Shown here piece after piece: positions 1 to 64,000 of a stretch of DNA of 64,000 nucleotides. The stretch is from positions 103,582 through 167,581 of the forward strand of contig CAXBYW010000002.1 in the NCBI GenBank assembly GCA_963980225.1. Reading direction: 5' to 3'. The translations under genes and the position numbers were made by a program. How positions within the stretch are numbered: position 1 is the stretch's first letter; each line of letters begins with the position of its first letter. The notes under the pieces were generated by a model. It was not told the DNA's origin, searched no databases, and worked only from the letters and a program-made list of their open reading frames with translations. The stretch comes from an uncultured bacterium (GTDB lineage: Bacteria; Patescibacteriota; Microgenomatia; UBA1400; MFAQ01).

Positions 1-38
1 TAATTTAAACTATTTGTTCAACACACGGGAGGTGTGCT

Positions 39-356
39 ATGGAGGACAACCTTGATATGCTTAAGGTAGCAGAAATGTTAAGAAACGGTGAGGACGCACG
101 ACCTCTTTTTGTTGATGCTGGTCTACTTAAGGCTGACAATCATCCAGAAGATTGGTATGGTTCGCTCGAGCACCAAAAAGACTTACTAACTAGGCTTGGT
201 CTTGATCCAGACAATCTAGATAAAGAAGGGAAGGCGATCACTGAAGCTGAATATAAAATACTTGTTGACGCTCAGGTAGATCTTATAGATGCAAATGATG
301 AACCCTTATTTTCTGGAGACGTGCCAGTGCTGGCAGCAATCACTGGTAAAAATTAA
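39..356 (+). CDS. hypothetical small acidic protein
   Basis: 105-aa ORF followed by hairpin plus T-run; no recognisable motif. Confidence 0.5.
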   Translation: MEDNLDMLKVAEMLRNGEDARPLFVDAGLLKADNHPEDWYGSLEHQKDLLTRLGLDPDNLDKEGKAITEAEYKILVDAQVDLIDANDEPLFSGDVPVLAAITGKN

Positions 357-377
357 CTGAAAAAAATGAATACAGCT

Positions 378-407
378 CATACTTGATAATAAGTGTGAGC
401 TTTTTTT
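378..407 (+). terminator. rho-independent terminator candidate
   Basis: imperfect stem agctcatac/gtgtgagct followed by ttttttt. Confidence 0.45.
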
Positions 408-436
408 ATTGTCTAACATGATGGTAATATGGGAGC

Positions 437-1096
437 ATGGTTGCTTGGATTTTGGCAGTTGACGATAGTGTGGATGTAAAAAAGTTTCTAAAGAGCGAGG
501 GTTTGAGTGAGAAGAATATCTGGAGCTTAGATGTACCAAGTGGTGGAGTTAAGATTGCTGAGTTAAGGACTTGGCTTAAGACAAACTATCTGAGCGTAAA
601 GAAAAAAGAGTCCATGGTTTTTTGGATCAACGGAGCGGACAACTTGAGTGAGCAATGCCAGAACATGTTGCTTAAACCTTTGGAAGAGTCAAGAGATGAA
701 GTGTTGTTTGTTCTAACGGTTGCGAGTGAGTCCAGGTTGTTGCCCACAATAGTATCGCGTTGTAGAGTAAGAAAGATAAAAGGAGTTGAGAGTGATAAGG
801 ATGGTAAGTATGAGCAGCTTTGGGATGAGTTAATAGAAGCTTGGAGGATGGGACCTGGTGCTAGTATTTCTTTGCTTGATAAGTGGGAAAAAGATACAGA
901 GCTAGATATATTAAACTTTTTTATAAAAAAACTGGCTACGGCATTGAGGAATTTACCTAGTATGAAGCGGGTAAAGATGTTGAAGTTAGGGCTGGAGTTA
1001 AAGAAAGACGCAGGATTAATGGTAAACAGAAAGTTGTTGTTGGGACGGTTTTTGCTTGAAGGATGGAAGGTTAGTGGACTTGATTCTTCCAGCTAA
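437..1096 (+). CDS. holB: DNA polymerase III delta-prime-like clamp-loader subunit
   Basis: motifs NMLLKPLEE and LLPTIVSRCR typical of delta-prime; no Walker A visible; N-terminus looks short. Confidence 0.6.
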   Translation: MVAWILAVDDSVDVKKFLKSEGLSEKNIWSLDVPSGGVKIAELRTWLKTNYLSVKKKESMVFWINGADNLSEQCQNMLLKPLEESRDEVLFVLTVASESRLLPTIVSRCRVRKIKGVESDKDGKYEQLWDELIEAWRMGPGASISLLDKWEKDTELDILNFFIKKLATALRNLPSMKRVKMLKLGLELKKDAGLMVNRKLLLGRFLLEGWKVSGLDSSS

Positions 1097-1117
1097 TTTT
1101 GAGATAGTGAATGCAGT

Positions 1118-2896
1118 ATGGTAACGTCTGCCCCGGGTACTAGTAGTTCTAAGGATATATTGGCTGTTTTAGTTGATCTAGGCAAGTTGTCTTTAGAAAA
1201 ATCTGAAGAAGTGCGAATGAAGGCGGCTAGTTTGGGAAAAAAAGCGGAAGAGATTTTAAAAGAAGAAAAACAAGTAGACGAAGAAGGTTTGGTAGAAGCG
1301 AAGGCCGTGATGATGGGTATTCCCTATTTTAAAGAAACGCAGTTAATTGTTCCACCAGAACTACTTAAAATGGTGCCTGAAAGTCTGGCTAGAAACTACA
1401 TGCTTATTCCAGTAGAAATAGATAAAAAGAGTGGTTCGTTGAAGATGGTGATGGCTAGACCGAGCGATCTAGGGACGATTGATTTCTTCCAAAGAAGAAC
1501 TGGCTACAGGATCACGGCAATGATGGCTTCCGAAAAGAATATAAACAACCTGATTGATAAACTTTACTTACAAAGTTTAACTGGTGAGGTGTCTGAGGTG
1601 TTGTCTGAAGAAGGAAGTGCGACGGAGGAAGCAGGTATAAAGACGATAACTAAAGAGAGTTTGTCGGAGATTATTAAAGAACCAAAGATAGTCGAGATAG
1701 TAAAGAAGATACTTGAACACGCGATAAGGTTGAGGGCGAGTGACGTTCATATTGAACCAGAGGAAGAGATTACTAGAATTAGATACAGAATTGATGGAAT
1801 ACTGGAAGAAAAACTAACCTTAGATAAGAAGTATCATGCTTCGTTGGCATCTAGAATAAAGATATTGGGAGGAATGAAGATAGACGAAAGACGTTTACCT
1901 CAAGATGGAAGGTTTAACTTTGAGTCAGAAGATGGTGAGGTTGATTTGAGAATTTCTTCTTTACCTACGGTGTTTGGTGAGAAGATTGTGATGAGGCTTT
2001 TGAAAAAATCTGGCAAGATTCCTACCCTACCAGAGTTAGGTTTGAGGGGTAGAGCCTTAAAAAACCTTGAACAAGCAGTTAACATTCCCCATGGAATTAT
2101 TTTGATTACTGGTCCAACTGGTTCTGGTAAGACCACAACGCTTTATTCAATGTTGACTAAGATCAATACTCCTAAGGTTAATGTAATTACTCTGGAGGAT
2201 CCAGTTGAGTACCAGATGAAGGGAATAAACCAGGTACAGGTTAATCCAGATGCTGGTTTGACTTTTGCTTCTGGGTTGAGATCGTTTTTAAGACAGGACC
2301 CCAACATAATAATGGTCGGTGAGATCAGAGATGAGGAGACGGCTGCTTTGGCGGTCCAGGCTTCTTTAACTGGTCACTTGGTGTTTTCTACTATACATAC
2401 CAACTCTGCGTCTGGTGCCCTACCAAGGCTTTTAGACATGAAGGTGGAGCCATTTTTGTTGTCCAGTTCAATGACTGCAGTGGTGGCCCAAAGAGTTTTA
2501 AGGAAGATCTGTGATGAATGTAAGATGGCTTATGTTCCGGAAAAAGCGGTGGTGGAAGACATGAAGGTGGTTTTGGGTGGTTTGTATGCTGGTTTTTTAA
2601 AGTCTAATGTAGAGAGAACGGCTGAAGCACAGAAAAATGGGCAAGAAGTATTGCTTTATAAGGGTAAGGGGTGTACAAAATGTGGTAATACCGGTTACCA
2701 TGGGAGGATCGGTGTATTCGAGGTGTTGGTGATAAGTGAGAAGGTGGCTAGGTTAATAATGGAACAAGCTGATGCCAGTACAGTAGAGAAACAAGCTGTA
2801 GCTGAAGGAATGATTACCTTGAAGCAGGATGGATACCTTAAGGTTTTGGAGGGAGTTACTACTATAGAGGAAGTTGTAAGGGTGGCCCAAGTATGA
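1118..2896 (+). CDS. pilB: type IV pilus assembly ATPase PilB/GspE
   Basis: N-terminal GSPII-like domain, Walker A GPTGSGKTTT, C-terminal tetracysteine CDEC..CTKCGNTGYHGR. Confidence 0.9.
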   Translation: MVTSAPGTSSSKDILAVLVDLGKLSLEKSEEVRMKAASLGKKAEEILKEEKQVDEEGLVEAKAVMMGIPYFKETQLIVPPELLKMVPESLARNYMLIPVEIDKKSGSLKMVMARPSDLGTIDFFQRRTGYRITAMMASEKNINNLIDKLYLQSLTGEVSEVLSEEGSATEEAGIKTITKESLSEIIKEPKIVEIVKKILEHAIRLRASDVHIEPEEEITRIRYRIDGILEEKLTLDKKYHASLASRIKILGGMKIDERRLPQDGRFNFESEDGEVDLRISSLPTVFGEKIVMRLLKKSGKIPTLPELGLRGRALKNLEQAVNIPHGIILITGPTGSGKTTTLYSMLTKINTPKVNVITLEDPVEYQMKGINQVQVNPDAGLTFASGLRSFLRQDPNIIMVGEIRDEETAALAVQASLTGHLVFSTIHTNSASGALPRLLDMKVEPFLLSSSMTAVVAQRVLRKICDECKMAYVPEKAVVEDMKVVLGGLYAGFLKSNVERTAEAQKNGQEVLLYKGKGCTKCGNTGYHGRIGVFEVLVISEKVARLIMEQADASTVEKQAVAEGMITLKQDGYLKVLEGVTTIEEVVRVAQV

Positions 2897-3945
2897 ACGC
2901 AGAACAATTGTTGAAAAATGTGGTTGATACAAAGTCTTCTGATTTACATTTGATCTTTGGGGTCTCACCCATGGTTAGAACACAGGGTAAGTTGACAGTA
3001 ATTCCAGGAACAGAAAAGTTGACTAAAGAGACGGTGAAGGCACTGGTTTTGTCTTTGATGAGACCTGACCAACAGAAAGTTTTTTTGAAGGAAAAAGAGC
3101 TTGATTTCTCAGTAGATTTACCAGGGCTGGCAAGATTTAGGGTAAACACATATTTTCAAAGGGGCACAATGGCTGCCGCATTGAGACACGTTCCTAGTAA
3201 AATACTTTCTATAGATGAGTTGGGGTTACCACCTGTTTGCCACTCTATTGCAAAGCTAAAACAAGGATTTGTGTTAGTAACCGGCCCGACTGGTTCTGGA
3301 AAAAGTTCTACCTTGGCAGCTATTATTGATGAGATAAATCAGACAAGATCAGAGCATGTTGTGACGGTTGAGGATCCGGTTGAGTTTGTGTTTGAGAATA
3401 AAAAATCGGTTATCTCTCAGCGTGAGTTGGGTGGAGATACAATGAGTTGGGAAAAAGCTTTAAAATCAGTCTTAAGACAAGACCCAGATGTAGTGTTAGT
3501 GGGAGAGATGAGGGACCTGGAAACTATGCAAGCGGCCATCACCACAGCAGAGACTGGTCACTTAGTACTTGCGACTTTACATACCAATTCAGCTGCACAA
3601 ACGATTGATAGACTTGTCGACAGCTTCCCTGCTGGACAGCAGTCTCAGATAAGATCTCAGTTAGCGGGTTCTTTAGAGGTGGTGCTTTCACAGAGACTGA
3701 TCCCTTCGATTGATGGGAAAAGAGCGGTGGCAACGGAAGTGATGGTGGTGACTCCAGCGGTGAAGACGAATATAAGAGAGGGTAAGGTTCATCAGATTGA
3801 TAACATAATCCAGACAGGATCAGAGATGGGTATGCACTTACTTGAGACCAGTCTGATTGAGCTGGTAAATAAAGGGGTTATTGATAGCAAGGTGGCACTA
3901 GCCTACTCCTTAAGACCCACAATACTAGCCAGACTTCTCCAGTAA
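2893..3945 (+). CDS. pilT: twitching-motility retraction ATPase PilT
   Basis: GPTGSGKSST Walker A, VLVGEMRDLET, 350 aa; overlaps pilB stop. Confidence 0.9.
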   Translation: MNAEQLLKNVVDTKSSDLHLIFGVSPMVRTQGKLTVIPGTEKLTKETVKALVLSLMRPDQQKVFLKEKELDFSVDLPGLARFRVNTYFQRGTMAAALRHVPSKILSIDELGLPPVCHSIAKLKQGFVLVTGPTGSGKSSTLAAIIDEINQTRSEHVVTVEDPVEFVFENKKSVISQRELGGDTMSWEKALKSVLRQDPDVVLVGEMRDLETMQAAITTAETGHLVLATLHTNSAAQTIDRLVDSFPAGQQSQIRSQLAGSLEVVLSQRLIPSIDGKRAVATEVMVVTPAVKTNIREGKVHQIDNIIQTGSEMGMHLLETSLIELVNKGVIDSKVALAYSLRPTILARLLQ

Positions 3946-3950
3946 ATAAT

Positions 3951-5153
3951 ATGAAAACGTATAAGTACAAGGCCAAGAATGACAAAGGTGAGACGATTGA
4001 TGGAGTGTTGGAAGCTAATAGTGAAAAAGAGATAGTCACGATATTACGAAGCAAAGGACTGGTTACGATGGGAGTGACGGAAAGTCAGATGAATGAGTTG
4101 ACTGAGTTGTTAAATAAATTTAAAAAACCTAAGGAAGATGAGATAGTTGTCTTTACTAGACAGATGTCGACCATGATTCAAGCAGGACTTTCGTTGGTAG
4201 ATGCTTTGGGTATTCTTAAAGATCAGTCTGGACCTGGGTTAGAGATTGTTTTAAAAAAGGTTCTAATAGATGTTGAGGGAGGTAAATCTTTTGCTGTAGC
4301 TCTTGAGGAGTCGAAGGGTGGATTTACTAGTGTATATATTGCCTTGGTTAAGGCTGGTGAGTCGGCTGGATTGTTGGATGAGGTGTTAATAAAAATGGCG
4401 GATACTTTAGAGGCGGAGAAAGATTTTAGAGGTAAGACCAAGGGCGCCTTAGTTTACCCAGCAATTGTTTTAAGTGCTATGGTAGTGGTGGGAGTAATAA
4501 TGATGATTTTTGTGGTCCCTAAGATGACGGTTATGTATAAGGACATGGGAATTGAGTTGCCGGCAATTACTCAAGCCTTGATATCTATTTCTGACTTTAT
4601 GGTTAAGTTTTGGTATTTATTGTTTTTGGGCTTGGGAGGAGGAGCGGTGTTTTTTTCCAAATGGTCTAAAACAGAGGTGGGAGAACTATTAATAGAACAG
4701 TTTCAGTTTAAGTTGCCTATTTGGGGTCAGTTAAAAAAAGATATTGTGTTGGCTAAGTTTGCCAGGACAACTGGGTTGTTGGTGGCGGCTGGTGTGTCGG
4801 TCCTGGACGCTCTAAGGATAGTAGCAGATACATTAGGAAGTAAGATTTTTGGGGACTCTATTAGACAGGTAGCAACAAAAGTAGAAAAAGGAATAAGTTT
4901 GGCAGATGGAATTGCTTATATTCAAGACTTCCCCCCGGTTTTGAGTAGAATGATTTCTGTGGGTGAAAAAACGGGTAAGATGGATGAGGTGTTGACGAGG
5001 TTGGCGGTGTATTATGAGTCTGAGAGTGCTACAAAAGTTAAGAGTTTAACTACTGCGATAGAGCCGTTAATTATGATAATGATGGGAATTGGAGTTGGCT
5101 TCTTGGTGGCTGCCGTTATCCTACCGATCTACCACTTGACAAGTCAGTTCTAG
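3951..5153 (+). CDS. pilC: type IV pilus platform protein PilC/GspF
   Basis: 400-aa polytopic membrane protein with duplicated GspF-like halves. Confidence 0.85.
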   Translation: MKTYKYKAKNDKGETIDGVLEANSEKEIVTILRSKGLVTMGVTESQMNELTELLNKFKKPKEDEIVVFTRQMSTMIQAGLSLVDALGILKDQSGPGLEIVLKKVLIDVEGGKSFAVALEESKGGFTSVYIALVKAGESAGLLDEVLIKMADTLEAEKDFRGKTKGALVYPAIVLSAMVVVGVIMMIFVVPKMTVMYKDMGIELPAITQALISISDFMVKFWYLLFLGLGGGAVFFSKWSKTEVGELLIEQFQFKLPIWGQLKKDIVLAKFARTTGLLVAAGVSVLDALRIVADTLGSKIFGDSIRQVATKVEKGISLADGIAYIQDFPPVLSRMISVGEKTGKMDEVLTRLAVYYESESATKVKSLTTAIEPLIMIMMGIGVGFLVAAVILPIYHLTSQF

Positions 5154-5198
5154 ATGTTCATAGTTAAGGATAGATATTGAATTATTTATTGAAAAAAA

Positions 5199-5744
5199 AT
5201 GAAAAAACAAACTGGTTTCACATTAATGGAGCTTTTGATAGTTATTGGAGTGTTGGGAATCCTAGCGGCTGGTTTGTTGGCAGCTATTGACCCGTTTGAG
5301 CAGCTAAAGAAGGCTAGAGATGCAAATAATAGGAATGCTTCGGTTGAGCTTTTGAACGGATTCACTAGATACTATGCATCTCATGGAGAGTTTCCTTGGA
5401 ACTTACCAGGTATAAACGTTGGCTGTGATGCCCTTGTTGATACAGTGCCAGGTGCGGCTGCTGGTGGAGTTACCGAGTTGCAGGATATTGGTGACTGTGT
5501 TGCTGCTATTGAAGCTGATGGTGAGTTAAAAAGCGACTTTAATAGTAATGTGAATGCAAATATTTACGTAAGCTCAGAGGATGAAACTGACGTAGCAGTC
5601 TGCTTTGCCCCAGAAGGTAAAGCATTAAGAAATGATGCGACCACCAAGTGGGTATTTGATGGTGTTGCTACGATTACGGAAGACGTTGGAGCTGTTACAT
5701 GTCCTGACGTTACCAACGGAAACTGCTTGCAGTGCTTTAGATAG
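5199..5744 (+). CDS. type IV (pseudo)pilin, probable major pilin
   Basis: class III signal MKKQTGFTLMELLIVIGVLG, Glu+5, C-terminal Cys pair. Confidence 0.8.
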   Translation: MKKQTGFTLMELLIVIGVLGILAAGLLAAIDPFEQLKKARDANNRNASVELLNGFTRYYASHGEFPWNLPGINVGCDALVDTVPGAAAGGVTELQDIGDCVAAIEADGELKSDFNSNVNANIYVSSEDETDVAVCFAPEGKALRNDATTKWVFDGVATITEDVGAVTCPDVTNGNCLQCFR

Positions 5745-6557
5745 ATGGGGTTCGCCTTGATGGCTGGATTGGTTTTCTTGATGGGTCTTTTGTGGGGTAG
5801 TTTTTTGGGAGTAGTGGTTTATAGAACAATTAAAAAAGACAGTTCTCCCCTTTCTGGTAGGTCTAAGTGTGATAAGTGTAGTAAAGCTTTAAGTTGGTGG
5901 CAAAATATTCCTTTGTTTTCGTTTTTACTACTTAAAGGAAAGTGTTTTTACTGTAAGAAATCTATTGACTGGAGCTATCCTTTGACTGAACTCATTACTG
6001 GAGTGTTGTTTTTATGGTGGTTTGTGGTGGGTAGATCATTTTTTCTACTGGCGGGTAGTCCTTGGAGCATACTACAGCCTGTTTTCTGGTTAGTAGTAGG
6101 TATGGCGTTGTTAGTGGTGTTTTTAACGGACTTAAAGTATGGGATTATTTCAGATGGAACTAACCTGTTTCTTTTTAGTTGGGTGCTTTTTTATAGACTT
6201 CTTTTAGTGGGAAATGGAGAGATGATGATGGTTGATTTCGGGAAGGCAGTTGTAAGTGCTATCGTTTTGACTGGGTTTTTTTGGAGCTTATGGTGGTTTA
6301 CAAAAGGAAAAGGATTCGGTTTTGGCGATGTGAAGTTTGCCCCTAGTATTGGTCTTTTGTTGGGTTGGCCAAAAACACTGGTAGGAACAATGAGTAGCTT
6401 CGTTATTGGCTCTGTTGTGGGAGTTTTACTTATCTTGTTGGGTAAAAAGAAGTTTGGACAGACGATTCCTTTTGGCCCCTTCTTGGTTGTGGGTATAGTT
6501 GTTGCTCTGTTGTGGGGTGGTCCCTTGTGGAATTGGTATTTAGGGATGCTACAATGA
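5745..6557 (+). CDS. pilD: prepilin peptidase (A24 family)
   Basis: CDKCSKAL...CFYCKK tetracysteine, polytopic membrane, directly after pilin stop. Confidence 0.85.
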   Translation: MGFALMAGLVFLMGLLWGSFLGVVVYRTIKKDSSPLSGRSKCDKCSKALSWWQNIPLFSFLLLKGKCFYCKKSIDWSYPLTELITGVLFLWWFVVGRSFFLLAGSPWSILQPVFWLVVGMALLVVFLTDLKYGIISDGTNLFLFSWVLFYRLLLVGNGEMMMVDFGKAVVSAIVLTGFFWSLWWFTKGKGFGFGDVKFAPSIGLLLGWPKTLVGTMSSFVIGSVVGVLLILLGKKKFGQTIPFGPFLVVGIVVALLWGGPLWNWYLGMLQ

Positions 6558-7054
6558 TTAGTATGAGGAAAGGATTCACTTTACTTGAGATAATGGTGGC
6601 GGTAGCGATTATGATAATTATCTCTGGTGCTAGTTTGGCCTCTTTTACTTTTAGTCAACGTAAGTCTAGGGATGCAAGAAGGAAAGGTGATTTAAGCCAG
6701 ATATCTAAGGCCTTGCAAGTATTCAATGAGGACTTTGGTAGATATCCTATTGGAGATAGTGGTAATGTAATCGGTTGCAAACCAAGCGCTGTGGCAGAGT
6801 TGGAGGCATGCATTTGGGGAGACACCTTTAGTGCGTATTCAGGAGGCGTAGAACAACTATATATGTCTAAGTTACCAGAAGACCCTAAGGTGGGTTATGC
6901 GTATTATTACGTGAGTGACGGAGATAATTTTAGCTTGTATGCAATACTTGAGAACGATAAGGATAAGGATTATAGAACGGACTTGACTCAAGAGTGTGTC
7001 ACTGGTGTAACATGTAATTATCTGTTAACAGAGTATGGAGTGGAAATAGAATGA
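6554..7054 (+). CDS. pilin-like protein (class III signal)
   Basis: [17 protein letters not shown]; start set at ATG overlapping pilD TGA (ATGA); track ORF starts 6512. Confidence 0.7.
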
Positions 7055-7476
7055 TGAAGAAAGAAGGGTTTACATTAATCGAGCTTTTAGTAGTTATTTC
7101 AATAATTGGTGTTTTAAGTGCCATGGCGGCGTTTAACTTTCAACAAGCTAGAGAGAGAGCAAGAGATGTTCAACGAAAAAATGACCTAAAGCAACTGCAA
7201 AATGCCTTAGAGCTTTATAAGAATGATCAGGCAACAGCTTTTTATCCAGACACTGCAAACTTAGTAGACTTGACACCTGACTATATGAAGAAAATCCCAG
7301 TTGATCCTAAGGAACAAAAACTAGCTGGTAGCTGGGTAGAGTATTCCTATACTAGGAGTGCCAGTAGTGTGTTGGAGTACACGATAATAGCTTGTTTGGA
7401 GAATGATGGAGATTTAAGTAAGGATGACGTGAATGTGTGTGCAAGCGGAGTAAGTTATACATTAATAGAACCATGA
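7051..7476 (+). CDS. pilin-like protein
   Basis: [22 protein letters not shown]; ATGA overlap with upstream stop. Confidence 0.75.
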
Positions 7477-7898
7477 AAAACAAAAAAAGAGGGTTTACAT
7501 TATTAGAGTTGTTGGTGGTGATTGGGATAATCGGAGTTTTGGTCGCTTTGGGTACGGTGTCTTACTCTAGTGCCCAGAGAAAGTCTCGGGATTCAAGACG
7601 TCAAGCTGATATGAAATCGATCCAGAATGCGTTGGAGGTATATTACTCTGAGACGAGTTATGTCTACCCTACTACCTGCAGTGATGGAGGTAGTTACATA
7701 AAAGGTCCTTGGCCAACAGATCCAGTGGATGTCTCCCCGTTGGTTTACACAGAGCTTTGTGATGCAGATAGCTATTATGTATGTGCTGAGATGGAAGTAG
7801 CCTCTAGGGGTAATTCCACGAGCTTACCTACGACTGCTGATGGTACATCGCATGTATGGGGTGCAGGCAATTATTACTGTGTAAGTAACTTACAATGA
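7473..7898 (+). CDS. pilin-like protein
   Basis: [23 protein letters not shown]; start at ATGA overlap; track ORF starts 7437. Confidence 0.7.
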
Positions 7899-8272
7899 AT
7901 AACAAGCTTTTCTCTTCTGGAAAACGAGGATTTACGTTCGTGGAGCTTCTGGTGGTAATTACTATTATTGCTATCTTGACTGGAGCGGCAGCGGTGTCTT
8001 TTACAAATACTAGTATTCGATCTAGAGATTCTCGGAGAAAGTTAGATATCGAGAACATCAGGTCGGCATTAGAACTTTGTAGGACTGAGTCCGGTAGTTA
8101 TCCCCCATCGATTTATAACAGTATTAGTTGTGGTGGTGAGACATATTTAAATGACACCCCCAAAGATCCTAAGACTGATGCTACGTATACTTATGGATTT
8201 GTGTCGGCCACTTCCTACACCATTACTTGTGTGTTGGAGAGTGGTGACAGTTGTTCGTTTATCAATCCATGA
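7895..8272 (+). CDS. pilin-like protein
   Basis: KRGFTFVELLVVITIIAIL; ATGA overlap. Confidence 0.75.
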   Translation: MNNKLFSSGKRGFTFVELLVVITIIAILTGAAAVSFTNTSIRSRDSRRKLDIENIRSALELCRTESGSYPPSIYNSISCGGETYLNDTPKDPKTDATYTYGFVSATSYTITCVLESGDSCSFINP

Positions 8273-8751
8273 AAAATCGATTGGGATTTACTTTATTAGA
8301 AGTTGTGATCGTGATTGGGATCTTATCGTTGTTTGTGGGTGCAGGAATAGTTGCGCTTGTCCCCTTTAGAGAAAGAAGAGAGGTTTTAGGTGACGCTAGA
8401 AATATGGCTTCTCTTTTGAAGCAAGTTCAAGTTAAAGCAAGTGCTGTTGAAATACCGTCTGATTGTGAAATCAGTGGAGTTAGTGAGTTTGAACTACAGT
8501 TTTCTGGTGCGGATGTAGATTTGTTGGTAAAAACATCAAGTGGAGCTACTTGCAAGCAAACTTTAGGTGTTTTAAATCTTTCTAATGGAACCGAGTTTGT
8601 CTTTGCCGGGCAGGTAGTGTTTATTACTCCTTTTGGTTCAACTGATTCAAGCACGATAAGTGTTTGTAATTATGGAATCCAGTATGATCTGGAAATAAAT
8701 GAAAATGGTAGTATTTCTGAGCCGGTAAAGTCAGCGACTCCTGGATGTTAG
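8269..8751 (+). CDS. pilin-like protein
   Basis: MKNRLGFTLLEVVIVIGIL; ATGA overlap; track ORF starts 8251. Confidence 0.7.
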   Translation: MKNRLGFTLLEVVIVIGILSLFVGAGIVALVPFRERREVLGDARNMASLLKQVQVKASAVEIPSDCEISGVSEFELQFSGADVDLLVKTSSGATCKQTLGVLNLSNGTEFVFAGQVVFITPFGSTDSSTISVCNYGIQYDLEINENGSISEPVKSATPGC

Positions 8752-8770
8752 TAAAGTTTGCTAAACTTAA

Positions 8771-9142
8771 ATGATGCGAGATGTTAAAGGGCAGTTATTG
8801 TTGGAGGTATTGGTAGCCCTAACCATTCTGGGGATTGTCGCTGTAGCGGTGGTTAGGGTTTCAACTAGGTCTGTTAAAACTTCAAGAGTGACTGGAGACA
8901 GGCAAGAAGCCTTGAGTCTTGCTAAACAGGTTTTGGTAGATGTAGAAAAGGAAAAAGAAGACGATATTATGACCTTTTTTTCTAGATCGATATTAGAAGA
9001 GGATTGTAGCAACAGTGATTATGTATGTACAACAACTTATGATTTCGAAGGGACTGACAACAAAGTACGAGTTGAGGTGTTGGTCGAATGGGAAGAGACT
9101 AGTGTTGGTTTAAGTAAAATATTTACTAAGACAAAACTGTGA
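8771..9142 (+). CDS. minor pseudopilin-like protein
   Basis: KGQLLLEVLVALTILGI, G...E+5 prepilin motif. Confidence 0.6.
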   Translation: MMRDVKGQLLLEVLVALTILGIVAVAVVRVSTRSVKTSRVTGDRQEALSLAKQVLVDVEKEKEDDIMTFFSRSILEEDCSNSDYVCTTTYDFEGTDNKVRVEVLVEWEETSVGLSKIFTKTKL

Positions 9143-9654
9143 AAAAGAATGCTTACACCCTGATAGAGTTAATTGTGGTTATTGGGATAGTGGTGGTACT
9201 GGTTGGTGCTGGTATGGCGGTTTTCTATCAAAGTTTGCAGAGTGGCTCAAGGGTTGATTTTGAGTTGTTTATGAATACTTCAAGTAGAGTGATCGAGAGT
9301 TCAATGACGGATGTTATTAGTTTTGCTAGAGTAGTTAACGTAGATGGTCAGGGTCAAGATGCATGTTTGGCAGCCGGTGATAGTGGTGTGTCGGGTGATA
9401 ATTTGACGATAGATGTGGCAGGTAGATTAACGCAGTATTCTTTGAGTGGTGATTACATAACCTCTGACTCGGCTCAGATAAGCCCGAGTGGTATACAGGT
9501 TAGCGTTTTAAGCTTTAACTGGGTTTGTTTGTTTGGTGAGCGTGAAAAAGTCATGGTTGATTTTACTGCCCAGGCAGAGAAAGACGGTGAAGCTGTCGCA
9601 ATTGAGAAGGCTTACTCATTCGAAGTATTTTTAAAAAACTCTGGATATTTTTAG
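9139..9654 (+). CDS. pilin-like protein (GTG start)
   Basis: KKNAYTLIELIVVIGIVVVL; GTGA overlap with upstream stop. Confidence 0.6.
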   Translation: MKKNAYTLIELIVVIGIVVVLVGAGMAVFYQSLQSGSRVDFELFMNTSSRVIESSMTDVISFARVVNVDGQGQDACLAAGDSGVSGDNLTIDVAGRLTQYSLSGDYITSDSAQISPSGIQVSVLSFNWVCLFGEREKVMVDFTAQAEKDGEAVAIEKAYSFEVFLKNSGYF

Positions 9655-9660
9655 TATAAA

Positions 9661-10467
9661 ATGAAAGTAATGGTAAATAAAAGTGAAAAAGGTCAGGTAG
9701 CGTTAATACTGGTGTTGGCAGCCACGGTGGCAGGAACATTGGTAATTTCCCTGGCGGATAGGTCGACCAGGAACTTAAGAACGCAAACTTTAGATACAGA
9801 AAAGATCAAGGCACTTAAAGGAGCAGAAAGTGGTGTCGAACAAGCCCTTTTGAGTGAAACTTCTGTGGAAGACCTTAGTTTTAGTGAAGGAGTAAGTTTT
9901 ATCACTGATTACTCAAATGAAGGAGGTGATGGGATGGTTTCTGATTTAGTAGATCCAGGAGACGCGATTGCTGTACTAGTTGAAGGAGCGGATAGCGGGG
10001 TGAGTAGCGTAAGGATCTATTTCTCTTCTGAGTCTTCTCTGGCAGCACTGAAGGTGTCTGAGTACAGAGTTGATGGTGTCCAGTATCTGGTGAGCTCCTA
10101 TGCTTTTGACAGTGATTCTGGTCGGGCTTTGGTAAATAAGTTTGCTGACTTGGTGGAGGGTCCGAGTTTTAGTTTCCAGGGGACAACTTTTGGTGGTAGA
10201 TCTAGTGTAGGTGTGAATGCTAATACATTGTTGCCGCCAACTACTAGGTTATTGAGAATTGAGGTTTTGTATTCTGCTAGTAAAATTGGGATTGAGCCAA
10301 TAGGTGGAAATCTACCTGATCAGCAAGTAGTTATATCTTCTTTAGGATCTTATTCGGTGTCGGGAGATGTTAGTGTAAAGAAAAGATTGGAGCTTAGAAA
10401 AGAGATGGAAAAAGTACCGGCTGTGTTTGATAAAGTACTTTATTCTAACTCTAAGTTGGTTCAGTAA
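9661..10467 (+). CDS. pilus-associated protein, PilX/GspK-like N-terminus
   Basis: N-terminal TM KGQVALILVLAATVAGTLVIS then beta-rich region; position in pilin array. Confidence 0.4.
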   Translation: MKVMVNKSEKGQVALILVLAATVAGTLVISLADRSTRNLRTQTLDTEKIKALKGAESGVEQALLSETSVEDLSFSEGVSFITDYSNEGGDGMVSDLVDPGDAIAVLVEGADSGVSSVRIYFSSESSLAALKVSEYRVDGVQYLVSSYAFDSDSGRALVNKFADLVEGPSFSFQGTTFGGRSSVGVNANTLLPPTTRLLRIEVLYSASKIGIEPIGGNLPDQQVVISSLGSYSVSGDVSVKKRLELRKEMEKVPAVFDKVLYSNSKLVQ

Positions 10468-10487
10468 TATATGTATAATAGATTATT

Positions 10488-11498
10488 ATGCCTGCCTATT
10501 TTGGATTAGATATTGGAAGTAGTTCTATTAAGATTTTAGAGTTAAAGGGAGATAAGAAAGTGGAGTCTGTGGGGATGGCTGTGAATCCTGTGGGCAGAAG
10601 TGATGTGGATTTACCAGGTGAACAAAGAGCAAAGATATCAGAGGTAATAAAAGGTTTACTAAAGGAGTCTGGGATAAAAACAAGAAGTGTCGTTCTATCT
10701 ATTCCTGAAGCCTTGGTGTTCTCTAGAATTTTGAAGTTACCGATAATGAGTACTCCAGAATTAGCTTCGGCTATAAAGTGGGAACTTGATCAAGTGGTCC
10801 CCTTTCCTCCAAATGAGATTGAGGTTTCTTGGGTGGTGATTGATAAACCTAAGAAAAAAGTTGGCAATGAAAAGATGAAAGTTTTTGTGGTTGCGGTTCC
10901 TAAAAAAGTAATGGAGAGTTATGTAAAATTTTTAACATTAACAGGACTTGAACCAGAAAGAATAGAAAATGAGGTATTGTCCTTAGTAAGAGGTCTTTCT
11001 AGTTTCACTAATGATAATAAAGTGAGTTTGATACTAGATGTGGGAGCTAGTACAACCAAAATGGTGCTAGTAGAAGGAAGTGAGATACACATGAGTCACA
11101 TCGTCCCCTTGGCAGGTATGGCTATGACTAGAATGATCTCTGAGACTTTTAAGATTCCAATCAATCAGGCTGAGGAATACAAGAGAACTTATGGAGTGGA
11201 CAAGCAACAGGTGGAAGGAAAGATATACAATACACTGAATGGCTTGATAGACAGTTTGGTTGTGGAGATCAAAAAAGTAGTGGCAAATTTCTCAAATATG
11301 GAGAAAGACAAAAGAATAGAAAAAATTGTTTTGGTTGGAGGAGGTGCTTTTCTTAAAGGTTTTACTAGTGTTTTGGTGGAAAAAACAGGATTAGATGTTG
11401 TAATTGGTGAGCCTTTTGGGCCAGTTGAAGTGCCTGAAAAAATAAAAGCTTCTGGGGTTTTGTATGCGACCACTCTGGGATTAGCAATTTCTGAGTAA
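10488..11498 (+). CDS. pilM: type IV pilus assembly protein PilM (actin-like ATPase fold)
   Basis: N-terminal YFGLDIGSSSIKILEL, 336 aa. Confidence 0.8.
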   Translation: MPAYFGLDIGSSSIKILELKGDKKVESVGMAVNPVGRSDVDLPGEQRAKISEVIKGLLKESGIKTRSVVLSIPEALVFSRILKLPIMSTPELASAIKWELDQVVPFPPNEIEVSWVVIDKPKKKVGNEKMKVFVVAVPKKVMESYVKFLTLTGLEPERIENEVLSLVRGLSSFTNDNKVSLILDVGASTTKMVLVEGSEIHMSHIVPLAGMAMTRMISETFKIPINQAEEYKRTYGVDKQQVEGKIYNTLNGLIDSLVVEIKKVVANFSNMEKDKRIEKIVLVGGGAFLKGFTSVLVEKTGLDVVIGEPFGPVEVPEKIKASGVLYATTLGLAISE

Positions 11499-11500
11499 AG

Positions 11501-12040
11501 ATGGCTAAAATAAATTTACTTAAGCAAGAATGGGTTGGAAAAAGTCAGATCAAGAAATTGAAGATGGCAGCCAGGGTAATTTTGATTTTAACTGTAAGTG
11601 GTTTTTTACTGCAAACCTTTTACATTACAGGTAGATTGGTTTATTTAAGAAATAAGATTAATAACACACAAGATGAGATAAAAACCTTAAATAGTGTGTT
11701 TTCGACTAATAAAAATTTGACAGAAAACTATGTCTGGGCTCAAGGGATGTTAGAGATACTAGAGAGTGAAAGAAACAAGGAATATAAGTACAAGGATTAT
11801 TTAGTAGAAATAAACAGCTGGTTAAATGAAGGAACGTCTTTAGTGGGAGTAAGTTTTACTGAGAGAGATGAAATTACTTTCCTTGTTTATGCTGATGGAA
11901 TAGATGATTATAGAGCTTTTGAGACTAATTTAAACTTAAGACAACTAGATGAAAATTTTGGTTTCACAGTAGTTGAACAAGATTCTTTAAGCAGAATAGA
12001 AGATGGTACTTATAAAGTAAAGATTAAATTAAAAATATGA
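11501..12040 (+). CDS. PilN-like bitopic membrane protein
   Basis: single N-terminal TM, 179 aa, directly after pilM. Confidence 0.5.
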   Translation: MAKINLLKQEWVGKSQIKKLKMAARVILILTVSGFLLQTFYITGRLVYLRNKINNTQDEIKTLNSVFSTNKNLTENYVWAQGMLEILESERNKEYKYKDYLVEINSWLNEGTSLVGVSFTERDEITFLVYADGIDDYRAFETNLNLRQLDENFGFTVVEQDSLSRIEDGTYKVKIKLKI

Positions 12041-12795
12041 CAAAAAAGATTTTTGGGATTTTACTTCCTGAGTGGGTGGATGAAGAAGCATTAAGGAAGT
12101 TGGTGTATAGTTTTTTGGGCTTGGTGGTAGCTATTTTGGTTTCGATATTGTTTGTTTGGCCTAGGTTTGCTGATTTATATAAGGAAGAAAAAGACTTAAA
12201 AAAACTAGAGAACTCCTTGGAAGTTTTATCAGGCTCTGTTGATAGGGTGCAGGAGTTTGAAAATAATTTGGGTGAGGATGAACTATCGATCTTAAGTTTG
12301 GCAGTACCAAAAACTTTTGACCCGGGAATAATACTTTCTTCTTTAAGGCAGATTAGTGCTAGTACAGGAGTAATCATTGAGTCTTATGAATTATCTAAAG
12401 GAGTGGTTGAGATCGATGTAGACAAGAAGATTCAGATAAAGGATGGAATGGTAAACCTAAACAAACATAGGGTTATGTTGAAGTTAGTTGGAAGCTCAGA
12501 TAGATTAATAAGATTTATAGATTTATTAGGTAAAAGCTTACCGGTTTCTATTATTTCTGAACTATCCTTGTCTGAGATTTCAAAGTTATTTACGATACAA
12601 GGATTGAGTCAACTTGAAATGGAGATAACTTATTTTGAATCAGATTTAGCTGAAGTATCTTTGGACAAGGTGGTTGGTTTTACCGATAAAAATGAACAGT
12701 TATTAGGTGAGATATTGCTTTATTCAAAACCTAACATCACTGAAAATAACTTGGGCGGTCAGACCGGAAGGCAGGGAAGTTTGTTTGGGCTTTAA
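12037..12795 (+). CDS. PilO-like bitopic membrane protein
   Basis: single TM then coiled coil; position after pilN-like gene. Confidence 0.45.
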   Translation: MTKKIFGILLPEWVDEEALRKLVYSFLGLVVAILVSILFVWPRFADLYKEEKDLKKLENSLEVLSGSVDRVQEFENNLGEDELSILSLAVPKTFDPGIILSSLRQISASTGVIIESYELSKGVVEIDVDKKIQIKDGMVNLNKHRVMLKLVGSSDRLIRFIDLLGKSLPVSIISELSLSEISKLFTIQGLSQLEMEITYFESDLAEVSLDKVVGFTDKNEQLLGEILLYSKPNITENNLGGQTGRQGSLFGL

Positions 12796-13187
12796 GCTTC
12801 AGGTTTCTCTTCTAAGGTTGGTGCTTCAACCATAGGTTCATCAGCTTTGACTTCTTCTTTCACTTCTTCTTTGGTTTCAACGACGGGTTCGTCGACTTGA
12901 GGTTGATCTTCCATAGTTGGTTCCTCTTGAGAAGGCTTTGGTTGACCATCATCTTTTAAATCTACCCTGACTCTAATCCCCTTTTGGATAGCAGCAATCC
13001 TAACAATCTGCCTGATGGCGTTAATTACTTTACCAGATCTACCAATGACTCTACCAACGTCTTCTGGATTGACCTCAATGGTAATGTTACTTAACTCCTC
13101 TTCCCCGGAGGTCTTGGTTTCTTCTATGATTACATCTTCTGGATGATTAACTAGGTTGGAAACTATGTATTCTACAAGTTGTTTCAT
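12792..13187 (-). CDS. KH-domain RNA-binding protein (KhpA/YlqC-like) with acidic C-terminal tail
   Basis: VGRVIGRSGKVINAIRQIV KH motif; sits beside rpsP. Confidence 0.75.
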   Translation of the reverse strand: MKQLVEYIVSNLVNHPEDVIIEETKTSGEEELSNITIEVNPEDVGRVIGRSGKVINAIRQIVRIAAIQKGIRVRVDLKDDGQPKPSQEEPTMEDQPQVDEPVVETKEEVKEEVKADEPMVEAPTLEEKPEA

Positions 13188-13438
13188 AATGTTTTTTTTG
13201 TGATTGTTAATGTTTTGTTAACTAGTTGTCTGATGGTGTCTGTTGGTTGAGCACCTTTTTTAATCCAAGCTTCATAAAGAGGCTTGTCCAGAGTAATTTC
13301 GTTTTTAGGGTCTCTAGGGTTGTAATGGCCTAGTAGATCTATGTACCTACCAGTTAGCTTGGATCTGTCTCTTGCCACCACAATTCTAAATAATCTTTGG
13401 TTTCTTTTACCGGTTGGTTGTAGCTTAATTTTTAGCAT
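13184..13438 (-). CDS. rpsP: 30S ribosomal protein S16
   Basis: MLKIKLQPTGKRNQRLFRIVVARDRSK. Confidence 0.9.
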   Translation of the reverse strand: MLKIKLQPTGKRNQRLFRIVVARDRSKLTGRYIDLLGHYNPRDPKNEITLDKPLYEAWIKKGAQPTDTIRQLVNKTLTITKKTL

Positions 13439-13446
13439 GATGGTGA

Positions 13447-14130
13447 TTATATCAGTTTTAGAGCCTGTTGTGCAGCTAATTGCTCGGCCTCTTGTTTGTT
13501 TTTACCCTTTCCCAGAGATATTTTTTTAGCACCAATGAAAACAGCAACGGTGAATTCTTTTTGGTGGTCTGGCCCCTTCTCCTTGATGATTTTGTAGGAT
13601 GGAGAGCTCATCTTCTGAGATTGGACCTTTTCTTGGAGTAGAGACTTGGAGTCTTTTAACTCACCTTTTTTAAGTAGTTCTTGGGCGTGAGGGATGACAT
13701 AGTTTTGAAAGAATTTTTTTGCTGCCTCAAATCCTCCGTCTAGGTAGATGGCGCCCATTAAACTTTCTACGGAATCTTCTAAAATAGAAGGGTTTTCTTT
13801 GCCTCCACCAACTTCTTCTCCCTTGCTCATATATATATGCTTGGGGAGACCTAGTTTAATAGCTAAGGCAGATAAAGATTTGGTTCTAACGACTACGGAC
13901 CTAGCGGTCGTCAGGTAGCCCTCGTCACCCTCTTCATAAGTATGGAAAAGATAGTCGGTGATGAGCATTTCTAAAATAGCATCACCTAGGTACTCTAGCC
14001 TCTCGTAGCTTTGAGTTATACCAGTTTCATTGAGAGCTGACCTGTGGGTAAGGGCCTTTTGCAGTAAGGTAATGTCTTTGAAGTTGTAGTTAATTTTTTT
14101 TTGGAGCTGGTCTAGTTGAAAGAATTTCAT
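13447..14130 (-). CDS. rnc: ribonuclease III
   Basis: ERLEYLGDAILE signature, C-terminal dsRBD. Confidence 0.9.
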   Translation of the reverse strand: MKFFQLDQLQKKINYNFKDITLLQKALTHRSALNETGITQSYERLEYLGDAILEMLITDYLFHTYEEGDEGYLTTARSVVVRTKSLSALAIKLGLPKHIYMSKGEEVGGGKENPSILEDSVESLMGAIYLDGGFEAAKKFFQNYVIPHAQELLKKGELKDSKSLLQEKVQSQKMSSPSYKIIKEKGPDHQKEFTVAVFIGAKKISLGKGKNKQEAEQLAAQQALKLI

Positions 14131-14504
14131 TTTTCTGGTTTTATGTCTCGCTTAGTGAGTTTTAAGGCGGAAGCTAGGGCTCCGTTGATAAAACTGCCTG
14201 AGCTGACGCTGCCATATCTTTTGGCAATTTCTATAGCTTCATCGATAATAACTTTTGTTGGTGTGTCTGGTTCGTAGAGTAGTTCATAAACAGCTAGTCT
14301 TAAAATAGCGATGTCAGTTTTGTTTATTTGTTCTAAGGGCCATTCTGTAGCCGATTTTTTAATTATCTTGTCGAGTTCTTCTTGTTTCTCTTCTACCTTG
14401 TTACTTAAATCATTGAAATGACCTTGATCAGTGAAACTTCTGGCAAAGAGAGATTTAAATGTCTTTATCCTACGCAAGTGCCTAGGATCTTGGGCAGTTT
14501 TCAT
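14127..14504 (-). CDS. nusB: transcription antitermination factor NusB
   Basis: 125 aa, DIAILRLAVYELLY motif. Confidence 0.8.
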   Translation of the reverse strand: MKTAQDPRHLRRIKTFKSLFARSFTDQGHFNDLSNKVEEKQEELDKIIKKSATEWPLEQINKTDIAILRLAVYELLYEPDTPTKVIIDEAIEIAKRYGSVSSGSFINGALASALKLTKRDIKPEK

Positions 14505-14508
14505 TGTT

Positions 14509-14652
14509 TTAGCAGTGTTCGCAAGTAAAATGCGATCTTTTTAGTTTCTTGCATTTAGGACAAGAGATAAGTTTTGGTTTTTTTAGAACTATTTGGCTAC
14601 GTCTTTTACCTTGACGAGCGGTAGAGTGTTTTCTTTTTGGTGTTGCTGCCAT
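14509..14652 (-). CDS. rpmF: 50S ribosomal protein L32 (not in ORF track, <60 aa)
   Basis: hand translation MAATPKRKHSTARQGKRRSQIVLKKPKLISCPKCKKLKDSHFTCEHC, zinc-ribbon tetracysteine. Confidence 0.8.
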   Translation of the reverse strand: MAATPKRKHSTARQGKRRSQIVLKKPKLISCPKCKKLKRSHFTCEHC

Positions 14653-14665
14653 GGGTGATATTTTA

Positions 14666-16594
14666 TCAGCTTAGCTTACGAGAGACAATAGCCTGTGATT
14701 TAGCCGTCTGGAAGAGGTCTTTGTTCCAGAAATATTTTAATCGTACTGGGAGACGACCGTGTTGTTTTTTACCAAACATCTCCCCTGCTCCACGAAGTTT
14801 GAGATCTAGTTTGGCCAATTTTAATCCAGAAGAATGTTTTGAGAGTAACTGAAGCCGATCGATACCTGTTTGTTCGGTTTGAGAAGGAATTACTAGGCAG
14901 TAAGACTGTTCTTGTCCCCTACCTACCCGACCACGAAGTTGATGAAGTTGGGCAAGTCCAAACCTATCAGCAGAGTGAATAATGATAATGTTAGCCTTAG
15001 GAATGTCTATACCTACCTCTATTAAAGGAGTGGCTACCAAAATACCAGCTTTTACCTTTCCGAACTCTTTTAGTATCTTGTCTCTTTCATCTGGTGGAGT
15101 TTTGCCGTGTAGTGACCAGATAGGATAGTCTTTGCCAAAGTCTCTTTGGTATTGAGGCAGGGTGTCTTTTATGGATGCAGCCGTTTTTGATTCTATGTTG
15201 GGACAGACTACGAAGGCTTTATTACCCTTCTTTAATTGGCCAGCTAACCAATCTCTACCTTTTTTCAGTCTTTTTTTGTCCATAACCCAGGTTTTTACGG
15301 GTTTTCTATTTTTTGGTTTCTCTTTGATGGTGCTTATTTCGAGTTCTCCAAAAAGTCCTAAAGCTACGGTTCGGGGAATGGGGGTGGCACTCAAGTTTAT
15401 GATGTGAGGAGATGGTTTTCGTTCTAACAAGGCTTGTCTTTGTTTGACGCCAAATTTATGTTGCTCATCTATGGCTAGGATAGCTGGAGGGTTTTTTAAG
15501 GTTGTTGGTAGCTGTTCGATCAAGGCGTGGGTGCCAATGTATATATTAGGTTTGGTGGTGTTTTTGAACTTGTTGTTACCAGTAACCAAACTGATATTTT
15601 TGGGAAAGAGAGACATTTTTTTAAAGGTCTCTTGGTGTTGTTTAGCTAAAATTTGGGTAGGAGCTAGTAAGACAAATGAGAAACCGGAGTGAATACACTG
15701 GTTAGCTAGAAGAATGAGGGCGGCCGTTTTACCTGAACCCGTATCTCCGTGAATTAATCTTCTGCTGGGAGTAGTTGAGTTAACATCTTTGTAAGAATCT
15801 TTTAGAGCTTGTTGTTGGCCCTTGGTGAGTTTGAAAGGGAGTTTTTTTAAGCCTGAGATATGAACTTTTTGATCGATTGATAGCTTAATGGCTGGAGGTC
15901 TTTTGGATTGTTCCTTTAGGTTTTTTAAGTTAATCTTTAAGTGTTGATTGAAAGCTAGGCGTTTATCAGCTAAGTCTTGGTTTTTAAGGTTGAGAGGGAA
16001 ATGAATGTTTTGAATAGCTTGTTGGTTGGTGGGTAAGTTTAGTTTTTTCAAAGTATCTAAAGGAAGGGTTTCTTTTAACTTCGTTTTATCTAAAACTGAG
16101 CGAATCCTTCCCCTGAGCCATTTACTAGAAACTCCCTTGGTAAGTGGATAAATAGGAACAAAACCTTGGGTGTGAAGATTGCCCTTGTCGGTGAATAACT
16201 CGATTTGGGGGGCAAAGATAGCCAGTTTTTTAGCGTAGAAGGAGGGTGCTCCAGCGATAATGTAGGTTGCATTTGGTTTGATTAGAGAGCCTATGAAGCG
16301 TGAATTAAACCAGACGAGATTAATTTGGCCTGTTTTGTCGGTAGCTGTTGCTTGGGTGATGTGTTTGCCTGATTTGCTATAGAATGTGTTTGTTCGGCCG
16401 ATCTGGGCCTTGAAGCTAGCTGATATCTTGGGTTTTAGTTGGTTAATCGGAAGAGTGACGGAAAAGTCCAAGAAACGACTAGGAAAGTGATTCAAAAGAT
16501 CTTTTAGGGTGAATATACCTAAATTTTCAAGGCGTTTTTCGTAAGCTGGTCCGATTCCTGGTAATGTTGATATTTTTTTAGAGGACATAAGCAA
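14666..16594 (-). CDS. recG: ATP-dependent DNA helicase RecG
   Basis: N-terminal wedge/OB region, DTGSGKT Walker A, DEQHKFGV, HQLRGRVGRG. Confidence 0.85.
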   Translation of the reverse strand: MLMSSKKISTLPGIGPAYEKRLENLGIFTLKDLLNHFPSRFLDFSVTLPINQLKPKISASFKAQIGRTNTFYSKSGKHITQATATDKTGQINLVWFNSRFIGSLIKPNATYIIAGAPSFYAKKLAIFAPQIELFTDKGNLHTQGFVPIYPLTKGVSSKWLRGRIRSVLDKTKLKETLPLDTLKKLNLPTNQQAIQNIHFPLNLKNQDLADKRLAFNQHLKINLKNLKEQSKRPPAIKLSIDQKVHISGLKKLPFKLTKGQQQALKDSYKDVNSTTPSRRLIHGDTGSGKTAALILLANQCIHSGFSFVLLAPTQILAKQHQETFKKMSLFPKNISLVTGNNKFKNTTKPNIYIGTHALIEQLPTTLKNPPAILAIDEQHKFGVKQRQALLERKPSPHIINLSATPIPRTVALGLFGELEISTIKEKPKNRKPVKTWVMDKKRLKKGRDWLAGQLKKGNKAFVVCPNIESKTAASIKDTLPQYQRDFGKDYPIWSLHGKTPPDERDKILKEFGKVKAGILVATPLIEVGIDIPKANIIIIHSADRFGLAQLHQLRGRVGRGQEQSYCLVIPSQTEQTGIDRLQLLSKHSSGLKLAKLDLKLRGAGEMFGKKQHGRLPVRLKYFWNKDLFQTAKSQAIVSRKLS

Positions 16595-16702
16595 GGGGCG
16601 CGAAAATGCTTAAGATCATCGAAATAACGACGATGACGATGAAAGCTTGTAAAAGTTTTTTCTTGTTCCTTTTGGTCATGAATTTTATTATACTAAGTAA
16701 AG

Positions 16703-19258
16703 ATGTATAGAAGAAGGAGATATGGGAAAAAATTCAAACTGAAACTTAATATCGACTTGAAGAAGTTGAATTGGGGGAAAGTTTTTTTTGTTGGAAGTAT
16801 TTCAATGGTTGTCTTGATGATAGGCGTGTTCTTTTGGTACTCCAGAGATTTACCAGATCCAGGAGAGGTTTTGAGAAAGACCGGTTTTTCTTCTGTGATT
16901 TTAGATAGAAAAGGAGAAGAAGTTCTGTTTGATGTATATACAGATGAGAATAGAAAGTTCACGCCACTAGAAGAGATACCAGACTACTTGAAGCAAGCTA
17001 CTATTGCGGTTGAAGATAAAGACTTTTACAATCATCAGGGTTTTGATCTCTTTGGCATGTTAAGAGGTGTGAGTAGGTTTTTTACTAGAGGAAGAGCTCA
17101 GGGTGGTTCTACTTTGACACAGCAGTTAGTGAAGAATGTACTTTTAACCACAGAAAGAAGGGTTAGTAGAAAAGTAAGAGAGTTTGTTTTGTCGGTAAGG
17201 ATTGAGAGCAGATTTGATAAAGACGAGATACTACAGATGTATCTAAATGAAGCTCCTTATGGAGGTACGGCCTGGGGAGTAGCAGCAGCTAGTGAGATGT
17301 ACTATGGTAAGGAAGTGGTTGATCTTAATTTGGCTGAGAGTGTGATACTGGCGGGTTTACCACAAGCACCCACCAAGTATTCTCCTTACAACTCTGATGG
17401 GTATCTAGATAGAGCAAAACAGGTAGCTAGAAGAATGAAAGAAGATGGGTATATAGATGATGAAACTGAAGAGGAATTAATAAAGAGTCTGGAGAGCGTT
17501 GAGTTTAGGCCGGCTGGGGCAAGCATCAAAGCACCTCACTTCGTAATGGAAGTTAGGTCTTTACTTGAGGATATGCTTGGTCCACAGATACTAGAAAGAG
17601 GTGGTTTAAAAGTAACCACGACTCTGGACTGGGACTTACAGGAAAAAGCTCAGGATATTGTAGCTAAAGAGATAGACAAGGTGTCGGAAACACTAGACAT
17701 CTCAAATGGCGCCTCCATCATGATTGATGTTAATTCAGGAGATGTTCTATCTATGGTGGGTTCAAAAAATTTCTTTGACGAAGATATTGATGGCGAAGTG
17801 AATGTGGTTACCAGATTGAGACAGCCAGGATCGTCTATAAAGCCGGTGGTTTATGCAACGGCTCTCTCTAAAGGATTTACTCCAGCTAGTGTGCTGGTAG
17901 ACGTAGAGACAGAGTTCCCAGGTAAAGATGAGGCTACACCGTATATACCTAAAAACTATGATGGTGAGGAACATGGCCCCTTACACTTAAGAGATGCTTT
18001 AGCCAGTTCTATTAATGTTCCAGCTGTGAAACTTCTGGCTTTGGTAGGAGTTAAGGACGTTTTGAGTCAGGCGTATAAAATGGGAATGAATAGTTTGGAA
18101 GCAACCCAGGCGAATTTAAGTAGGTTAGGTTTGTCTATGGCTTTGGGAGGCGGAGAAGTTGAGCTTATGGAGTTATCAGCTGCTTACGGAGCATTTGCTA
18201 ACGGTGGTTTTAAGGTAGAGCCTGGATTTATCTTAAAGGTGGAAGATGCGGATGGTGAGGTGTTGTTTGAGAAAAAAGAGGTAAGCAGATCTAGAGTTAT
18301 TGATGAAAAAATTGCTTTCCTGATGAATTCTATTCTGTCTGATAACCAAGCCAGGTTAATTACTTTTGGAGAAAATTCATATCTTAATTTAGGAAGCAGA
18401 AGTGTGGCGGTTAAGACTGGCACGACCAATGATTTAAGAGATAACTGGACGGTGGGTTGGACGAGCGACGTGGTGGTGGGTGTATGGGTAGGAAACAATG
18501 ATAATTCACCGATGAAAAATGTTGCAAGCGGTGTCTCTGGAGCGGCTCCTATCTGGCGAAAACAGATGCTTGAAGTTCTCTCTTCATACCCTGACAAGCC
18601 TTTTAACATCCCTGGAGGAGTGATTCAGGTAGAAGTAGATAGAGTTTCAGGATATCCAGCCCATGATGGCTTTGCAAGTTATAAAGAATGGGTAATTGAG
18701 GGTACTTTGCCTATAGGTGAGGACACAATACATCAACAGGTGAAAGTGTGTAAGAACGACGGCACTAGATTGGCTAATCCAGTTCAAGTAGCGCAAGGAA
18801 ACTTTGATGGCAAAGAGTTTATTGTCTTAAAGGAAAGTGACCCGTTAACAAATAAGAATTTGTGGCAGATCGGGATTGATGCTTGGGTCGCCAAACAAGG
18901 TGATGATAAATATAGAGCACCAACTGAGTACTGTGAATCTGCTAGTGGATTGGATGTCCAGATAATTAGTCCTAAAGACAGATCTAGGGTGAATACTAAC
19001 ACGGTTCAGTTTAGGTTTGAAATAACCAGCGAAAAAGAAATTGAGCAAGCCAAGCTTTATGTAGATGATGTGTTAGAAGAGACTTTTACTAGTTTACCCT
19101 ACACCAAAGAAATTAATCTTGGAGATGGTCAACATAAAGTAAGAGTGGTGGCTAAAGACAAGGGTGGTAAAGAAAGTGACAGAACACACGAGTTTGGAGT
19201 AAATGAAGACTGGAATAGTGCACCGTCCCCTACCCCAACACCAAGTATTACACCTTAA
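16703..19258 (+). CDS. ponA: class A penicillin-binding protein (transglycosylase/transpeptidase) with extra C-terminal beta-domain
   Basis: N-terminal TM, GT51 motif EDKDFYNHQGFD, transpeptidase SxxK/KTGT, 851 aa. Confidence 0.85.
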   Translation: MYRRRRYGKKFKLKLNIDLKKLNWGKVFFVGSISMVVLMIGVFFWYSRDLPDPGEVLRKTGFSSVILDRKGEEVLFDVYTDENRKFTPLEEIPDYLKQATIAVEDKDFYNHQGFDLFGMLRGVSRFFTRGRAQGGSTLTQQLVKNVLLTTERRVSRKVREFVLSVRIESRFDKDEILQMYLNEAPYGGTAWGVAAASEMYYGKEVVDLNLAESVILAGLPQAPTKYSPYNSDGYLDRAKQVARRMKEDGYIDDETEEELIKSLESVEFRPAGASIKAPHFVMEVRSLLEDMLGPQILERGGLKVTTTLDWDLQEKAQDIVAKEIDKVSETLDISNGASIMIDVNSGDVLSMVGSKNFFDEDIDGEVNVVTRLRQPGSSIKPVVYATALSKGFTPASVLVDVETEFPGKDEATPYIPKNYDGEEHGPLHLRDALASSINVPAVKLLALVGVKDVLSQAYKMGMNSLEATQANLSRLGLSMALGGGEVELMELSAAYGAFANGGFKVEPGFILKVEDADGEVLFEKKEVSRSRVIDEKIAFLMNSILSDNQARLITFGENSYLNLGSRSVAVKTGTTNDLRDNWTVGWTSDVVVGVWVGNNDNSPMKNVASGVSGAAPIWRKQMLEVLSSYPDKPFNIPGGVIQVEVDRVSGYPAHDGFASYKEWVIEGTLPIGEDTIHQQVKVCKNDGTRLANPVQVAQGNFDGKEFIVLKESDPLTNKNLWQIGIDAWVAKQGDDKYRAPTEYCESASGLDVQIISPKDRSRVNTNTVQFRFEITSEKEIEQAKLYVDDVLEETFTSLPYTKEINLGDGQHKVRVVAKDKGGKESDRTHEFGVNEDWNSAPSPTPTPSITP

Positions 19259-21249
19259 GAGACTTTTAAGATTTTTCCTTTAATTTGATTCACCTTTGCT
19301 TGCGTTAAGCTTTTTTTGGGATGACTGAAGTGAAGTTTGAACGTGTGTTTGTTGTTATAGCTTTCCTGATATATGACTTTGGTAATTAACGGACTTGTTT
19401 TTTTAATTTTTTCTATCAACTTTCCTATCTTCATGTTAGAGGAAATAGTAATGACTTCTATTACTGGAGGATATTTAGGTAATGGTTGACCAAAGTGGAT
19501 CAGGCTTTCTAGTTTTGAGATCGTGGAAACGCTTAAGTTTGTTACAAAGATAGGGGCTGTCAATTGAAAGTTACTTAAGACTTGAGGAGTTGGTTTACCA
19601 ATTACACCAAGATACTCACTACCAGAGTAAACATGTGCGCTGGAACTAATGTCCCAAGTAAGAGATTCTTCATGGAAATGTTTAAATTTAAGATCTTTTA
19701 TGTTTAGATCCTGAAGAAGTGATTCAACAAACCCCTTGTGTTCTCTGAAAGTTTTTTGATCTGTTGCCATAACAAGAACAGAAGCTTCTTCTGGTAGGTC
19801 TCGCTTTCCCCTAGGTAGGTAGATATTTGAAAGTTCAAAGATGGAGATAGGTTCTTTTTGGTGGGCTTGATTGCCCTTGATGTTTTCTAAGATACTAGGA
19901 ACAAGACTTCGTCTTAAGTATTCTTGGTCACTACTCAAAGGGTTTTCAAGTTTTAAAGCAGGATTTATATCAAGTTTGGTTTTCTTAAATAATTTTTCTG
20001 AGACTAGAGAAGAGTTATATATCTCAGTGAAAGATAAATGCAAGAGCTTATGCTTTAGCCTTTTTTCTGTCTCTAGAATTTTTTCTGATTGAGTGTCTTC
20101 AAGTACGCTAGTGGGTAGGACAGAAGGTAGGCGAAAGTAGCCATAAATTCTAGTAATTTCTTCAGCCAAGTCCTCTTTAATTAAGATATCCTTGCTGCGC
20201 CAGCTAGGTACTTTACAGATAACTTTGTTTGGGGTTGTTTGTTTGACGTTGAAACCTAGATTAGTGAGGATGCTGAAAACTTGTTGTTTTTTTAAGGTTA
20301 TGCCGGTAAATTGATTGAGCCACTTAAGTGAAAGATCGATAGAATGAGCCTTGAAGGTTTCAGGATAGATATCTAGTAAGCTGCTAGATATTACCCCAAA
20401 AGCTCTTTCTTTGATTAAGTTAACCCCTGCTATTAATACGGGTAAAACTAGTTCTATGTTTGGTGATTTCTCGAATATTTGACTAGCTAAGGTTCTTTGT
20501 TGGGTGTATAGTGAGGTTCTTCTAATATGTTTGGGCTCGTAATTTTGGACAAAAAGTAAGACGTTTTTGGTGTTTTTATCTATATGACTTAGTCCCCCAC
20601 CCATGATGCCACAGAGATCAATTAAATTACCTTGCCCATCTTCTATTACGATGTCATCCCCTTTTAGGGTGAGAGTTTTATTATCTAACGTGAGGATTTT
20701 TTCCTTAGGTCTACTTGCCCTAATGATCATGGTTTGGTCCTTTATCTTGTCAAGGTCAAAAACATGGACTGGTTGGCCGTACTTTAAAGCAAGTTCATTA
20801 GAGATATCTATGATGTTGTTTAAAGGTCTAAGTCCAGAACCCTTAAGAATTTTTTGGACGCTTTTAGGAGAAGGCTGGATGACCACATCTTTGAGTGCGA
20901 TGCAGGTAAATCTTGGGACTAGGTCTTTGTTTTTAATAATTAGTTTTATGGGAAGGTTTTTTGGTAGTGGTCCAAGTGATTTTTTATCTAAATCGTAAGG
21001 ATTATTTAAAAGCTTCGCCTTTATATCAAACTGAGGTAGTATGCTGACGGCTTCTCTGGCAATACCAAAGGCGGAGACGGAGTCTATTCTGTTGGTTATT
21101 ATCTCTATGTCGTAGATGGTGTCTCCTTGGGTTTTATGAAGTCTGTCCACTGTTGGTCCACAGAGGCTTAAGGCGTTAGCGATCTTTTTTGGTGTGGCTT
21201 TGGTCTCTAAGAATTCAGATAGAAGTTTGTGGCTTAGTTTGATGTCCAT
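19255..21249 (-). CDS. pheT: phenylalanine--tRNA ligase beta subunit (short form)
   Basis: B3/4 and B5-like regions, follows pheS; 664 aa appears to lack the EMAP-like tRNA-binding domain. Confidence 0.85.
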   Translation of the reverse strand: MDIKLSHKLLSEFLETKATPKKIANALSLCGPTVDRLHKTQGDTIYDIEIITNRIDSVSAFGIAREAVSILPQFDIKAKLLNNPYDLDKKSLGPLPKNLPIKLIIKNKDLVPRFTCIALKDVVIQPSPKSVQKILKGSGLRPLNNIIDISNELALKYGQPVHVFDLDKIKDQTMIIRASRPKEKILTLDNKTLTLKGDDIVIEDGQGNLIDLCGIMGGGLSHIDKNTKNVLLFVQNYEPKHIRRTSLYTQQRTLASQIFEKSPNIELVLPVLIAGVNLIKERAFGVISSSLLDIYPETFKAHSIDLSLKWLNQFTGITLKKQQVFSILTNLGFNVKQTTPNKVICKVPSWRSKDILIKEDLAEEITRIYGYFRLPSVLPTSVLEDTQSEKILETEKRLKHKLLHLSFTEIYNSSLVSEKLFKKTKLDINPALKLENPLSSDQEYLRRSLVPSILENIKGNQAHQKEPISIFELSNIYLPRGKRDLPEEASVLVMATDQKTFREHKGFVESLLQDLNIKDLKFKHFHEESLTWDISSSAHVYSGSEYLGVIGKPTPQVLSNFQLTAPIFVTNLSVSTISKLESLIHFGQPLPKYPPVIEVITISSNMKIGKLIEKIKKTSPLITKVIYQESYNNKHTFKLHFSHPKKSLTQAKVNQIKGKILKVS

Positions 21250-21253
21250 AAGA

Positions 21254-22267
21254 TTAGAACTGGGTTAAAAACCTAAGATCTGTACTGTACAAATCTCTTA
21301 AGTTGCTGCTAACTTGATGTTTCATCATGATGATTCTCTCAACCCCCCAACCAAAGGCGAACCCCGAGTACTTATTAGGATTTAAGCCACCATTTTTTAA
21401 GACTTGAGGATGAACCATTCCAGCTCCACCAAGTTCTAACCAACCCGCTTTACAAACAGGACAGGTTTTATTGTCTTTTTTACCTGATCCTTTGCAAATA
21501 GAACAGTTTATGTCTACCTCAAATGAGGGTTCAGTGAACTGGAAGTGATGAGGTCTTAGACGTATTTCTCTATCGGGGCCAAAGTACTGTCTGACAAAGT
21601 AGTTGCTGATGCCGATTAGATGGGTGATGTTGACTCCCTTGTCTATCATTAGTCCTTCGAACTGGTGAAACATGGGAGAGTGAGTGTTGCTGGCCTGTCT
21701 CCTGTATGTTTTACCTATGTTTATCATTTTGATTGGCGGATTCTTGACCCTTTCCATCTCTCTTAGTTGACCATTAGATGTGTGTGCTGTTAGAACGATG
21801 TTGGGAGTTATATAGAAAGTTTCTTGATCATCTCTGGCTGGGTGATCTTTGGGGATATTTAAGCCTTCAGCATAGTACCAGTCGGTTTCTACCTCTGGAT
21901 ATCTGCGCCTGATGAATCCTAAAGATTTAAATATTTCTTCTACTTCTTCTATGGTTTGGGTTAAAAGATGTAGATGACCCTCTGTTGGTTTTACACCCGG
22001 CATGGTGATGTCTATTTCTTTTTTTGGCTTGACGTTTAATAAGAGAGTTTCAGTTTTTTTTATGCTTTCCTCAGTTTCTTTTTTTAACTGGTTTAGAGCT
22101 TTGCCGTAAGTAGCCTTTTCTTTGGGAGAAAGAGATTGGAAGAGTTTGTTTATTTCTCCTTTACGGCCTAGGTATTTAGTTGAAATCGAATCAAGTTTAG
22201 AAATATTTTTTGTCAAATTTATTTCCGCTAGCAGTTTTTGTTTGGTGTTTTTGATTTTTTGATCCAT
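21254..22267 (-). CDS. pheS: phenylalanine--tRNA ligase alpha subunit
   Basis: class II motifs, FQFTEPS...GAGMVHP...GFAFGWGVER. Confidence 0.9.
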   Translation of the reverse strand: MDQKIKNTKQKLLAEINLTKNISKLDSISTKYLGRKGEINKLFQSLSPKEKATYGKALNQLKKETEESIKKTETLLLNVKPKKEIDITMPGVKPTEGHLHLLTQTIEEVEEIFKSLGFIRRRYPEVETDWYYAEGLNIPKDHPARDDQETFYITPNIVLTAHTSNGQLREMERVKNPPIKMINIGKTYRRQASNTHSPMFHQFEGLMIDKGVNITHLIGISNYFVRQYFGPDREIRLRPHHFQFTEPSFEVDINCSICKGSGKKDNKTCPVCKAGWLELGGAGMVHPQVLKNGGLNPNKYSGFAFGWGVERIIMMKHQVSSNLRDLYSTDLRFLTQF

Positions 22268-22326
22268 GTTGGTACAACAATTTTAGCAGAAACTAATCTT
22301 TTTATAGATAGGTTTCCTTAAAAAAG

Positions 22327-22677
22327 TTATTTGCAAAAGTCTAGGACGGCCTTGAAAGCCTGAGGATTATGAATAGATAACTCAGAGAGTGATTTTCTAT
22401 TTAGTTTAATTTTCTTTAAATTTAGAAGATTAATGAATTTTGAGTATGATGGAGCTTCCGGATACTGTTTCAAGCTAGCACTAATTCTTTGGATCCAGAG
22501 GCGACGTAACTGTCTCTTTCTTTCTTTTCTTCCTTTGAATGCATACTCACCAGCGTGTAGAACGGCTTCATGGGCAACCTTATAAAGGCGCCTTTTGGTC
22601 ATTCTATAACCCTTGGCAAGTTTTAAAACTTTTTTGTGGGCTCTTTTTCTGGTTGGTCCTGTTTTTATTCTTGGCAT
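22327..22677 (-). CDS. rplT: 50S ribosomal protein L20
   Basis: MPRIKTGPTRKRAHKKVLKLAKGY. Confidence 0.9.
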   Translation of the reverse strand: MPRIKTGPTRKRAHKKVLKLAKGYRMTKRRLYKVAHEAVLHAGEYAFKGRKERKRQLRRLWIQRISASLKQYPEAPSYSKFINLLNLKKIKLNRKSLSELSIHNPQAFKAVLDFCK

Positions 22678-22679
22678 GG

Positions 22680-22883
22680 TTAGTTGTGTAACATGGCTTT
22701 AATTTTTTTGGCCATTACTCCTGTAACTTCGATATATTTTCTATATCTTCTTAGTTGTTTCTTTGATTTTTTACGGCGAAGATGTCTCATGTTCGGGGTA
22801 CGTCTTAAGACCTTACCGGTTGAGGTGATCTTGAAGCGCTTGGCTACAATTTTTCTGGTTTTATGTTTAACTTTATTAGACAT
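22680..22883 (-). CDS. rpmI: 50S ribosomal protein L35
   Basis: 67-aa basic protein between infC and rplT. Confidence 0.85.
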   Translation of the reverse strand: MSNKVKHKTRKIVAKRFKITSTGKVLRRTPNMRHLRRKKSKKQLRRYRKYIEVTGVMAKKIKAMLHN

Positions 22884-23389
22884 TATTTTTTAGGTTTAAT
22901 TTGAGCAATTAAAAGCTTACCAACTAGCTTGGGAGGTTGGTCCACCTCGGCTACATCTTCTAGCTTTGAAATTGCGTATTGCATTACACGATCACCAAAA
23001 TCTTTCTTGGTTATTTGTCTGCCGGTGAATTTTACCACTAACTTAACTCGATCTCCACCCCCTAAGAATTTTGTGGCCTTTTTGATTCTAGTATTTAGGT
23101 CGTTTTCAGCCATGAAAGGAGAAAATCTTACCTCTTTGGTGTCTTGGTTGGATTTACCCTGACCAGACTTATTTTTTTTAGATTCTAGATACTTGAACTT
23201 ACTAAAAGCGATGATCTTGACTATTGGTGGCTTGGCTTTGTCAGATATCTCTACAAGATCAAGATTTTGCTCTTTTGCTAGCGAAAAAGCTTTCTCTGCA
23301 GACATAATACCCACCTGTTCGCCGGTTTCACTAATAACCCTGACCTCTGGGTGTCTAATATATTGATTGGTACGGTGGAATTTTCTCAA
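22883..23389 (-). CDS. infC: translation initiation factor IF-3
   Basis: EVRVISETGEQVGIMS, conserved thrS-infC-rpmI-rplT order. Confidence 0.9.
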   Translation of the reverse strand: MRKFHRTNQYIRHPEVRVISETGEQVGIMSAEKAFSLAKEQNLDLVEISDKAKPPIVKIIAFSKFKYLESKKNKSGQGKSNQDTKEVRFSPFMAENDLNTRIKKATKFLGGGDRVKLVVKFTGRQITKKDFGDRVMQYAISKLEDVAEVDQPPKLVGKLLIAQIKPKK

Positions 23390-23400
23390 AGTTACTTAGG

Positions 23401-24669
23401 TTAAAAAATTAATTTGTTTGTTATTTCTTCTTGTATTTTAGCAGAAAATGAGGCTAATTTCATCTGTCCTAGATCTTTTTCCCCTCTTTGGCGAACGGAG
23501 ACTAGATCTTGGTCGATTTCTTTCTGTCCTAGGATGAGCATGTAAGGTGTCTTTTGGCTTTCTGCATTCCTGATTTTCTTACCCAAAGATTCGCTGGTGG
23601 TATCTAGTTCTGCCCTTATCCCCTGGTCGAGCAAGTTCTTTTTTATTTTTTCTGCTTCGCTTAAGAATTTGTCTGAGATAGGCAGGATACTAACCTGAAC
23701 TGGTGCTAGCCAGACGGGGAATGCTCCAGCGTAGTGTTCTATTAGGAAGGCAATAATTCTCTCTACGGCTCCGATGGAAGAACGGTGGATGACGACTGCT
23801 TTTTGCTTTTTACCTTCTTTGTTGATGTAGTTTAGCTTGAACCTATCTGGCATACAGAAGTCGTACTGAACGGTAAACGCGGTGTCTTCCTTGCCGTGAA
23901 TGTTGGTCATCTGGACATCGATCTTTGGGCCGTAAAAGGCGGCTTCGTTTTCGGCTTCTACAAATTTAGAGCCACGTTCTTCTAGTACTTCTCTTAGGAT
24001 TTGCTCTGATCTGTCCCAGGCTTTTGGATTGTCGTAGTACTTCTCCTTATCAGCTCTGTCACCTAATGAGAGACGGTAAGAGTAGTTTTTGCCCAACTTG
24101 AGACCGAAGGTGTCGGCGAGATGTTCTATTAGATCAAGTGCTAGGGCGACCTCTGACTTAGCTTGTTCATCGTCAGCACATATGATGTGGGCATCTGCTA
24201 GACAAAAAGAGCGGACACGAATTAGGCCGGTTAGTACACCTGATAGTTCATATCGATAGAGCTTAGCCATCTCAGCTATACGAAGTGGTAGTTCACGGTA
24301 ACTGTGAGGTCGTCTTAAGAAGAGTTCGAAGTGATGAGGACAGGTCATGGGACGAAGCATGTATTTCTCGTCATCTATCTTGATTGGAGCGTACATGGAG
24401 TCTTTGTAGTAAGGATAGTGACCGGATTTTTTGTAAAGGTCAAGTTTAGCGATGTCTGGAGTGTAGACGTGTTGGTAACCCCAGTTAATTTCTTCGTCGA
24501 CTATGAAGCGTTCTAGTTCACGGCGAACCACAGCTCCTTTGGCGGTCCATAAAGGTAGTCCTTTACCTATTGTGTCTGAGAATGTGAATAGGTCAAGTTT
24601 CTGGCCCAGTGAGCGATGGTCTTTTGGATCAAGAGTTTCTAGTTCGTTTGTTTTGTCTGGTTTGTTCAT
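23401..24669 (-). CDS. thrS: threonine--tRNA ligase, catalytic plus anticodon-binding domains only
   Basis: class II core RPMTCPHHFELF; 422 aa, no TGS or editing domains. Confidence 0.85.
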   Translation of the reverse strand: MNKPDKTNELETLDPKDHRSLGQKLDLFTFSDTIGKGLPLWTAKGAVVRRELERFIVDEEINWGYQHVYTPDIAKLDLYKKSGHYPYYKDSMYAPIKIDDEKYMLRPMTCPHHFELFLRRPHSYRELPLRIAEMAKLYRYELSGVLTGLIRVRSFCLADAHIICADDEQAKSEVALALDLIEHLADTFGLKLGKNYSYRLSLGDRADKEKYYDNPKAWDRSEQILREVLEERGSKFVEAENEAAFYGPKIDVQMTNIHGKEDTAFTVQYDFCMPDRFKLNYINKEGKKQKAVVIHRSSIGAVERIIAFLIEHYAGAFPVWLAPVQVSILPISDKFLSEAEKIKKNLLDQGIRAELDTTSESLGKKIRNAESQKTPYMLILGQKEIDQDLVSVRQRGEKDLGQMKLASFSAKIQEEITNKLIF

Positions 24670-24676
24670 CTTGAGC

Positions 24677-24895
24677 TTATTTTAAACCAGAATTGAGGTA
24701 ATGAGTGGTGTTTTCAATTATCTGGCCGAAGAACTTACCGATTAAAGGTAGGCCTCCAAGCAAGTTGAGGACGTAGGTTAGAAGGGTAATGAGTAAAGCA
24801 AAGCCAATACTGGCGCCTAAAGCCCAGCCGATTCCTCCAACAAATGAGGTTGAAAAAGCTTTTTTATGACTGAATTTTTTTATTTCTTTTTTCAT
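24677..24895 (-). CDS. small membrane protein
   Basis: 72 aa, two hydrophobic segments. Confidence 0.4.
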   Translation of the reverse strand: MKKEIKKFSHKKAFSTSFVGGIGWALGASIGFALLITLLTYVLNLLGGLPLIGKFFGQIIENTTHYLNSGLK

Positions 24896-24922
24896 AACTT
24901 TTAGTATACAGAAAAGTTAGGG

Positions 24923-24996
24923 TGAGTCCGACTGGACTTGAACCAGTGACCTCTTCGATGTCAACGAAGCGCTCTAGCCAGCTGAGCTACGGACTC
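24923..24996 (-). tRNA. tRNA-Val (GAC)
   Basis: cloverleaf on minus strand, acceptor gagtccg/cggactc, anticodon loop ttGACat. Confidence 0.85.
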
Positions 24997-25030
24997 GTGT
25001 GTCTAATATTTTACAACAGTTGAGATGTCT

Positions 25031-25582
25031 TTAGCCAATAGATGTGGCTACTTGTCTTTCGCCGCTCGAAGTAAAGGAACTGCCTTTTTTCTTGGCCATA
25101 CCCCAGTAGTGACCTTTTTTCTTGGATCTTTGGTTGTAAAGAGTTAGCCAAGAGTTGGCCTCTACAATATCTTTTTTAAGAAGCTCAATAACTATTTTGA
25201 TGTGTTCGAAAAAACTGATGTGATAGGAGCCTGGTTCTGGGCTTTCTGTGGAAACAGCTTGGGCGACATTTTGTTCGAACGCAACTACTTGTTTGACCAA
25301 GATTTTAAGTTGTTCTTGTATCTGCCCTATTCTTTTTTCTACTTGTTTTTGCTTGGCAGAGTAGACACCAGCCCATTCTTTGTTTCTAGCCTGGTGGAAC
25401 TGCTCTACTCTCTTTTTTTCTAGTTCTTTGGATCTGCCCATTTCGGAAAATGAGAGAGGAGAAGGAGTTTTTAGAGAGTCGGGACTTTGGGGACCACGAG
25501 TTTGCTGTCTTTGTTTTAAGGCTTCAATGAAACTACTTAATTTGGGAGATGAGTTGCTAGTATTTGATGATCCTGGATTCAT
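25031..25582 (-). CDS. hypothetical coiled-coil protein
   Basis: 183-aa ORF, no motif recognised. Confidence 0.45.
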   Translation of the reverse strand: MNPGSSNTSNSSPKLSSFIEALKQRQQTRGPQSPDSLKTPSPLSFSEMGRSKELEKKRVEQFHQARNKEWAGVYSAKQKQVEKRIGQIQEQLKILVKQVVAFEQNVAQAVSTESPEPGSYHISFFEHIKIVIELLKKDIVEANSWLTLYNQRSKKKGHYWGMAKKKGSSFTSSGERQVATSIG

Positions 25583-25595
25583 GAAACCTATAATA

Positions 25596-26390
25596 TCATA
25601 AAGTTAGTAATAGATCAAGGGTTTTCCTGCGAATGATGATTGGAGCCAGAGAACTGTGTTTTTCTGCTGGTGTGTTGCTAACCTTAGCGAATTCTTCAAT
25701 TTCTTTTGCAGTAACGTCAATTTTAAGGTCCTGAGCTATTTTTGACAAGATTAAGTCAACTTTAATACTTTCCTCTGCTTTTTGAGTGTATTCTTCTTTG
25801 ATTTGTTCTGCGGTCTTGTTTACTGACTTAAGATAGGTCTTTAGGTCAAGATTTAAGGACTCTGTTTGGGCAACCAGTCTTGATAAGCTGTGGTTTACTT
25901 CTCTCTCTATTAAAACGGCTGGTACGATGAAGCTAGTTTTTTTGATTAAAGCGTCTAGTATGGCCGAAAACTTTTGATCTTTGGTCTTGTCTTTGGTTTT
26001 TTCAAGTATGGTGTGAGCGGTCTTTTTGTACTCCCCTAGCTTGATCTCAGGGTTCAAGGGTAAGCTGAGAGTAAATTCCCAAGTAGTTTTTTTGTCTACG
26101 TCAGCTTTGTCGAGTTGAGGAAGACCAAGAAGTGTAAATTTCTTTTCTTTAATCAGTTGAAGAATACCAGACTCTAGAAGAGAGTTAACAGCTTCTTGTT
26201 TTAGTTTTTCTTCCCCTATTTCTTTTTTGGCTACTTCTATTGGAACAGTACCTTTTCTAAAACCTTTAACAGAGATGTCTTTCTTTAGTTTATCTAAAGC
26301 TTGTTTTTTGGCTGAAGAGATTTCTTTTGAGGTAGCCGTAAGCAGTACTTTAGCTGTGTTGTCTTTGGTTCCTAGATGTTTGATCGTCAT
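25596..26390 (-). CDS. tig: trigger factor-like chaperone (short)
   Basis: N-terminal ribosome-binding signature GFRKGTVP; only 264 aa, no obvious PPIase domain. Confidence 0.6.
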   Translation of the reverse strand: MTIKHLGTKDNTAKVLLTATSKEISSAKKQALDKLKKDISVKGFRKGTVPIEVAKKEIGEEKLKQEAVNSLLESGILQLIKEKKFTLLGLPQLDKADVDKKTTWEFTLSLPLNPEIKLGEYKKTAHTILEKTKDKTKDQKFSAILDALIKKTSFIVPAVLIEREVNHSLSRLVAQTESLNLDLKTYLKSVNKTAEQIKEEYTQKAEESIKVDLILSKIAQDLKIDVTAKEIEEFAKVSNTPAEKHSSLAPIIIRRKTLDLLLTL

Positions 26391-26413
26391 ATTTTTTAGA
26401 TTTTACCAGATTG

Positions 26414-26497
<84 letters not shown>

Positions 26498-26532
26498 AGT
26501 GTCTGTATTTTAACCCATTTAGGTTGTTTTCT

Positions 26533-27120
26533 CTATTCTAAGTCGTTGAAAAACTGTAAGACTCCTTTGGCCCAAGAACCTTCGGATGGTGGAGTGTAGG
26601 TTTGCATGACTTGGTGTGGGTCTTTGTCGTGCAAGCCTTTAAGAAATATCCTTTTAAACTGAGGGGCGATTTTGATGATGGCTTGGTCGTAACTTTCGAA
26701 CCTAGTGACTTTGTCACCATATATCCCCCATCCCCAGCAGTTGTAGGATTCGTAAGGGATTTTTTTACAAAGATTAGATTCTTGTTGGGCAATGGCTACC
26801 ATCCAACGATAGTCGAAGTCGTGCTTGTCTGCTACTTGCACCAAAAGATCTGCATAAGGTATCAATGGAGAGTTATATCTTTCGAGGTATTGCCTGATGA
26901 TCTCTGCACGAGCGTCTGCAGTCTTGACGGATGTTTGGATTTGAGAAGCTTGAGCTGGAAGTGAGGCAAAGACGAGAGAGTAGTCCGAAGGGTCTCCAAA
27001 GTTTATGTTGGTATACGCTCCCATGACTTTATCTTGGGAAGATAGGTTGTTGTTTATGGCAATTGCGACTTTGATGTTTAACAAGAAGAGCAAGCTGAGG
27101 ATGATGGTTTTTTTAGTCAT
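26533..27120 (-). CDS. secreted protein, possible lysozyme-like hydrolase
   Basis: signal peptide MTKKTIILSLLFLLNIKVAIA; AIAQQESN motif weakly resembles a lytic-transglycosylase catalytic Glu region. Confidence 0.5.
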   Translation of the reverse strand: MTKKTIILSLLFLLNIKVAIAINNNLSSQDKVMGAYTNINFGDPSDYSLVFASLPAQASQIQTSVKTADARAEIIRQYLERYNSPLIPYADLLVQVADKHDFDYRWMVAIAQQESNLCKKIPYESYNCWGWGIYGDKVTRFESYDQAIIKIAPQFKRIFLKGLHDKDPHQVMQTYTPPSEGSWAKGVLQFFNDLE

Positions 27121-27174
27121 GAGCAGTATGTAATATCACCATCTAATATATCAGTTTTAGATAAAAAAGAAATG

Positions 27175-27248
<74 letters not shown>

Positions 27249-27253
27249 TAATG

Positions 27254-27326
27254 TCGGGACGACTGGGCTCGAACCAGCGACCTCTGCGTCCCAAACGCAG
27301 CGCTCTAGCCATCTGAGCTACGTCCC
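27254..27326 (-). tRNA. tRNA-Pro (TGG)
   Basis: cgggacgtagctcagatggctagagc, anticodon loop ttTGGga. Confidence 0.85.
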
Positions 27327-27382
27327 GATGTTTTATATTTTACCAGACTTGAGGCAAAATATTTGGTAGAATAGGCTTGTAT

Positions 27383-27459
27383 GGTGGATGTAGCTCAGTT
27401 GGTTAGAGCGCCTCTCTGTGGCAGAGGAGGTCGGGGGTTCGAATCCCCTCATCCACCCA
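27383..27459 (+). tRNA. tRNA-His (GTG) with G-1
   Basis: ggtggatgtagctcagttggttagagc, anticodon loop ctGTGgc, extra 5' G. Confidence 0.85.
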
Positions 27460-27502
27460 AAGTAGTGATATAGATTGATATACCGTGATATACCGTGATA
27501 TA
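27459..27502 (+). repeat. direct repeat A copy 1 (tRNA-His 3' flank, with internal tandem ccgtgatata)
   Basis: aaagtagtgatatagattgatataccgtgatataccgtgatata; near-identical copy at 28442. Confidence 0.7.
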
Positions 27503-27571
27503 TTCTATTTTATTTCTCTTCTATCAGTTCACTCGAACTTTAAATCTCTTTTCCCAGGTTTTCTAGTTCAC

Positions 27572-28237
27572 TTATTTAAGCTTACTTTCCCACTCATTAA
27601 AAAAATCTTCTAGAAAATCCTCCATAATTTTATGTCTTTTATTAGCTAGATCAATTCCCGTCTTTGTGTTCATGTTTTCCCTCAACTTAAGAAGTTTTTC
27701 ATAAAAATGGGCAATTGTAGAGGTTCTGTGATTTGGGTCATCAATAAAATCCTTATCATATTCAAGATTTTCGCCTGGATTATATAAAGATAGGCCGTGG
27801 GAACCTCCAAATGCAAATGTTCTAGCAATTCCAATAGCTCCAATTGCATCAAGGTTATCTGCATCTTGAACTATTTTTAATTCTAAAGTCTTGTCTCCAA
27901 TTTTATTAGTCCAGTCATAAATATCGTGTAATTCAACTACTTTAATAATAGGAACAATCTTTGAACTTGAAATCTTAGATTTTTTCAGCACCTCTCTAAT
28001 AATTTCCAGGGCTTCTGGTCCAAAATGAGATTTTCCTGTTTTTTTCTCCCACGGTCTACAGATATCGTGCACTAATGATGCCGCCCCAACCACTACACCA
28101 TCTCCACCTTCTTTTTTTACTAGATACTTAGAAACATTAAAAACCCGCTCAGCATGATAATAATCATGTCCACTAGACTCACTTTCCAAGAATTTCTTAA
28201 CCCTCTTTGATAGCTCGCTAAATTTACTCTCAATCAT
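27572..28237 (-). CDS. HD-domain phosphohydrolase
   Basis: H..HDYYHAERV, LVHDI, QDADNLDA metal-binding motifs. Confidence 0.8.
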   Translation of the reverse strand: MIESKFSELSKRVKKFLESESSGHDYYHAERVFNVSKYLVKKEGGDGVVVGAASLVHDICRPWEKKTGKSHFGPEALEIIREVLKKSKISSSKIVPIIKVVELHDIYDWTNKIGDKTLELKIVQDADNLDAIGAIGIARTFAFGGSHGLSLYNPGENLEYDKDFIDDPNHRTSTIAHFYEKLLKLRENMNTKTGIDLANKRHKIMEDFLEDFFNEWESKLK

Positions 28238-28383
28238 ATTCTGAATTATATACCAAGCAAAAAAGGTTCGTGTTACCTCTAGAGTTGTTTTTGAAGAGTC
28301 CGATCTATGCTCGCCTGTTAAGCCCTTAGATCCTATTCTGCATTTTAAAAGACATATTCTTTCTTGAGACCTTTCAAGGCTAC

Positions 28384-28441
28384 GTGTCTGCCTAGATAGT
28401 TAGTATAGTAATTAGTCCGAACATCGTTGCATAAGGGACCC
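28384..28441 (+). repeat. cassette-junction repeat R copy 1
   Basis: gtgtctgcctagatagttagtatagtaattagtccgaacatcgttgcataagggaccc; four direct copies at 28.4-31.2 kb. Confidence 0.7.
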
Positions 28442-28475
28442 AAAGTAATGATATAGATTGATATATCGTGATATA
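28442..28475 (+). repeat. direct repeat A copy 2
   Basis: aaagtaatgatatagattgatatatcgtgatata matches tRNA-His flank. Confidence 0.7.
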
Positions 28476-28507
28476 TTTTATTTAACCCCCTTTCATCAGC
28501 ATTTTTT

Positions 28508-28555
28508 ATGCATATTCTGACCACTCCCCTGTCACGGAAGAGATTGTGCGTAATT
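28508..28555 (+). repeat. intergenic repeat family 2, copy a
   Basis: catattctgaccactcccctgtcacggaagagattgtg; similar copy at 29786. Confidence 0.5.
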
Positions 28556-28567
28556 AAGAGTGTCTCC

Positions 28568-29713
28568 CTATTCGACTATAATTGCGTCTTTTTTCAATAG
28601 AGCATTCCAATCGTTTATTTTCCCTTGACCCAACCCATCCTTCCTTAATAATAATTCATGAGCCTCAATCGAAACTACTTTAGCGTGTGGAGTATTTTTA
28701 CTAACCCATTGCTTCAATTTATCGAGATATATTTGCTCACAGTAAATTACATCTACAAGATCCAAAGGTATCTCAGGACCCAACCTGATTCCTTCCCCGG
28801 CCCAATTTATAAATGCAGTATCTGACTTTTCATCAATCTCCTTAAGGTGTTTTCTAGTTCTCTCCTCAGCAATACCAAATGCTAAAGGATACTCATTGAA
28901 CCACCTTGCGATAGCGTAACCAGTGTGTAATGAACGAGATACATGAACATCGCCAAGACCCTGTTTTCTCCCGCTTACGGAATGATTGTCATGACCAATA
29001 TATGTATTATATTCTCCGGTCTTTACTTCTTCTTCTCTCTTGATTGCCTCCCGAGCACTCAAGATTGCCTTTTGCTTAGAGATACCATCAAGTGTCGCAG
29101 AGCCAGTTGTGTGATATAGGCCGGGCTTCATATAGCCAGACTCTTTTAAGTCGATAATTTCTTTCAACAAACCCAGCTCAATATATTCCACTCCAGACCA
29201 ACGCTTATGCTCCAGTGGTACCCAAGCACCTTCATGTTTGTAAATACCCATTTCATAAAACCCCTTCATTCTATGTCCTTCGGGCCATGCCTTCATTATT
29301 CTTTTTGGATGTACGACAATTTGGATGAACCTATCCACCCTTTGCATAAAATTACCAAGTGTCTTTCTGTCAACTCCTTTGGCAAATACTGAAATAAAGG
29401 ACTCAAAGTCCTTCAGTTGAGCCGAAAGCTCGTAAAACTCTGAAGACGCGTCAACATTCTTTGTGGCTTCGTAACATTGATAAACAAAGTCAATCTGAGA
29501 GTTAAGTTCATCATCGATTATGGACGCATTTTCTTTACAGTGCGCAAAGATTCCCTTAAGTTTGTCCGAAAGTAGGTCGGGTAATTCTTCCGGAGTAACT
29601 CCCTCTGTTTTGCATATATCGTCTGCCGAAGGAGCCTTTATTTTCCTCAAACTACTAATCAATAGGTCTCGTTCACTATTTGGTTGTATGTATCTATTTT
29701 CAAAATCACTCAC
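28568..29713 (-). CDS. hypothetical protein (cassette gene)
   Basis: 381-aa ORF bounded by R repeats; no confident domain. Confidence 0.55.
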   Translation of the reverse strand: MSDFENRYIQPNSERDLLISSLRKIKAPSADDICKTEGVTPEELPDLLSDKLKGIFAHCKENASIIDDELNSQIDFVYQCYEATKNVDASSEFYELSAQLKDFESFISVFAKGVDRKTLGNFMQRVDRFIQIVVHPKRIMKAWPEGHRMKGFYEMGIYKHEGAWVPLEHKRWSGVEYIELGLLKEIIDLKESGYMKPGLYHTTGSATLDGISKQKAILSAREAIKREEEVKTGEYNTYIGHDNHSVSGRKQGLGDVHVSRSLHTGYAIARWFNEYPLAFGIAEERTRKHLKEIDEKSDTAFINWAGEGIRLGPEIPLDLVDVIYCEQIYLDKLKQWVSKNTPHAKVVSIEAHELLLRKDGLGQGKINDWNALLKKDAIIVE

Positions 29714-29785
29714 AGTCTCAATTATATACGCAATTCTTCAACCCCTCAATATTTTCTTGTAAAGTGTAATTAATAGCATCTCTTA

Positions 29786-29835
29786 TACATATTCAGACCA
29801 CTCCTCTGTCATGGAAAAAGTTGAGTGTTTGAATT
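29786..29835 (+). repeat. intergenic repeat family 2, copy b
   Basis: catattcagaccactcctctgtcatggaaaaagttgag. Confidence 0.5.
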
Positions 29836-29877
29836 CCATCAGCGCCTGTAGCTGTTCTTGAAGCTCGTCAACAGTAA

Positions 29878-29935
29878 GTGTTTCTGCAAGTAGTTAGCTT
29901 GGTAATTAGTTCGAACATCGTTGCATAAGGGACCC
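29878..29935 (+). repeat. repeat R copy 2
   Basis: gtgtttctgcaagtagttagcttggtaattagttcgaacatcgttgcataagggaccc. Confidence 0.7.
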
Positions 29936-30049
29936 TAGAGTCCTATAGTTTGACTTTTACTGATATATTTGGTAAAATATAATCCTGGTTTAAACACTCG
30001 TAGTAGTACATTTACAGCTTAAATATATAGATCCTAGGAGGACCTACCC

Positions 30050-30535
30050 ATGACAACGATTAGTTTAGTTGGTCTAGACAAAGCAGCTGTACTTGCTGCG
30101 TTATACAATGTTGCCAAACCGCAAGGTATGGGCTTCATGCATTATGATCCTGCTCCAATGACTTATGATCAGGCGAAAGCCATATTGGAGGGAGGACAAA
30201 CCGATTTTGATTATCTTAAAGGAAGAGTTATGAAAATAAATCTTTCTGGTGATGATCTCGATGTCTGGGGGTTTGATCGTAATAATGGAGAAGGTGTAGC
30301 GAAAGCTGCTATTGACTCCATTGAAGAAACTTCCAATGTAAATAACTCCCTAATTCAGAAGATACACTCTGATAATACTTTTTTATCTGCAGTTGATACT
30401 GAAAGCCATCTTGGCGACAAGTCAACCGTCTCTGAAGAAGGTGACTTTGTGCATATGGAATTAGGTCTTGATGATGTCAAAGATGTTTTAGGCCCAAAAG
30501 TCAGGGATGCTAAAGAACATCAAAGTTCAAAATAA
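30050..30535 (+). CDS. hypothetical protein (cassette gene)
   Basis: 161-aa ORF, own terminator. Confidence 0.5.
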   Translation: MTTISLVGLDKAAVLAALYNVAKPQGMGFMHYDPAPMTYDQAKAILEGGQTDFDYLKGRVMKINLSGDDLDVWGFDRNNGEGVAKAAIDSIEETSNVNNSLIQKIHSDNTFLSAVDTESHLGDKSTVSEEGDFVHMELGLDDVKDVLGPKVRDAKEHQSSK

Positions 30536-30555
30536 CTATATTTAAAATGCTGTAC

Positions 30556-30588
30556 CCACTGATCCCATAAGAACTCAGTGGTTTTTTT
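30556..30588 (+). terminator. rho-independent terminator
   Basis: ccactga...tcagtgg stem followed by ttttttt. Confidence 0.6.
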
Positions 30589-30647
30589 ATTGTCTAAGTA
30601 GTTAAATAAAAATTTCGAACGTCGTTTCGTATACCTCGTAACTGTAG

Positions 30648-30706
30648 GTGTCTCTGTCTATATTTAGCCTCGTAATTAGTCCGAACATCATTGCATAAGG
30701 GACTCT
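30648..30706 (+). repeat. repeat R copy 3
   Basis: gtgtctctgtctatatttagcctcgtaattagtccgaacatcattgcataagggactc. Confidence 0.7.
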
Positions 30707-30781
30707 CGATTTGAAAAATACCTGTATGTAAGTTTTATTATGCTTTACTGTGTGAATGTTTTAAGATCTTTCTTTCAAAGA

Positions 30782-31093
30782 TTAATAGGACTCCACTACA
30801 CTTTTGCTTTCTGTGCACTCGAAACAGAAAAAAACGTAAATCATTCCTACATCACCAAACATATATTCTTGCTTATCTGAATCATTTTCGAATGAGTCAA
30901 TTTGAGCAATAAAGCTCATTTCCTTTTTACATGATGGACAGCTTTCATTATTGTCAGAACCTCCTTGTGTTTGTATCCAATCTGGTTTGCCACCAAGCTT
31001 AGTTTTTTGTCCTAACTTCTTTGAATCTGAGTCGATTGCAGAGTCTTCTGCTTTTTCAAGTGTAACTTTGTACTGTTGAAGTGTTTTAACCAT
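30782..31093 (-). CDS. zinc-ribbon protein (cassette gene)
   Basis: CPSCKK...CFECTE tetracysteine, 103 aa. Confidence 0.5.
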   Translation of the reverse strand: MVKTLQQYKVTLEKAEDSAIDSDSKKLGQKTKLGGKPDWIQTQGGSDNNESCPSCKKEMSFIAQIDSFENDSDKQEYMFGDVGMIYVFFCFECTESKSVVESY

Positions 31094-31181
31094 ATGTTAA
31101 ATTATATCAAGTATTAAATAAAAAGTTCGGATTAAACTAGAAAATTAGCATAATTTTGCTTAAAATGCTTTAATTCGATAT

Positions 31182-31236
31182 GTTTCCCGATATATTGAGC
31201 ATGGTAATTAGTCCGAACATCATTGCATAAGGGCCC
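31182..31236 (+). repeat. repeat R copy 4
   Basis: gtttcccgatatattgagcatggtaattagtccgaacatcattgcataagggccc. Confidence 0.7.
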
Positions 31237-31314
31237 ACTTACTTGATATAGTTTGGTATATCAGCATATTCTCTCTATTTATTTTCTGGTTTTCGTTCAG
31301 TGTAGAATATTGGT

Positions 31315-32103
31315 ATGGAAGAGTCTACTCTCGAGCCTTTAACAAAAACTAGATTGACCTCTTTAAGGGGAAAGTGGTCTAAGCCTGATAGGGATAAAGG
31401 ACGCACTTGGGAATTTGATGGCGTGCCTTATTCTCCAGAACATTTCATGAGCTATAACCATGAAATGAGAGAGGGATTGAGTGATTATGACTGTAAAACT
31501 TTTGATGAATTGGTGACTATTTTAGAGAAAAAATTAGGTAGAAAGCCAGATGTTATTGATTTAATGGGAGGGGCGTATTTTTTAAGTGAACCAGGGAATG
31601 TAAATACATTAGTGGCTATAAGAGTGCATGATAAGGACAAGGAGTTTATTGAAGTCGCTAATGAAAAAGATGGTAAGGAGTCTCGTTTGATTAAGAAGGT
31701 TACAGGTGCATCTAATAGGCGTGTTATTGATGCGGATGTGTTGACAACCAAAGGCTGGAAAGATATCGAGAAGGCTGGCTTGCCAAAGGCTGACTTGTTG
31801 GTATGTCGTCCAGTTGGACCGTTTGACGTTAAACATGCTATGGATAGTAGGTGGGATGAACCAGGGGCATATGTAGGATTGTATGCTTCGTTGTTTGGGC
31901 GTATGTTAAGGTTGGTAAATAAAAAAGATGGGGTGATTTTTACTGAAGTTCCAGACATTTATACCGAAAAAGAGGTTAAGAAATTCTTTGTAGGAGTTGA
32001 TGAAAAAGAGGGTTCACAGACTGAGGTGTTCACTGTGCCTGATAAGGATTATCATTGGGGTGGAAGAAAAAGAAGATATGCAGTTATTGAATTTACTAAA
32101 TAG
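31315..32103 (+). CDS. hypothetical protein, possible Rossmann-like fold
   Basis: 262-aa ORF; VIDLMGG weakly resembles SAM-methyltransferase motif I. Confidence 0.45.
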   Translation: MEESTLEPLTKTRLTSLRGKWSKPDRDKGRTWEFDGVPYSPEHFMSYNHEMREGLSDYDCKTFDELVTILEKKLGRKPDVIDLMGGAYFLSEPGNVNTLVAIRVHDKDKEFIEVANEKDGKESRLIKKVTGASNRRVIDADVLTTKGWKDIEKAGLPKADLLVCRPVGPFDVKHAMDSRWDEPGAYVGLYASLFGRMLRLVNKKDGVIFTEVPDIYTEKEVKKFFVGVDEKEGSQTEVFTVPDKDYHWGGRKRRYAVIEFTK

Positions 32104-33775
32104 TTAGAAACTGATATTCTGGTTGTCGGTTGAACTGATAAATAAAGATTTTCATCTCGTCTAGCGAATAATCAAATTCAGTCTTTTGGTTGCGGAATGT
32201 GTCCAGTAATCCACCCATTACCGACAAAGTTTTTGAGTTCATGCCTGAGCTGGGCACGACTTGAGAGTTCGGACCGAGCCTCTTTATGTTAGAGAATAAT
32301 TTATCTGGCTTTATGTGTAGTTTTCTGTCTTCATGGATAATATCTGCTCCTACAATAGACAGGAGCGTTCGTTTGGTATCAATGTCCCCTGTTTTCCATA
32401 GAGTTTGAGCGTTACAAGAGAAGTTGAATACGTCAATCAGGTAATCAGTCCATTTGTCATGAGCTTTATCTTCCTTCTTTAGCTGGTTGGCTAGTTTAAC
32501 TTTACCTATTACATACTTCTGCTTAAGCTGCCTGTATTCATCATTAGTTAAGAAACTCCTATCTTCGTTCATGGGAGAAAGCCATTGCTCAGTAAGGTTA
32601 TCTATTGTCTTTGTAATTCGCTCATGTTCTCTTTTAATTGATTCTCTTGTCTTGTCTCGGACTGTCTTATCCTGTTCTTCCATCTTTCTAACCCATTTAG
32701 TTGCAAACTTAACAAAGCTTTTTTTCAGTTTTATTTGACCGAGAAAGTTGGTTACTTGCTCTTCTAATTTGGGAGATGAAATCATGGGTTGACTGCATCC
32801 TTTATTACCATGCTTGGTGCACCTGTAATAGGAATATGTCTTTCCAGACTTTTTAGTGTGTGTTTCTCCCGATAGTTGATAACCGCATTTACATTTAATG
32901 AATCCTGTTAAAGGGAAGTCGTGAGATTTACCTCTGGGTTTAGACTTTATTGCTAACTTTTCTTGCACTAGATTAAACTCATCATCGGTTACCATTACCT
33001 TATGGATACCCTGATGGAGAGTCCTTGAATACAAGAACCGACCAGTATAAAAAGGGTTTCTTAGGATCTTGTACATCTGAGTTCGAGAGACTAGTTTGTC
33101 TCTGGAGTTTCGGATTCCCATTTCTTGTGCTTTCTTGGCTAGGGCATCTGTTGAGAAGTTCCCTGTCATTGCTAGTTCGAAGATTTTTCTGATAAGGTCG
33201 AATGAAATTGGATCAGGTGAAATAGTTTTCTCTCCCTGTGTCATATGTTTATCGTTTACATAGCCTACTGGAGCAAGTACAGGAGCCAAGCCCTTATCCA
33301 CCTTTGCTTGTAGGCCTCTCTTGGTGTCCTCTCTAAGGTCTCTGATGAAGCGTTGAGCCTGACTACCTTCAACCGCCAGGATGAAGTCGCTGTCGTCTGC
33401 TGTGTATGTCTTGGTGGGAGTAACAATCTCTTTGATTGTGCCATCATAGAGGAGTTGTCTAATCATTCCTTCGTCTTGGGGATTTCTGAATAGTCTGTTT
33501 GGCTTCCAACAAACAATACCTTTAATATCTTTTTCGTTTAAGGTATGAACCATGTTGTTAAATTCTGGACGACCAGGTTTTTTTGCTGATTTACTCTCAG
33601 TGAATGTATCTGATATCGTGAGATCTTTTGATTGGATAATATCTTTTAGTGCAGCTAGTTGGCTTTCAACGGAAGCAACCTGTCTATCTTCACTCTCGGT
33701 AGATTTCCTAACGTATATAACGTAATCCTGACTTTGCGCTTTCATCTTCTCTGGCTTATATTTACTTAACTTCAT
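32096..33775 (-). CDS. large serine recombinase (resolvase/invertase catalytic domain plus zinc-ribbon and coiled-coil C-terminus)
   Basis: N-terminal YVRKSTESEDRQ..SVESQ catalytic Ser region, C..C zinc ribbon, 559 aa. Confidence 0.85.
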   Translation of the reverse strand: MKLSKYKPEKMKAQSQDYVIYVRKSTESEDRQVASVESQLAALKDIIQSKDLTISDTFTESKSAKKPGRPEFNNMVHTLNEKDIKGIVCWKPNRLFRNPQDEGMIRQLLYDGTIKEIVTPTKTYTADDSDFILAVEGSQAQRFIRDLREDTKRGLQAKVDKGLAPVLAPVGYVNDKHMTQGEKTISPDPISFDLIRKIFELAMTGNFSTDALAKKAQEMGIRNSRDKLVSRTQMYKILRNPFYTGRFLYSRTLHQGIHKVMVTDDEFNLVQEKLAIKSKPRGKSHDFPLTGFIKCKCGYQLSGETHTKKSGKTYSYYRCTKHGNKGCSQPMISSPKLEEQVTNFLGQIKLKKSFVKFATKWVRKMEEQDKTVRDKTRESIKREHERITKTIDNLTEQWLSPMNEDRSFLTNDEYRQLKQKYVIGKVKLANQLKKEDKAHDKWTDYLIDVFNFSCNAQTLWKTGDIDTKRTLLSIVGADIIHEDRKLHIKPDKLFSNIKRLGPNSQVVPSSGMNSKTLSVMGGLLDTFRNQKTEFDYSLDEMKIFIYQFNRQPEYQFLTI

Positions 33776-33975
33776 GATATCTTATTTGGATTAATTGTTG
33801 GTGGTGGAATTTTCTTAAACTCTTTGAATAACAAGATTAATCCATTGGCTTTTTGAGTTGCATCTTCTGTATTTAGGATTTCTCCATATTCCCTGCGGTA
33901 GATTTTGATAAATTCAGTGATAGCATTTTTTGGTAGCATTTTATTTTTTTGTAAATACATCCACTGCATCCTCAT
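33772..33975 (-). CDS. small hypothetical protein upstream of recombinase
   Basis: 67 aa, overlaps recombinase start by 4 nt. Confidence 0.35.
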   Translation of the reverse strand: MRMQWMYLQKNKMLPKNAITEFIKIYRREYGEILNTEDATQKANGLILLFKEFKKIPPPTINPNKIS

Positions 33976-35239
33976 AGGTTTTGTAATTCAAGCTTGTTTG
34001 TTCGGGAGAATCTAACTCCTTTTCCTTGTAAATTTCTGTTTCCGAATTGAAATCTAATCTAATTAAGTTGCTTCCTTTGGCCTCTGCTGAATCTCTGTCT
34101 GAATCAATGATGATTGCCACCTTGCTATTGAGATGTGATTGATCAAATTTTTGCAAGGGACGCCAAAAAAGAATTACTTTGTCGAATTGAGAACTGAATC
34201 CTCCACCACCATAAATGTCTTTAGTTGATGGGCGCAACATGATGACAGCTGGCCGATCAAACATCTCTTCTTCTCTGCCAGTAGCAATTAACTCGTTTAA
34301 ACCCTCTGCTTTTTCATTCCATGCAACATTAGAAGGGATGGTGTGCGCAACTACGATTACGGCTGACTCTAGAGTCTTAGTGAGGCTAACCATCTGCTGA
34401 CCGACCTTAGCTGCTGTCTTCCAGTTGCCTTGGTTTTTGAATACTGTAATATTGTCCACAATAATGACCTTGCAACCTTCCTCAGACTGATTTTTAATGC
34501 TCCCTAATACTTTTTCAGCATCTACTAATCCATCAGTCATGAGTTCTCCTGAGTCTGTCCCTGCATAAACCATGTTTTTAATGATCTTGGATCTAAGCTC
34601 TCTAGCAACTTCAAGTTTGTCCCTAGTAACTCCATTCATTTTGGCTAGTTTCCTGGCTATTTGTTTAAGAGTGAGTTCGGTCGAGGTGATTTTTTTAGCC
34701 TGGTCATTTTTTTTGGGATCACTATCGTAAACACCGTCAACAGTACTCGCTTTAAGAATTAAATCACAAGCTAGTTCGCTGGCAAATTGGGCTACTGCAG
34801 AGTCAGTAGAAAAACCAGGCTTACCTAATCCACCCGCCAAGATTACTAGACGGTCTTCATCAAGGTGATGTTTTGCCTTTAGTCTGATATATGGCTCGGC
34901 TAGTTCTGGTATGTGAATCGTGGTCATTAACCTGGTGTCTTTAGCCCCGTTTCTTATAAAAGCCTCCCTTAAGGCAATGCCGTTAATTATTGTAGCCATC
35001 ATTCCCATAGAATCGGCCTCGTTTGAGTCAACGTATTCAGATTTTTCTCTACCACGAAAGATATTACCCCCACCAACCACCATCGCTAGTTGTATGCCTG
35101 TGTTCTTTACGATCTCAATTATTTGTTTGGCTACTGCATCATAACGAGAGAAGCTAATATCATCTTCCTTATTGGAAAATAGTTCTCCGCTAACTTTGAC
35201 AATGTATCTACTTGAATTCCTTTCTGTTTCCGGCATCAA
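33941..35239 (-). CDS. fusion protein: UMP-kinase (PyrH, amino-acid-kinase fold) N-terminal domain plus degenerate DnaB-C/RecA-like C-terminal domain
   Basis: IVKVSGELF, VVGGGNIFRG, MGMMATIINGIAL, ILAGGLGKPGFSTDSAVAQFASE match PyrH; C-terminal half VIIVDNITVF...VVAHT...GREEEMFDRPAVIMLRP matches DnaB C-terminal Walker B/H4 but has no P-loop lysine. Confidence 0.7.
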   Translation of the reverse strand: MMPETERNSSRYIVKVSGELFSNKEDDISFSRYDAVAKQIIEIVKNTGIQLAMVVGGGNIFRGREKSEYVDSNEADSMGMMATIINGIALREAFIRNGAKDTRLMTTIHIPELAEPYIRLKAKHHLDEDRLVILAGGLGKPGFSTDSAVAQFASELACDLILKASTVDGVYDSDPKKNDQAKKITSTELTLKQIARKLAKMNGVTRDKLEVARELRSKIIKNMVYAGTDSGELMTDGLVDAEKVLGSIKNQSEEGCKVIIVDNITVFKNQGNWKTAAKVGQQMVSLTKTLESAVIVVAHTIPSNVAWNEKAEGLNELIATGREEEMFDRPAVIMLRPSTKDIYGGGGFSSQFDKVILFWRPLQKFDQSHLNSKVAIIIDSDRDSAEAKGSNLIRLDFNSETEIYKEKELDSPEQTSLNYKTYEDAVDVFTKK

Positions 35240-35333
35240 GGACAGAGTATATCAAATATGTTTGGGTTTACTACCTAGATATTTTTATATAGCGTGAGTT
35301 TAGTAGTATAAGAGTGTAAAATATACCGAGATT

Positions 35334-35407
35334 GGGTCTGTAGCTCAGCTGGTTAGAGCGTCTGCCTCTTAAGCAGAATGTCGTGGGTTCGAGTCCCACC
35401 AGACCCA
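35334..35407 (+). tRNA. tRNA-Lys (CTT)
   Basis: gggtctgtagctcagctggttagagc, anticodon loop ctCTTaa. Confidence 0.85.
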
Positions 35408-37140
35408 CACACGCGCCCGTAGCTCAGTGGATTAGAGCATTTCGCTTCGGACGAAAGGGTCGGGGGTTCGAGTCCCTCCGGGCGCACCATATCTACTTTC
35501 TTTCCGATCTTGATCTCTTTTAGACTGAAGATGCCGTCTAAATTAGGTGTTCCAGAAACTAAGTTTTCATAAGTCGGTATTTCTTCGAATAATAGACCGA
35601 AAAGAACCCCTTTTTGTTGTGGATCAGGCTCGTTTCTTATCAATTTATCTGGGTGTTCCATAAAATAAATATAAAGGTTAATAGTTTCTTCGATATCTAC
35701 CTGCTCGTCTTCTCTTTTATCTCTTTGTTGCTTTGCTTGTGCAATATTAAGTTCTATCTTATTGATTTCATCCTCTACTTTTTTCATCATAATCTTACCA
35801 GTTACAATTGGTACTTTGTCTAGCCAAGCTTGCTGTTCTCCTTGAAGTCTAATTACGTTTTTTCCGTAGTCTATTGCTTCCTGTTGAGCTTCTTTTTGTT
35901 TTTTCTTCCATGTGTCTAATACAACACCTTTAAATAATCTTAAAAAATCTTTATCAAATTTAACTGATTCAAGGAATGAATAAATTTGATCGTGAAGTTT
36001 CTGTCTAGGGACACCCCAATATTTATGGTTTCTATCACAATGGTATGTTGGAAACTTTTTGCCTGATTTGCCCTTGGGGCTACTTGCCAATAAAGGTTTG
36101 TTGCATAGTTCACATCTTACGTGATTTTTAAATGGAAATAGAGGGTTGTGTCGACTTCTTACTTGTTCTTTGACATTGAGCTTTACTTCTAAGTGGTTAT
36201 TAGGAAGCTCCAGAATGACGACCTTGCCCCTATTAGCTCTGTTAAAGGTATCAATAGACACCAATCCTTTATATTGGGTTCTAACAGGTTTAGGTTTTGT
36301 CCAAGTCTCGTGAATGACCCCAGCGTATTCAGTTTGCTGTATGAATCTTTGTAGCTGCTTAACCCCTAACGGTTTGCCTATTATTTTTCCTATTGGTGTC
36401 TTTTTGCCAGTAGATGATTCACCCCATCTCACTCTGTCCCTGTTTTTAAAACCTAAACGATTGATTCTTTTAACGATCTGTTTGTCATTTAAGGTTGTAT
36501 TTACCCTTAAGTTAAACATTTTTTTAATCCACTTAACTTCTTCTGGATGAGGAGTGCGAACAACTCTAATACCATCAACCTTAGTTGCTATTTTTTCGTT
36601 TACAAAACCAAAAGGTGCGTTCCTGACTGCATAACCCTTTTGGCGATAACTAATTTCAGCCCCAATCATTCTTGTTAGGATGTCTGACACTTCTCGTTCC
36701 GCTCTGTTGGCTTCCATCAGCTCAGCTTGTTCAGAAGGATTTATGACACTCCATGAGTACTTAAGTCCTAGATGATCAAGAGTATTTATTTCTTCACCAA
36801 TCACCTGATAAGTGTCGATCAATTTAACTCCATATTTTCTAATTTGCTTTTTTAGTTCTTTGTATCCAATAATTCCGTGTCTGCTGAAACGATCTATGCT
36901 CTTGATAATTAAGAAGTCTATATTTGAATGCGACTTAAGGTATTCACAAATGTCGTCTATATAACTCACTCCGACTTTTGTTGAACTGTGTACATATTCA
37001 AATGTTTCTATTATGTTCCAATTCTGCCTCTGAGCAAATCTTTCACATTGTATTTTTTGATCTCCAAGCGTTTCTCCTTGCTGAAATTGTCTGTCTGTTG
37101 AGATCCTAACTAGAATGATGGCGTTTTTCTGGTCATTCAT
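35353..37140 (-). CDS. large serine recombinase; ORF 3' end runs through tRNA-Arg/tRNA-Lys, true stop uncertain
   Basis: N-terminal ILVRISTDRQ catalytic region, C..C zinc ribbon; last ~45 codons are antisense of the tRNA genes. Confidence 0.8.
   Translation of the reverse strand: MNDQKNAIILVRISTDRQFQQGETLGDQKIQCERFAQRQNWNIIETFEYVHSSTKVGVSYIDDICEYLKSHSNIDFLIIKSIDRFSRHGIIGYKELKKQIRKYGVKLIDTYQVIGEEINTLDHLGLKYSWSVINPSEQAELMEANRAEREVSDILTRMIGAEISYRQKGYAVRNAPFGFVNEKIATKVDGIRVVRTPHPEEVKWIKKMFNLRVNTTLNDKQIVKRINRLGFKNRDRVRWGESSTGKKTPIGKIIGKPLGVKQLQRFIQQTEYAGVIHETWTKPKPVRTQYKGLVSIDTFNRANRGKVVILELPNNHLEVKLNVKEQVRSRHNPLFPFKNHVRCELCNKPLLASSPKGKSGKKFPTYHCDRNHKYWGVPRQKLHDQIYSFLESVKFDKDFLRLFKGVVLDTWKKKQKEAQQEAIDYGKNVIRLQGEQQAWLDKVPIVTGKIMMKKVEDEINKIELNIAQAKQQRDKREDEQVDIEETINLYIYFMEHPDKLIRNEPDPQQKGVLFGLLFEEIPTYENLVSGTPNLDGIFSLKEIKIGKKVDMVRPEGLEPPTLSSEAKCSNPLSYGRVCGSGGTRTHDILLKRQTL
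35413..35489 (+). tRNA. tRNA-Arg (TCG)
   Basis: gcgcccgtagctcagtggattagagc, anticodon loop ctTCGga, encoded CCA. Confidence 0.85.
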
Positions 37141-37290
37141 ACCTTAAGTTTATCTTAGTACTGGCGCCAATAGGATGTCTGCTTAATAAAATAACAGCAA
37201 AACTTTGCATCTTATCAATAATCCGCAGTATTTCCTTGTCCTTCATTTTGATAGCCTTGTTTCCTAGTAGTTTTCGGGCTTTTTTAATTG

Positions 37291-37617
37291 TCATGGGTAA
37301 GATGTGCCCTTACCATTACCAAACCGCTCTTGACGCTCTCTGTCCGCCTTGTTCCATACGTCTTTTAGTTGTTCTATGTCTTCTCTTACTTGTTTTCTAG
37401 CACTACCAACTACTCTCGATATCTCACCAGTAGTTTTAAGGGAAGATTTATCAATAATCTTATGACTTAACCTCAAGTCGAACAACTCGTCACATAGTTG
37501 ATCTAAGCTGTGAAAATAGCGTCTATTATTCTTGTTTCCTATTTCCAAAACCCAATTAAGTTTTTCAGCATAAATTTTTATTTTTTCTGGTAGTTCTAGT
37601 ATGAGTTTTAGTTTCAT
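37291..37617 (-). CDS. hypothetical protein
   Basis: 108-aa ORF. Confidence 0.4.
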   Translation of the reverse strand: MKLKLILELPEKIKIYAEKLNWVLEIGNKNNRRYFHSLDQLCDELFDLRLSHKIIDKSSLKTTGEISRVVGSARKQVREDIEQLKDVWNKADRERQERFGNGKGTSYP

Positions 37618-37624
37618 ATATATA

Positions 37625-37672
37625 AAAAAACGACTGACAAAGAAAACGATAATGTTTCCTAATTCAGTCGTC
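37625..37672 (-). terminator. rho-independent terminator for the 37754-38086 gene
   Basis: minus-strand hairpin gacgactga...tcagtcgt then T-run. Confidence 0.5.
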
Positions 37673-37753
37673 TTTCGATCGAATGCTACCCCAATTACTC
37701 TAAAACTTTTATATAGCTTGTTTTACACCTGTCAACAGGAGGGTATCAGCTTA

Positions 37754-38086
37754 TCAGTCTTTTAAAATGTCTTTAATTTCTAATTTAAATTTGTCCCAGT
37801 CACTAAGTTTAGGATTGGTTTTCCATCTAAGGCCTTCAGAAGTTTTTCCACGCGATTTGATTAACGGTTCTCCATCGATTTTTATTTTAGAGAGTGATGA
37901 TAATAGAGAGCCTGTTTTTCTCCCATCTTTTTTTAGGTGTTTTGCAATTTGGAATGAGGTGATAGTAGCCCCGCTATTTATAGCGCTAATGTAATCCATG
38001 ACCTCAAGGTGTTCTAGGCTCATTGTCGATAGCCGTCTCATCACCTTCTCACTTCTTTGTCTATTTGTACTATCCATACTATTCAT
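37754..38086 (-). CDS. putative winged-helix DNA-binding protein
   Basis: 110 aa, helix-turn-helix-like ATITSFQIAKHL. Confidence 0.4.
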   Translation of the reverse strand: MNSMDSTNRQRSEKVMRRLSTMSLEHLEVMDYISAINSGATITSFQIAKHLKKDGRKTGSLLSSLSKIKIDGEPLIKSRGKTSEGLRWKTNPKLSDWDKFKLEIKDILKD

Positions 38087-38122
38087 TCTATCATAACTAT
38101 CCCTGCTTTGATAGATAGTATC

Positions 38123-38800
38123 TTATTTGTCGGATTTTGTTGGTTTGGAATAACGTTTTTGTATTTTCCAGTGGTAAAAAATAAAAAATACTTTTATATA
38201 TGTAAACATGCTTTTCAAAAATATCATTGAGCTTATTCCCAGGGTTTGCTCAGTTGGTGGAGAAATTAGTTTAGCCATATTCTCCCCTACCGACATTCTC
38301 ATAACAAACAACTTGCCAATAGAGTTTTGAAAATAAATGTTTAGGGGATAGTTTCTTTGCTGATAAAAATATGTAATCAAATCGGTGCTTATTCCTTCTT
38401 TATTTTTCGAACCTACTTCCTTGTATTCTAAATCTAACTTAACTTCATTTCGATCATTGACTCCGAGAATATTTGACTCTTTCAAGGATAAACGTAATCG
38501 CCAGATAACTTTTATGTCAGTGAGTATTAAAAAAAGTGGCTCAAAATTGATTGAATGACATACACCTTTTCCTACATTTTGGAGGATAAATTCTGGACTT
38601 ATGTTGTTAGGTGTCTTTCTATATATAAGTTTTAAAAAAGGCATTTCACTGGCCCTAACTTGCCTTGTCGCATTAAGGAAACTACTCCACGCTATTAATA
38701 AGGCTAACAAAGGCACAAATGGTAAAAAGTTTTTTATTGCTTCTAAGAGAATTGGGTTTTGAACCTGTTGAAGGAAGTTCATTCGTTCCACTCTATACAA
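38123..38800 (-). CDS. hypothetical membrane-associated protein
   Basis: 225-aa ORF. Confidence 0.4.
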   Translation of the reverse strand: MYRVERMNFLQQVQNPILLEAIKNFLPFVPLLALLIAWSSFLNATRQVRASEMPFLKLIYRKTPNNISPEFILQNVGKGVCHSINFEPLFLILTDIKVIWRLRLSLKESNILGVNDRNEVKLDLEYKEVGSKNKEGISTDLITYFYQQRNYPLNIYFQNSIGKLFVMRMSVGENMAKLISPPTEQTLGISSMIFLKSMFTYIKVFFIFYHWKIQKRYSKPTKSDK

Positions 38801-39465
38801 CTTCCATTCCAGCCTGGGGTTTTACATGTTTTAATTTTTATTGGTGTGGGTGTAAAGGTGGGTGCGGGAGATACAAATTTTATTGGGTCTGGGTTGAATG
38901 GTTTATTTATTTCGAAATACCAGTTTATCCACCCAAGACAGTCAGAATAAGTATATTCTCCGATATAGACAGATGTTTCCTTTGAAGGATCATAAACATT
39001 ACATGGGAACGTTGCGGCCTTATAAGAGGATGTGGATGGCGCAATTGCTGGCTGGCTTTGGGTTGATTTTTCTGAAGTTTGATTCATCGTAGTAGAGTTT
39101 CTATCGCGTTCGATGCATTGTAAATCCTCACTTGTTATCCAATAAGATTTATCATTGAATTTATACTCTTGAAGCTCACTTCTCCAAACCTGAGTATCTT
39201 CCCTGTTGCAGTAATCATAATAATCAAGGATATAATCACCGCCTTGGTTGTTTGTGTTGGTTTTTGCTTGGATACTAGTTGGTGTAGGAGTTGTTGCTGC
39301 TAAATCTAAAGGTTTCTTTTGTGATTTACGTTTGTATTGTATATCTTGATTTTTAGCATAAAGAAAACCGACTGATGATAGAGATACGGCAAATATTATT
39401 AGTAAGCATACTTTCATGGAAAAAGGGTGGTGTTTCTTCTGTTTAACTTGATTTTCTCTCTTCAT
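38779..39465 (-). CDS. secreted Cys-containing protein
   Basis: N-terminal TM/signal MKVCLLIIFAVSLSSVGFLYA. Confidence 0.45.
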   Translation of the reverse strand: MKRENQVKQKKHHPFSMKVCLLIIFAVSLSSVGFLYAKNQDIQYKRKSQKKPLDLAATTPTPTSIQAKTNTNNQGGDYILDYYDYCNREDTQVWRSELQEYKFNDKSYWITSEDLQCIERDRNSTTMNQTSEKSTQSQPAIAPSTSSYKAATFPCNVYDPSKETSVYIGEYTYSDCLGWINWYFEINKPFNPDPIKFVSPAPTFTPTPIKIKTCKTPGWNGSCIEWNE

Positions 39466-39688
39466 TTTAATGGTTGTAACTTTTTCTATAATTTAGACAT
39501 ATCGTACCATTATCTAAAGCTTTTGGTGCGATGTGTCGCACAACTATGGATTGGCGACGTTGGTTTGTGGCTAGAATAGTAATAACCATTTTCTTGACGA
39601 CTTATAGATAAAATATTTATGCGTGAGTTGTTGTAAAATAGGATATTAACACGGCTCTTTATCTGATGTAGTTTCCGTCCGTCTTGTG

Positions 39689-39979
39689 CTACTTATATGT
39701 ACTTTTTCCTCTTGTGCCGAATTTAGCTGGATATATTGTATTGGTATTACCGTCAGGGTAATATATATATCTGTAAGGTGGTTTTTTTACTTTTCTATAG
39801 TCACCATATCGTCCACCCTTTATTTTGCTATGAGAAAATGGTGCTTCAGTGGCTGATTGTTCGCATTTTTCATATACTTTTCTCGCTCTTTCGTCTTTAA
39901 TTTTTGAATAAACTCTTTTGCTTTGTTTTTGGTCTACTAACCATTTGCCTGTTGTGGTGTTATTAGTTGAAGTACTCAT
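39689..39979 (-). CDS. hypothetical basic protein
   Basis: 96-aa ORF. Confidence 0.35.
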   Translation of the reverse strand: MSTSTNNTTTGKWLVDQKQSKRVYSKIKDERARKVYEKCEQSATEAPFSHSKIKGGRYGDYRKVKKPPYRYIYYPDGNTNTIYPAKFGTRGKSTYK

Positions 39980-40135
39980 ATTGTGACTCTATTCGTACTA
40001 TTCTTAATATGATTCACCTCAGTGTTAAATTCTTTATCTTCTAGGAGTTCGCAGTATTCTTCCCAGTCTTCAATTAAATCCATATAACGATTCCTCACCA
40101 CGAAATTGGATAGTAAATCTTTGAGAAGTAAAAAC

Positions 40136-40468
40136 TTATCTTTTGCTTTTAGTTTTCCCCACAGTCTTTTTACTCTTAGGCTTAGGAGTTGTGTGTTTTT
40201 GGAATTTTTCATAATTAGTTTGTAGTGCTTCTATAAGTGAAGGTATGAGGTCGTTTGGTATTGCTACTTGGCATTGTAGAGGAACTGGTATGTCTTTATC
40301 AGCTCTTAATAACTTCAAATCTGCTTTTGTTGGAGGAGGAACGTCCATAAAGCTGATGGTAAAGTCTAATCCAGTGTTGCGTACTTCGATATGATTAGAA
40401 TAAATTCGATTATTAATTCTTTCGCTGTCTGAGATAAAACGAGGACCCTTGGTTTTATTTGTCGCCAT
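40136..40468 (-). CDS. DUF3467-like small protein
   Basis: 110 aa; overlaps the 39976-40212 ORF, so a frameshift or overlap is possible. Confidence 0.4.
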   Translation of the reverse strand: MATNKTKGPRFISDSERINNRIYSNHIEVRNTGLDFTISFMDVPPPTKADLKLLRADKDIPVPLQCQVAIPNDLIPSLIEALQTNYEKFQKHTTPKPKSKKTVGKTKSKR

Positions 40469-40512
40469 AAGTGTTATTGTACATTAACGATATAACAAAT
40501 TAAAGTTAAGCA

Positions 40513-40654
40513 GTGTTTTATTCTCAACTTGTTAAAGGTTAAGCGATTAAATAGCCTTGGTTTGTGGGTTCAAGAATTGATCTATAAAGGATTGGATAAT
40601 ACGCGGAGAACCTAGAAGACAAAGTGTTCCAATTCAAAACCACTTGGCGCACAA
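40513..40654 (+). repeat. Rep-B copy 1 (~135-nt intergenic repeat)
   Basis: gtgtttta...cttgttaaaggttaagcgattaaatagccttgg...gagaacctagaagacaaagtgttccaattcaaaaccacttggcgcacaa. Confidence 0.7.
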
Positions 40655-40689
40655 TTCTAAAATTTAGCCTCTGGTGATATACTTGAATT

Positions 40690-41478
40690 ATGGATTTCAA
40701 AGAGATACATTTCCCCGGAGTACTACCAAAAATAAGGTTTCCCACAGATATCTTACTTGCTCTTCCTGAAAACTCTTTACTCCCCTTAGAACAACAACAC
40801 TTCTTGTTATACATTCCTTGGAAAGATGAATACCTATCTTTAGTTCCAGAAGAGTTTCAAGATTTTTACAAACAGATACTCCCCTATTTACGGGTTCGTA
40901 CCACGGACGTACACACTGCCATCTCATCAAGCTATCTAGATCTCCTTCTTAATAGAATTAACAAACCTATTAATCGTAGAGTAGTCGCCCTCTCTCTGTT
41001 TCTACATGACGTAGGTTGGAGTAAGTTAACTGAAAAGGAAATTGCTAATAGCCTAGGAATAAAAGGTCTAAGGTTAACTAATGCTGCCTTGAGTCCTAAA
41101 GAGAAACATGCTGTTGAGGGTGAAAAAATAGCTCGAGAGATCCTCACGTCCTATCAATTTGACCCACCACTTACCACTGAAAAAATCGACTTAATCTGCA
41201 AGGCAGTTTTATATCACGATAAGCCAGAAGCAGTGGCTGGCTCCAAAGAATCAGTGCCACTAGAAATACAGGTTTTAATTGATCTAGATCACCTCTGGTC
41301 TTTTACTCACGAGAACTTTTGGCAAGACTCTGTTAGAAAAGGTGTAGCTCCAATAGAATATCTTCAAAATCTTACCGACGACCTTGACTCTTACTTTGTA
41401 ACTACAGAAGGCAAAATCTTAGCCAGAGAACTACTTACAAAAAGAGCGGTGGAAGTTAAATCTTGGGAGGGGAAATAG
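40690..41478 (+). CDS. HD-domain phosphohydrolase
   Basis: LFLHDVGW and YHDKPE motifs. Confidence 0.7.
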   Translation: MDFKEIHFPGVLPKIRFPTDILLALPENSLLPLEQQHFLLYIPWKDEYLSLVPEEFQDFYKQILPYLRVRTTDVHTAISSSYLDLLLNRINKPINRRVVALSLFLHDVGWSKLTEKEIANSLGIKGLRLTNAALSPKEKHAVEGEKIAREILTSYQFDPPLTTEKIDLICKAVLYHDKPEAVAGSKESVPLEIQVLIDLDHLWSFTHENFWQDSVRKGVAPIEYLQNLTDDLDSYFVTTEGKILARELLTKRAVEVKSWEGK

Positions 41479-41535
41479 TTTCCAATATAGTTTCATAACC
41501 CTGCGTATATTTATATAGAGTTTAATACTCTATAT

Positions 41536-41658
41536 GTTAAAGATTAAGCGAATGAATAGCCTTGATTTTCAGATCCAGGAATAGATTTATAAAGAACAGG
41601 GTAATACTTTGAGAACCTAGAAGACAAAGTGTTCCAGCTCAAAACCACTTGGCGCACA
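41536..41658 (+). repeat. Rep-B copy 2
   Basis: gttaaagattaagcgaatgaatagccttg...gttccagctcaaaaccacttggcgcacaa. Confidence 0.7.
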
Positions 41659-41684
41659 AAAATAAAATGGGTTGGTATGACGGC

Positions 41685-42473
41685 TTATTTTCTTACTACT
41701 TCTTTTTTAAGAATATTATAAAACTTGTCTTTTGCCATTCGTTCAACCCATGGTTTATGTCCACATTTTTTTAATAAAATAAAACGAAACTTCTTGAGAG
41801 CAGATGTAAGAGGGATTTTAACTCCACTAAATGGATGGGGATCATAATCACCATGAATAGCGACTACTGAACATTGGATTTGTTTAGCTAGACTTAATAG
41901 CTCCCCACTGCTTCTAAATTTGTCTGCTGCTGGCCATACACCCTGAAAAGCATCGAACTGAACCTGAAGCATCTCGTCCTCATAAGGTAAAGGGTCATAT
42001 GAATCAGCTTTGGAAATTAGCTTTCCAAACTGAGACATTATGGCGTTCTTGTTTTTGATTGTTGAATCGTTGAGAGATTTAATTAGACTTTGAACTTCCG
42101 ATTTTTCTTGATCATCAAGGCGATCCAATCTGGTTTTCATGATATTCTCGGCATATTCTTTTTCAAATGGACCACTACCAACAAGTATGAGTTTCTTTAC
42201 GAGAGAAGGATGTTTGGCGGTGAAAATAAAACTAAGCCATGCTCCCCAAGAATAACCAATTAACACAACAGGAAGATTCCCGTTTTTCTTTAAAACATCA
42301 TATAGTTCTTGAACCTGACCTTCAAGAGAAGTTGCTGTCTGGAGCGGTTCTAAAACACCCCAACTAGAGGAAAGTTCCCTAGCTACTGGAGCCACTTCTC
42401 CAGGTGCACCTGGCCCTCCGTGAATCACAGCTATAGAAAAAGGCTCCTCACCATATTTTCTTAAGTTCTTCAT
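41685..42473 (-). CDS. alpha/beta-fold hydrolase
   Basis: GYSWGAW nucleophile elbow GxSxG. Confidence 0.7.
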   Translation of the reverse strand: MKNLRKYGEEPFSIAVIHGGPGAPGEVAPVARELSSSWGVLEPLQTATSLEGQVQELYDVLKKNGNLPVVLIGYSWGAWLSFIFTAKHPSLVKKLILVGSGPFEKEYAENIMKTRLDRLDDQEKSEVQSLIKSLNDSTIKNKNAIMSQFGKLISKADSYDPLPYEDEMLQVQFDAFQGVWPAADKFRSSGELLSLAKQIQCSVVAIHGDYDPHPFSGVKIPLTSALKKFRFILLKKCGHKPWVERMAKDKFYNILKKEVVRK

Positions 42474-42487
42474 GTCTGTAATTGTAT

Positions 42488-42630
42488 AGTGTTTTATCCC
42501 CCACCTGTTAGAGATTAAATAGTTAGATAGCCTTGATTTACAGGCTCAGGGATTGACTTGTAAAGGACAGGATAATACTGGGAGAACCTATTTGCCAGGG
42601 TGTTCCAGTTCAAAACCACTTGGTGCACAA
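42488..42630 (+). repeat. Rep-B copy 3
   Basis: gtgttttatcc...atagccttgatttacaggctcagg...gttccagttcaaaaccacttggtgcacaa. Confidence 0.7.
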
Positions 42631-42633
42631 AGA

Positions 42634-43179
42634 CTAAATAGACCGATCTAGGGGTATTTTAATGCTCTTAATTATTGGCCAAAATACTCTTTGAACTGTG
42701 GATTTGGTTAGTTTTGATAGTTCTGTAAATCCGACATCGAAAGAGTCGATTTGGTTACCCTCTTTGACGACCTTACCCCCCTCCTTGCTTACCTCGTAGA
42801 ATATTAGTATGCCGTGGGCATCCTCGCCCTTGTGAGTAAAGAAGTCTTCGGTAATTGATATAAGTTTGCCTGGTTTGACTATTAGCCCTGTTTCTTCTTT
42901 AAATTCTCTTACCAAGGCATCTGATATTTTTTCACCTATCTCGACTGCACCACCTGGCAAGGCAAGAGTGTCTGTATTGGGATGTTTTTGGGTTAATAGC
43001 AAACCATTTTGGCGAAGAATACCGTAAGTACTAATTCTAAAGCGGAAGTTTTTAAGATTTCTTTGATGTTTGTTCCCAAATAAATCAAAGGCGGTTATTA
43101 GTTTCTTTTGAGGAGGATTGAATAATGGTTCTGGTTTCTGCATTAACATCTTAGTTATTATATATCTTTGCGAAAACAT
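42634..43179 (-). CDS. NUDIX hydrolase
   Basis: Nudix box GGAVEIGEKISDALVREFKEETGL. Confidence 0.8.
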   Translation of the reverse strand: MFSQRYIITKMLMQKPEPLFNPPQKKLITAFDLFGNKHQRNLKNFRFRISTYGILRQNGLLLTQKHPNTDTLALPGGAVEIGEKISDALVREFKEETGLIVKPGKLISITEDFFTHKGEDAHGILIFYEVSKEGGKVVKEGNQIDSFDVGFTELSKLTKSTVQRVFWPIIKSIKIPLDRSI

Positions 43180-43202
43180 CTATTGATTACTAGTGTTTTA
43201 CT

Positions 43203-43333
43203 CTCTACTTGTTAAAGATTAGATACTTAGATAGCCTTGGTAGTTAGGGTCAGGAATTGATCTGTAAAGGACAGGATAATACTTGGAGAACCTAGACGAC
43301 AAGGTGTTCCAGTTCAAAACCACTTGGCGCACA
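43203..43333 (+). repeat. Rep-B copy 4
   Basis: gtgttttactc...atagccttggtagttagggtcagg...gttccagttcaaaaccacttggcgcaca. Confidence 0.7.
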
Positions 43334-43345
43334 TGGATAAAATAG

Positions 43346-43828
43346 TTAGAGTTTAATGGGATTGTTTTTGAAATATTTTTTTAAGCCATTGGAAAAGGGC
43401 TTCCTCTCCTCTTTCGTAGCTACCCAGCTTTTAGACATGTTTTCATGAAGACCATCATTGCTAAACCTTGGAAAGATGTGAAAGTGATAATGAAAGGCGT
43501 GTTGCCCACCAGCCGGCTCGTTGTTTTGTAGTGTGGTGATACCATCGCACTTTCTAGTTTCCTTTATGGCTAGAGCTATTTGCTGAGCTACATCAGAGAT
43601 TCGATGGGAGACTTCATTTGGAATATCGTAGATGTTTTCGTAATGTTCCAGTGGGACGATAATGATGTGGCCTGGGTTGTTACCGACAAATTTAGAGTTG
43701 ACCATAGCAAATACAAGATCGTCTTTGTAAAAAATATCTTCTTGATTAGCCATAGTATCTTTACTCTCGATACCTGTGGCTGTCAAACATAAGGGGCATT
43801 TATAGTCCTTTGGTGCGTGATTAAACAT
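43346..43828 (-). CDS. HIT-family nucleotide hydrolase
   Basis: histidine triad HYHFHIFPR. Confidence 0.75.
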   Translation of the reverse strand: MFNHAPKDYKCPLCLTATGIESKDTMANQEDIFYKDDLVFAMVNSKFVGNNPGHIIIVPLEHYENIYDIPNEVSHRISDVAQQIALAIKETRKCDGITTLQNNEPAGGQHAFHYHFHIFPRFSNDGLHENMSKSWVATKEERKPFSNGLKKYFKNNPIKL

Positions 43829-43840
43829 ATTGACTCTATT

Positions 43841-44557
43841 TTACTTTTTAACTTGAATAGTTAGAGAGTACTCTTTAATTTCTCTTGGTTTCAAAATTTC
43901 TCCGCTGCCGACATCGCCCCAAAATGGTTCAACGCAAATATATTTATTAATATCATCAGACCAAATTACCCACTGATGAGGAGGTGTATTGGTATTAAGT
44001 GTTATCTCCATATCATTAACTGTAAAAATAACCTCATTAATATTTGTCTTGTTTTTTAGTGCTATAGATTTTTTATTTTCAAAACCTTTAAGCATATCCT
44101 CGAAAAGTTCATCTTTAAATGTAACTTTTTCTCCGTTGGTTGCAAAATAAGGATGAAAACCATGAGCAACTTCTCTGGGTTTGTCTTCGAGGTTTTCTGC
44201 TTTTAAACTTATCTTTAGTCCATTATCTAATAATGAGTGTGAAACCTGAACTCTTCCAGCGAAAAGAAATTTTTTGGTGGAAGTAATCCGTTCATATTTG
44301 ACGCTGTTTGTATCTCTATTTATCTCTTTCCAGTCAGCAATTCTATGTGTTCCGTGCTGTGGTAGTTTTGGATAAAGATTTTTCCATCCTTTTAAGGCAG
44401 CCCCCACAATTGGACCGAGTATTGGTACACCACCTCTTTTGTTACCATCAAATGGATAAATAACATTGTTACCATTAATCGTCAACTCATGAACCAAGGC
44501 TCCTCTCGAGTTTACTTCAAGATGACTATTGTTATTTTCAATTCTTTCGTTGGACAT
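43841..44557 (-). CDS. aldose 1-epimerase (mutarotase)-like protein
   Basis: HGFHPYF motif, beta-rich 238 aa. Confidence 0.45.
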   Translation of the reverse strand: MSNERIENNNSHLEVNSRGALVHELTINGNNVIYPFDGNKRGGVPILGPIVGAALKGWKNLYPKLPQHGTHRIADWKEINRDTNSVKYERITSTKKFLFAGRVQVSHSLLDNGLKISLKAENLEDKPREVAHGFHPYFATNGEKVTFKDELFEDMLKGFENKKSIALKNKTNINEVIFTVNDMEITLNTNTPPHQWVIWSDDINKYICVEPFWGDVGSGEILKPREIKEYSLTIQVKK

Positions 44558-44596
44558 GTAACGTATTTTATCATCTAATAAATACCCACTTCTTAC

Positions 44597-46411
44597 TTAA
44601 GAACGACGATCACGTCTTCTCTCGACGTCGGTTAAAAGCTTCTTTCTTAGTCTTAAAGATTGGGGAGTGATTTCTAAAAGCTCATCTGACTCTATGAAGT
44701 CTATGGATTGTTCTAAGCTTAAGACAATTGGAGGGGCTAGTTGGATGATTCCATCCGATGACTTGGAACGCATGTTGGTTAGTTGCTTTCCTTTACAAGC
44801 GTTTACTTCTAAGTCTTCACCTTTGGCGTTTTGACCGATGATCTGACCTTCATAGACTTTAGTGCCTGGAGCAACAAATGTGTTTCCTCTTCCTTGGGCA
44901 CTACGAAGTCCGTAGGCCAATATACTACCAGCTGTTGAAGAGATTAAGGCTCCAGACCTTAACTTAGATAAAGGCTTACCTAGTGGTCTGTACTCTAAGA
45001 CGTGGGAGCTAAACATGATGGTTCCTTTGGTTAAGGTTAAAAGCAAACTTCTTAAACCAATGATGTTTCTAGTTGGTAGATGGTAGATGAACTCTGTTTC
45101 TGCGTCTGAGACAGGTTCCATCTTGATTAGCTCAGCAAGTCTCTTGCCTAGGGTCTGGCTAATGGCACCGACGTATTCAGAGGGTGTAATTAAGGAAAGT
45201 TCCTCTATTGGTTCCATCTTCACTCCATTCTCTTCTATGATGATGGCTTGTGGGTTACCCACCTCCATCTCGAAGCCTTCTCTTCGTAGTGTTTCTAGTA
45301 AGACAGCTAGATGAAGCTCTCCCCTACCAGAAAGTTTGAATTTACCACTGGGAAGCTTGTCTACCTTTAGACTTAAGTTTGATTCTAGTTCGTTATTTAG
45401 TCTTTGCTCTAGTTGTCTGCTGGTGCCTAGTTTACCTTCGTTTCCGGCAAACGGTGAGGTGTTGGGACCGATGGTCATGTGTAGGGCGGGTTTGGTGATC
45501 TGGATATCAGGTAATGCTTCGGTTTTAGGGTCGGTGGAGATAGTGGTGCCGATAGGAACCTTGGTGGCTCCAGAGATGTAGACGATGTCCCCTACTTCAA
45601 CCTTATCTACTTCTTTTTTGGTGAGTCCCTCTGAAACCATTAAGTGTTCTAAGGAAAAGGATTTGTTTGGTTGATTAGAGGAAAATAGCTTTTGACCTAC
45701 TTTCAGTTGGCCTTGAAGTAACTTACCGATCATGATCTGCCCAAGATGTGAATTAAACTCGAGAGATGAAACTTGGAATACGGGAGGTAAGGAAGAATCG
45801 CTTTTGGGAGCGGGAATAAAGTTTATGATTTCGTCTAAAAGTGGAGTGATGTTGCCTTTTTTGTCTAGGTCTTCTGGTAATGAGGAAAATACAGTTCCGT
45901 TTCTACCGACTGCAAAAAGGGTTTTAAACTCTAGTTGATCGTTATCACTTGCAAGTTCTAGGAAAAGATCGTCTGTTTTACTTAAGGTTTTTTCGATTCT
46001 AGCTAGCTTTTTGTCGATCTTGTTTACCACAACGATGATTTTTAGGTTTAAAGATAAGGCTTTTTTCAAGACAAATCTAGTTTGAGGCATAGGACCCTCT
46101 TGGGCATCGATGATCAAGAGGGCACCATCGGCCATGCTCAGGGTTCTTTCTACTTCACCGGAGAAGTCTGCGTGCCCAGGGGTGTCGATGATGTTTATCT
46201 TGACGTCTTTGTACTCCACAGAACAAGTTTTGGCAGTAATGGTGATACCTCGCTCTTTTTCTTGATCGTTACTATCTAGTAAGCGTTCCTCGGCCATTTC
46301 TAGCTGATTATCCCTAAAAGCATGAGTTTGCTTTAGTAGAGCGTCTATAAGGGTGGTTTTACCGTGGTCGACGTGGGCGATGACGGCTATATTTCTGATT
46401 TGTTTGGGCAT
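44597..46411 (-). CDS. typA: ribosome-associated GTPase TypA/BipA
   Basis: AHVDHGKTT, DTPGHADF, NKID G-domain plus EF-G-like domains, 604 aa. Confidence 0.9.
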   Translation of the reverse strand: MPKQIRNIAVIAHVDHGKTTLIDALLKQTHAFRDNQLEMAEERLLDSNDQEKERGITITAKTCSVEYKDVKINIIDTPGHADFSGEVERTLSMADGALLIIDAQEGPMPQTRFVLKKALSLNLKIIVVVNKIDKKLARIEKTLSKTDDLFLELASDNDQLEFKTLFAVGRNGTVFSSLPEDLDKKGNITPLLDEIINFIPAPKSDSSLPPVFQVSSLEFNSHLGQIMIGKLLQGQLKVGQKLFSSNQPNKSFSLEHLMVSEGLTKKEVDKVEVGDIVYISGATKVPIGTTISTDPKTEALPDIQITKPALHMTIGPNTSPFAGNEGKLGTSRQLEQRLNNELESNLSLKVDKLPSGKFKLSGRGELHLAVLLETLRREGFEMEVGNPQAIIIEENGVKMEPIEELSLITPSEYVGAISQTLGKRLAELIKMEPVSDAETEFIYHLPTRNIIGLRSLLLTLTKGTIMFSSHVLEYRPLGKPLSKLRSGALISSTAGSILAYGLRSAQGRGNTFVAPGTKVYEGQIIGQNAKGEDLEVNACKGKQLTNMRSKSSDGIIQLAPPIVLSLEQSIDFIESDELLEITPQSLRLRKKLLTDVERRRDRRS

Positions 46412-46499
46412 ATTTTAAAAAAAATAAAACAACCTGTTTTTCAGGTTGGTATACGGGCATTATACCATGTTTGATTTGGTAGTGTAGACTGAGTAGGTT

Positions 46500-47795
46500 A
46501 TGAAGTTAGATATAAATAAACAGTTTGAAGATGTTTTGGAGGTTTTAGAAAGTACTAACCATCATGTGTTCTTAACGGGTAAAGCAGGAACGGGCAAGTC
46601 TACTCTGCTAGATTTGTTTCGTGAGAAAACCGCTAAGCAAATAGCGGTAGTTGCTCCGACAGGGGTGGCGGCGGTGAATGTAAAGGGTGAGACGATTCAT
46701 TCTTTTTTTGGTTTTAGACCGGGCACCACCTTGGTACAAGCCAAAAGACTGGCTGGTAGGACCAAAAACAAGAAGCTGTATAACTCGCTTGAGACACTGG
46801 TGATTGACGAGATCTCTATGGTCAGGGCAGATCTTTTGGACATGATAAATGTGTTTTTGCAGGCGGTGCGGGGAGATAATAGTGTGTTTGGTGGAGTACA
46901 GGTGGTGATGGTGGGAGACATGCACCAGTTGCCCCCGGTGGTTACTAGAGAGGATGCAGAGAGTTTGGACATGATGTATGACACACCCTATTTCTTCTCG
47001 TCTGAAGCAGTATCTCAGATCGGTCAGGATTTTTTCCAGCCTCTGAAATTTATGGAATTGGAGAAGATTTATAGACAGGAAGATGAGAAGTTTATCTCTC
47101 TTTTAAATGATGTTCGAGAAAACAATATAGATGAAAAAAAACTGTCTAGCTTGCAAGTCTTGGAGGATGGTTGGGAACACATAAAAGACCATGTAATCTT
47201 AACGGCGGTTAACTATGTAGCTGACAAGATTAACCAACAAAGACTAGCTCAGATAAAAAGTGAACCAAAAACATACATGGCCAGTTTATCTGGTGAGTTT
47301 GATGGTAAGAGACTGCCAACCGATGAAAAACTAATTTTAAAGGAAGGTGCGAGAATTATGATGCTTAATAATGATGACCAAGGTCGATGGATAAACGGGA
47401 CCATGGGAACAGTGAGTAAACTGAAACGGTCTGCAGTAGATGTAGATCTTGATGATGGAGAGACTTATGAAGTTACTCCTTTTACTTGGAGCATGTATAA
47501 GTCGGTTTATGATGAGAAGAAGGGGGTGATAAGAAAGGAAGAGAAAGGATCTTTAACTCAGCTACCGATTAGACTGGCTTGGGCAATTACGGTACATAAA
47601 AGCCAGGGTAAGACTTTTGACAAAGTAATTATTGATCTAAGTCGGGGAATGTTTGCTCACGGCCAGGCCTATGTGGCTTTGTCACGATGCACGACCCTAT
47701 CTGGAGTGAAACTTACTCAGCCAATGGAGAAAAGACATGTGATTATGGATGATAGAGTAGTAAAGTTTGTGGAGAGGATAAGAAAAGAGAAATAG
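46500..47795 (+). CDS. Pif1/RecD-family 5'-3' DNA helicase
   Basis: LTGKAGTGKSTLL Walker A, VIDEISMV Walker B, C-terminal SH3/2B region, 431 aa. Confidence 0.7.
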   Translation: MKLDINKQFEDVLEVLESTNHHVFLTGKAGTGKSTLLDLFREKTAKQIAVVAPTGVAAVNVKGETIHSFFGFRPGTTLVQAKRLAGRTKNKKLYNSLETLVIDEISMVRADLLDMINVFLQAVRGDNSVFGGVQVVMVGDMHQLPPVVTREDAESLDMMYDTPYFFSSEAVSQIGQDFFQPLKFMELEKIYRQEDEKFISLLNDVRENNIDEKKLSSLQVLEDGWEHIKDHVILTAVNYVADKINQQRLAQIKSEPKTYMASLSGEFDGKRLPTDEKLILKEGARIMMLNNDDQGRWINGTMGTVSKLKRSAVDVDLDDGETYEVTPFTWSMYKSVYDEKKGVIRKEEKGSLTQLPIRLAWAITVHKSQGKTFDKVIIDLSRGMFAHGQAYVALSRCTTLSGVKLTQPMEKRHVIMDDRVVKFVERIRKEK

Positions 47796-47813
47796 GATAA
47801 AATATAGGCATAA

Positions 47814-47887
47814 GCGGGTGTCGTATACCGGTATTACCTCAGCTTTCCAAGCTGATGAAGGGGGTTCGACTCCCCCCACCCGCTCCA
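47814..47887 (+). tRNA. tRNA-Gly (TCC), unusual D-arm
   Basis: acceptor gcgggtg/cacccgc, anticodon loop ttTCCaa, T-arm ggggttcgactcccc, CCA. Confidence 0.7.
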
Positions 47888-48545
47888 TATCGGACTGCAT
47901 TTCCAAAAGTGCTCTTTTAGTCCGATCTGTGGGCATATTTTTCGGTTCGAGCCGTTGTTTTTTCTCATTCATACTTTTTTCAATCTTCTTGAGATAGATG
48001 AACGCGTTTTTCGCGTCGATTCGGACAATTCTGTCTTTTAAGATAAGGTTCGAGCCAAGAATGCGTAACACCATACGTTTAGCTTCTGTATCCTCTTTAT
48101 GAAATATTTTTGTTACGTTTGAAGCAAAGGCTAAGATCTCTTCCATTGTTTTTGCCCACCCTCCTAGATTATCGGAAGCAATCTGGTTTTTTGTCTGATG
48201 TTCTTCTCGAAGAAGCCGCTCCTTCTCTTTTTGGTAGTCTTCTTCCGTAACTAAATTTTCAATTTTCATTCCGTATAATTGTTTTTTTTCAACAAGAATG
48301 GCATCTAAGCGTTTCGTAAGCTTTGCTTTCTGGTTCCTCTCAAATTCAAATTCACGCGCATTTCTGCGTTTAAGATTTTTCCTGACCCACTGAATAAAAG
48401 AAGGTTTAATTTCTAGGCTATTAATGAAGACATCTACTTGTTTCTTTAATTCAATAGCATTGAGATATTGTTGACCACAAGGTCCCTTTTTTTTGACACA
48501 GCGAGCCCTACAAAAGATGATTTTAGAAGAATTAGACCTAGATCA
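47888..48545 (-). pseudogene. 3' remnant of a large serine recombinase gene (zinc-ribbon/coiled-coil C-terminal region only) abutting tRNA-Gly
   Basis: in-frame hand translation CGQQYLNAIELKKQVDVFINSLEIKPSFIQWVRKNL...MVLRILGSNLILKDRIVRIDAKNAFIYLKKI parallels the C-terminal halves of both intact recombinases in this window; no catalytic domain and no upstream start; ORF tail is antisense of the tRNA. Confidence 0.6.
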
Positions 48546-48833
48546 ATACGTGGACATTCTTATTGGCCCCGAAATAAAGCAAAACAAAGAAGAAACCCAG
48601 GAAACGCCACCAAATGAGGAGCCGGTAGCCCCTGTAGTGCCTTCTAACGACGCTTTGCCACCTCAACCAGTGAATGCATCACCAGTAGCAAATAAGAACA
48701 AAATTCGAGAGCTAATCGGGAAAATTCCAGGTTTGGGGAAAATGCTCAATGCCTGACTTTATTGTTTGATTTATTCTTTCAAGCAAATATAATGAAGTCA
48801 TGAAAGTAGGAAATGTAAGATTTCTGGTATAGC

Positions 48834-50417
48834 ATGGATAAAATAACTCTCTCCCTACAGACAATCTCCTTACTTATCAATTCAGGAGAGTCAAAAAAAG
48901 CTCTTGAGAGATTGGCTGAATTCGAAAGGGAAAACTCTGACGACAAAAGGCTGATATTTTATAAGCCTGGTTTTTTAGTTGATATAGGGAATGATCTCAG
49001 GGACGTAAAAATCATTAGTGAAGGGATTGATATTGGTGAGCTAACGCTAACAAAAACAAAGAATAACAAGACACAGGCTTATCTCCACTACTGTTTGGCA
49101 AATGGGTACACATGTATGTATCAGCTTACGGAAAGAATGGGTGGTGCTGTAGACAGGACTATACCTCAAAGTGAGAATCTCCTCAAAGCAAAACAGCACC
49201 TATTTCAAGCTAGAGATATTAAAATTGATGACCCAAACCTAGAAGTACAATTGTTTGTTAACTTGGGTAACTGCTTAGATACATTCGGCAGAGGCATTGA
49301 AGCAATTAGTGTTTACGATAAAGCATTGCGAATAAATAAAAGCTTTTCCATGGCTATTGCCAATAAAGCCAAGGCTCTGAGAGCATTTGCAGAAATTTCC
49401 GATAAATACAGAGCATCAATATATGTTGAAGCATATCAAGATATAAAATCGGTTATTGATAAACCAGATCTTGTTGCAGTTGGTGGTTTAGGAGCGAAGC
49501 AGGATTTTGAGCGTGAACTTTCTTACATAGAATCCCGTTTCCAAGACAAAACGCTTCTACAGAAAAAGCTTAAACATCCCCCGTACAAAACCGCAAACCT
49601 CTCTGATTTTGAAAAGTTCTATTTAAAATTTTGCAATAAAGAGAAATTGTTCTTAAACTTCCACCTCCATCAGGATCATTGTGAGGCAGCAATCGAGGAT
49701 CCAGTATTTATCAGACTAATAACTAAAGTCGATGATAATGATACTTTTTACAATCTAGCCAAGCACCTCAATCAAATTAAAGAAGACTATGCCGTCGCCA
49801 GGTTGAATCTGGTCCAATCCCAATACAAGCAGAAAGCCTTCAATAACATTAGCAAGAGAACCAGTTATGTATATGCTTTGGACTACTCCCAATTTAATCT
49901 CTATGTTGGTTTATTGAAGTCAGCGTTTAGAGACGCATTCAACATATTAGATAAAATCGCCATATTTATTAATGACTACTATAAACTTGGATTCAATGAA
50001 AATGATATATATTTCGATTCATTAAGGCGAACCGGAGGAACAGCTTCAATCTGGGAAGATAAAGGAGTTATTAGAAAAGAAATTCTCAACTCAGAAAACC
50101 TAAGCCTATATGCCCTTTATGACATTTATCGTGATTTTAAGCAAAATCGATACAGAAGAATTCAGGATATTAGGAATGCTCTTACACACAGGAGGTTAAT
50201 CGTTTTTGACTCGCTAATTACGAGTGTTGCCGATAAAACCGATAAACACAACATTGACTCTGATACTATTCTTCAAGAAACAGTGGATCTGATGCGCTTA
50301 ACCAAGGCAGCAATCATTTACCTGATTAACTTTGTGAACTCTGAGGAAGAAAAGAAGCACAAGAACAGTGATAAACCAATCCTGAATATGTATGCCGATA
50401 CCTCACAGTTCTTGTAA
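48834..50417 (+). CDS. HEPN-domain protein (Abi-like candidate RNase effector)
   Basis: C-terminal R-x4-H motif in DIRNALTHRRL; helical N-terminal region; 527 aa. Confidence 0.5.
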   Translation: MDKITLSLQTISLLINSGESKKALERLAEFERENSDDKRLIFYKPGFLVDIGNDLRDVKIISEGIDIGELTLTKTKNNKTQAYLHYCLANGYTCMYQLTERMGGAVDRTIPQSENLLKAKQHLFQARDIKIDDPNLEVQLFVNLGNCLDTFGRGIEAISVYDKALRINKSFSMAIANKAKALRAFAEISDKYRASIYVEAYQDIKSVIDKPDLVAVGGLGAKQDFERELSYIESRFQDKTLLQKKLKHPPYKTANLSDFEKFYLKFCNKEKLFLNFHLHQDHCEAAIEDPVFIRLITKVDDNDTFYNLAKHLNQIKEDYAVARLNLVQSQYKQKAFNNISKRTSYVYALDYSQFNLYVGLLKSAFRDAFNILDKIAIFINDYYKLGFNENDIYFDSLRRTGGTASIWEDKGVIRKEILNSENLSLYALYDIYRDFKQNRYRRIQDIRNALTHRRLIVFDSLITSVADKTDKHNIDSDTILQETVDLMRLTKAAIIYLINFVNSEEEKKHKNSDKPILNMYADTSQFL

Positions 50418-50455
50418 GACTTTTTCACAGAATTTTTGTATAATTTAGATAACCT

Positions 50456-52549
50456 ATGGAACCAAAGGCCGATCATATGGAGAGAGAAACACCAACAACC
50501 CTACATGCATTGCGTAAAGATAATCAAACTGAAATTCTCGGTCATTTTTCTCCTGACCAACAACAAGATATCCGCCATAGACAACAAATCCTCTCTTCAC
50601 TTGCCTACTTTATCGGTAAAGATTTTCAGATACCTGTTGAATTGAATCAACCCGGTGCAGGCTGGCATTGGGATTTTGGTCAAAACAAAATTCGCATTGA
50701 CCCAAAAGACTTACTGGAGAAAGAAATGGACTATCTCCGCTTTGTTATTTCCCACGAAGGCGGTCATAGGCGAGTTTCTCGAACTGAAGATATTCCCACA
50801 GAAACATGGCGACAACCAGGATTCTCTTTCATGATGAATGCAATTGAGGATCCTAGAACTAATAACTTTGTGGCGGAAGCCTACCCTCGCTTCCGTGATC
50901 AAATGGATATTGCTTACCAAGAAGACTTGGATTTTGAAGATAAAGCTAAAGACAAAGCTCATGAACAGCTAGGCTATACTCCCAGATTTATGCAGGCCGG
51001 GTTTGAATATATTCGCCAGTGGTACGGAGAAACCCAAGGCGAAGAACTAGGTACTTTGAAAGAAGATCTTCCCGAAGAAGTAAGAATCGTGGTTGATCAA
51101 ACTTTAGAAAGTGCTAGAGACTCTTGGTTACGTTATCCCTCAAAACGGGAAGCTGATGAGAGCGAGGAGTTAATCAGAAGATATGCCAACGTCAGCTATG
51201 AAATAAACCGTGACGAAGTCTGGCCGGAATTTCAGAAACTGGTTGAGCAGGATATGCAGGATCAAGAAATGCAAGAGTTTATGAAAGATATGCAGGGTGA
51301 TGGCGATGGTGAAGGACAGCAGGGACTTCCTCAGGAACTTACCGATTCGCTTACGGAAGAAGAACAAAGAGAACTGGAGGAGGCCATAGAGAACGCTCAG
51401 CAGGGAAACCAAGCAGGTCAGGAAGGCGATGGTCAACCAAGAGCTATAGACCTCGATTCTCTTTCCGAAGGGCTGAAACAAAAAATCAAGGACTATATTG
51501 ACTCCTTACCTGAAGATGTCAAACGGGAGCTGGTAGAAAAAGCACAACAGGCTCTACAGGACTTTGAGCGAGAGATAAATGAAGAATTTGAAGGAAAATT
51601 GTCCGATAGCCCTGAGAAGCAAACCCAGCGAGGTGAGATGGAAGGAAAAAAAAGCAAAACCCAACCTGAATCTGGAGATGAAACTCAAGGAGAACAACAA
51701 CCCGAACAGACAGCAGACCAAAAAAGATTTAAAGATCTTATTGAAAAAACTTTGCTTGGTGACGAAAATATTTACGAAGAATACCGACGTGATGTCCTTC
51801 CTCAGATAGACGCTCTTGAAGCTGACTTACGAGAAATATTTGTAGCCAGACGAGCACAAAAATGGCAGACTGGTTATAAGTCAGGAAAGCGCATTGACAT
51901 TAAAAGAAGAATGCAAGAAAAAGCTTTGGGTATCTCTGCTGTAGAAAGTCGAGCTTGGCAAAAACGAGAAATACCCCAGGAGAAAGATTATGCAATCGGT
52001 CTTTTGGTTGATTTGTCAGGCTCTATGAGGGGTTCAAAAATACGAGAAACATTTAAAGCAACCATTGTATTGGCCGAAGTACTCAACAGGCTCTCAATAA
52101 ATACTGAAATTTTAGGTTTTAACGACAGGTTATATGAATATCAGCCATTTGGGTACGATATGGGTCGGGAGGTACGAGAACATATGGGTGGAATGTTACA
52201 AGAAGTAGACACAGAAGCTGCTTCTTATAACGATGATGGCTGGGCAGTTCAACAAGCCTCGAAAAGGCTTGCGCGCCAAAAAGCAGCTGAAAAATTCCTG
52301 TTTGTCCTTTCTGACGGCTTACCTGAAGAATCAAGAGCGCACTCCGGTTCTCAATATGAACTTGGCAAAATGGTTAGTCAAATAATGGAAGAGACTGATC
52401 AAAAACTAATAGGGCTAGGAATTGGTCCTGGGACAGATCACGTTGAACGCTATTATCCTAACAGCGTAGCAAACATTGGAGTGCGTGAAATGTCAGAAAA
52501 ATTAGCTGACATTATCAGGGAAGTAATCGCCAATTATGACACTTTCTAG
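50456..52549 (+). CDS. HExxH metallopeptidase-like N-terminal domain plus C-terminal von Willebrand A domain
   Basis: VISHEGGHRRV (HExxH); acidic Q/E-rich linker; MIDAS DLSGSMRG; 697 aa. Confidence 0.7.
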   Translation: MEPKADHMERETPTTLHALRKDNQTEILGHFSPDQQQDIRHRQQILSSLAYFIGKDFQIPVELNQPGAGWHWDFGQNKIRIDPKDLLEKEMDYLRFVISHEGGHRRVSRTEDIPTETWRQPGFSFMMNAIEDPRTNNFVAEAYPRFRDQMDIAYQEDLDFEDKAKDKAHEQLGYTPRFMQAGFEYIRQWYGETQGEELGTLKEDLPEEVRIVVDQTLESARDSWLRYPSKREADESEELIRRYANVSYEINRDEVWPEFQKLVEQDMQDQEMQEFMKDMQGDGDGEGQQGLPQELTDSLTEEEQRELEEAIENAQQGNQAGQEGDGQPRAIDLDSLSEGLKQKIKDYIDSLPEDVKRELVEKAQQALQDFEREINEEFEGKLSDSPEKQTQRGEMEGKKSKTQPESGDETQGEQQPEQTADQKRFKDLIEKTLLGDENIYEEYRRDVLPQIDALEADLREIFVARRAQKWQTGYKSGKRIDIKRRMQEKALGISAVESRAWQKREIPQEKDYAIGLLVDLSGSMRGSKIRETFKATIVLAEVLNRLSINTEILGFNDRLYEYQPFGYDMGREVREHMGGMLQEVDTEAASYNDDGWAVQQASKRLARQKAAEKFLFVLSDGLPEESRAHSGSQYELGKMVSQIMEETDQKLIGLGIGPGTDHVERYYPNSVANIGVREMSEKLADIIREVIANYDTF

Positions 52550-52566
52550 TATACTATGCATAACTT

Positions 52567-52977
52567 ATGAAAAATACACTTGATGATTTCTTAAAATACG
52601 TAATTTCTCAAAAAGAAGTCTCTTTAATTCTTGCGAAAGATGATGAGGAACTCAAAAAGCTAACAGAAAAACTAGAAAAAGCTGGTTTTAGACAGGCGGT
52701 CGATACGTCTGATTTGTTTAAACAAATCACTAAAGCTTCGAAAACGTTTGTTGCAGTTAAGGATAGTTTATCCAAAGACCTATACGATTTTGCCGTTCAA
52801 TACCCCACTGGCCAGGTAGAAATCTATGACAAATTCAATTTAAAATCTCAGACAGTAATACCAACCTATAAAGACGTTTCTGTTGTTTACGCATTAACTA
52901 AAGCTACCCTTAAAAAGACTCAAGAATCTGGATTTAGGATCCTTGAGTTAATGGGTATAACTTACCAAAGTAAATAA
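52567..52977 (+). CDS. hypothetical protein between the vWA and AAA+ genes
   Basis: 136-aa ORF. Confidence 0.45.
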   Translation: MKNTLDDFLKYVISQKEVSLILAKDDEELKKLTEKLEKAGFRQAVDTSDLFKQITKASKTFVAVKDSLSKDLYDFAVQYPTGQVEIYDKFNLKSQTVIPTYKDVSVVYALTKATLKKTQESGFRILELMGITYQSK

Positions 52978-52982
52978 AACAT

Positions 52983-54926
52983 ATGCCAGACGAAACCATG
53001 GAAAGACATGAATTCACACCCACACCTGAACATCCTGTTGAGGAAACACAAGACACAATTGCATATTTAGGTGTTCGTTTACCAAAAGCCCAGAATGCTG
53101 AGGGTCATTTTGTTCCTCGCCGGGAACAGTATGCCGATTATATTAACGACAGATTCTCGCTAGGTTTACAAAAAGACATAGCGGTCAGTTTTCTACAAGG
53201 AGATCCTATATTAGTTGAAGGAGGAACCAGTATTGGTAAAACCACTACAGTGAGAAAAATGGCAGCAGATCTTGGTTGGGAAGTCCATTATGCAAACTTG
53301 AATGGCGCTACTGATGTTGAAGACTTAATGGGAAGGTATATTCCCAATCCAGACAAACGAGGTTCTGATGATACTGAGTATGTTTTTGCTGACGGAAAGG
53401 TTACTTCAGGCTTAAGACAGGAAGACGGTAAAGTTAAAGTGATTATTCTGGATGAATTCAACTCAGCCGCTCCAAACATTGTTATCCGCCTTCATGAGGT
53501 TTTAGATGCAATTGACCGCGGTGAATCGGTTGTACTTTCAGAAGACGCTTCAGAATCCATCCCCGTCAGCAAAAAGACAACTAAAGTAGTGGCTCTCATG
53601 AATCCCCCAGGAAAGGGATATTTTGGTCGAGAACCACTTGATCCTGCTCAATTAAGGCGTTGGGTGTATCTTAAAGCTCCTTCAGACCTGCCTGAAGACA
53701 CATTTTCTTATTCAACAGATGCCTTGTTTGCCCTTGCTTCTCAAGATGAAGAAGTTCCTCCTGAAGCATTTTTAGTGTCACAAGACTATGCTCTCCTACC
53801 CGAACAGTTGCAAGAAATCCCAGGAATTGATTCCATCCTTGGAAAATATAAGGAATTTCATAAGGCTGCTAAAGAATTAGTTAAGGGAAGAAGAATAGCT
53901 GCCGATCAACCCCAACCTTTTACTTATGACGACAGAATGGAACCACGAAGGGTTAGAGATTTCATCCTAAGATTTTATAACGGCGATATCAATGAAACAT
54001 TCCAGGGTGCTCTGCGTTATTACTATTCAAACAAACTTGATTCCGATGTTGACAGACAAAAATTAGAAGAACTGATCCGACACGTCGAGTATATGGCGCC
54101 TCAAAATGTTTCCTCAAGGAGAGGTCTTGACCGAACTTCCACAGAGGCTCCAGAAAGACAAAGAGAAACGGTAGAGATATCTCATGAGCAAGACGCTTGG
54201 AGTGATGTGTTGGGTACGAACATAGAAGTTCCACCACTTCCTTCGGAAGTAACCCCAGAGGTACAAAGAAACCTAGAACGCCTTGGTTTTGAACTAAGAT
54301 TTATTCCCAAGCTTGACATCGGAACCTTGGATGAACTCCAGCGAAATGGCCAAGAAGAATTTTTGAACGATATACAACGTCGTTATCCCAATTGGCGAAG
54401 GTATGAAACTCTCTCCGGAGAGGAACGGGAAGATCACAGTGTGGGAAGAAACTTAGAAGAATGGTTTTGGGGATTGGCTAAAGATGGCAGAATGGAGTTT
54501 CCTCAATTGCCTGGTACTTGGGTAGCAGTGGAAACCATGCCTAAACCGTCTTACGGTGATTCCTATGAAAAAACTCTCGCAGGTGAAGCCTTGGGTTTAG
54601 AAGACCGTTTCAATGTTTCTTGGGATGATGCTCATCAAGCAATCGAAACTCATAAACGTGAGCTCTTAGATGACATGGGATTAGCCACTTCTGTGGATGT
54701 GCGGATGTTAGAAGCTGTTGAGTGGAATTTGCTGGCTAATCGTGAAGGCTGGGGTACAACTGACACTTATGAATGGACAAATACTGAAGCACGTGCTGGC
54801 GGCGATCCTCGCCGTGTCGTTGTTGGTGCCTCCGACGATGGTGGGGCCGCTAGCGCCCCTTGGGGTCACCCGACGTTCTCGGGTGGCCGCGTTGGTTTCC
54901 GTGTCGCTGTAGTTCTTGGTACTTGA
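52983..54926 (+). CDS. MoxR-like AAA+ ATPase with C-terminal C-type-lectin/FGE-sulfatase-like domain carrying the DGR variable region
   Basis: Walker A GGTSIGKTT, Walker B VIILDEFN, sensor ALMNPP, DPAQLRRW; C-terminus RRVVVGASDDGG..W.HPT.S...VGFRVAVVL resembles the FGE/CLec terminal motif. Confidence 0.8.
   Translation: MPDETMERHEFTPTPEHPVEETQDTIAYLGVRLPKAQNAEGHFVPRREQYADYINDRFSLGLQKDIAVSFLQGDPILVEGGTSIGKTTTVRKMAADLGWEVHYANLNGATDVEDLMGRYIPNPDKRGSDDTEYVFADGKVTSGLRQEDGKVKVIILDEFNSAAPNIVIRLHEVLDAIDRGESVVLSEDASESIPVSKKTTKVVALMNPPGKGYFGREPLDPAQLRRWVYLKAPSDLPEDTFSYSTDALFALASQDEEVPPEAFLVSQDYALLPEQLQEIPGIDSILGKYKEFHKAAKELVKGRRIAADQPQPFTYDDRMEPRRVRDFILRFYNGDINETFQGALRYYYSNKLDSDVDRQKLEELIRHVEYMAPQNVSSRRGLDRTSTEAPERQRETVEISHEQDAWSDVLGTNIEVPPLPSEVTPEVQRNLERLGFELRFIPKLDIGTLDELQRNGQEEFLNDIQRRYPNWRRYETLSGEEREDHSVGRNLEEWFWGLAKDGRMEFPQLPGTWVAVETMPKPSYGDSYEKTLAGEALGLEDRFNVSWDDAHQAIETHKRELLDDMGLATSVDVRMLEAVEWNLLANREGWGTTDTYEWTNTEARAGGDPRRVVVGASDDGGAASAPWGHPTFSGGRVGFRVAVVLGT
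54791..54918 (+). repeat. DGR variable repeat (VR), last ~42 codons of the AAA+ gene
   Basis: ~125 nt near-identical to 55386-55512; 22 internal mismatches, all at positions that are A in the downstream copy. Confidence 0.85.
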
Positions 54927-54972
54927 TCTCTTGAATTCTTGGTTCTTTTGGTTTCTTGTTACTTGGTCCCTT

Positions 54973-54998
54973 GACCCGCGAAGCGGGTCATTTTTTTT
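54973..54998 (+). terminator. GC-rich hairpin plus T8 just after the VR (terminator; also the usual position of a DGR VR-flanking hairpin)
   Basis: gacccgc gaa gcgggtc then tttttttt. Confidence 0.7.
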
Positions 54999-55385
54999 CA
55001 AAAAAATTTATACCCTATCTTTTGATGTTTATAAATAGCATTTACCCTTGATTTTTACTCCCCACCTTATTTATACTTCAACTTAGATTTTGTTAATGAA
55101 AATACAAGCACGCTTGCATTTCACAAAATTGCTCTTCTTTAGAGCTAGGCCGGAATTCTTGCGGTTACGGCTGCAAGGAGAGTGCTGATAAAGGAGAGAT
55201 AAAACTACTTGCTTACTTTTGAAGATCTCAGGGAAGCCTGAGTCAATTAAAATACAGGAGAGAGTTTTTAAGAAATTAAAAACAATCTTGGGTAGTATCG
55301 AAAGAGTGAAAAGAACATTAAGAATCCAGTGGTAATAATGAGTCAGAGTTATTCTCTAACTCAGGAAAGAAAGTAGGCAACGCGA

Positions 55386-55512
55386 AACGTGATGACGGCG
55401 ATCCTAACCGTGTCATTGTTGGTAACTCCGACAATGGTGGAGCCGCTAACGCCAATTGGAATCACCCGACGAACTCGAATGACAACGTTGGTTTCCGTGT
55501 CGCTGTAGTCTT
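55386..55512 (+). repeat. DGR template repeat (TR)
   Basis: Asn-codon (AAC/AAT)-rich copy of the VR; adenines correspond to all variable VR positions. Confidence 0.85.
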
Positions 55513-55555
55513 ATCTCAGAACGCTCAAAAAAATCTGCCCAGAGAGTCAGGTAAC

Positions 55556-55942
55556 TCAAGAACGATAGGTAGATGCTTTAATCCAGCCACCAAGCATCTT
55601 GCCTATCTCTTGAAGTTGAGACTCAAGAAGGAGGTATTTCTTGTTATCAAGAATCTTTAAATCTTTACAACACCTTATGAGAACTTTTAATACATCAAGC
55701 TTTATGCTCGCCCCTTGTAAAGTGGGAACTTTTTCTGATTTTGATAATTGGCTGGCAGTAATAATATCTTCAATCAATCCCAAAATACCATTTTCAATTT
55801 TTTGTCCAATGGTATATCGATCTTTTTTAGGAAAATGAGATACAAGTTGATAGAAAAACTTATAAAGCTCGTATGTTTTCTGAAAGATCGGAATGTCTAA
55901 ATTAAGCCTGCCTGATTCAAAATCAGTATGAGAATTTGCCAT
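55556..55942 (-). CDS. avd: four-helix-bundle protein (23S rRNA IVS protein family), Avd-like DGR accessory candidate
   Basis: 128 aa, FQKTYELYKFFYQLVSHFPKKDRYTIGQKI typical of this family; sits between TR and RT. Confidence 0.65.
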   Translation of the reverse strand: MANSHTDFESGRLNLDIPIFQKTYELYKFFYQLVSHFPKKDRYTIGQKIENGILGLIEDIITASQLSKSEKVPTLQGASIKLDVLKVLIRCCKDLKILDNKKYLLLESQLQEIGKMLGGWIKASTYRS

Positions 55943-56506
55943 AATAATTATAATGAAATTATAACACTTGAAAATCTATTTCTGGCATGGGAAGGGTTTG
56001 CTAAAGGCAAGAGATCGAAAGCTGATGTAATAAATTTTGAACGAAACTTAGAAGATAATATTTTCAGCCTACACAAAGAGCTTAAGGATAAAGTATATCA
56101 ACACGGAAACTATCAGGAGTTTTATGTTCGAGATCCCAAAATACGCCATATCCACAAAGCTTGCGTCAAAGATAGGGTTGTTCATCATTTAACTAGTAAA
56201 ATACTGGAACAGGTTTTTGATCCAACTTTTTATCCCCACTCCTACTCTTGTCGCAAAGGAAAAGGTACACACAAAGCTGTCCAGGCATTTACAAAGATGG
56301 CTCAGGGCGAGCTGGATGAAGCTAATAAAGCCAAGGGGCGTGCGCTTATTGAAACCCAGGAGTATAAGGGTAAATTTAAAAACTGCCAGAAAGACAAGGG
56401 TAAATTTGATCCAACACCACAGATTATTCTCTCTTTGGCTATTCAGTACATTGGAAACATTATTAGAAGAAAAGGAGGTGATCAATATGAACAACATTTA
56501 CCCTGA
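55928..56506 (+). pseudogene. reverse transcriptase, N-terminal fingers/palm region only (domains 1-2); truncated
   Basis: LENLFLAWEGFAKGKRSK..F.....L...L....Y.......YVRDPKIRHIHKACVKDRVVHHL...FDPTFYPHSYSCRKGKGTHKAV matches RT motifs 1-2; no motif 3-7 or YxDD in any downstream frame. Confidence 0.65.
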
Positions 56507-56750
56507 ATGGAAGAAGGTGTTGTGGAGATTCGGCCGCATTTTCCTGTCAGCATTTCTATTTACTGGCTCACTAGTGCTTATCAACACACAGCCAGAAGCA
56601 CTGACTAGCTGGGACAAATTTTTCAATATGCTGGTTTTACCCTTCCTCTTGTCCGGAGGAATAGCAGGTATCAATGCTGTCGGTAAGCTTTTGCGTGACA
56701 CGTTTGGATCGGAAGATAAAAATAGTCTAGTCGATAAATTACCATTCTAA
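56487..56750 (+). CDS. small two-TM membrane protein (holin-like size)
   Basis: strong RBS aaaggagg 8 nt upstream of ATG; MNNIYPEWKKVLWRFGRIFLSAFLFTGSLVL, 87 aa; within the 56217 track ORF. Confidence 0.45.
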   Translation: MNNIYPEWKKVLWRFGRIFLSAFLFTGSLVLINTQPEALTSWDKFFNMLVLPFLLSGGIAGINAVGKLLRDTFGSEDKNSLVDKLPF

Positions 56751-57007
56751 TGCCCATGAAAGATGATGAATCGGTAAACACCATAAAAATGTTTGAACGA
56801 GTAGCCAAACTTGAAGAAAGAGTTGATGGTGGCTTTGGGTTTATTGGCAAGGAACTAAAGGAGATCAAAGAAAACCACCTGCACCAATTACAAGCAGACG
56901 TGAGCGACCTGAAAATAAAAGTAAATACGATTACGGTAAAGGTTGGTGTGGTGGTTGCGGTTGCAACCATATTGATCGACTTAGCTTTTCGCTTTCTGTT
57001 TCGGTGA
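56750..57007 (+). CDS. hypothetical coiled-coil protein with C-terminal TM
   Basis: 85-aa ORF. Confidence 0.35.
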   Translation: MPMKDDESVNTIKMFERVAKLEERVDGGFGFIGKELKEIKENHLHQLQADVSDLKIKVNTITVKVGVVVAVATILIDLAFRFLFR

Positions 57008-57340
57008 AGATGTCTTTTTCTTGGCTTTTTTTTCAGTGATTTTTTTGTTGCCACTGAAAATTAGATTACTAAGGTCTTCAGTGAAGCCTTTAAAGGAATT
57101 TGCATTTAAAACATGGAAGTGACCAGCCTCGGGGCTTCCAGTAAAAATAAGAGTATCTCCAGAACTGATATTATGCGCTTTTCTCAATTTAGCTGGAATT
57201 ACTATCTGTCCTTTGGAACTTACTGGTGCGGTACCGAAAACAGTCATCTTAACTGATTGTTTCTTTTTTTTAGTCTTACTTTTCATATTCTTTTTAAAAC
57301 TATAATTTGAATTGGATCTCTTCGTGTGAGACAAAATCAT
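56981..57340 (-). CDS. AbrB/MazE/SpoVT-family DNA-binding protein with lysine-rich tail (antitoxin-like)
   Basis: GQIVIPAKLRKAHNISSGDTL swapped-hairpin motif; true start probably the internal Met (MTVFG). Confidence 0.5.
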   Translation of the reverse strand: MILSHTKRSNSNYSFKKNMKSKTKKKKQSVKMTVFGTAPVSSKGQIVIPAKLRKAHNISSGDTLIFTGSPEAGHFHVLNANSFKGFTEDLSNLIFSGNKKITEKKAKKKTSSPKQKAKS

Positions 57341-57682
57341 TCAGGGGCAGATCTAACAATTCCTACATTTAAGAAATCTCTTTAATTAAGGTCATAAGTA
57401 TTATACAATATATCTTGTAGAAGTTAGCATAAAAACGACAAAACTGACAGTAGTTAACAGTAACAACCTTGTGTAAACAGGCATTGAGGAAGTAAAATAT
57501 GAAGAATGCTAATTGTAAACAGTAAAAGATTTGATATCCAAATGTTCTTTAAGCAAGGCAAGCTGGAATTCCAAATTTGGCGTAACCAGAGGTTTTAGGT
57601 TCGAGCCAAGTACGGTGACCAGCTCTTTTAATTTGGGTCTTGACGGAGTAATAATAAGTCGTATATATTCAAGTAATCGAAT

Positions 57683-58165
57683 ATGTATCAACAAATCTTT
57701 GAACTCCATGCGGATTTACTTAAGGCTTTGTCCCACCCCAAACGACTGGAGGTAGTTAACCTACTTCGAGATAAAGGTTTAAATGTAGGAGAGATGCAGG
57801 AAATGTTAGGGTTACCCCAGGCAAACTTGAGTCAACACTTAATGGTTTTACGTGAAGCAGGAGTGGTAGAGACAGAAAAAAAGGGCAAGGAAGTGTTTTA
57901 TAAACTGACTAGTAAGAATTTTGTTAAGGCCAGTGATTTACTTAGAGAAGTACTGATTAAGATACACAAAGATGATGACTTGGCGGATGAGTTAACTATA
58001 AAAATGAAGGATCTGGTGCCGGTAGTGGCGGATCCGGTTTGCAAGATGCGGGTATCCCCTAAGACGGCGGCCAGAGGATTTAAGTATGAAGGACAGACCT
58101 ACTATTTCTGTGCAAGTGGATGTTTGGAGAGTTTTAAAAAGAAGCCTAAAAAATATATTAATTAA
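57683..58165 (+). CDS. ArsR/SmtB-family metalloregulator fused to C-terminal TRASH/YHS metal-binding domain
   Basis: HTH LKALSHPKRLEVVNLL...NLSQHL; C-terminal DPVCKMRV...YYFCASGC. Confidence 0.75.
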   Translation: MYQQIFELHADLLKALSHPKRLEVVNLLRDKGLNVGEMQEMLGLPQANLSQHLMVLREAGVVETEKKGKEVFYKLTSKNFVKASDLLREVLIKIHKDDDLADELTIKMKDLVPVVADPVCKMRVSPKTAARGFKYEGQTYYFCASGCLESFKKKPKKYIN

Positions 58166-58175
58166 ATAATAAAAA

Positions 58176-58661
58176 ATGGATAAAAAAATAATAGCAGGTA
58201 TCGTGTTTGGAGTTTTGGTCTTGTTGGGAGGAACTGTCTTTTTGGCTACAAAAGTAAGTTCTCCTGCACAAATAGAGATGGTTCAAGGTGCTATGGTGGA
58301 AGTTGGTGAAACCGCATGGGAGTGGGGAGATATAGGAATAAGTGATGGTAAGGTAGAAAAAGAGTTTGAGATAAGGAACACCGGTTCTGAAACATTAAAA
58401 CTTTTTAATGTTGCTACTTCTTGTATGTGTACTACTGCAATGTTTGTAGATGATGAAAGTCGTATTTTTGGAATGCACACCAAGTCTGGCTATGCAAAAG
58501 AAGTCCCGGCAGGAGAAAGTGTTAAGGTCAGAGTGGTTTTTGATCCACTGTTTCATGGCCCAGATGGAGTTGGTCCTATTAGTCGTCAGGTTACCATGAT
58601 GACTAACGATTCTGAAAATAGCCAGTTAAGTTTTATGCTTACCGCTACGGTTAGAAAATAA
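58176..58661 (+). CDS. DUF1573-like membrane-anchored beta-sandwich protein
   Basis: N-terminal TM, CMC motif, 161 aa; copper-cluster context. Confidence 0.5.
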   Translation: MDKKIIAGIVFGVLVLLGGTVFLATKVSSPAQIEMVQGAMVEVGETAWEWGDIGISDGKVEKEFEIRNTGSETLKLFNVATSCMCTTAMFVDDESRIFGMHTKSGYAKEVPAGESVKVRVVFDPLFHGPDGVGPISRQVTMMTNDSENSQLSFMLTATVRK

Positions 58662-58682
58662 TAATTATTAATATATTAAAGA

Positions 58683-59615
58683 ATGAATAAAAAAATAAAG
58701 AAAGTAATGCCAGTATTTATCATATTAATAGCTGTCTTAGGTGTGTCTATTGTCTGGGCAAGTTTGTTTGACGTTAAAATAAAAGCAAGTGACGGCTTAG
58801 TATCTTTGGTAAATCGAATTTACCCTACACCCACTCCCCTACCAGAACCAAGTATAGAAAACTTAGAAGTAGCAGTAGTACCAGAAGAAGGTTATGAAGT
58901 GAAGATCAACTGGGGTGATACGGGTAAGAAGCTGGTGAAGGCTGGTGGGATTGATATGGGTAAATTTGAGAAGAATTACTCGACTCCTAACTACGCGGAA
59001 CTTATGTCTTACTTAACTGAGAGTAAGGATAAGGGAATTAATATAAACAAAGAAAGCTCGTATTTTTGGGTAAACACTCTGTGGGCCCTGGGGTTAACGC
59101 AAAATTCCAAGGTGCTTTCTGAAGGGATTATGGGTACGGAGTATAAAGATAGACTGGCTAATTTTGCTTCTACTGGAGGCTGGACCTTGGGATCTAAGGC
59201 GGCAGTAGACCTTTATAGTTCTAGCAATATTCTTGATTTGGATGAGGCAGAGCAAGAGATGGTGAGTGAGATCACTTCTAATATATATAGACCTTGTTGT
59301 GGTAATCCCACCTCTTTCCCTGACTGTAACCACGGTATGGCTATTTTAGGATTAGTTGAGTTAATGGTAGACCAAGGTTTTAGTGAGGATGAGATTTACA
59401 AAGCCTCGCTGATGTTTAATTCGTACTGGTTCCCCCAGACATATATTGATCTGGCCTATTACTTCCAGACCGAAGAAAATACGTTGTGGGAAGAGTTAGA
59501 TGCTAAAGAGCTCTTGTCAGCTCAGTATAGTTCTGCACCCGGTTATCAGGCAATTAAAGAAAAAATAGGTGATGTTCCGGGAACGGAATCTAGAGGTGGA
59601 AGTTGTGGAGCTTAA
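58683..59615 (+). CDS. membrane-anchored Cys-rich hypothetical protein
   Basis: N-terminal TM, CCGNPTSFPDCNHG, 310 aa. Confidence 0.45.
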   Translation: MNKKIKKVMPVFIILIAVLGVSIVWASLFDVKIKASDGLVSLVNRIYPTPTPLPEPSIENLEVAVVPEEGYEVKINWGDTGKKLVKAGGIDMGKFEKNYSTPNYAELMSYLTESKDKGININKESSYFWVNTLWALGLTQNSKVLSEGIMGTEYKDRLANFASTGGWTLGSKAAVDLYSSSNILDLDEAEQEMVSEITSNIYRPCCGNPTSFPDCNHGMAILGLVELMVDQGFSEDEIYKASLMFNSYWFPQTYIDLAYYFQTEENTLWEELDAKELLSAQYSSAPGYQAIKEKIGDVPGTESRGGSCGA

Positions 59616-59630
59616 AAAATATAAAAAATT

Positions 59631-60344
59631 ATGAAAAACAAAATACTGTTGGTTTTAGGGTTAGTAGGGATACTAGGAGTTTGGTCTTTGAAAAAAACTA
59701 GTAAACTTCAAGACTCGTCTCCTAAGGTTGTTTCTTTGCAGTCACAAGACTTTGATGAATTGGTCGCTAGCAAAGATGTGTTCTTATTGGATGTTCACAC
59801 ACCAGAACAAAAACATATTGCAGGAACCGATGCTTTCATTCCCTATGATGACATAAAGGGAGGGTTGGGGCAGTTACCTGAGGATAAAAGTACCCCGATC
59901 TTGGTTTACTGTAGATCTGGTTCTATGAGCAAAAGCGCAAGTAAGGATTTGGTGGAGTTAGGTTATAGCGAGGTTTATGACTTGGTGGGTGGGATTAATG
60001 CATATAGGGAAACCCATGTTGGAGTAACTTTAATGCCAGAGACAGTTGAATTGGGAGAAGTGATTTACAAAGATGGAGCAAGTACAGAGTTTGTTTTGAC
60101 TAACAATACTCCCAATGAACTAAAAATAGAGAGAGTTACTGGGTCGTGTGCTTGCACCCAGCCAAGTATAGAAAAGGATGTCTTGGCTCCGTATGAGTCT
60201 ACTATCATTAAGGTTAAATTTGAACCTTCTGTTCATAAGGATGACTCGGATATAGGAGACTTAGTAAGACTGGTGTTTGTAGACACAGATAATGAGAATT
60301 TTGAGCACCTGGTAGGTAAGATTACGGCAAAAGTAGTAAAGTAA
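59631..60344 (+). CDS. rhodanese-domain protein with DUF1573-like C-terminal domain
   Basis: active-site loop LVYCRSGSMS, C-terminal CAC motif, N-terminal TM. Confidence 0.65.
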   Translation: MKNKILLVLGLVGILGVWSLKKTSKLQDSSPKVVSLQSQDFDELVASKDVFLLDVHTPEQKHIAGTDAFIPYDDIKGGLGQLPEDKSTPILVYCRSGSMSKSASKDLVELGYSEVYDLVGGINAYRETHVGVTLMPETVELGEVIYKDGASTEFVLTNNTPNELKIERVTGSCACTQPSIEKDVLAPYESTIIKVKFEPSVHKDDSDIGDLVRLVFVDTDNENFEHLVGKITAKVVK

Positions 60345-60350
60345 TATTAG

Positions 60351-62531
60351 ATGATAAAAAAAAGTTTTTCGATTGTTGGAATGCACTGTGCTGGTTGTGC
60401 GTCGACTTTAACTAAAGCTATTGGTAAGGTTAAGGGTGTGAGTGAGGTACAGGTAACCTACGCCACTGATAAGGCTATTATTGCTTATGATGAGAAGAAG
60501 ATAGACTGGGAGGCTTTAAAAAAAGCGGTAGAAAGTGTAGGGAGCTACAAAATTGTTTTGGATGAGGAAAGAAAACATGAAGATCATGGAAACAACAAAA
60601 GACACGATCACGGTCAGATGTTGGCTGAGGACAAGTTCAAGACGTTACGGTATAAGGTGATTGTTTCTTTAGGTATATTCGCTATATTGTTTATTGGTTC
60701 TTTATTGGGTTGGATGTCGATGCAAGTAGCTTTTGTTTTGACAACAATAGTAATGTTTTATTCTGGAAGTGAGTTTTTTGTTAATGCCTGGGCTGGACTT
60801 TTAAATAAATCAGCTAATATGGATACCTTGGTGGCTATGGGGACGGGTTCTGCTTATGTCTACTCTGCCCTATCTGGAGTAATGTACTTTGAGACCGCTG
60901 TGGCGATTGTAGGACTTGTTTTGCTGGGGAGATATCTAGAGGCCAAAGCGAAGCTAAAGGCGGGTCAAGATATAAAAGAACTGCTTAAACTGCAGGCAAA
61001 AGAGGCAGTGTTGCTAGTTAACGGTAAGGAAGTTATGGTGGCGGTAGAAAACTTGAAATTAGGTGATGTTTTAGTGATAAAGCCAGGTAGTAAAGTAGCA
61101 GTAGATGGAGTAGTAATAGAAGGAAGTTCTTACATAGACGAGTCTCTGGTAACGGGAGAGAGTAAGCCAGTCAAAAAGAAAAAAGGAGACAAGCTTATTG
61201 GAGGTACGATTAACTTTAAAGGAAGGTTAATAATGAAGGTAACCCAAGTAGGAGCAGACACGGTCCTATCTAAGATTGCCACCATGGTCCAGGAAGCACA
61301 GAACAGTCAGGCTCCGATTCAGAAGTTGGCGGACAAGGTTTCTTCTATATTTGTACCTGTGGTGATACTCTTGGCGCTTAGCTCTTTTATGGTTTGGTAC
61401 TTTGTTTTGGGAGCTAGTTTTAGTACGGCCTTGACCTTTTTTATTACGGTGTTAATTATTTCTTGTCCATGTGCATTGGGTCTAGCCACTCCTATTGCTA
61501 TTATGGTGGGTACCGGAAGAGGAGCTTCTTTGGGGATCTTGATTAAGACGGCAGAGAAATTGCAGATAGCGGGTAAGGTTGATACTTTGGTGTTTGACAA
61601 GACAGGGACATTGACTAAAGGTAACTTTGTGGTAACTAATGTACTGGGAGTAAGTCCAGACTGGAGCAGAAAGAAATTACTTAAGCTAGCAGCTGGAATA
61701 GAAATAGGATCTGAACATCCGGTAGCAATGGCTATTTTAGAAGAGTCCGGAAAGATGAAGTTAGACAGACTAACGGGCTTTCAGGCCATAGAAGGAATGG
61801 GTGTAGAGGGAAAGTTATCGGACAAGAAAGTGGTGGTAGGAAATAAAAAATTGATGGATAAAAAAAGATACGTAATATCTAAAGACTTACACCTTAAGGG
61901 TGGGAAAATGATGAGTGAAGGAAAGACTGTGGTCTATGTGGGATTTGAAGGAGAAGTGGTTGGGGTGATGGCTTTAGCAGATGAGGCTAAGGAAGAAGCC
62001 CAGAAGACGGTTAAAGACCTGCAAATGAAAGACATTGATGTGTGGATGATGACTGGAGATAATGAAGAAACAGCTAAGGGAGTAGCAAAAAATTTGGGAA
62101 TTAAAAATGTATTGTTTGAGGTTTTACCTAAAGATAAAGTGAGTGAGATAAAGAAACTTCAGGATAAAGGAAAGCTTGTAGCAATGGTGGGAGATGGGGT
62201 GAATGACGCTCCGGCTTTGGCAAAGGCAGATATAGGGATGGCTATGGCAACTGGTACAGAGGTAGCTATGGAGACAGCGGATATATCTTTGGTTAGAGGT
62301 AAAGTAGAGCTAGTGAACCAAGCACTTCTACTGTCTAAGAAGACCATGAGGGTGATTTCCCAGAACTTGTTTTGGGCATTTGGGTACAACGTCCTACTTA
62401 TTCCGGTAGCTGCCGGGCTATTTGCACCTTTAGGAGTTAAGGTCTCCCCTATTTTGGCATCTGGAGCGATGGCGTTTTCTTCATTGTCTGTTGTCTTGAA
62501 TTCCTTGAGATTAAGAAGAATTAAGTTGTAG
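60351..62531 (+). CDS. copA: copper-translocating P1B-type ATPase
   Basis: N-terminal HMA GMHCAGC, CPC, DKTGTLT, GDGVNDAP; 726 aa. Confidence 0.9.
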   Translation: MIKKSFSIVGMHCAGCASTLTKAIGKVKGVSEVQVTYATDKAIIAYDEKKIDWEALKKAVESVGSYKIVLDEERKHEDHGNNKRHDHGQMLAEDKFKTLRYKVIVSLGIFAILFIGSLLGWMSMQVAFVLTTIVMFYSGSEFFVNAWAGLLNKSANMDTLVAMGTGSAYVYSALSGVMYFETAVAIVGLVLLGRYLEAKAKLKAGQDIKELLKLQAKEAVLLVNGKEVMVAVENLKLGDVLVIKPGSKVAVDGVVIEGSSYIDESLVTGESKPVKKKKGDKLIGGTINFKGRLIMKVTQVGADTVLSKIATMVQEAQNSQAPIQKLADKVSSIFVPVVILLALSSFMVWYFVLGASFSTALTFFITVLIISCPCALGLATPIAIMVGTGRGASLGILIKTAEKLQIAGKVDTLVFDKTGTLTKGNFVVTNVLGVSPDWSRKKLLKLAAGIEIGSEHPVAMAILEESGKMKLDRLTGFQAIEGMGVEGKLSDKKVVVGNKKLMDKKRYVISKDLHLKGGKMMSEGKTVVYVGFEGEVVGVMALADEAKEEAQKTVKDLQMKDIDVWMMTGDNEETAKGVAKNLGIKNVLFEVLPKDKVSEIKKLQDKGKLVAMVGDGVNDAPALAKADIGMAMATGTEVAMETADISLVRGKVELVNQALLLSKKTMRVISQNLFWAFGYNVLLIPVAAGLFAPLGVKVSPILASGAMAFSSLSVVLNSLRLRRIKL

Positions 62532-62533
62532 TG

Positions 62534-62617
62534 TGGTCCGGGCGGGAATCGAACCCGCACGAGATTGCTCTCAAGAGATTTTAAGTCTCTCGTGTATACC
62601 AATTTCACCACCGGACC
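62534..62617 (-). tRNA. tRNA-Leu (TAA)
   Basis: ggtccggtggtgaaattggtatacac, long variable arm, anticodon loop ctTAAaa. Confidence 0.8.
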
Positions 62618-62635
62618 TGTTGATGATATTTTACC

Positions 62636-63076
62636 CTATGTTCGGTTCTTGTTGGAGCGTTTGACTACTTTGGCGGTATAGACGATCTCCCTGACTTGCC
62701 CTTCTTCGTCTTCTAGTTGGTTGGTACCCGAGAGCTTGCCGTAGTTTTGTAGGTGGTTAGATAGGGTGTCTCTCATGGTTCTTAGTTGTCCTTGACCATC
62801 CTTAACGTCTGCGTATATTTTTTCGACTTCTGGTTGTCTAATTATTCTAGCTTTCTCCTCTTGTTTTTTCTTACTTAACTCTTTGGCTTGTTTGGCTGCT
62901 TCTTGGTAGTTGGGATCATTTTCTAGATTACTCTCCAGCATTTCCTTTTTACTTCTTAAGATTTCTTGGTGTTTCTCGATCTTGTCGATGTAGTTTAGAA
63001 CCAATCCTTCTAGAGCGACTAGGTCTGCGGCAGGATTACTGTTGTCTATGGTTGTCTGGTTGTCTGGTGTGGTCAC
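62636..63076 (-). CDS. hypothetical coiled-coil protein
   Basis: 146-aa ORF. Confidence 0.45.
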   Translation of the reverse strand: MTTPDNQTTIDNSNPAADLVALEGLVLNYIDKIEKHQEILRSKKEMLESNLENDPNYQEAAKQAKELSKKKQEEKARIIRQPEVEKIYADVKDGQGQLRTMRDTLSNHLQNYGKLSGTNQLEDEEGQVREIVYTAKVVKRSNKNRT

Positions 63077-63171
63077 AAGGAGTAACTATAGTGGGGGAAA
63101 CGACTTGAATCAAGGGTTAATTTTAATCCAAGACTAGACTTTAATTGTGAACGTAGTTAAACTGAAAGAAG

Positions 63172-64000
63172 ATGAAAAATTTGAGAAACTCTTTTTTAGC
63201 GAGAGTGATTTTTGTTATGGTGGTTGTTTCTTTGGTGTTTGAGCCTTTACTTTCTTTTGTCTTTCCTCCTGAAATTTATGCATATCTAGCTACCGGTGGA
63301 ACTATTACCACGAGTGGAGAGTATGTGATTCATACTTTTACTAGTAGTGGGACCTTTACTCCAGGAAACTCTGTGAATGTTGAATATCTTGTAGTTGCTG
63401 GTGGCGGTGGTGGTGGCTGGGCTTATGGCGGTGGTGGCGGTGGTGGCGGTGTACTTGAAGGTGTGGGTAGAGTTATTTCTTCTGGCGGCAAACCTGTCGT
63501 AGTTGGAAGCGGTGGTTCAGGTGGGTGGCGCGATAACCACTTAGCTACAAGTGGTGAGGATTCAACCTTTGACGGATTGACAGCCGAAGGTGGTGGACAC
63601 GGTGGTGATTCCCGAACTACTGCCGGATCTACTGGTGATTCTGGAGGTACCGGTGGTGGTGCACGTGATGGTGCTGGCGCTGGTGGGGCAGGCTCTCAAG
63701 GCGGCAATGGTGGAACAGGTGGATCTGAAGATGGTTATCAAGGTGCCGGTGGTGGTGGTATGGGGCAAAATGGATACTCCAATACTTACGGAAGTGACTT
63801 AAGGGCTCACGGTGGAGACGGCATCGCCAATGATATCTCAGGCGTATCCACATATTATGGTGGTGGTGGTGGTGCTGGAGAGTATTCAGCAGACCCATAC
63901 GGAGCAGGACTTGGTGGGCTCGGCGGCGGCGGCAATGGTTCCAGGTACAGCGGTACTGACGGTGAAGCCAATACGGGTGGTGGTGGTGGTTCTGCTGGAT
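63172..64000 (+). CDS. glycine-rich repeat surface protein (partial; runs off window end)
   Basis: ATG at 63172, N-terminal TM VIFVMVVVSLVF, long GGGGxGG tracts, no stop before window end; short ORFs inside on both strands are artefacts of the GC-rich repeats. Confidence 0.6.
   Translation, partial: MKNLRNSFLARVIFVMVVVSLVFEPLLSFVFPPEIYAYLATGGTITTSGEYVIHTFTSSGTFTPGNSVNVEYLVVAGGGGGGWAYGGGGGGGGVLEGVGRVISSGGKPVVVGSGGSGGWRDNHLATSGEDSTFDGLTAEGGGHGGDSRTTAGSTGDSGGTGGGARDGAGAGGAGSQGGNGGTGGSEDGYQGAGGGGMGQNGYSNTYGSDLRAHGGDGIANDISGVSTYYGGGGGAGEYSADPYGAGLGGLGGGGNGSRYSGTDGEANTGGGGGSAG

What the first reader, a model, noticed from the sequence alone, without database searches (positions are those of the whole stretch)
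54791..55512. Diversity-generating retroelement whose target is a MoxR-like AAA+ ATPase
The last ~125 nt of the 52983-54926 gene (VR) and a non-coding copy 460 bp downstream (TR) are near-identical, with 22 internal mismatches. Every internal mismatch falls where the TR has an adenine, and the only other difference is a c/t at the 3' edge of the match (VR tt vs TR tc). The substitutions are TR aac/aat codons replaced in VR by cgc, gcc, gat, agc, cct, ggt and ttc. The variable codons sit in a C-terminal peptide ending VGFRVAVVL, the C-type-lectin/FGE-sulfatase-like scaffold typical of DGR targets. A GC hairpin directly follows the VR. An Avd-like four-helix-bundle gene and a reverse-transcriptase gene follow the TR. 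DGR targets are usually surface or ligand-binding proteins. Here the diversified domain is fused to a MoxR-type AAA+ ATPase that is paired with a vWA protein, which suggests a hypervariable sensor in an NTPase-driven conflict system.
Basis: seen in the sequence. Interest (0 to 1): 0.92.

Follow-up and report, generated by a model that had tools for sequence, protein, structure and literature searches.

The report
Broken retroelement diversifying an ATPase sensor
This is a real diversity-generating retroelement aimed at the lectin-like tail of an AAA+ ATPase, but it is the type already known to be commonest in Patescibacteria (CPR), and this copy is a fossil: it sits in a decayed prophage, its reverse transcriptase is cut off, and its variable region no longer varies.

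Summary
VR 54791-54913 and TR 55387-55509 differ at 21 positions, and every one is a TR adenine (p about 7e-14). A confident structure model of the target's C-terminus matches DGR variable proteins and FGE-type C-type-lectin folds. The N-terminus is a midasin/CobS-like AAA_5 ATPase, and a vWA protein is its operon partner.

1. The RT gene keeps only codons 1-126, with no catalytic YxDD. avd lies on the opposite strand, which is the usual CPR "B3" layout.
2. The identical VR occurs on at least 23 contigs, and contigs from five other samples are 99.99-100% identical across the locus. Sister lineages with an intact RT differ at 11-13 VR residues and nowhere else. This copy is frozen.
3. In relatives the whole cassette lies between the portal and capsid genes of a phage. 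The window holds only a fragment of that phage, next to a tRNA.

The kind is already published: AAA-ATPase-CLec is reported as the commonest DGR target architecture in CPR bacteria, and DGR links to MoxR-vWA systems are described. This is a new, defective member of a known kind. Side findings are the phage carriage, a zincin-like domain on the vWA partner, and a strongly covarying ~300-nt RNA just upstream of the TR.

The parts
47814..47884 (+). tRNA gene at the left edge of the element; probable integration-site flank
   Evidence: Rfam tRNA, 58 bits. It aligns to a tRNA at the same position in L001.
47697..48269 (-). 190-aa ORF, probable C-terminal remnant of a large serine recombinase (integrase). 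The N-terminal catalytic part is missing. Weak assignment.
   Evidence: 48% identical over 166 aa to the C-terminal end of the 574-aa Resolvase/Zn_ribbon_recom gene of L001. It has no Pfam hit of its own.
48487..48750 (+). Remnant of a phage portal gene (residues 563-650 of 651 only)
   Evidence: tblastn with the L006 portal, 62% identity, 2.6e-27. The L006/L008 portal hits PHROG portal and head-tail adaptor families and Pfam SU10_portal.
48834..50417 (+). HEPN-domain protein, 527 aa (helical, weakly TPR-like N-terminal half plus LA2681-type HEPN with an RNALTH motif); candidate RNase effector
   Evidence: PF18733 at 3.2e-32. The Rx4H motif is seen in the translation. Full length relative to L006.
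50456..52549 (+). Partner protein, 697 aa: N-terminal zincin-like metallopeptidase domain (invariant HEGGH), acidic linker, C-terminal vWA/MIDAS domain (DLSGSM)
52567..52977 (+). Conserved 136-aa protein of unknown function, always between the vWA and AAA genes
   Evidence: No Pfam, PHROG, NCBIfam or PADLOC hit. Present in every related locus down to 34-38% identity. pN/pS 0.070/0.594 against L001.
52983..54926 (+). DGR target gene, 647 aa: AAA_5 ATPase (residues about 70-240, Walker A GGTSIGKT, Walker B ILDEF), helical middle region, C-terminal CLec/FGE-fold domain carrying the VR
54789..54913 (+). Variable region (VR). Its last ~24 nt (54890-54913) are the nearly A-free block shared with the TR, here called IMH-like.
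   Evidence: 21-23 mismatches to the TR, all at TR adenines. VR codons 603-638: pN 0.27, pS 0.10, against 0.036 and 0.52 in the scaffold.
54914..54971 (+). Almost invariant CTTG-rich tract, found only next to the VR and running past the stop codon; probable recipient-site signal
   Evidence: Almost invariant across 7 loci (a few single-base differences) whose overall DNA identity is 76-83%. Absent after the TR.
54972..54998 (+). GC hairpin (TGACCCGC-GAA-GCGGGTCA) followed by T8; DGR-type hairpin and/or intrinsic terminator of the target operon
   Evidence: Terminator scan. The stem is conserved in all 7 loci, while the T-run is present only in some.
55048..55077 (+). Conserved promoter-like site (TTGATT-18-TATACT) in front of the TR RNA
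   Evidence: Promoter scan. Both hexamers are nearly invariant in 13 loci.
55086..55380 (+). Conserved structured RNA leader (8 helices) ending 5-7 nt before the TR
   Evidence: RNAalifold gives 72 pairs, 29 with compensatory changes. 97.4% of cells are paired against 44-52% when the partner is slid; 28 pairs have double changes against 2-10; 0 of 500 shuffles reach this. Coordinates. The only Rfam hit is a weak partial match to RT-7 (23.6 bits; gathering score 116.8).
55385..55509 (+). Template region (TR), non-coding
   Evidence: 29 adenines, 9 AAY codons in the VR reading frame.
55556..55942 (-). avd accessory gene, 128 aa, intact, on the opposite strand; its start overlaps the RT start by 15 nt
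   Evidence: bAvd PF22296 at 2.6e-24. PHROG 'Avd protein of DGR' at 1e-27. 87.5% identical to L006 Avd over the full length.
55928..56305 (+). Reverse-transcriptase remnant: codons 1-126 of a 345-codon DGR RT. The ORF then runs on to 56506 in unrelated sequence.
   Evidence: tblastn with intact RTs matches residues 1-126 only. PHROG RT 8.6e-41 over residues 1-123 only. No Pfam RVT_1 hit. No YxDD in an RT context anywhere in the window. The same 192-aa ORF is present in independent assemblies.

Best explanation
The locus is the surviving fragment of a temperate phage of a WWE3-lineage Patescibacterium. It carries a CPR-type diversity-generating retroelement with the layout target-VR, TR, avd on the reverse strand, RT.

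How the intact element works (shown in relatives, inferred as the mechanism): a promoter upstream of the TR makes an RNA with a ~300-nt structured leader followed by the TR. The RT, with Avd, copies the TR into cDNA and misincorporates opposite adenines. The cDNA then replaces the VR at the 3' end of the target gene, guided by the shared A-poor block and the VR-specific tract and hairpin. This rewrites about 12-14 codons on the ligand-binding face of a C-type-lectin-fold domain.

That domain is fused to a cytoplasmic midasin/CobS-like AAA+ ATPase. The ATPase is encoded in an operon with a zincin-peptidase-vWA protein, a conserved 136-aa protein and, in this clade, a HEPN RNase.

Most likely function (inferred, not shown): the lectin domain binds a variable protein ligand and couples that binding to the ATPase/vWA pair, which controls the peptidase and/or HEPN effector. 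That would make it a phage-carried recognition or exclusion module.

In this window the machinery is dead. A deletion removed the RT beyond codon 126 together with the rest of the prophage. The VR is frozen at its last written sequence, and the four protein genes remain intact.
For: DGR signature:
- 21 of 21 VR/TR mismatches fall at TR adenines (p about 7e-14). The same pattern is seen in six relatives.
- Non-A VR positions follow this lineage's own TR, including lineage-specific TR changes (TR GGAGCC where the others have GGTGCC; VR GGGGCC). The VR was therefore written from the present TR.

Components:
- avd.
- RT remnant.
- CLec fold.
- AAA_5 with midasin and CobS as nearest solved relatives.
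- vWA with MIDAS motif and HExxH zincin-like N-terminal domain.
- HEPN.
- No transmembrane segments.

Activity in relatives: members of the P0006 cluster (its sequenced locus L005 has an intact RT) differ at 11-13 VR residues and at 0-1 residues elsewhere.

Inactivity here:
- The identical protein is on at least 23 contigs.
- Contigs from five other samples are 99.99-100% identical over 7-10 kb, including the truncated RT ORF.
- Cluster mates differ at 1-2 residues outside the VR and none inside it.

Phage origin:
- The order portal-orf83-HEPN-vWA-orf135-target-TR-avd-RT-HTH-...-major capsid protein (and in L008 an amidase/endolysin-domain protein further downstream) is conserved, in whole or in part, in L004-L010 and L014-L015.
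- Four of the carrying contigs are IMG/VR viral contigs.
- The window keeps only portal residues 563-650 through RT residue 126, next to a tRNA and a recombinase remnant.
- A distant relative, L017, is also flanked by phage tail and head genes.

Selection: scaffold pN/pS is 0.036/0.521, against 0.273/0.097 in the VR.
Against: - The biological role of the AAA-CLec/vWA/136-aa/HEPN module is inferred from domain content and published analogy only. No PADLOC defence model matches it.
- HEPN and the phage structural neighbours are found only in the nearer clade. Some distant loci (L025) show no obvious phage genes.
- An RT acting in trans from elsewhere in the genome cannot be excluded from a 64-kb window. 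The frozen VR could partly reflect a very recent clonal spread, since the compared contigs are almost identical throughout.
- The position between portal and capsid genes fits a virion-related role at least as naturally as a defence role.
Confidence: 0.8

Rival explanations
1. The element is still active. The truncated RT is irrelevant because another DGR reverse transcriptase elsewhere in the genome (CPR genomes often carry several DGRs) services this TR/VR pair in trans.
For: avd, the TR, the leader RNA, the shared A-poor block and the hairpin are all intact. Some relatives (L013, L024, L025) have the target but no avd or RT within 10 kb. Multiple DGRs per CPR genome are reported (PMC10907252).
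Against: The VR is identical on at least 23 contigs, and cluster mates show no VR change. RT-intact sister lineages show 11-13 VR differences between otherwise identical proteins. There is no other RT in the 64-kb window. The related L001 lineage, whose RT is also broken, likewise shows one VR on 11 contigs.
Confidence: 0.1
2. The module is a virion-morphogenesis or host-attachment function of the phage, not a conflict system. The AAA+/vWA pair would act as an assembly chaperone, as described for the MoxR/vWA pair of Acidianus two-tailed virus. The DGR would diversify a receptor-binding lectin domain to switch tropism, as in Bordetella phage BPP-1.
For: The cassette lies between the portal and major capsid genes in the nearer relatives, and next to minor-tail and head genes in L017. 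Tropism switching is the classic role of phage DGRs, and a viral MoxR-vWA tail-assembly system is cited in PMC7159879.
Against: The four genes stay intact and under purifying selection in two lineages that have lost the virion genes (window and L001). A HEPN RNase and a zincin peptidase are odd partners for a structural role. No PHROG structural family matches the target: its hits are 'porphyrin biosynthesis' (CobS-like), an unknown-function family and an ATPase. The same core module occurs without detectable phage genes in L025.
Confidence: 0.25
3. It is a chromosomal NTPase-driven conflict system of the host with a hypervariable sensor. This would be a member of the MoxR-vWA ternary systems in which the DGR is an integral, working part.
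For: MoxR-clade ATPase, vWA protein, HEPN, peptidase domain and DGR are all present, and the proteins are cytoplasmic. The conceptual framework is in PMC7159879 and PMC10907252.
Against: No VMAP component was detected, and the lectin domain is fused to the ATPase rather than to the vWA protein. The cassette is phage-borne in relatives, and here it is a prophage fragment. The DGR is not working. There are no PADLOC hits apart from a marginal local match of the target to mad8 and generic RT models on the RT remnant.
Confidence: 0.3

Closest known systems
CPR-type DGRs with AAA-ATPase-CLec targets (Paul et al. 2017, as summarised in PMC10907252; 'UVR4'/Midasin-domain targets and architecture B3 in Wu et al. 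2018, PMC5758913)
   Same: Host group (Patescibacteria). TR-(avd)-RT layout with avd on the reverse strand. Target with a midasin-like AAA domain and a C-terminal VR. A-to-N pattern concentrated in AAY codons.
   Different: This copy has lost the RT catalytic domain and is frozen. The CLec fold of this VR class, left undecided in Wu 2018, is confirmed here by structure prediction. The phage carriage shown here was described as unknown for CPR DGRs in Wu 2018.
DGR-linked MoxR-vWA (VMAP) ternary conflict systems of cyanobacteria and gammaproteobacteria (Kaur et al. 2020, PMC7159879; Doré et al. 2024, PMC10907252)
   Same: A MoxR-clade AAA+ ATPase operonic with a vWA protein. A DGR-diversified FGE/CLec domain as the variable recognition element. 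Peptidase and nuclease-type effector domains nearby. Cytoplasmic location.
   Different: The lectin domain is fused to the ATPase itself, not to the vWA component. No VMAP protein is present; a 136-aa protein occupies the third position. The host is a unicellular, reduced-genome CPR bacterium or its phage, not a multicellular bacterium. The RTs of most CPR DGRs are reported to form a separate clade (not tested here).
Bordetella phage BPP-1 DGR (Mtd/Avd/TR/Brt) and Treponema TvpA
   Different: The target is an intracellular AAA+ ATPase fusion rather than a tail-fibre or surface lipoprotein. avd is inverted. The conserved RNA structure lies 5' of the TR, whereas in BPP-1 the RT-10 motif region lies between TR and RT. 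The hairpin is 58 nt from the VR.
CobS/CobT and midasin/MIDAS AAA+-vWA pairs, including phage-encoded CobS/CobT-like genes (PHROG 249, 17276)
   Same: Best sequence matches for both partners.
   Different: Scores are far below the equivalog cut-offs (22 against 558 bits; 21 against 759 bits), so these are not cobaltochelatase subunits. Extra zincin and CLec domains are present.

Membership tests
Diversity-generating retroelement (functional cassette) | TR/VR repeat pair whose differences are confined to TR adenines | tested here: met
   21 of 21 (23 of 23 when extended) mismatches at TR adenines, p about 7e-14.
Diversity-generating retroelement (functional cassette) | Adjacent DGR-clade reverse transcriptase with catalytic motifs (motif 4 and YxDD) | tested here: not met
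   Only RT residues 1-126 of 345 remain. No RVT_1 hit. No YxDD in an RT context in the window. Relatives L004-L006 and L014 have the full RT, with YADD.
Diversity-generating retroelement (functional cassette) | Accessory variability determinant (Avd) | tested here: met
   PF22296 at 2.6e-24; PHROG 3206 at 1e-27; full length.
Diversity-generating retroelement (functional cassette) | VR located in a C-type-lectin (or Ig) fold at the C-terminus of the target | tested here: met
   [not shown]
Diversity-generating retroelement (functional cassette) | IMH-type shared 3' block and a GC inverted repeat downstream of the VR only | tested here: inconclusive
   The shared 24-nt A-poor block, the almost invariant VR-only tract and the conserved hairpin are all present. 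Their role in homing cannot be tested in silico. The hairpin is also terminator-like.
Diversity-generating retroelement (functional cassette) | Ongoing VR diversification in populations | tested here: not met
   The VR is identical on at least 23 contigs and in 5 cluster members. Sister cluster P0006 does show it. Read-level data were not available.
CPR DGR architecture B3 (Wu et al. 2018) | Order TR - avd (reverse strand) - RT | tested here: met
   TR 55385-55509 (+), avd 55942-55556 (-), RT from 55928 (+). Definition from PMC5758913.
MoxR-clade (helix-2-insert) AAA+ ATPases | AAA_5-type domain with Walker A/B; nearest relatives are midasin, chelatase and NorQ; vWA partner | tested here: met
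   PF07728 at 2.7e-13. Midasin 1e-35, CobS 7e-6, NorQ 3e-4. GGTSIGKT and ILDEF are in the sequence. vWA gene is in the operon. The helix-2 insert itself was not examined.
VMAP-ternary MoxR-vWA conflict system (Kaur et al. 2020) | Third component carrying the VMAP-C domain | tested here: not met
   No VMAP-type Pfam hit in any operon protein. The third gene is an unassigned 136-aa protein. That Pfam holds VMAP models is from my own knowledge.
VMAP-ternary MoxR-vWA conflict system (Kaur et al. 2020) | FGS/CLec effector fused to the vWA component | tested here: not met
   The CLec domain is fused to the AAA+ ATPase. The vWA protein carries a zincin-like N-terminal domain instead.
FGE-sulfatase family (Pfam PF03781) by sequence | Significant profile match | tested here: not met
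   No match even at E<=10 with the C-terminal 247 or 127 aa. No PDB sequence match either. The similarity is at fold level only.
HEPN RNases (LA2681 family) | HEPN domain with Rx4-6H motif | tested here: met
   PF18733 at 3.2e-32. RNALTH in the translation.
Catalogued anti-phage defence systems (PADLOC 2.0) | Match of the operon proteins to a system model | tested here: not met
   Only a marginal local hit of the target (mad8, 2e-4, residues 62-106) and generic RT models on the RT remnant.
Cobaltochelatase CobS/CobT | Score above the NCBIfam equivalog cut-off | tested here: not met
   22.2 against 558.6 bits and 21.1 against 759.1 bits.

The most novel reading that the evidence does not exclude
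The zincin-vWA / 136-aa / AAA+-CLec cassette (with HEPN in this clade) is a phage-carried, DGR-programmed intracellular recognition system of CPR phages. Its hypervariable lectin domain would gate an AAA+ motor that releases a peptidase or RNase response, for example in superinfection exclusion. It is kept by the host after the prophage decays. Its retrohoming would depend on a previously undescribed ~300-nt structured RNA placed 5' of the TR, specific to this DGR lineage.
Probability: 0.25. Interest if true: 0.65.

Novelty: new member of a known kind. Interest (0 to 1): 0.33.

Why it matters
As a DGR it adds little. The target class, the cassette layout and the conceptual link to MoxR-vWA systems are all published. 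Three things give it modest value.

1. It offers a clean natural comparison. Lineages with an intact RT show VR-only variation, while two lineages with a broken RT (the window and L001) each show a single VR. This supports cis-dependence on the RT in uncultivated CPR bacteria.
2. This widespread CPR target class is carried inside phage genomes in the close relatives and in at least one distant one. That bears on the open question of what CPR DGRs are for.
3. The strongly covarying RNA upstream of the TR could be a handle on how the inverted-avd (B3) DGRs prime cDNA synthesis.

Tried and rejected
- Pfam and PDB sequence searches with the C-terminal 247 and 127 aa at E<=10 found no FGE-sulfatase or lectin match. 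Only structure comparison settled the fold.
- Pfam at E<=10 on the vWA N-terminus, the 136-aa protein, the HEPN N-terminus and the target's middle region gave nothing significant, only marginal TPR hits on the HEPN N-terminus.
- PADLOC matched no defence system.
- Rfam at gathering threshold found only tRNAs. At E<=1 there was only a weak partial RT-7 match, so the leader RNA is not filed under RT-7.
- A degenerate 14-base motif from the leader RNA was scanned against IMG/VR. The pattern is too unspecific.
- A covariance model of the leader was not built, because the alignment exceeds the 400-column limit and calibration would exceed the time limit.
- Paul et al. 2017 (PMC5436926) is not held. 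Its content is cited only through PMC10907252.
- The right-flank genes (coiled-coil fragment, two small membrane proteins, AbrB/MazE-like) were searched against all phage-like loci. They were found only in L001, so their origin (host or distal phage) is unresolved.
- The idea that the VR/TR pair is an ordinary diverged duplication is rejected by the adenine restriction. The idea that the RT truncation is an assembly artefact is rejected by identical independent assemblies.
Full report
**Observation.** The direct repeat is real. The repeat finder reports 54791-54913 and 55387-55509 as a 123-nt pair at 83% identity. Base-by-base comparison gives 21 mismatches, every one at a position where the downstream copy has adenine. 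That is 21 of its 29 adenines. Two more A-to-N sites sit just upstream at 54789-54790. The chance of 21 of 21 mismatches falling on A is about 6.6e-14.

The upstream copy is the last 45 codons of the 647-codon ORF 52983-54926, and the downstream copy is non-coding. Nine AAY codons of the template are all recoded in the gene, to R, A, D, S, P, G, F, G and R. Identity ends at 54913/54914.

**Components.** Pfam assigns:
- the target's residues 76-226 to AAA_5;
- the gene at 50456-52549 to CobT_C/VWA;
- the gene at 48834-50417 to LA2681-type HEPN;
- the minus-strand ORF 55556-55942 to bAvd.

The plus-strand ORF 55928-56506 has no Pfam RT hit. PHROGs and PADLOC recognise an RT only in its first ~123-127 residues. 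tblastn with full-length RTs from related loci (345 aa, RVT_1, YADD motif) matches codons 1-126 only. After '...THKAVQAFTKMAQ' the frame continues in unrelated sequence. No YxDD motif in an RT context exists anywhere in the window. The cassette therefore has VR, TR and avd but no functional RT. The order TR-(avd)-RT with avd inverted is architecture B3, reported for 90% of CPR DGRs (PMC5758913).

The N-terminal 400 aa are closest to midasin AAA domains (1e-35), CobS and NorQ. This places them in the MoxR clade in the broad sense. They are not cobaltochelatase subunits by NCBIfam cut-offs.

**Family and taxonomy.** The target has more than 420 homologs. Most are unnamed, and the named ones are almost all Patescibacteria. 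A 1-aa variant is NCBI MBT6401285.1 from a 'candidate division WWE3 bacterium'. A genome-collection scan found the vWA-orf135-AAA-VR core in Gottesmanbacteria, Levyibacteriota, Shapirobacteria, Dojkabacteria and Magasanikbacteria. The C-terminal module has 265 cluster representatives at E<=1e-3. Many are stand-alone ~270-300-aa proteins.

**Activity.** In six related loci the VR/TR differences are again confined to TR adenines. Within the 90%-identity cluster of P0006 (its sequenced locus L005 has an intact RT), several members have 0-1 differences outside the VR and 11-13 inside it. That is direct evidence of ongoing diversification.

The window's own cluster is different. Members differ at 1-2 residues outside the VR and none inside. 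The identical 647-aa protein is on at least 23 contigs. Contigs from five other samples are 99.99-100% identical over 7-10 kb, including the truncated RT ORF. The truncation is therefore not an assembly error, and the VR is frozen.

The VR does follow lineage-specific changes of its own TR at non-A positions, and it shows A-to-G at a TR adenine unique to this lineage. Homing therefore operated in this lineage before the RT was lost. The scaffold is under strong purifying selection (pN/pS 0.036/0.521 against L001), while the VR shows the inverse pattern (0.273/0.097).

**Genomic context.** In relatives carrying 72-91% identical targets the cassette lies inside a phage genome. The order is: portal, orf83, HEPN, vWA, orf135, target, TR, avd(-), RT, HTH(-), five small ORFs, major capsid protein (95% conserved). 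In L008 an amidase/endolysin-domain protein follows further downstream. Four of the carrying contigs are IMG/VR viral contigs. A distant relative in Levyibacteriota is flanked by phage minor-tail and head genes.

The window is homologous to this phage only from 48502 to 56299. That span runs from the last 88 codons of the portal gene to RT codon 126. To the left are a tRNA and a probable serine-recombinase remnant. To the right are sequences shared only with L001, a 91%-identical lineage whose RT is also broken but at a different codon. The locus is a decayed prophage fragment in which the four protein genes of the module, avd and the TR survive.

**Cis elements.** The 58 nt following the VR (54914-54971, a CTTG-rich tract running past the stop codon) and the hairpin 54972-54990 are almost invariant in seven loci whose overall identity is 76-83%. 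The T-run after the hairpin is not conserved. The hairpin is therefore more than a terminator, consistent with a DGR recipient signal, although it is not 'directly' after the VR.

Upstream of the TR there is a conserved promoter-like site. It is followed by a ~295-nt region (55086-55380) that folds into eight helices with strong covariation. 28-29 pairs carry compensatory changes. 97.4% of cells are paired, against 44-52% when the partners are slid. 0 of 500 shuffles reach the observed values. Many conserved G-U pairs make the structure specific to the plus strand. Rfam has no family for it at gathering threshold, only a weak partial RT-7 hit.

**Comparison with the literature.**
- Doré et al. 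[quoted passage not shown] 2017.
- Wu et al. 2018 list Midasin-AAA targets ('UVR4') and the B3 layout for CPR DGRs. They left the VR fold undecided and noted that phage association of CPR DGRs was unknown.
- Kaur et al. 2020 describe DGR-diversified FGS domains in MoxR-vWA ternary systems. There the FGS domain is fused to the vWA protein and there is a VMAP third component.

The present locus meets neither of those last two features, so it works like those systems but is not a member of them.

**Verdict.** This is a genuine DGR signature on a known target class, in a defective, frozen, prophage-derived copy. The proposed sensor role is plausible but unproven. A virion-related role is a serious rival, given the phage structural context.

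Noticed in passing
window 55086-55380 (+), with promoter-like site 55048-55077: A ~295-nt conserved structured RNA immediately 5' of the TR. It has eight helices, 28-29 pairs with compensatory changes across 13 loci, and 97% pairing against about 48% in slid controls. It is not in Rfam at gathering threshold (only a weak partial RT-7 hit). It may be part of the DGR RNA of inverted-avd (B3) cassettes.
   Followed up: partly
window 54914-54971: CTTG-rich, roughly 8-10-nt periodic tract between the VR and the hairpin. It is almost invariant in seven loci, extends past the stop codon, and is absent next to the TR. Probable recipient-site signal; no known counterpart was checked.
   Followed up: partly
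window 48487-48750, 47697-48269, 47814-47884: A portal-gene remnant, a probable serine-recombinase remnant and a tRNA mark the left edge of a decayed prophage. In relatives (L006, L008, L014) the same cassette lies between intact portal and major capsid genes.
   Followed up: yes
window 56306 compared with L001 10237-10665: The window and L001 have different RT breakpoints (codon 126 and codon 98) but share the same right-hand flank. L001 also keeps about 430 bp of a coiled-coil ORF that the window lacks. Neither can derive from the other, so the RT region was deleted at least twice within 84 bp. The reason is unexplained.
   Followed up: partly
[not shown]
   Followed up: yes
window 56487-57340: Two small predicted membrane proteins (87 and 85 aa) and a minus-strand AbrB/MazE-like gene follow the RT remnant. 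They are shared only with L001; whether they come from the host or the phage is unknown.
   Followed up: partly
window 57683-62531: A cluster that looks metal-related: an ArsR-type HTH fused to a YHS domain, two DUF1573 proteins (one with a rhodanese domain), and a P-type ATPase with an HMA domain.
   Followed up: no
L013, L024, L025: Relatives that keep the vWA-orf135-AAA-CLec genes but have no TR, avd or RT within 10 kb downstream. The DGR has either been lost independently or is supplied in trans.
   Followed up: no

Follow-up and report, generated by a model that had tools for sequence, protein, structure and literature searches.

How did a diversity-generating retroelement (DGR) come to carry a reverse transcriptase (RT) gene that stops after its second conserved motif, and does such an element still diversify its target? 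This question is raised by a 192-aa ORF at positions 55928-56506 (+) of the stretch of DNA analyzed here (64 kb; hereafter termed the window), which is present as first described. We approached it through the RT itself, the sequence to which the RT is joined, the arrangement of the same genes in relatives with intact copies, and the state of the surrounding element.

The RT Ends After Motif 2

The sequences KGKRSK, DRVVHHL, and SYSCRKGKGTHKAV occupy residues 26-31, 82-88, and 105-118, respectively, of the 192-aa ORF. Residues 1-123 match PHROG 1423 ‘Reverse transcriptase’ (E = 8.6e-41), the PADLOC RT model matches the same ORF (E = 2.6e-19), and the full-length members among its 158 homologs are 329-345 aa long and carry PF00078. 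The ORF itself had no match to PF00078 (RVT_1) in Pfam at E ≤ 0.1, and thus none at the gathering threshold. Since Pfam is silent on this ORF, its RT nature is shown by PHROGs, PADLOC RT models, the PDB, and homologs. A 328-aa protein in the PDB (8ub7_A, ‘Reverse transcriptase’) aligns with residues 6-118 of the window ORF only (E = 1.6e-16), and the 345-aa RT of an intact relative aligns with the same structure from end to end (E = 2.7e-41).

When full-length RTs were used as tblastn queries, homology ended at nucleotide 56305, which corresponds to residue 126. The break falls after SYSCRKGKGTHKAVQAF (motif 2) and before LKCDIKKFF (motif 3/A, with the first catalytic Asp), and it also precedes the IGNLTSQLFANIY block and YADD; intact relatives carry LKCDIKKFF, IGNLTSQLFANIY, and YADD. 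The RT stump (55928-56305, +) comprises codons 1-126 of a 345-codon DGR RT, i.e., the N-terminal extension and motifs 1 and 2. A profile built from 87 full-length relatives was searched with filters off (--max) against all stop-to-stop frames in the six frames of the full 64 kb and gave a single significant match (55916-56503; profile positions 2-121 of 327; E = 4e-60). The next-best match in the window had an E value of 0.027 (9.8 bits). A second, broader DGR-RT profile, which included viral-contig RTs of 29% identity, gave the same result across the six frames of the 64 kb, with no other piece of RT.

RT motifs 3-7 (profile positions 122-327) were therefore detected neither in the interval up to 57000, from which the preliminary description had reported motifs 3-7 and YxDD to be missing, nor elsewhere in the 64-kb window, and the window holds no complete DGR-clade RT with the motif 3 Asp, [ILV]GxxxSQ, and YxDD next to the cassette. 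A displaced or split 3' part of the RT, set apart by an intron, an insertion, or a frameshift in the window, was considered and rejected, as tblastn with six proteins and searches with the two profiles came back empty. Collectively, these observations show a genuine truncation of the RT after motif 2. The initial reading of a 192-aa RT ORF cut at this point holds, with RT homology in PHROG and tblastn comparisons limited to residues 1-126. Because the 192-aa ORF has no catalytic aspartate, it cannot polymerize.

Independent Assemblies Share the Truncation

The truncation is not of a kind that correction of a sequencing or assembly error would turn into a full-length RT: the 3' part of the RT lies in no frame, and independent assemblies agree with the window. 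The same ORF and junction are present in L007 (ERZ4200977, with a SPAdes-style NODE_ name) and L008 (ERZ27237547, with a k141_ name), which come from different assemblers and are 99.94% and 99.96% identical to the window over 3.3 and 2.8 kb, respectively. The sole difference within the ORF among the assemblies that carry the junction is K81R. Since the junction is common to independent assemblies, the truncation is neither a frameshift nor an assembly collapse.

An artifact of assembly or sequencing (a chimeric join, a collapsed repeat, or a frameshift) that conceals a full RT in the real genome is accordingly extremely improbable. Data of the MAG type may include chimeric joins, and the L007 contig is of low coverage (~2.9x in its name). 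However, three assemblies from different samples and assemblers show the same junction at 99.9% identity, the occurrence of 3' RT sequence in no frame argues against a frameshift, and the sequence shared at the junction (≤7 nt) is too short for a collapse. Moreover, an analogous but different junction in a related element (L001, discussed below) is identical across contigs of 11-541 kb from several samples.

The RT Is Fused to the End of a Phage Gene

The sequence that follows motif 2, which the preliminary description had considered unrelated, derives from a phage M23-peptidase/coiled-coil gene, whose last ~66 codons (56306-56506, +) continue the RT stump without a change from their native frame. 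In tblastn comparisons, this tail matches residues 208-287 of P0002 (67.5% identity, E = 1e-30) and residues 279-360 of the M23 protein of L062 (58.5% identity, E = 1e-26). P0002 (287 aa) is the closest partial homolog of the ORF; it has the same C-terminal tail and 125 additional residues between the RT part and the tail. A search with the non-RT part of P0002 led to a family of 355-360-aa proteins that comprise an N-terminal Peptidase_M23 domain (PF01551), a coiled coil, and the same C-terminus, and one member of this family is from Candidatus Daviesbacteria GW2011_GWB1_39_5. The PF01551 region of one homolog (P0123) occupies the N-terminal ~150 residues. The M23 metallopeptidase domain is absent from the ORF in the window, which includes only the C-terminal ~66 non-catalytic residues.

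The deletion junction (56291-56306, +) joins RT codon ~126 to codon ~298 of the M23 gene as numbered in a 360-aa reference. Identity to the RT of L005 fades at ~56290-56303, and from 56306 onward the sequence shows identity to the M23 remnant of L001. The sequence GGCGAG(C) is found at the junction position on both parental sides. The closest intact references are only 76-83% identical, which limits the resolution of the junction to ~15 nt and makes the microhomology no more than suggestive; the deletions described here were probably microhomology-mediated. The fusion is in frame in both the window and L001 (chance ~1 in 9), with neither a stop nor a frameshift in either half. Such in-frame, undamaged halves could mean that the event was recent or that there is some constraint on the ORF.

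The stop codon of the ORF (56504-56506) overlaps the start of an 87-aa gene at 56487, as is the case with the intact M23 gene. The product of this gene (56487-56750, +) has two hydrophobic segments, which together with its position suggest a holin-like protein; its weak match to PHROG 5967 is to a family of unknown function. The gene directly follows M23 in L009-L013 and L089, and it is the native downstream neighbor of the M23 gene rather than, as had been proposed, a membrane-protein gene that arrived and displaced the 3' part of the RT. It now stands beside the RT stump because the intervening ~18.9 kb was deleted. The next gene of the same phage module (56750-57007, +) encodes an 85-aa coiled-coil protein with a C-terminal hydrophobic segment that has no family match in Pfam or PHROG, and a counterpart of 83-85 aa follows the 87-aa gene in L001, L009, L013, and L089. 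The last conserved gene of the element (56981-57340, -) encodes a small DNA-binding protein of the MazE/AbrB type (SpoVT-AbrB; PF04014, E = 8.3e-8) and holds the same position in L001, L009-L013, and L089.

Intact Relatives Place the Cassette Within a Phage

Both parental genes are intact and in the same orientation in IMGVR_UViG_3300037483_001825, where the RT ends at 43938 and the M23 gene starts at 61312, leaving 17.4 kb between the 345-aa RT and M23. This interval encodes SU10_MCP, Amidase_2, an adaptor, and an LPD38 giant protein, and SU10_portal lies upstream of the HEPN gene on the same contig. A single 16.5-kb stretch in L114 carries the portal, HEPN, vWA, target, TR, avd, RT, HTH, and MCP. 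The order vWA, 135-aa protein, target, TR, avd (-), and RT recurs in an NCBI MAG (L005), a 295-kb MAG contig (L074), and an IMG/VR contig (L014), and in each the RT is followed by an HTH_3 gene (-) and then by genes for SU10_MCP, an Amidase_2 protein, and an SU10 adaptor. The right half of the arrangement is found in L009-L013 and L089, in which M23 is followed by the 87-aa, 83-85-aa, and MazE-like genes in an order that matches positions 56487-57340 of the window. Upstream of the complete M23 gene are genes for an LPD38 protein (1678-1900 aa), proteins of 356, ~80-100, 441, and 481 aa, and an SU10-type adaptor.

Since structural genes lie on both sides, an arrangement that served Wu et al. 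(2018) as a conservative criterion for phage association, the DGR cassette is inside a phage. Projected on an intact reference, the window is missing the interval from RT codon 127 to M23 codon 297, or ~18.9 kb. Insertion of a mobile element into the RT was also considered and was rejected because, in intact relatives, the RT and the gene that supplies the tail share an orientation and the latter starts 17.4 kb further downstream. Approximately 10 informative close relatives keep the 345-aa RT, and the truncated state is the exception among close relatives.

The Window Holds a Remnant of This Phage

The left end of the element is marked by a tRNA-Gly(TCC) gene (47814-47887, +; ARAGORN), which is the probable integration site. 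The related L001 element likewise adjoins a tRNA-Gly(TCC), and positions 47813-48353 of the window match positions 1495-2042 of L001 (blastn). The tRNA gene is followed by a large serine recombinase that is reduced to its C-terminal half (47890-48533, -), the catalytic N-terminal ~305 aa being gone: residues 306-548 of the 574-aa recombinase of L001 (PF00239 and PF13408) match positions 48533-47772 at 51% identity (E = 1e-74; tblastn). The ORF at 47697-48269 had no Pfam match. Abutting the recombinase remnant are the last ~88 codons of a portal gene (48487-48750, +), to which residues 563-650 of a 651-aa protein of L014 (SU10_portal, PF23899, E = 5.7e-10) align at 62.5% identity (E = 9e-28; tblastn). 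The adjacency of the two genes in two decayed copies suggests that the recombinase and the portal come from the same phage.

The major capsid protein (MCP), the 554-aa Amidase_2 protein, and the 1678-aa LPD38 protein had no tblastn match in the window. Of the SU10-like set of portal, major capsid, adaptor, and tail genes, only the 88 portal codons are left in the window, and SU10-like structural genes are carried by L014/L062, L005, L074, and L114. DNA similarity to L001 and related elements ends at 57626, beyond which lie host genes (ArsR-YHS, DUF1573, and a P-type ATPase).

The Cassette Records Past Mutagenic Homing

The variable repeat (VR; 54791-54913, +) is a 123-nt repeat that lies within the last 45 codons of the target gene and is 83% identical to the 123-nt template repeat (TR; 55387-55509, +). 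Every one of the 21 VR/TR mismatches is at a position where the TR has an adenine (A to G in 13 cases, A to C in 6, and A to T in 2). With 29 A in the 123 nt of the TR, the chance that every mismatch falls on an A is ~7e-14, and there are no differences at the 94 non-A positions. The VR has thus diversified from the TR, as first noticed, and the element certainly performed mutagenic homing in the past. The gene for the accessory variability determinant (avd; 55556-55942, -) is intact and encodes 128 aa (Pfam bAvd PF22296, E = 2.6e-24, above the gathering score; PHROG 3206 ‘Avd protein of DGR’, E = 1e-27). It is divergent from the RT gene, with a 15-nt overlap of the two start regions.

The target (52983-54926, +) is a 647-aa AAA_5 (MoxR/midasin-like) ATPase (PF07728, E = 2.7e-13) with the VR at its C-terminus; its C-terminal domain, evaluated for a C-type-lectin/FGE fold, had no Pfam match at E ≤ 0.1. 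Upstream of the target in all relatives is a vWA protein of the CobT_C type, which in the window comprises 697 aa (50456-52549, +; PF11775, E = 3.5e-17). Between the two lies a conserved 136-aa protein (52567-52977, +) that has counterparts of 135-137 aa in L001, L005, L014, and L070 and no family match in Pfam or PHROG. The first intact gene of the retained block (48834-50417, +) encodes a 527-aa HEPN_LA2681 protein (PF18733, E = 3.2e-32) that is 80% identical to its counterpart in intact relatives, which is encoded between portal and vWA. PADLOC gave no defence-system assignment for the retained operon, with a marginal mad8 match only.

Comparison of the window with L001 gave dN/dS values of 0.02-0.11 over the retained genes, including 0.03-0.06 for the cargo operon and 0.11 for the tail of the chimera; dS between the two is saturated, so dN/dS is uninformative on the date of RT loss or on constraint on the chimera. 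The DGR machinery is decaying along with the provirus, whereas purifying selection has maintained the target operon. The block of HEPN, vWA, 136-aa, and AAA genes has probably been retained through its usefulness to the host.

Is the Cassette Silent?

The DGR is now probably silent, with its VR allele frozen; the VRs are identical in the three consensus assemblies that carry the window junction. The intact TR and avd and the lack of non-A differences fit a recent loss of the RT and fit complementation from elsewhere equally well. It is unlikely that the cassette remains active with its TR RNA and Avd served by an intact DGR RT, whether from another locus in the genome or from a related phage upon superinfection. 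Related phages with RTs 76-83% and Avd ~88-91% identical do exist, the VR/TR differences are purely adenine (0 in 94 non-A positions) with both TR and avd intact, and the TR is 96% conserved between lineages in which the flanks are ~83% identical. However, the clean VR/TR pattern and the conservation of the TR are equally expected after recent RT loss, the two profiles found no second RT in the 64-kb window, and the VR does not vary among the three assemblies with the junction. The general decay of the element (loss of the recombinase, portal, and structural genes), together with the loss of TR and avd in relatives, also argues against continued activity. Of the readings first proposed, the evidence favors an element that was active and then decayed.

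Related Elements Decayed Along Separate Paths

The L001-L004 lineage is represented by contigs of 3.4-541 kb (one of 898 kb in the collection) that are identical across several samples. At its right junction, a TTTGAT match marks the transition from RT residue ~98 to M23 residue 150, and at its left junction a complete recombinase is joined straight to HEPN residue 112. L001 keeps 429 nt of M23 that are gone from the window and is without 84 nt of RT that the window keeps. Since each lineage holds DNA lost by the other, neither the window junction nor the L001 junction can derive from the other. The simplest history of the two elements comprises four separate deletions from intact prophages. 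Near-identical architecture has thus been reached by two lineages via four different deletions, and a third lineage keeps the same core.

The TRs of the window and L001 differ at five sites and are 96% identical, vs ~83% for the flanking DNA. The VR of each lineage tracks its own TR at lineage-specific non-A sites, with no non-A mismatches, which indicates that homing went on, and a working RT was thus present, beyond the split of the two lineages. A single ancestral deletion shared by the window and L001 was rejected as less parsimonious, given that both junctions differ and that homing went on after the TRs diverged.

Other relatives have decayed in other ways. The VR 3' flank is of the TR type in L070, L107, and L110, which indicates VR/TR recombination; in these elements avd is internally deleted and the RT ends at approximately residue 119, by a host CoA-ligase gene. 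The RT of L099 has at least two frameshifts, one of them near residue 125, and in L075 a frameshifted RT is followed directly by the MazE-like gene. In L094 and L101, host genes immediately follow the target, without TR, avd, or RT. Breakpoints were identified at residues 98, ~119, and 126, and other relatives break elsewhere (P0003, P0024, P0026, and L075). Because the RT N-terminus served as the seed of the searches, we make no claim of a breakpoint hotspot after motif 2.

Proposed Origin of the Truncated RT

The evidence presented above argues strongly that a temperate SU10-like phage of a Patescibacteria/CPR host has decayed in the window and that its RT was very probably lost, and the DGR orphaned, through an internal deletion of ~18.9 kb. 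In the intact phage, the cassette would have been located between the portal and capsid genes, inside the structural region, in the order portal, small ORF, HEPN, vWA, 135-aa protein, AAA_5 target with VR, TR, avd (-), RT, and HTH repressor-like gene. The right end, ~17 kb beyond, would have comprised the M23-peptidase/coiled-coil gene, two small membrane proteins, and the MazE-like gene. A single illegitimate deletion of ~18.9 kb, from RT codon ~126 to M23 codon ~298 with the short GGCGAG(C) match at the junction, would have taken RT motifs 3-7 along with all capsid, adaptor, and tail genes, and the in-frame 192-aa chimeric ORF would be a by-product of this event. A second deletion, on the left, would have removed the interval from the 5' half of the serine recombinase up to, but not including, the last 88 portal codons.

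We also considered whether the RT(1-126)::M23 chimera of 192 aa, or its translation, is kept as an RNA- or Avd-binding fragment or so that translation of the 87-aa gene is coupled to it under the RT promoter. In its favor, the fusions of two lineages are in frame, with the M23 tail in its native frame, although their junctions differ; neither half has acquired a stop or frameshift; the 87-aa gene starts at 56487, before the stop at 56504-56506, an overlap also seen in the intact M23 gene; and the tail has a dN/dS of 0.11 in the comparison of the window with L001. However, two in-frame events are expected by chance in ~1 of 9 cases, which is not significant, and, with dS saturated, dN/dS mostly reflects the time before the deletion. 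The RT fragment has neither palm nor thumb, would probably not fold by itself, and matches no domain family; the window and L001 fusions differ by 125 middle residues; and other decayed relatives end the stump differently, without the M23 tail. Collectively, these observations make a retained function of the chimera highly unlikely. A somewhat different proposal, which we regard as doubtful, is that the stripped-down element (recombinase, HEPN, vWA, 136-aa protein, AAA target, TR, avd, RT stump, membrane proteins, and MazE) has been selected repeatedly as a domesticated, phage-derived vWA/MoxR-type system, with the hypervariable domain either frozen at a useful allele or re-diversified only via the RT of a related intact phage. 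If this were true, the convergent stripped-down architecture would be a signature of selection for such a system.

Under the favored reading of deletion within a decaying prophage, the truncated RT is a case of ordinary prophage decay, a remnant of the pseudogene type and not a new kind of enzyme. The truncation is explained by a mapped deletion, and new biology is not needed.

Comparison With Known Systems

The element resembles the BPP-1 DGR (mtd, avd, TR, brt) in being phage-borne, in having a target with a C-terminal VR, in its adenine-specific TR mismatches, and in encoding Avd. The RT of intact relatives aligns with 8ub7_A, which we take to be the BPP-1 enzyme (bRT structure), including the IGxLTSQLFAN and Y(A/M)DD blocks, whereas the RT of the window keeps only the equivalents of bRT residues 7-119. 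In contrast to BPP-1, avd in the window lies between TR and RT in the reverse orientation, and an AAA_5 ATPase partnered with a vWA protein takes the place of a tail-fibre receptor-binding protein as the target.

Defective (cryptic) prophages have internal deletions and retain selected cargo genes. The window is similar in its integrase-side tRNA site, in the loss of the catalytic half of the recombinase and of structural genes, in the chimeric ORFs at its junctions, and in its intact cargo operon under purifying selection (dN/dS 0.03-0.06 in the window). It differs in that its cargo is a DGR target operon with an orphaned TR and avd.

DGRs of a ‘CPR set’, with UVR4 targets that include a Midasin/AAA (midasin/dynein-type) domain, have been described previously (Wu et al., 2018; PMC5758913). 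That study left the fold of the AAA/Midasin-type CPR targets open, stated that essentially no information was available on the phage association of CPR DGRs, and applied phage structural genes flanking both sides as a conservative criterion for phage association. DGR clade 2 was found to be almost entirely cellular in a later survey, which also raised the idea that a DGR may be retained as the rest of the provirus decays (Roux et al., 2021; PMC8144416). The element described here is like the CPR DGRs (clade 2; UVR4) in having an RT family found in Patescibacteria MAGs, an AAA target, and adenine-specific VR/TR differences. Unlike those in the surveys, the intact cassette of this sub-family is flanked by phage portal and capsid genes, and the copy in the window is a remnant without a working RT. 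The idea of Roux et al. is partly reversed in the window, where the target operon is kept and the DGR machinery decays with the provirus.

Implications for DGRs of Patescibacteria

Collectively, the relatives form a decay series in which an intact DGR gives way to one with a frameshifted RT, to an RT fused to a lysis gene (two deletions), to recombined VR/TR with a deleted avd, and finally to a target operon without any TR, avd, or RT. These states show how a DGR dies while its target operon persists, which matters for the interpretation of orphan VR-like domains and for scoring DGR ‘activity’ from the presence of an RT N-terminus. The phage association of this Patescibacteria DGR sub-family is now direct. 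The intact cassette is part of a temperate SU10-like phage, in which it is flanked by the portal and capsid genes, and it follows that at least some of the ‘cellular’ CPR DGRs are cargo or remnants of prophages.

Retained Operon and Organization of the DGR

The operon retained in the decayed prophage (window 48834-54926) comprises genes for a HEPN_LA2681 protein, a CobT_C-type vWA protein, a conserved 136-aa protein, and an AAA_5 ATPase, the C-terminal domain of which is the target of the diversity-generating retroelement (DGR). This operon has survived intact in three or more elements that decayed independently of one another. Its dN/dS ratio between the window and the independently decayed lineage L001 is 0.03-0.06, in a comparison where dS is saturated. 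Screening of the operon with PADLOC matched no defence system.

The minus-strand accessory gene avd diverges from the plus-strand reverse transcriptase (RT) gene, with an overlap of 15 nt between the two start regions (window 55928-55942). The promoter of each must therefore sit within the coding sequence of the other. Unlike the gene order in BPP-1, avd is antisense and lies between the template repeat (TR) and RT in the window, and every close relative shares this arrangement. The M23-derived tail of the window ORF carries a short imperfect tandem duplication (56356-56407; units CCAGGAGTATAAGGGTAAATTT and CCAGAAAGACAAGGGTAAATTT, 30 nt apart) that yields a repeated 'KGKF', at which complete M23 homologs are two residues shorter.

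Damaged DGRs Among Relatives

In three relatives (L070, 5560-5930; also L107 and L110), TR-type sequence (GTAGTCTTATCTC...) is found at the 3' flank of the variable repeat (VR), and the VR-TR spacer of ~600 bp is gone. Together, these observations indicate that VR and TR recombined homologously in these loci. The avd gene beside each recombined VR has an internal deletion of ~190 nt. RT genes are damaged in two further relatives: that of L099 (6534-7600) is disrupted by two or more frameshifts, of which the first falls around residue 125, near the RT breakpoint of the window, and that of L075 (196-2202) by a frameshift near residue 288. In L075, the MazE-like gene comes ~0.8 kb further on and the phage module is absent.

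Genomic Surroundings of the Element

Right of the element, a metal-handling cluster (window 57683-62531) encodes a regulator of the ArsR family that carries a YHS domain, a pair of DUF1573 proteins, of which one also has a rhodanese domain, and a heavy-metal P-type ATPase; this cluster resembles the usual gene content of a host. A second full-length large serine recombinase (559 aa; window 32096-33775, minus strand), 33% identical to that of L001, is encoded near a tRNA-Lys/tRNA-Arg pair (35334-35489) and may be a sign of another integrated element. The L001 recombinase ORF, as called (574 aa), continues across the tRNA-Pro and tRNA-Gly genes of the other strand (L001 1413-1570), and the final ~50 residues of this ORF are therefore tRNA genes translated as protein. 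This accounts for a spurious tblastn match to it at window 27253-27330, the site of a tRNA-Pro.

Association of the Cassette With Phage

Published surveys take this clade of Patescibacteria DGRs to be cellular or of unknown association (PMC8144416; PMC5758913). In intact relatives, the cassette comprises HEPN, vWA, 135-aa, and AAA target genes, TR, avd, RT, and HTH. SU10-type portal and major capsid genes flank the entire cassette in these relatives (IMG/VR contig L014, 1-14824; L114, 1-14816; L090, L095, and L098). The phage that bears it is temperate and occurs in Patescibacteria contigs.
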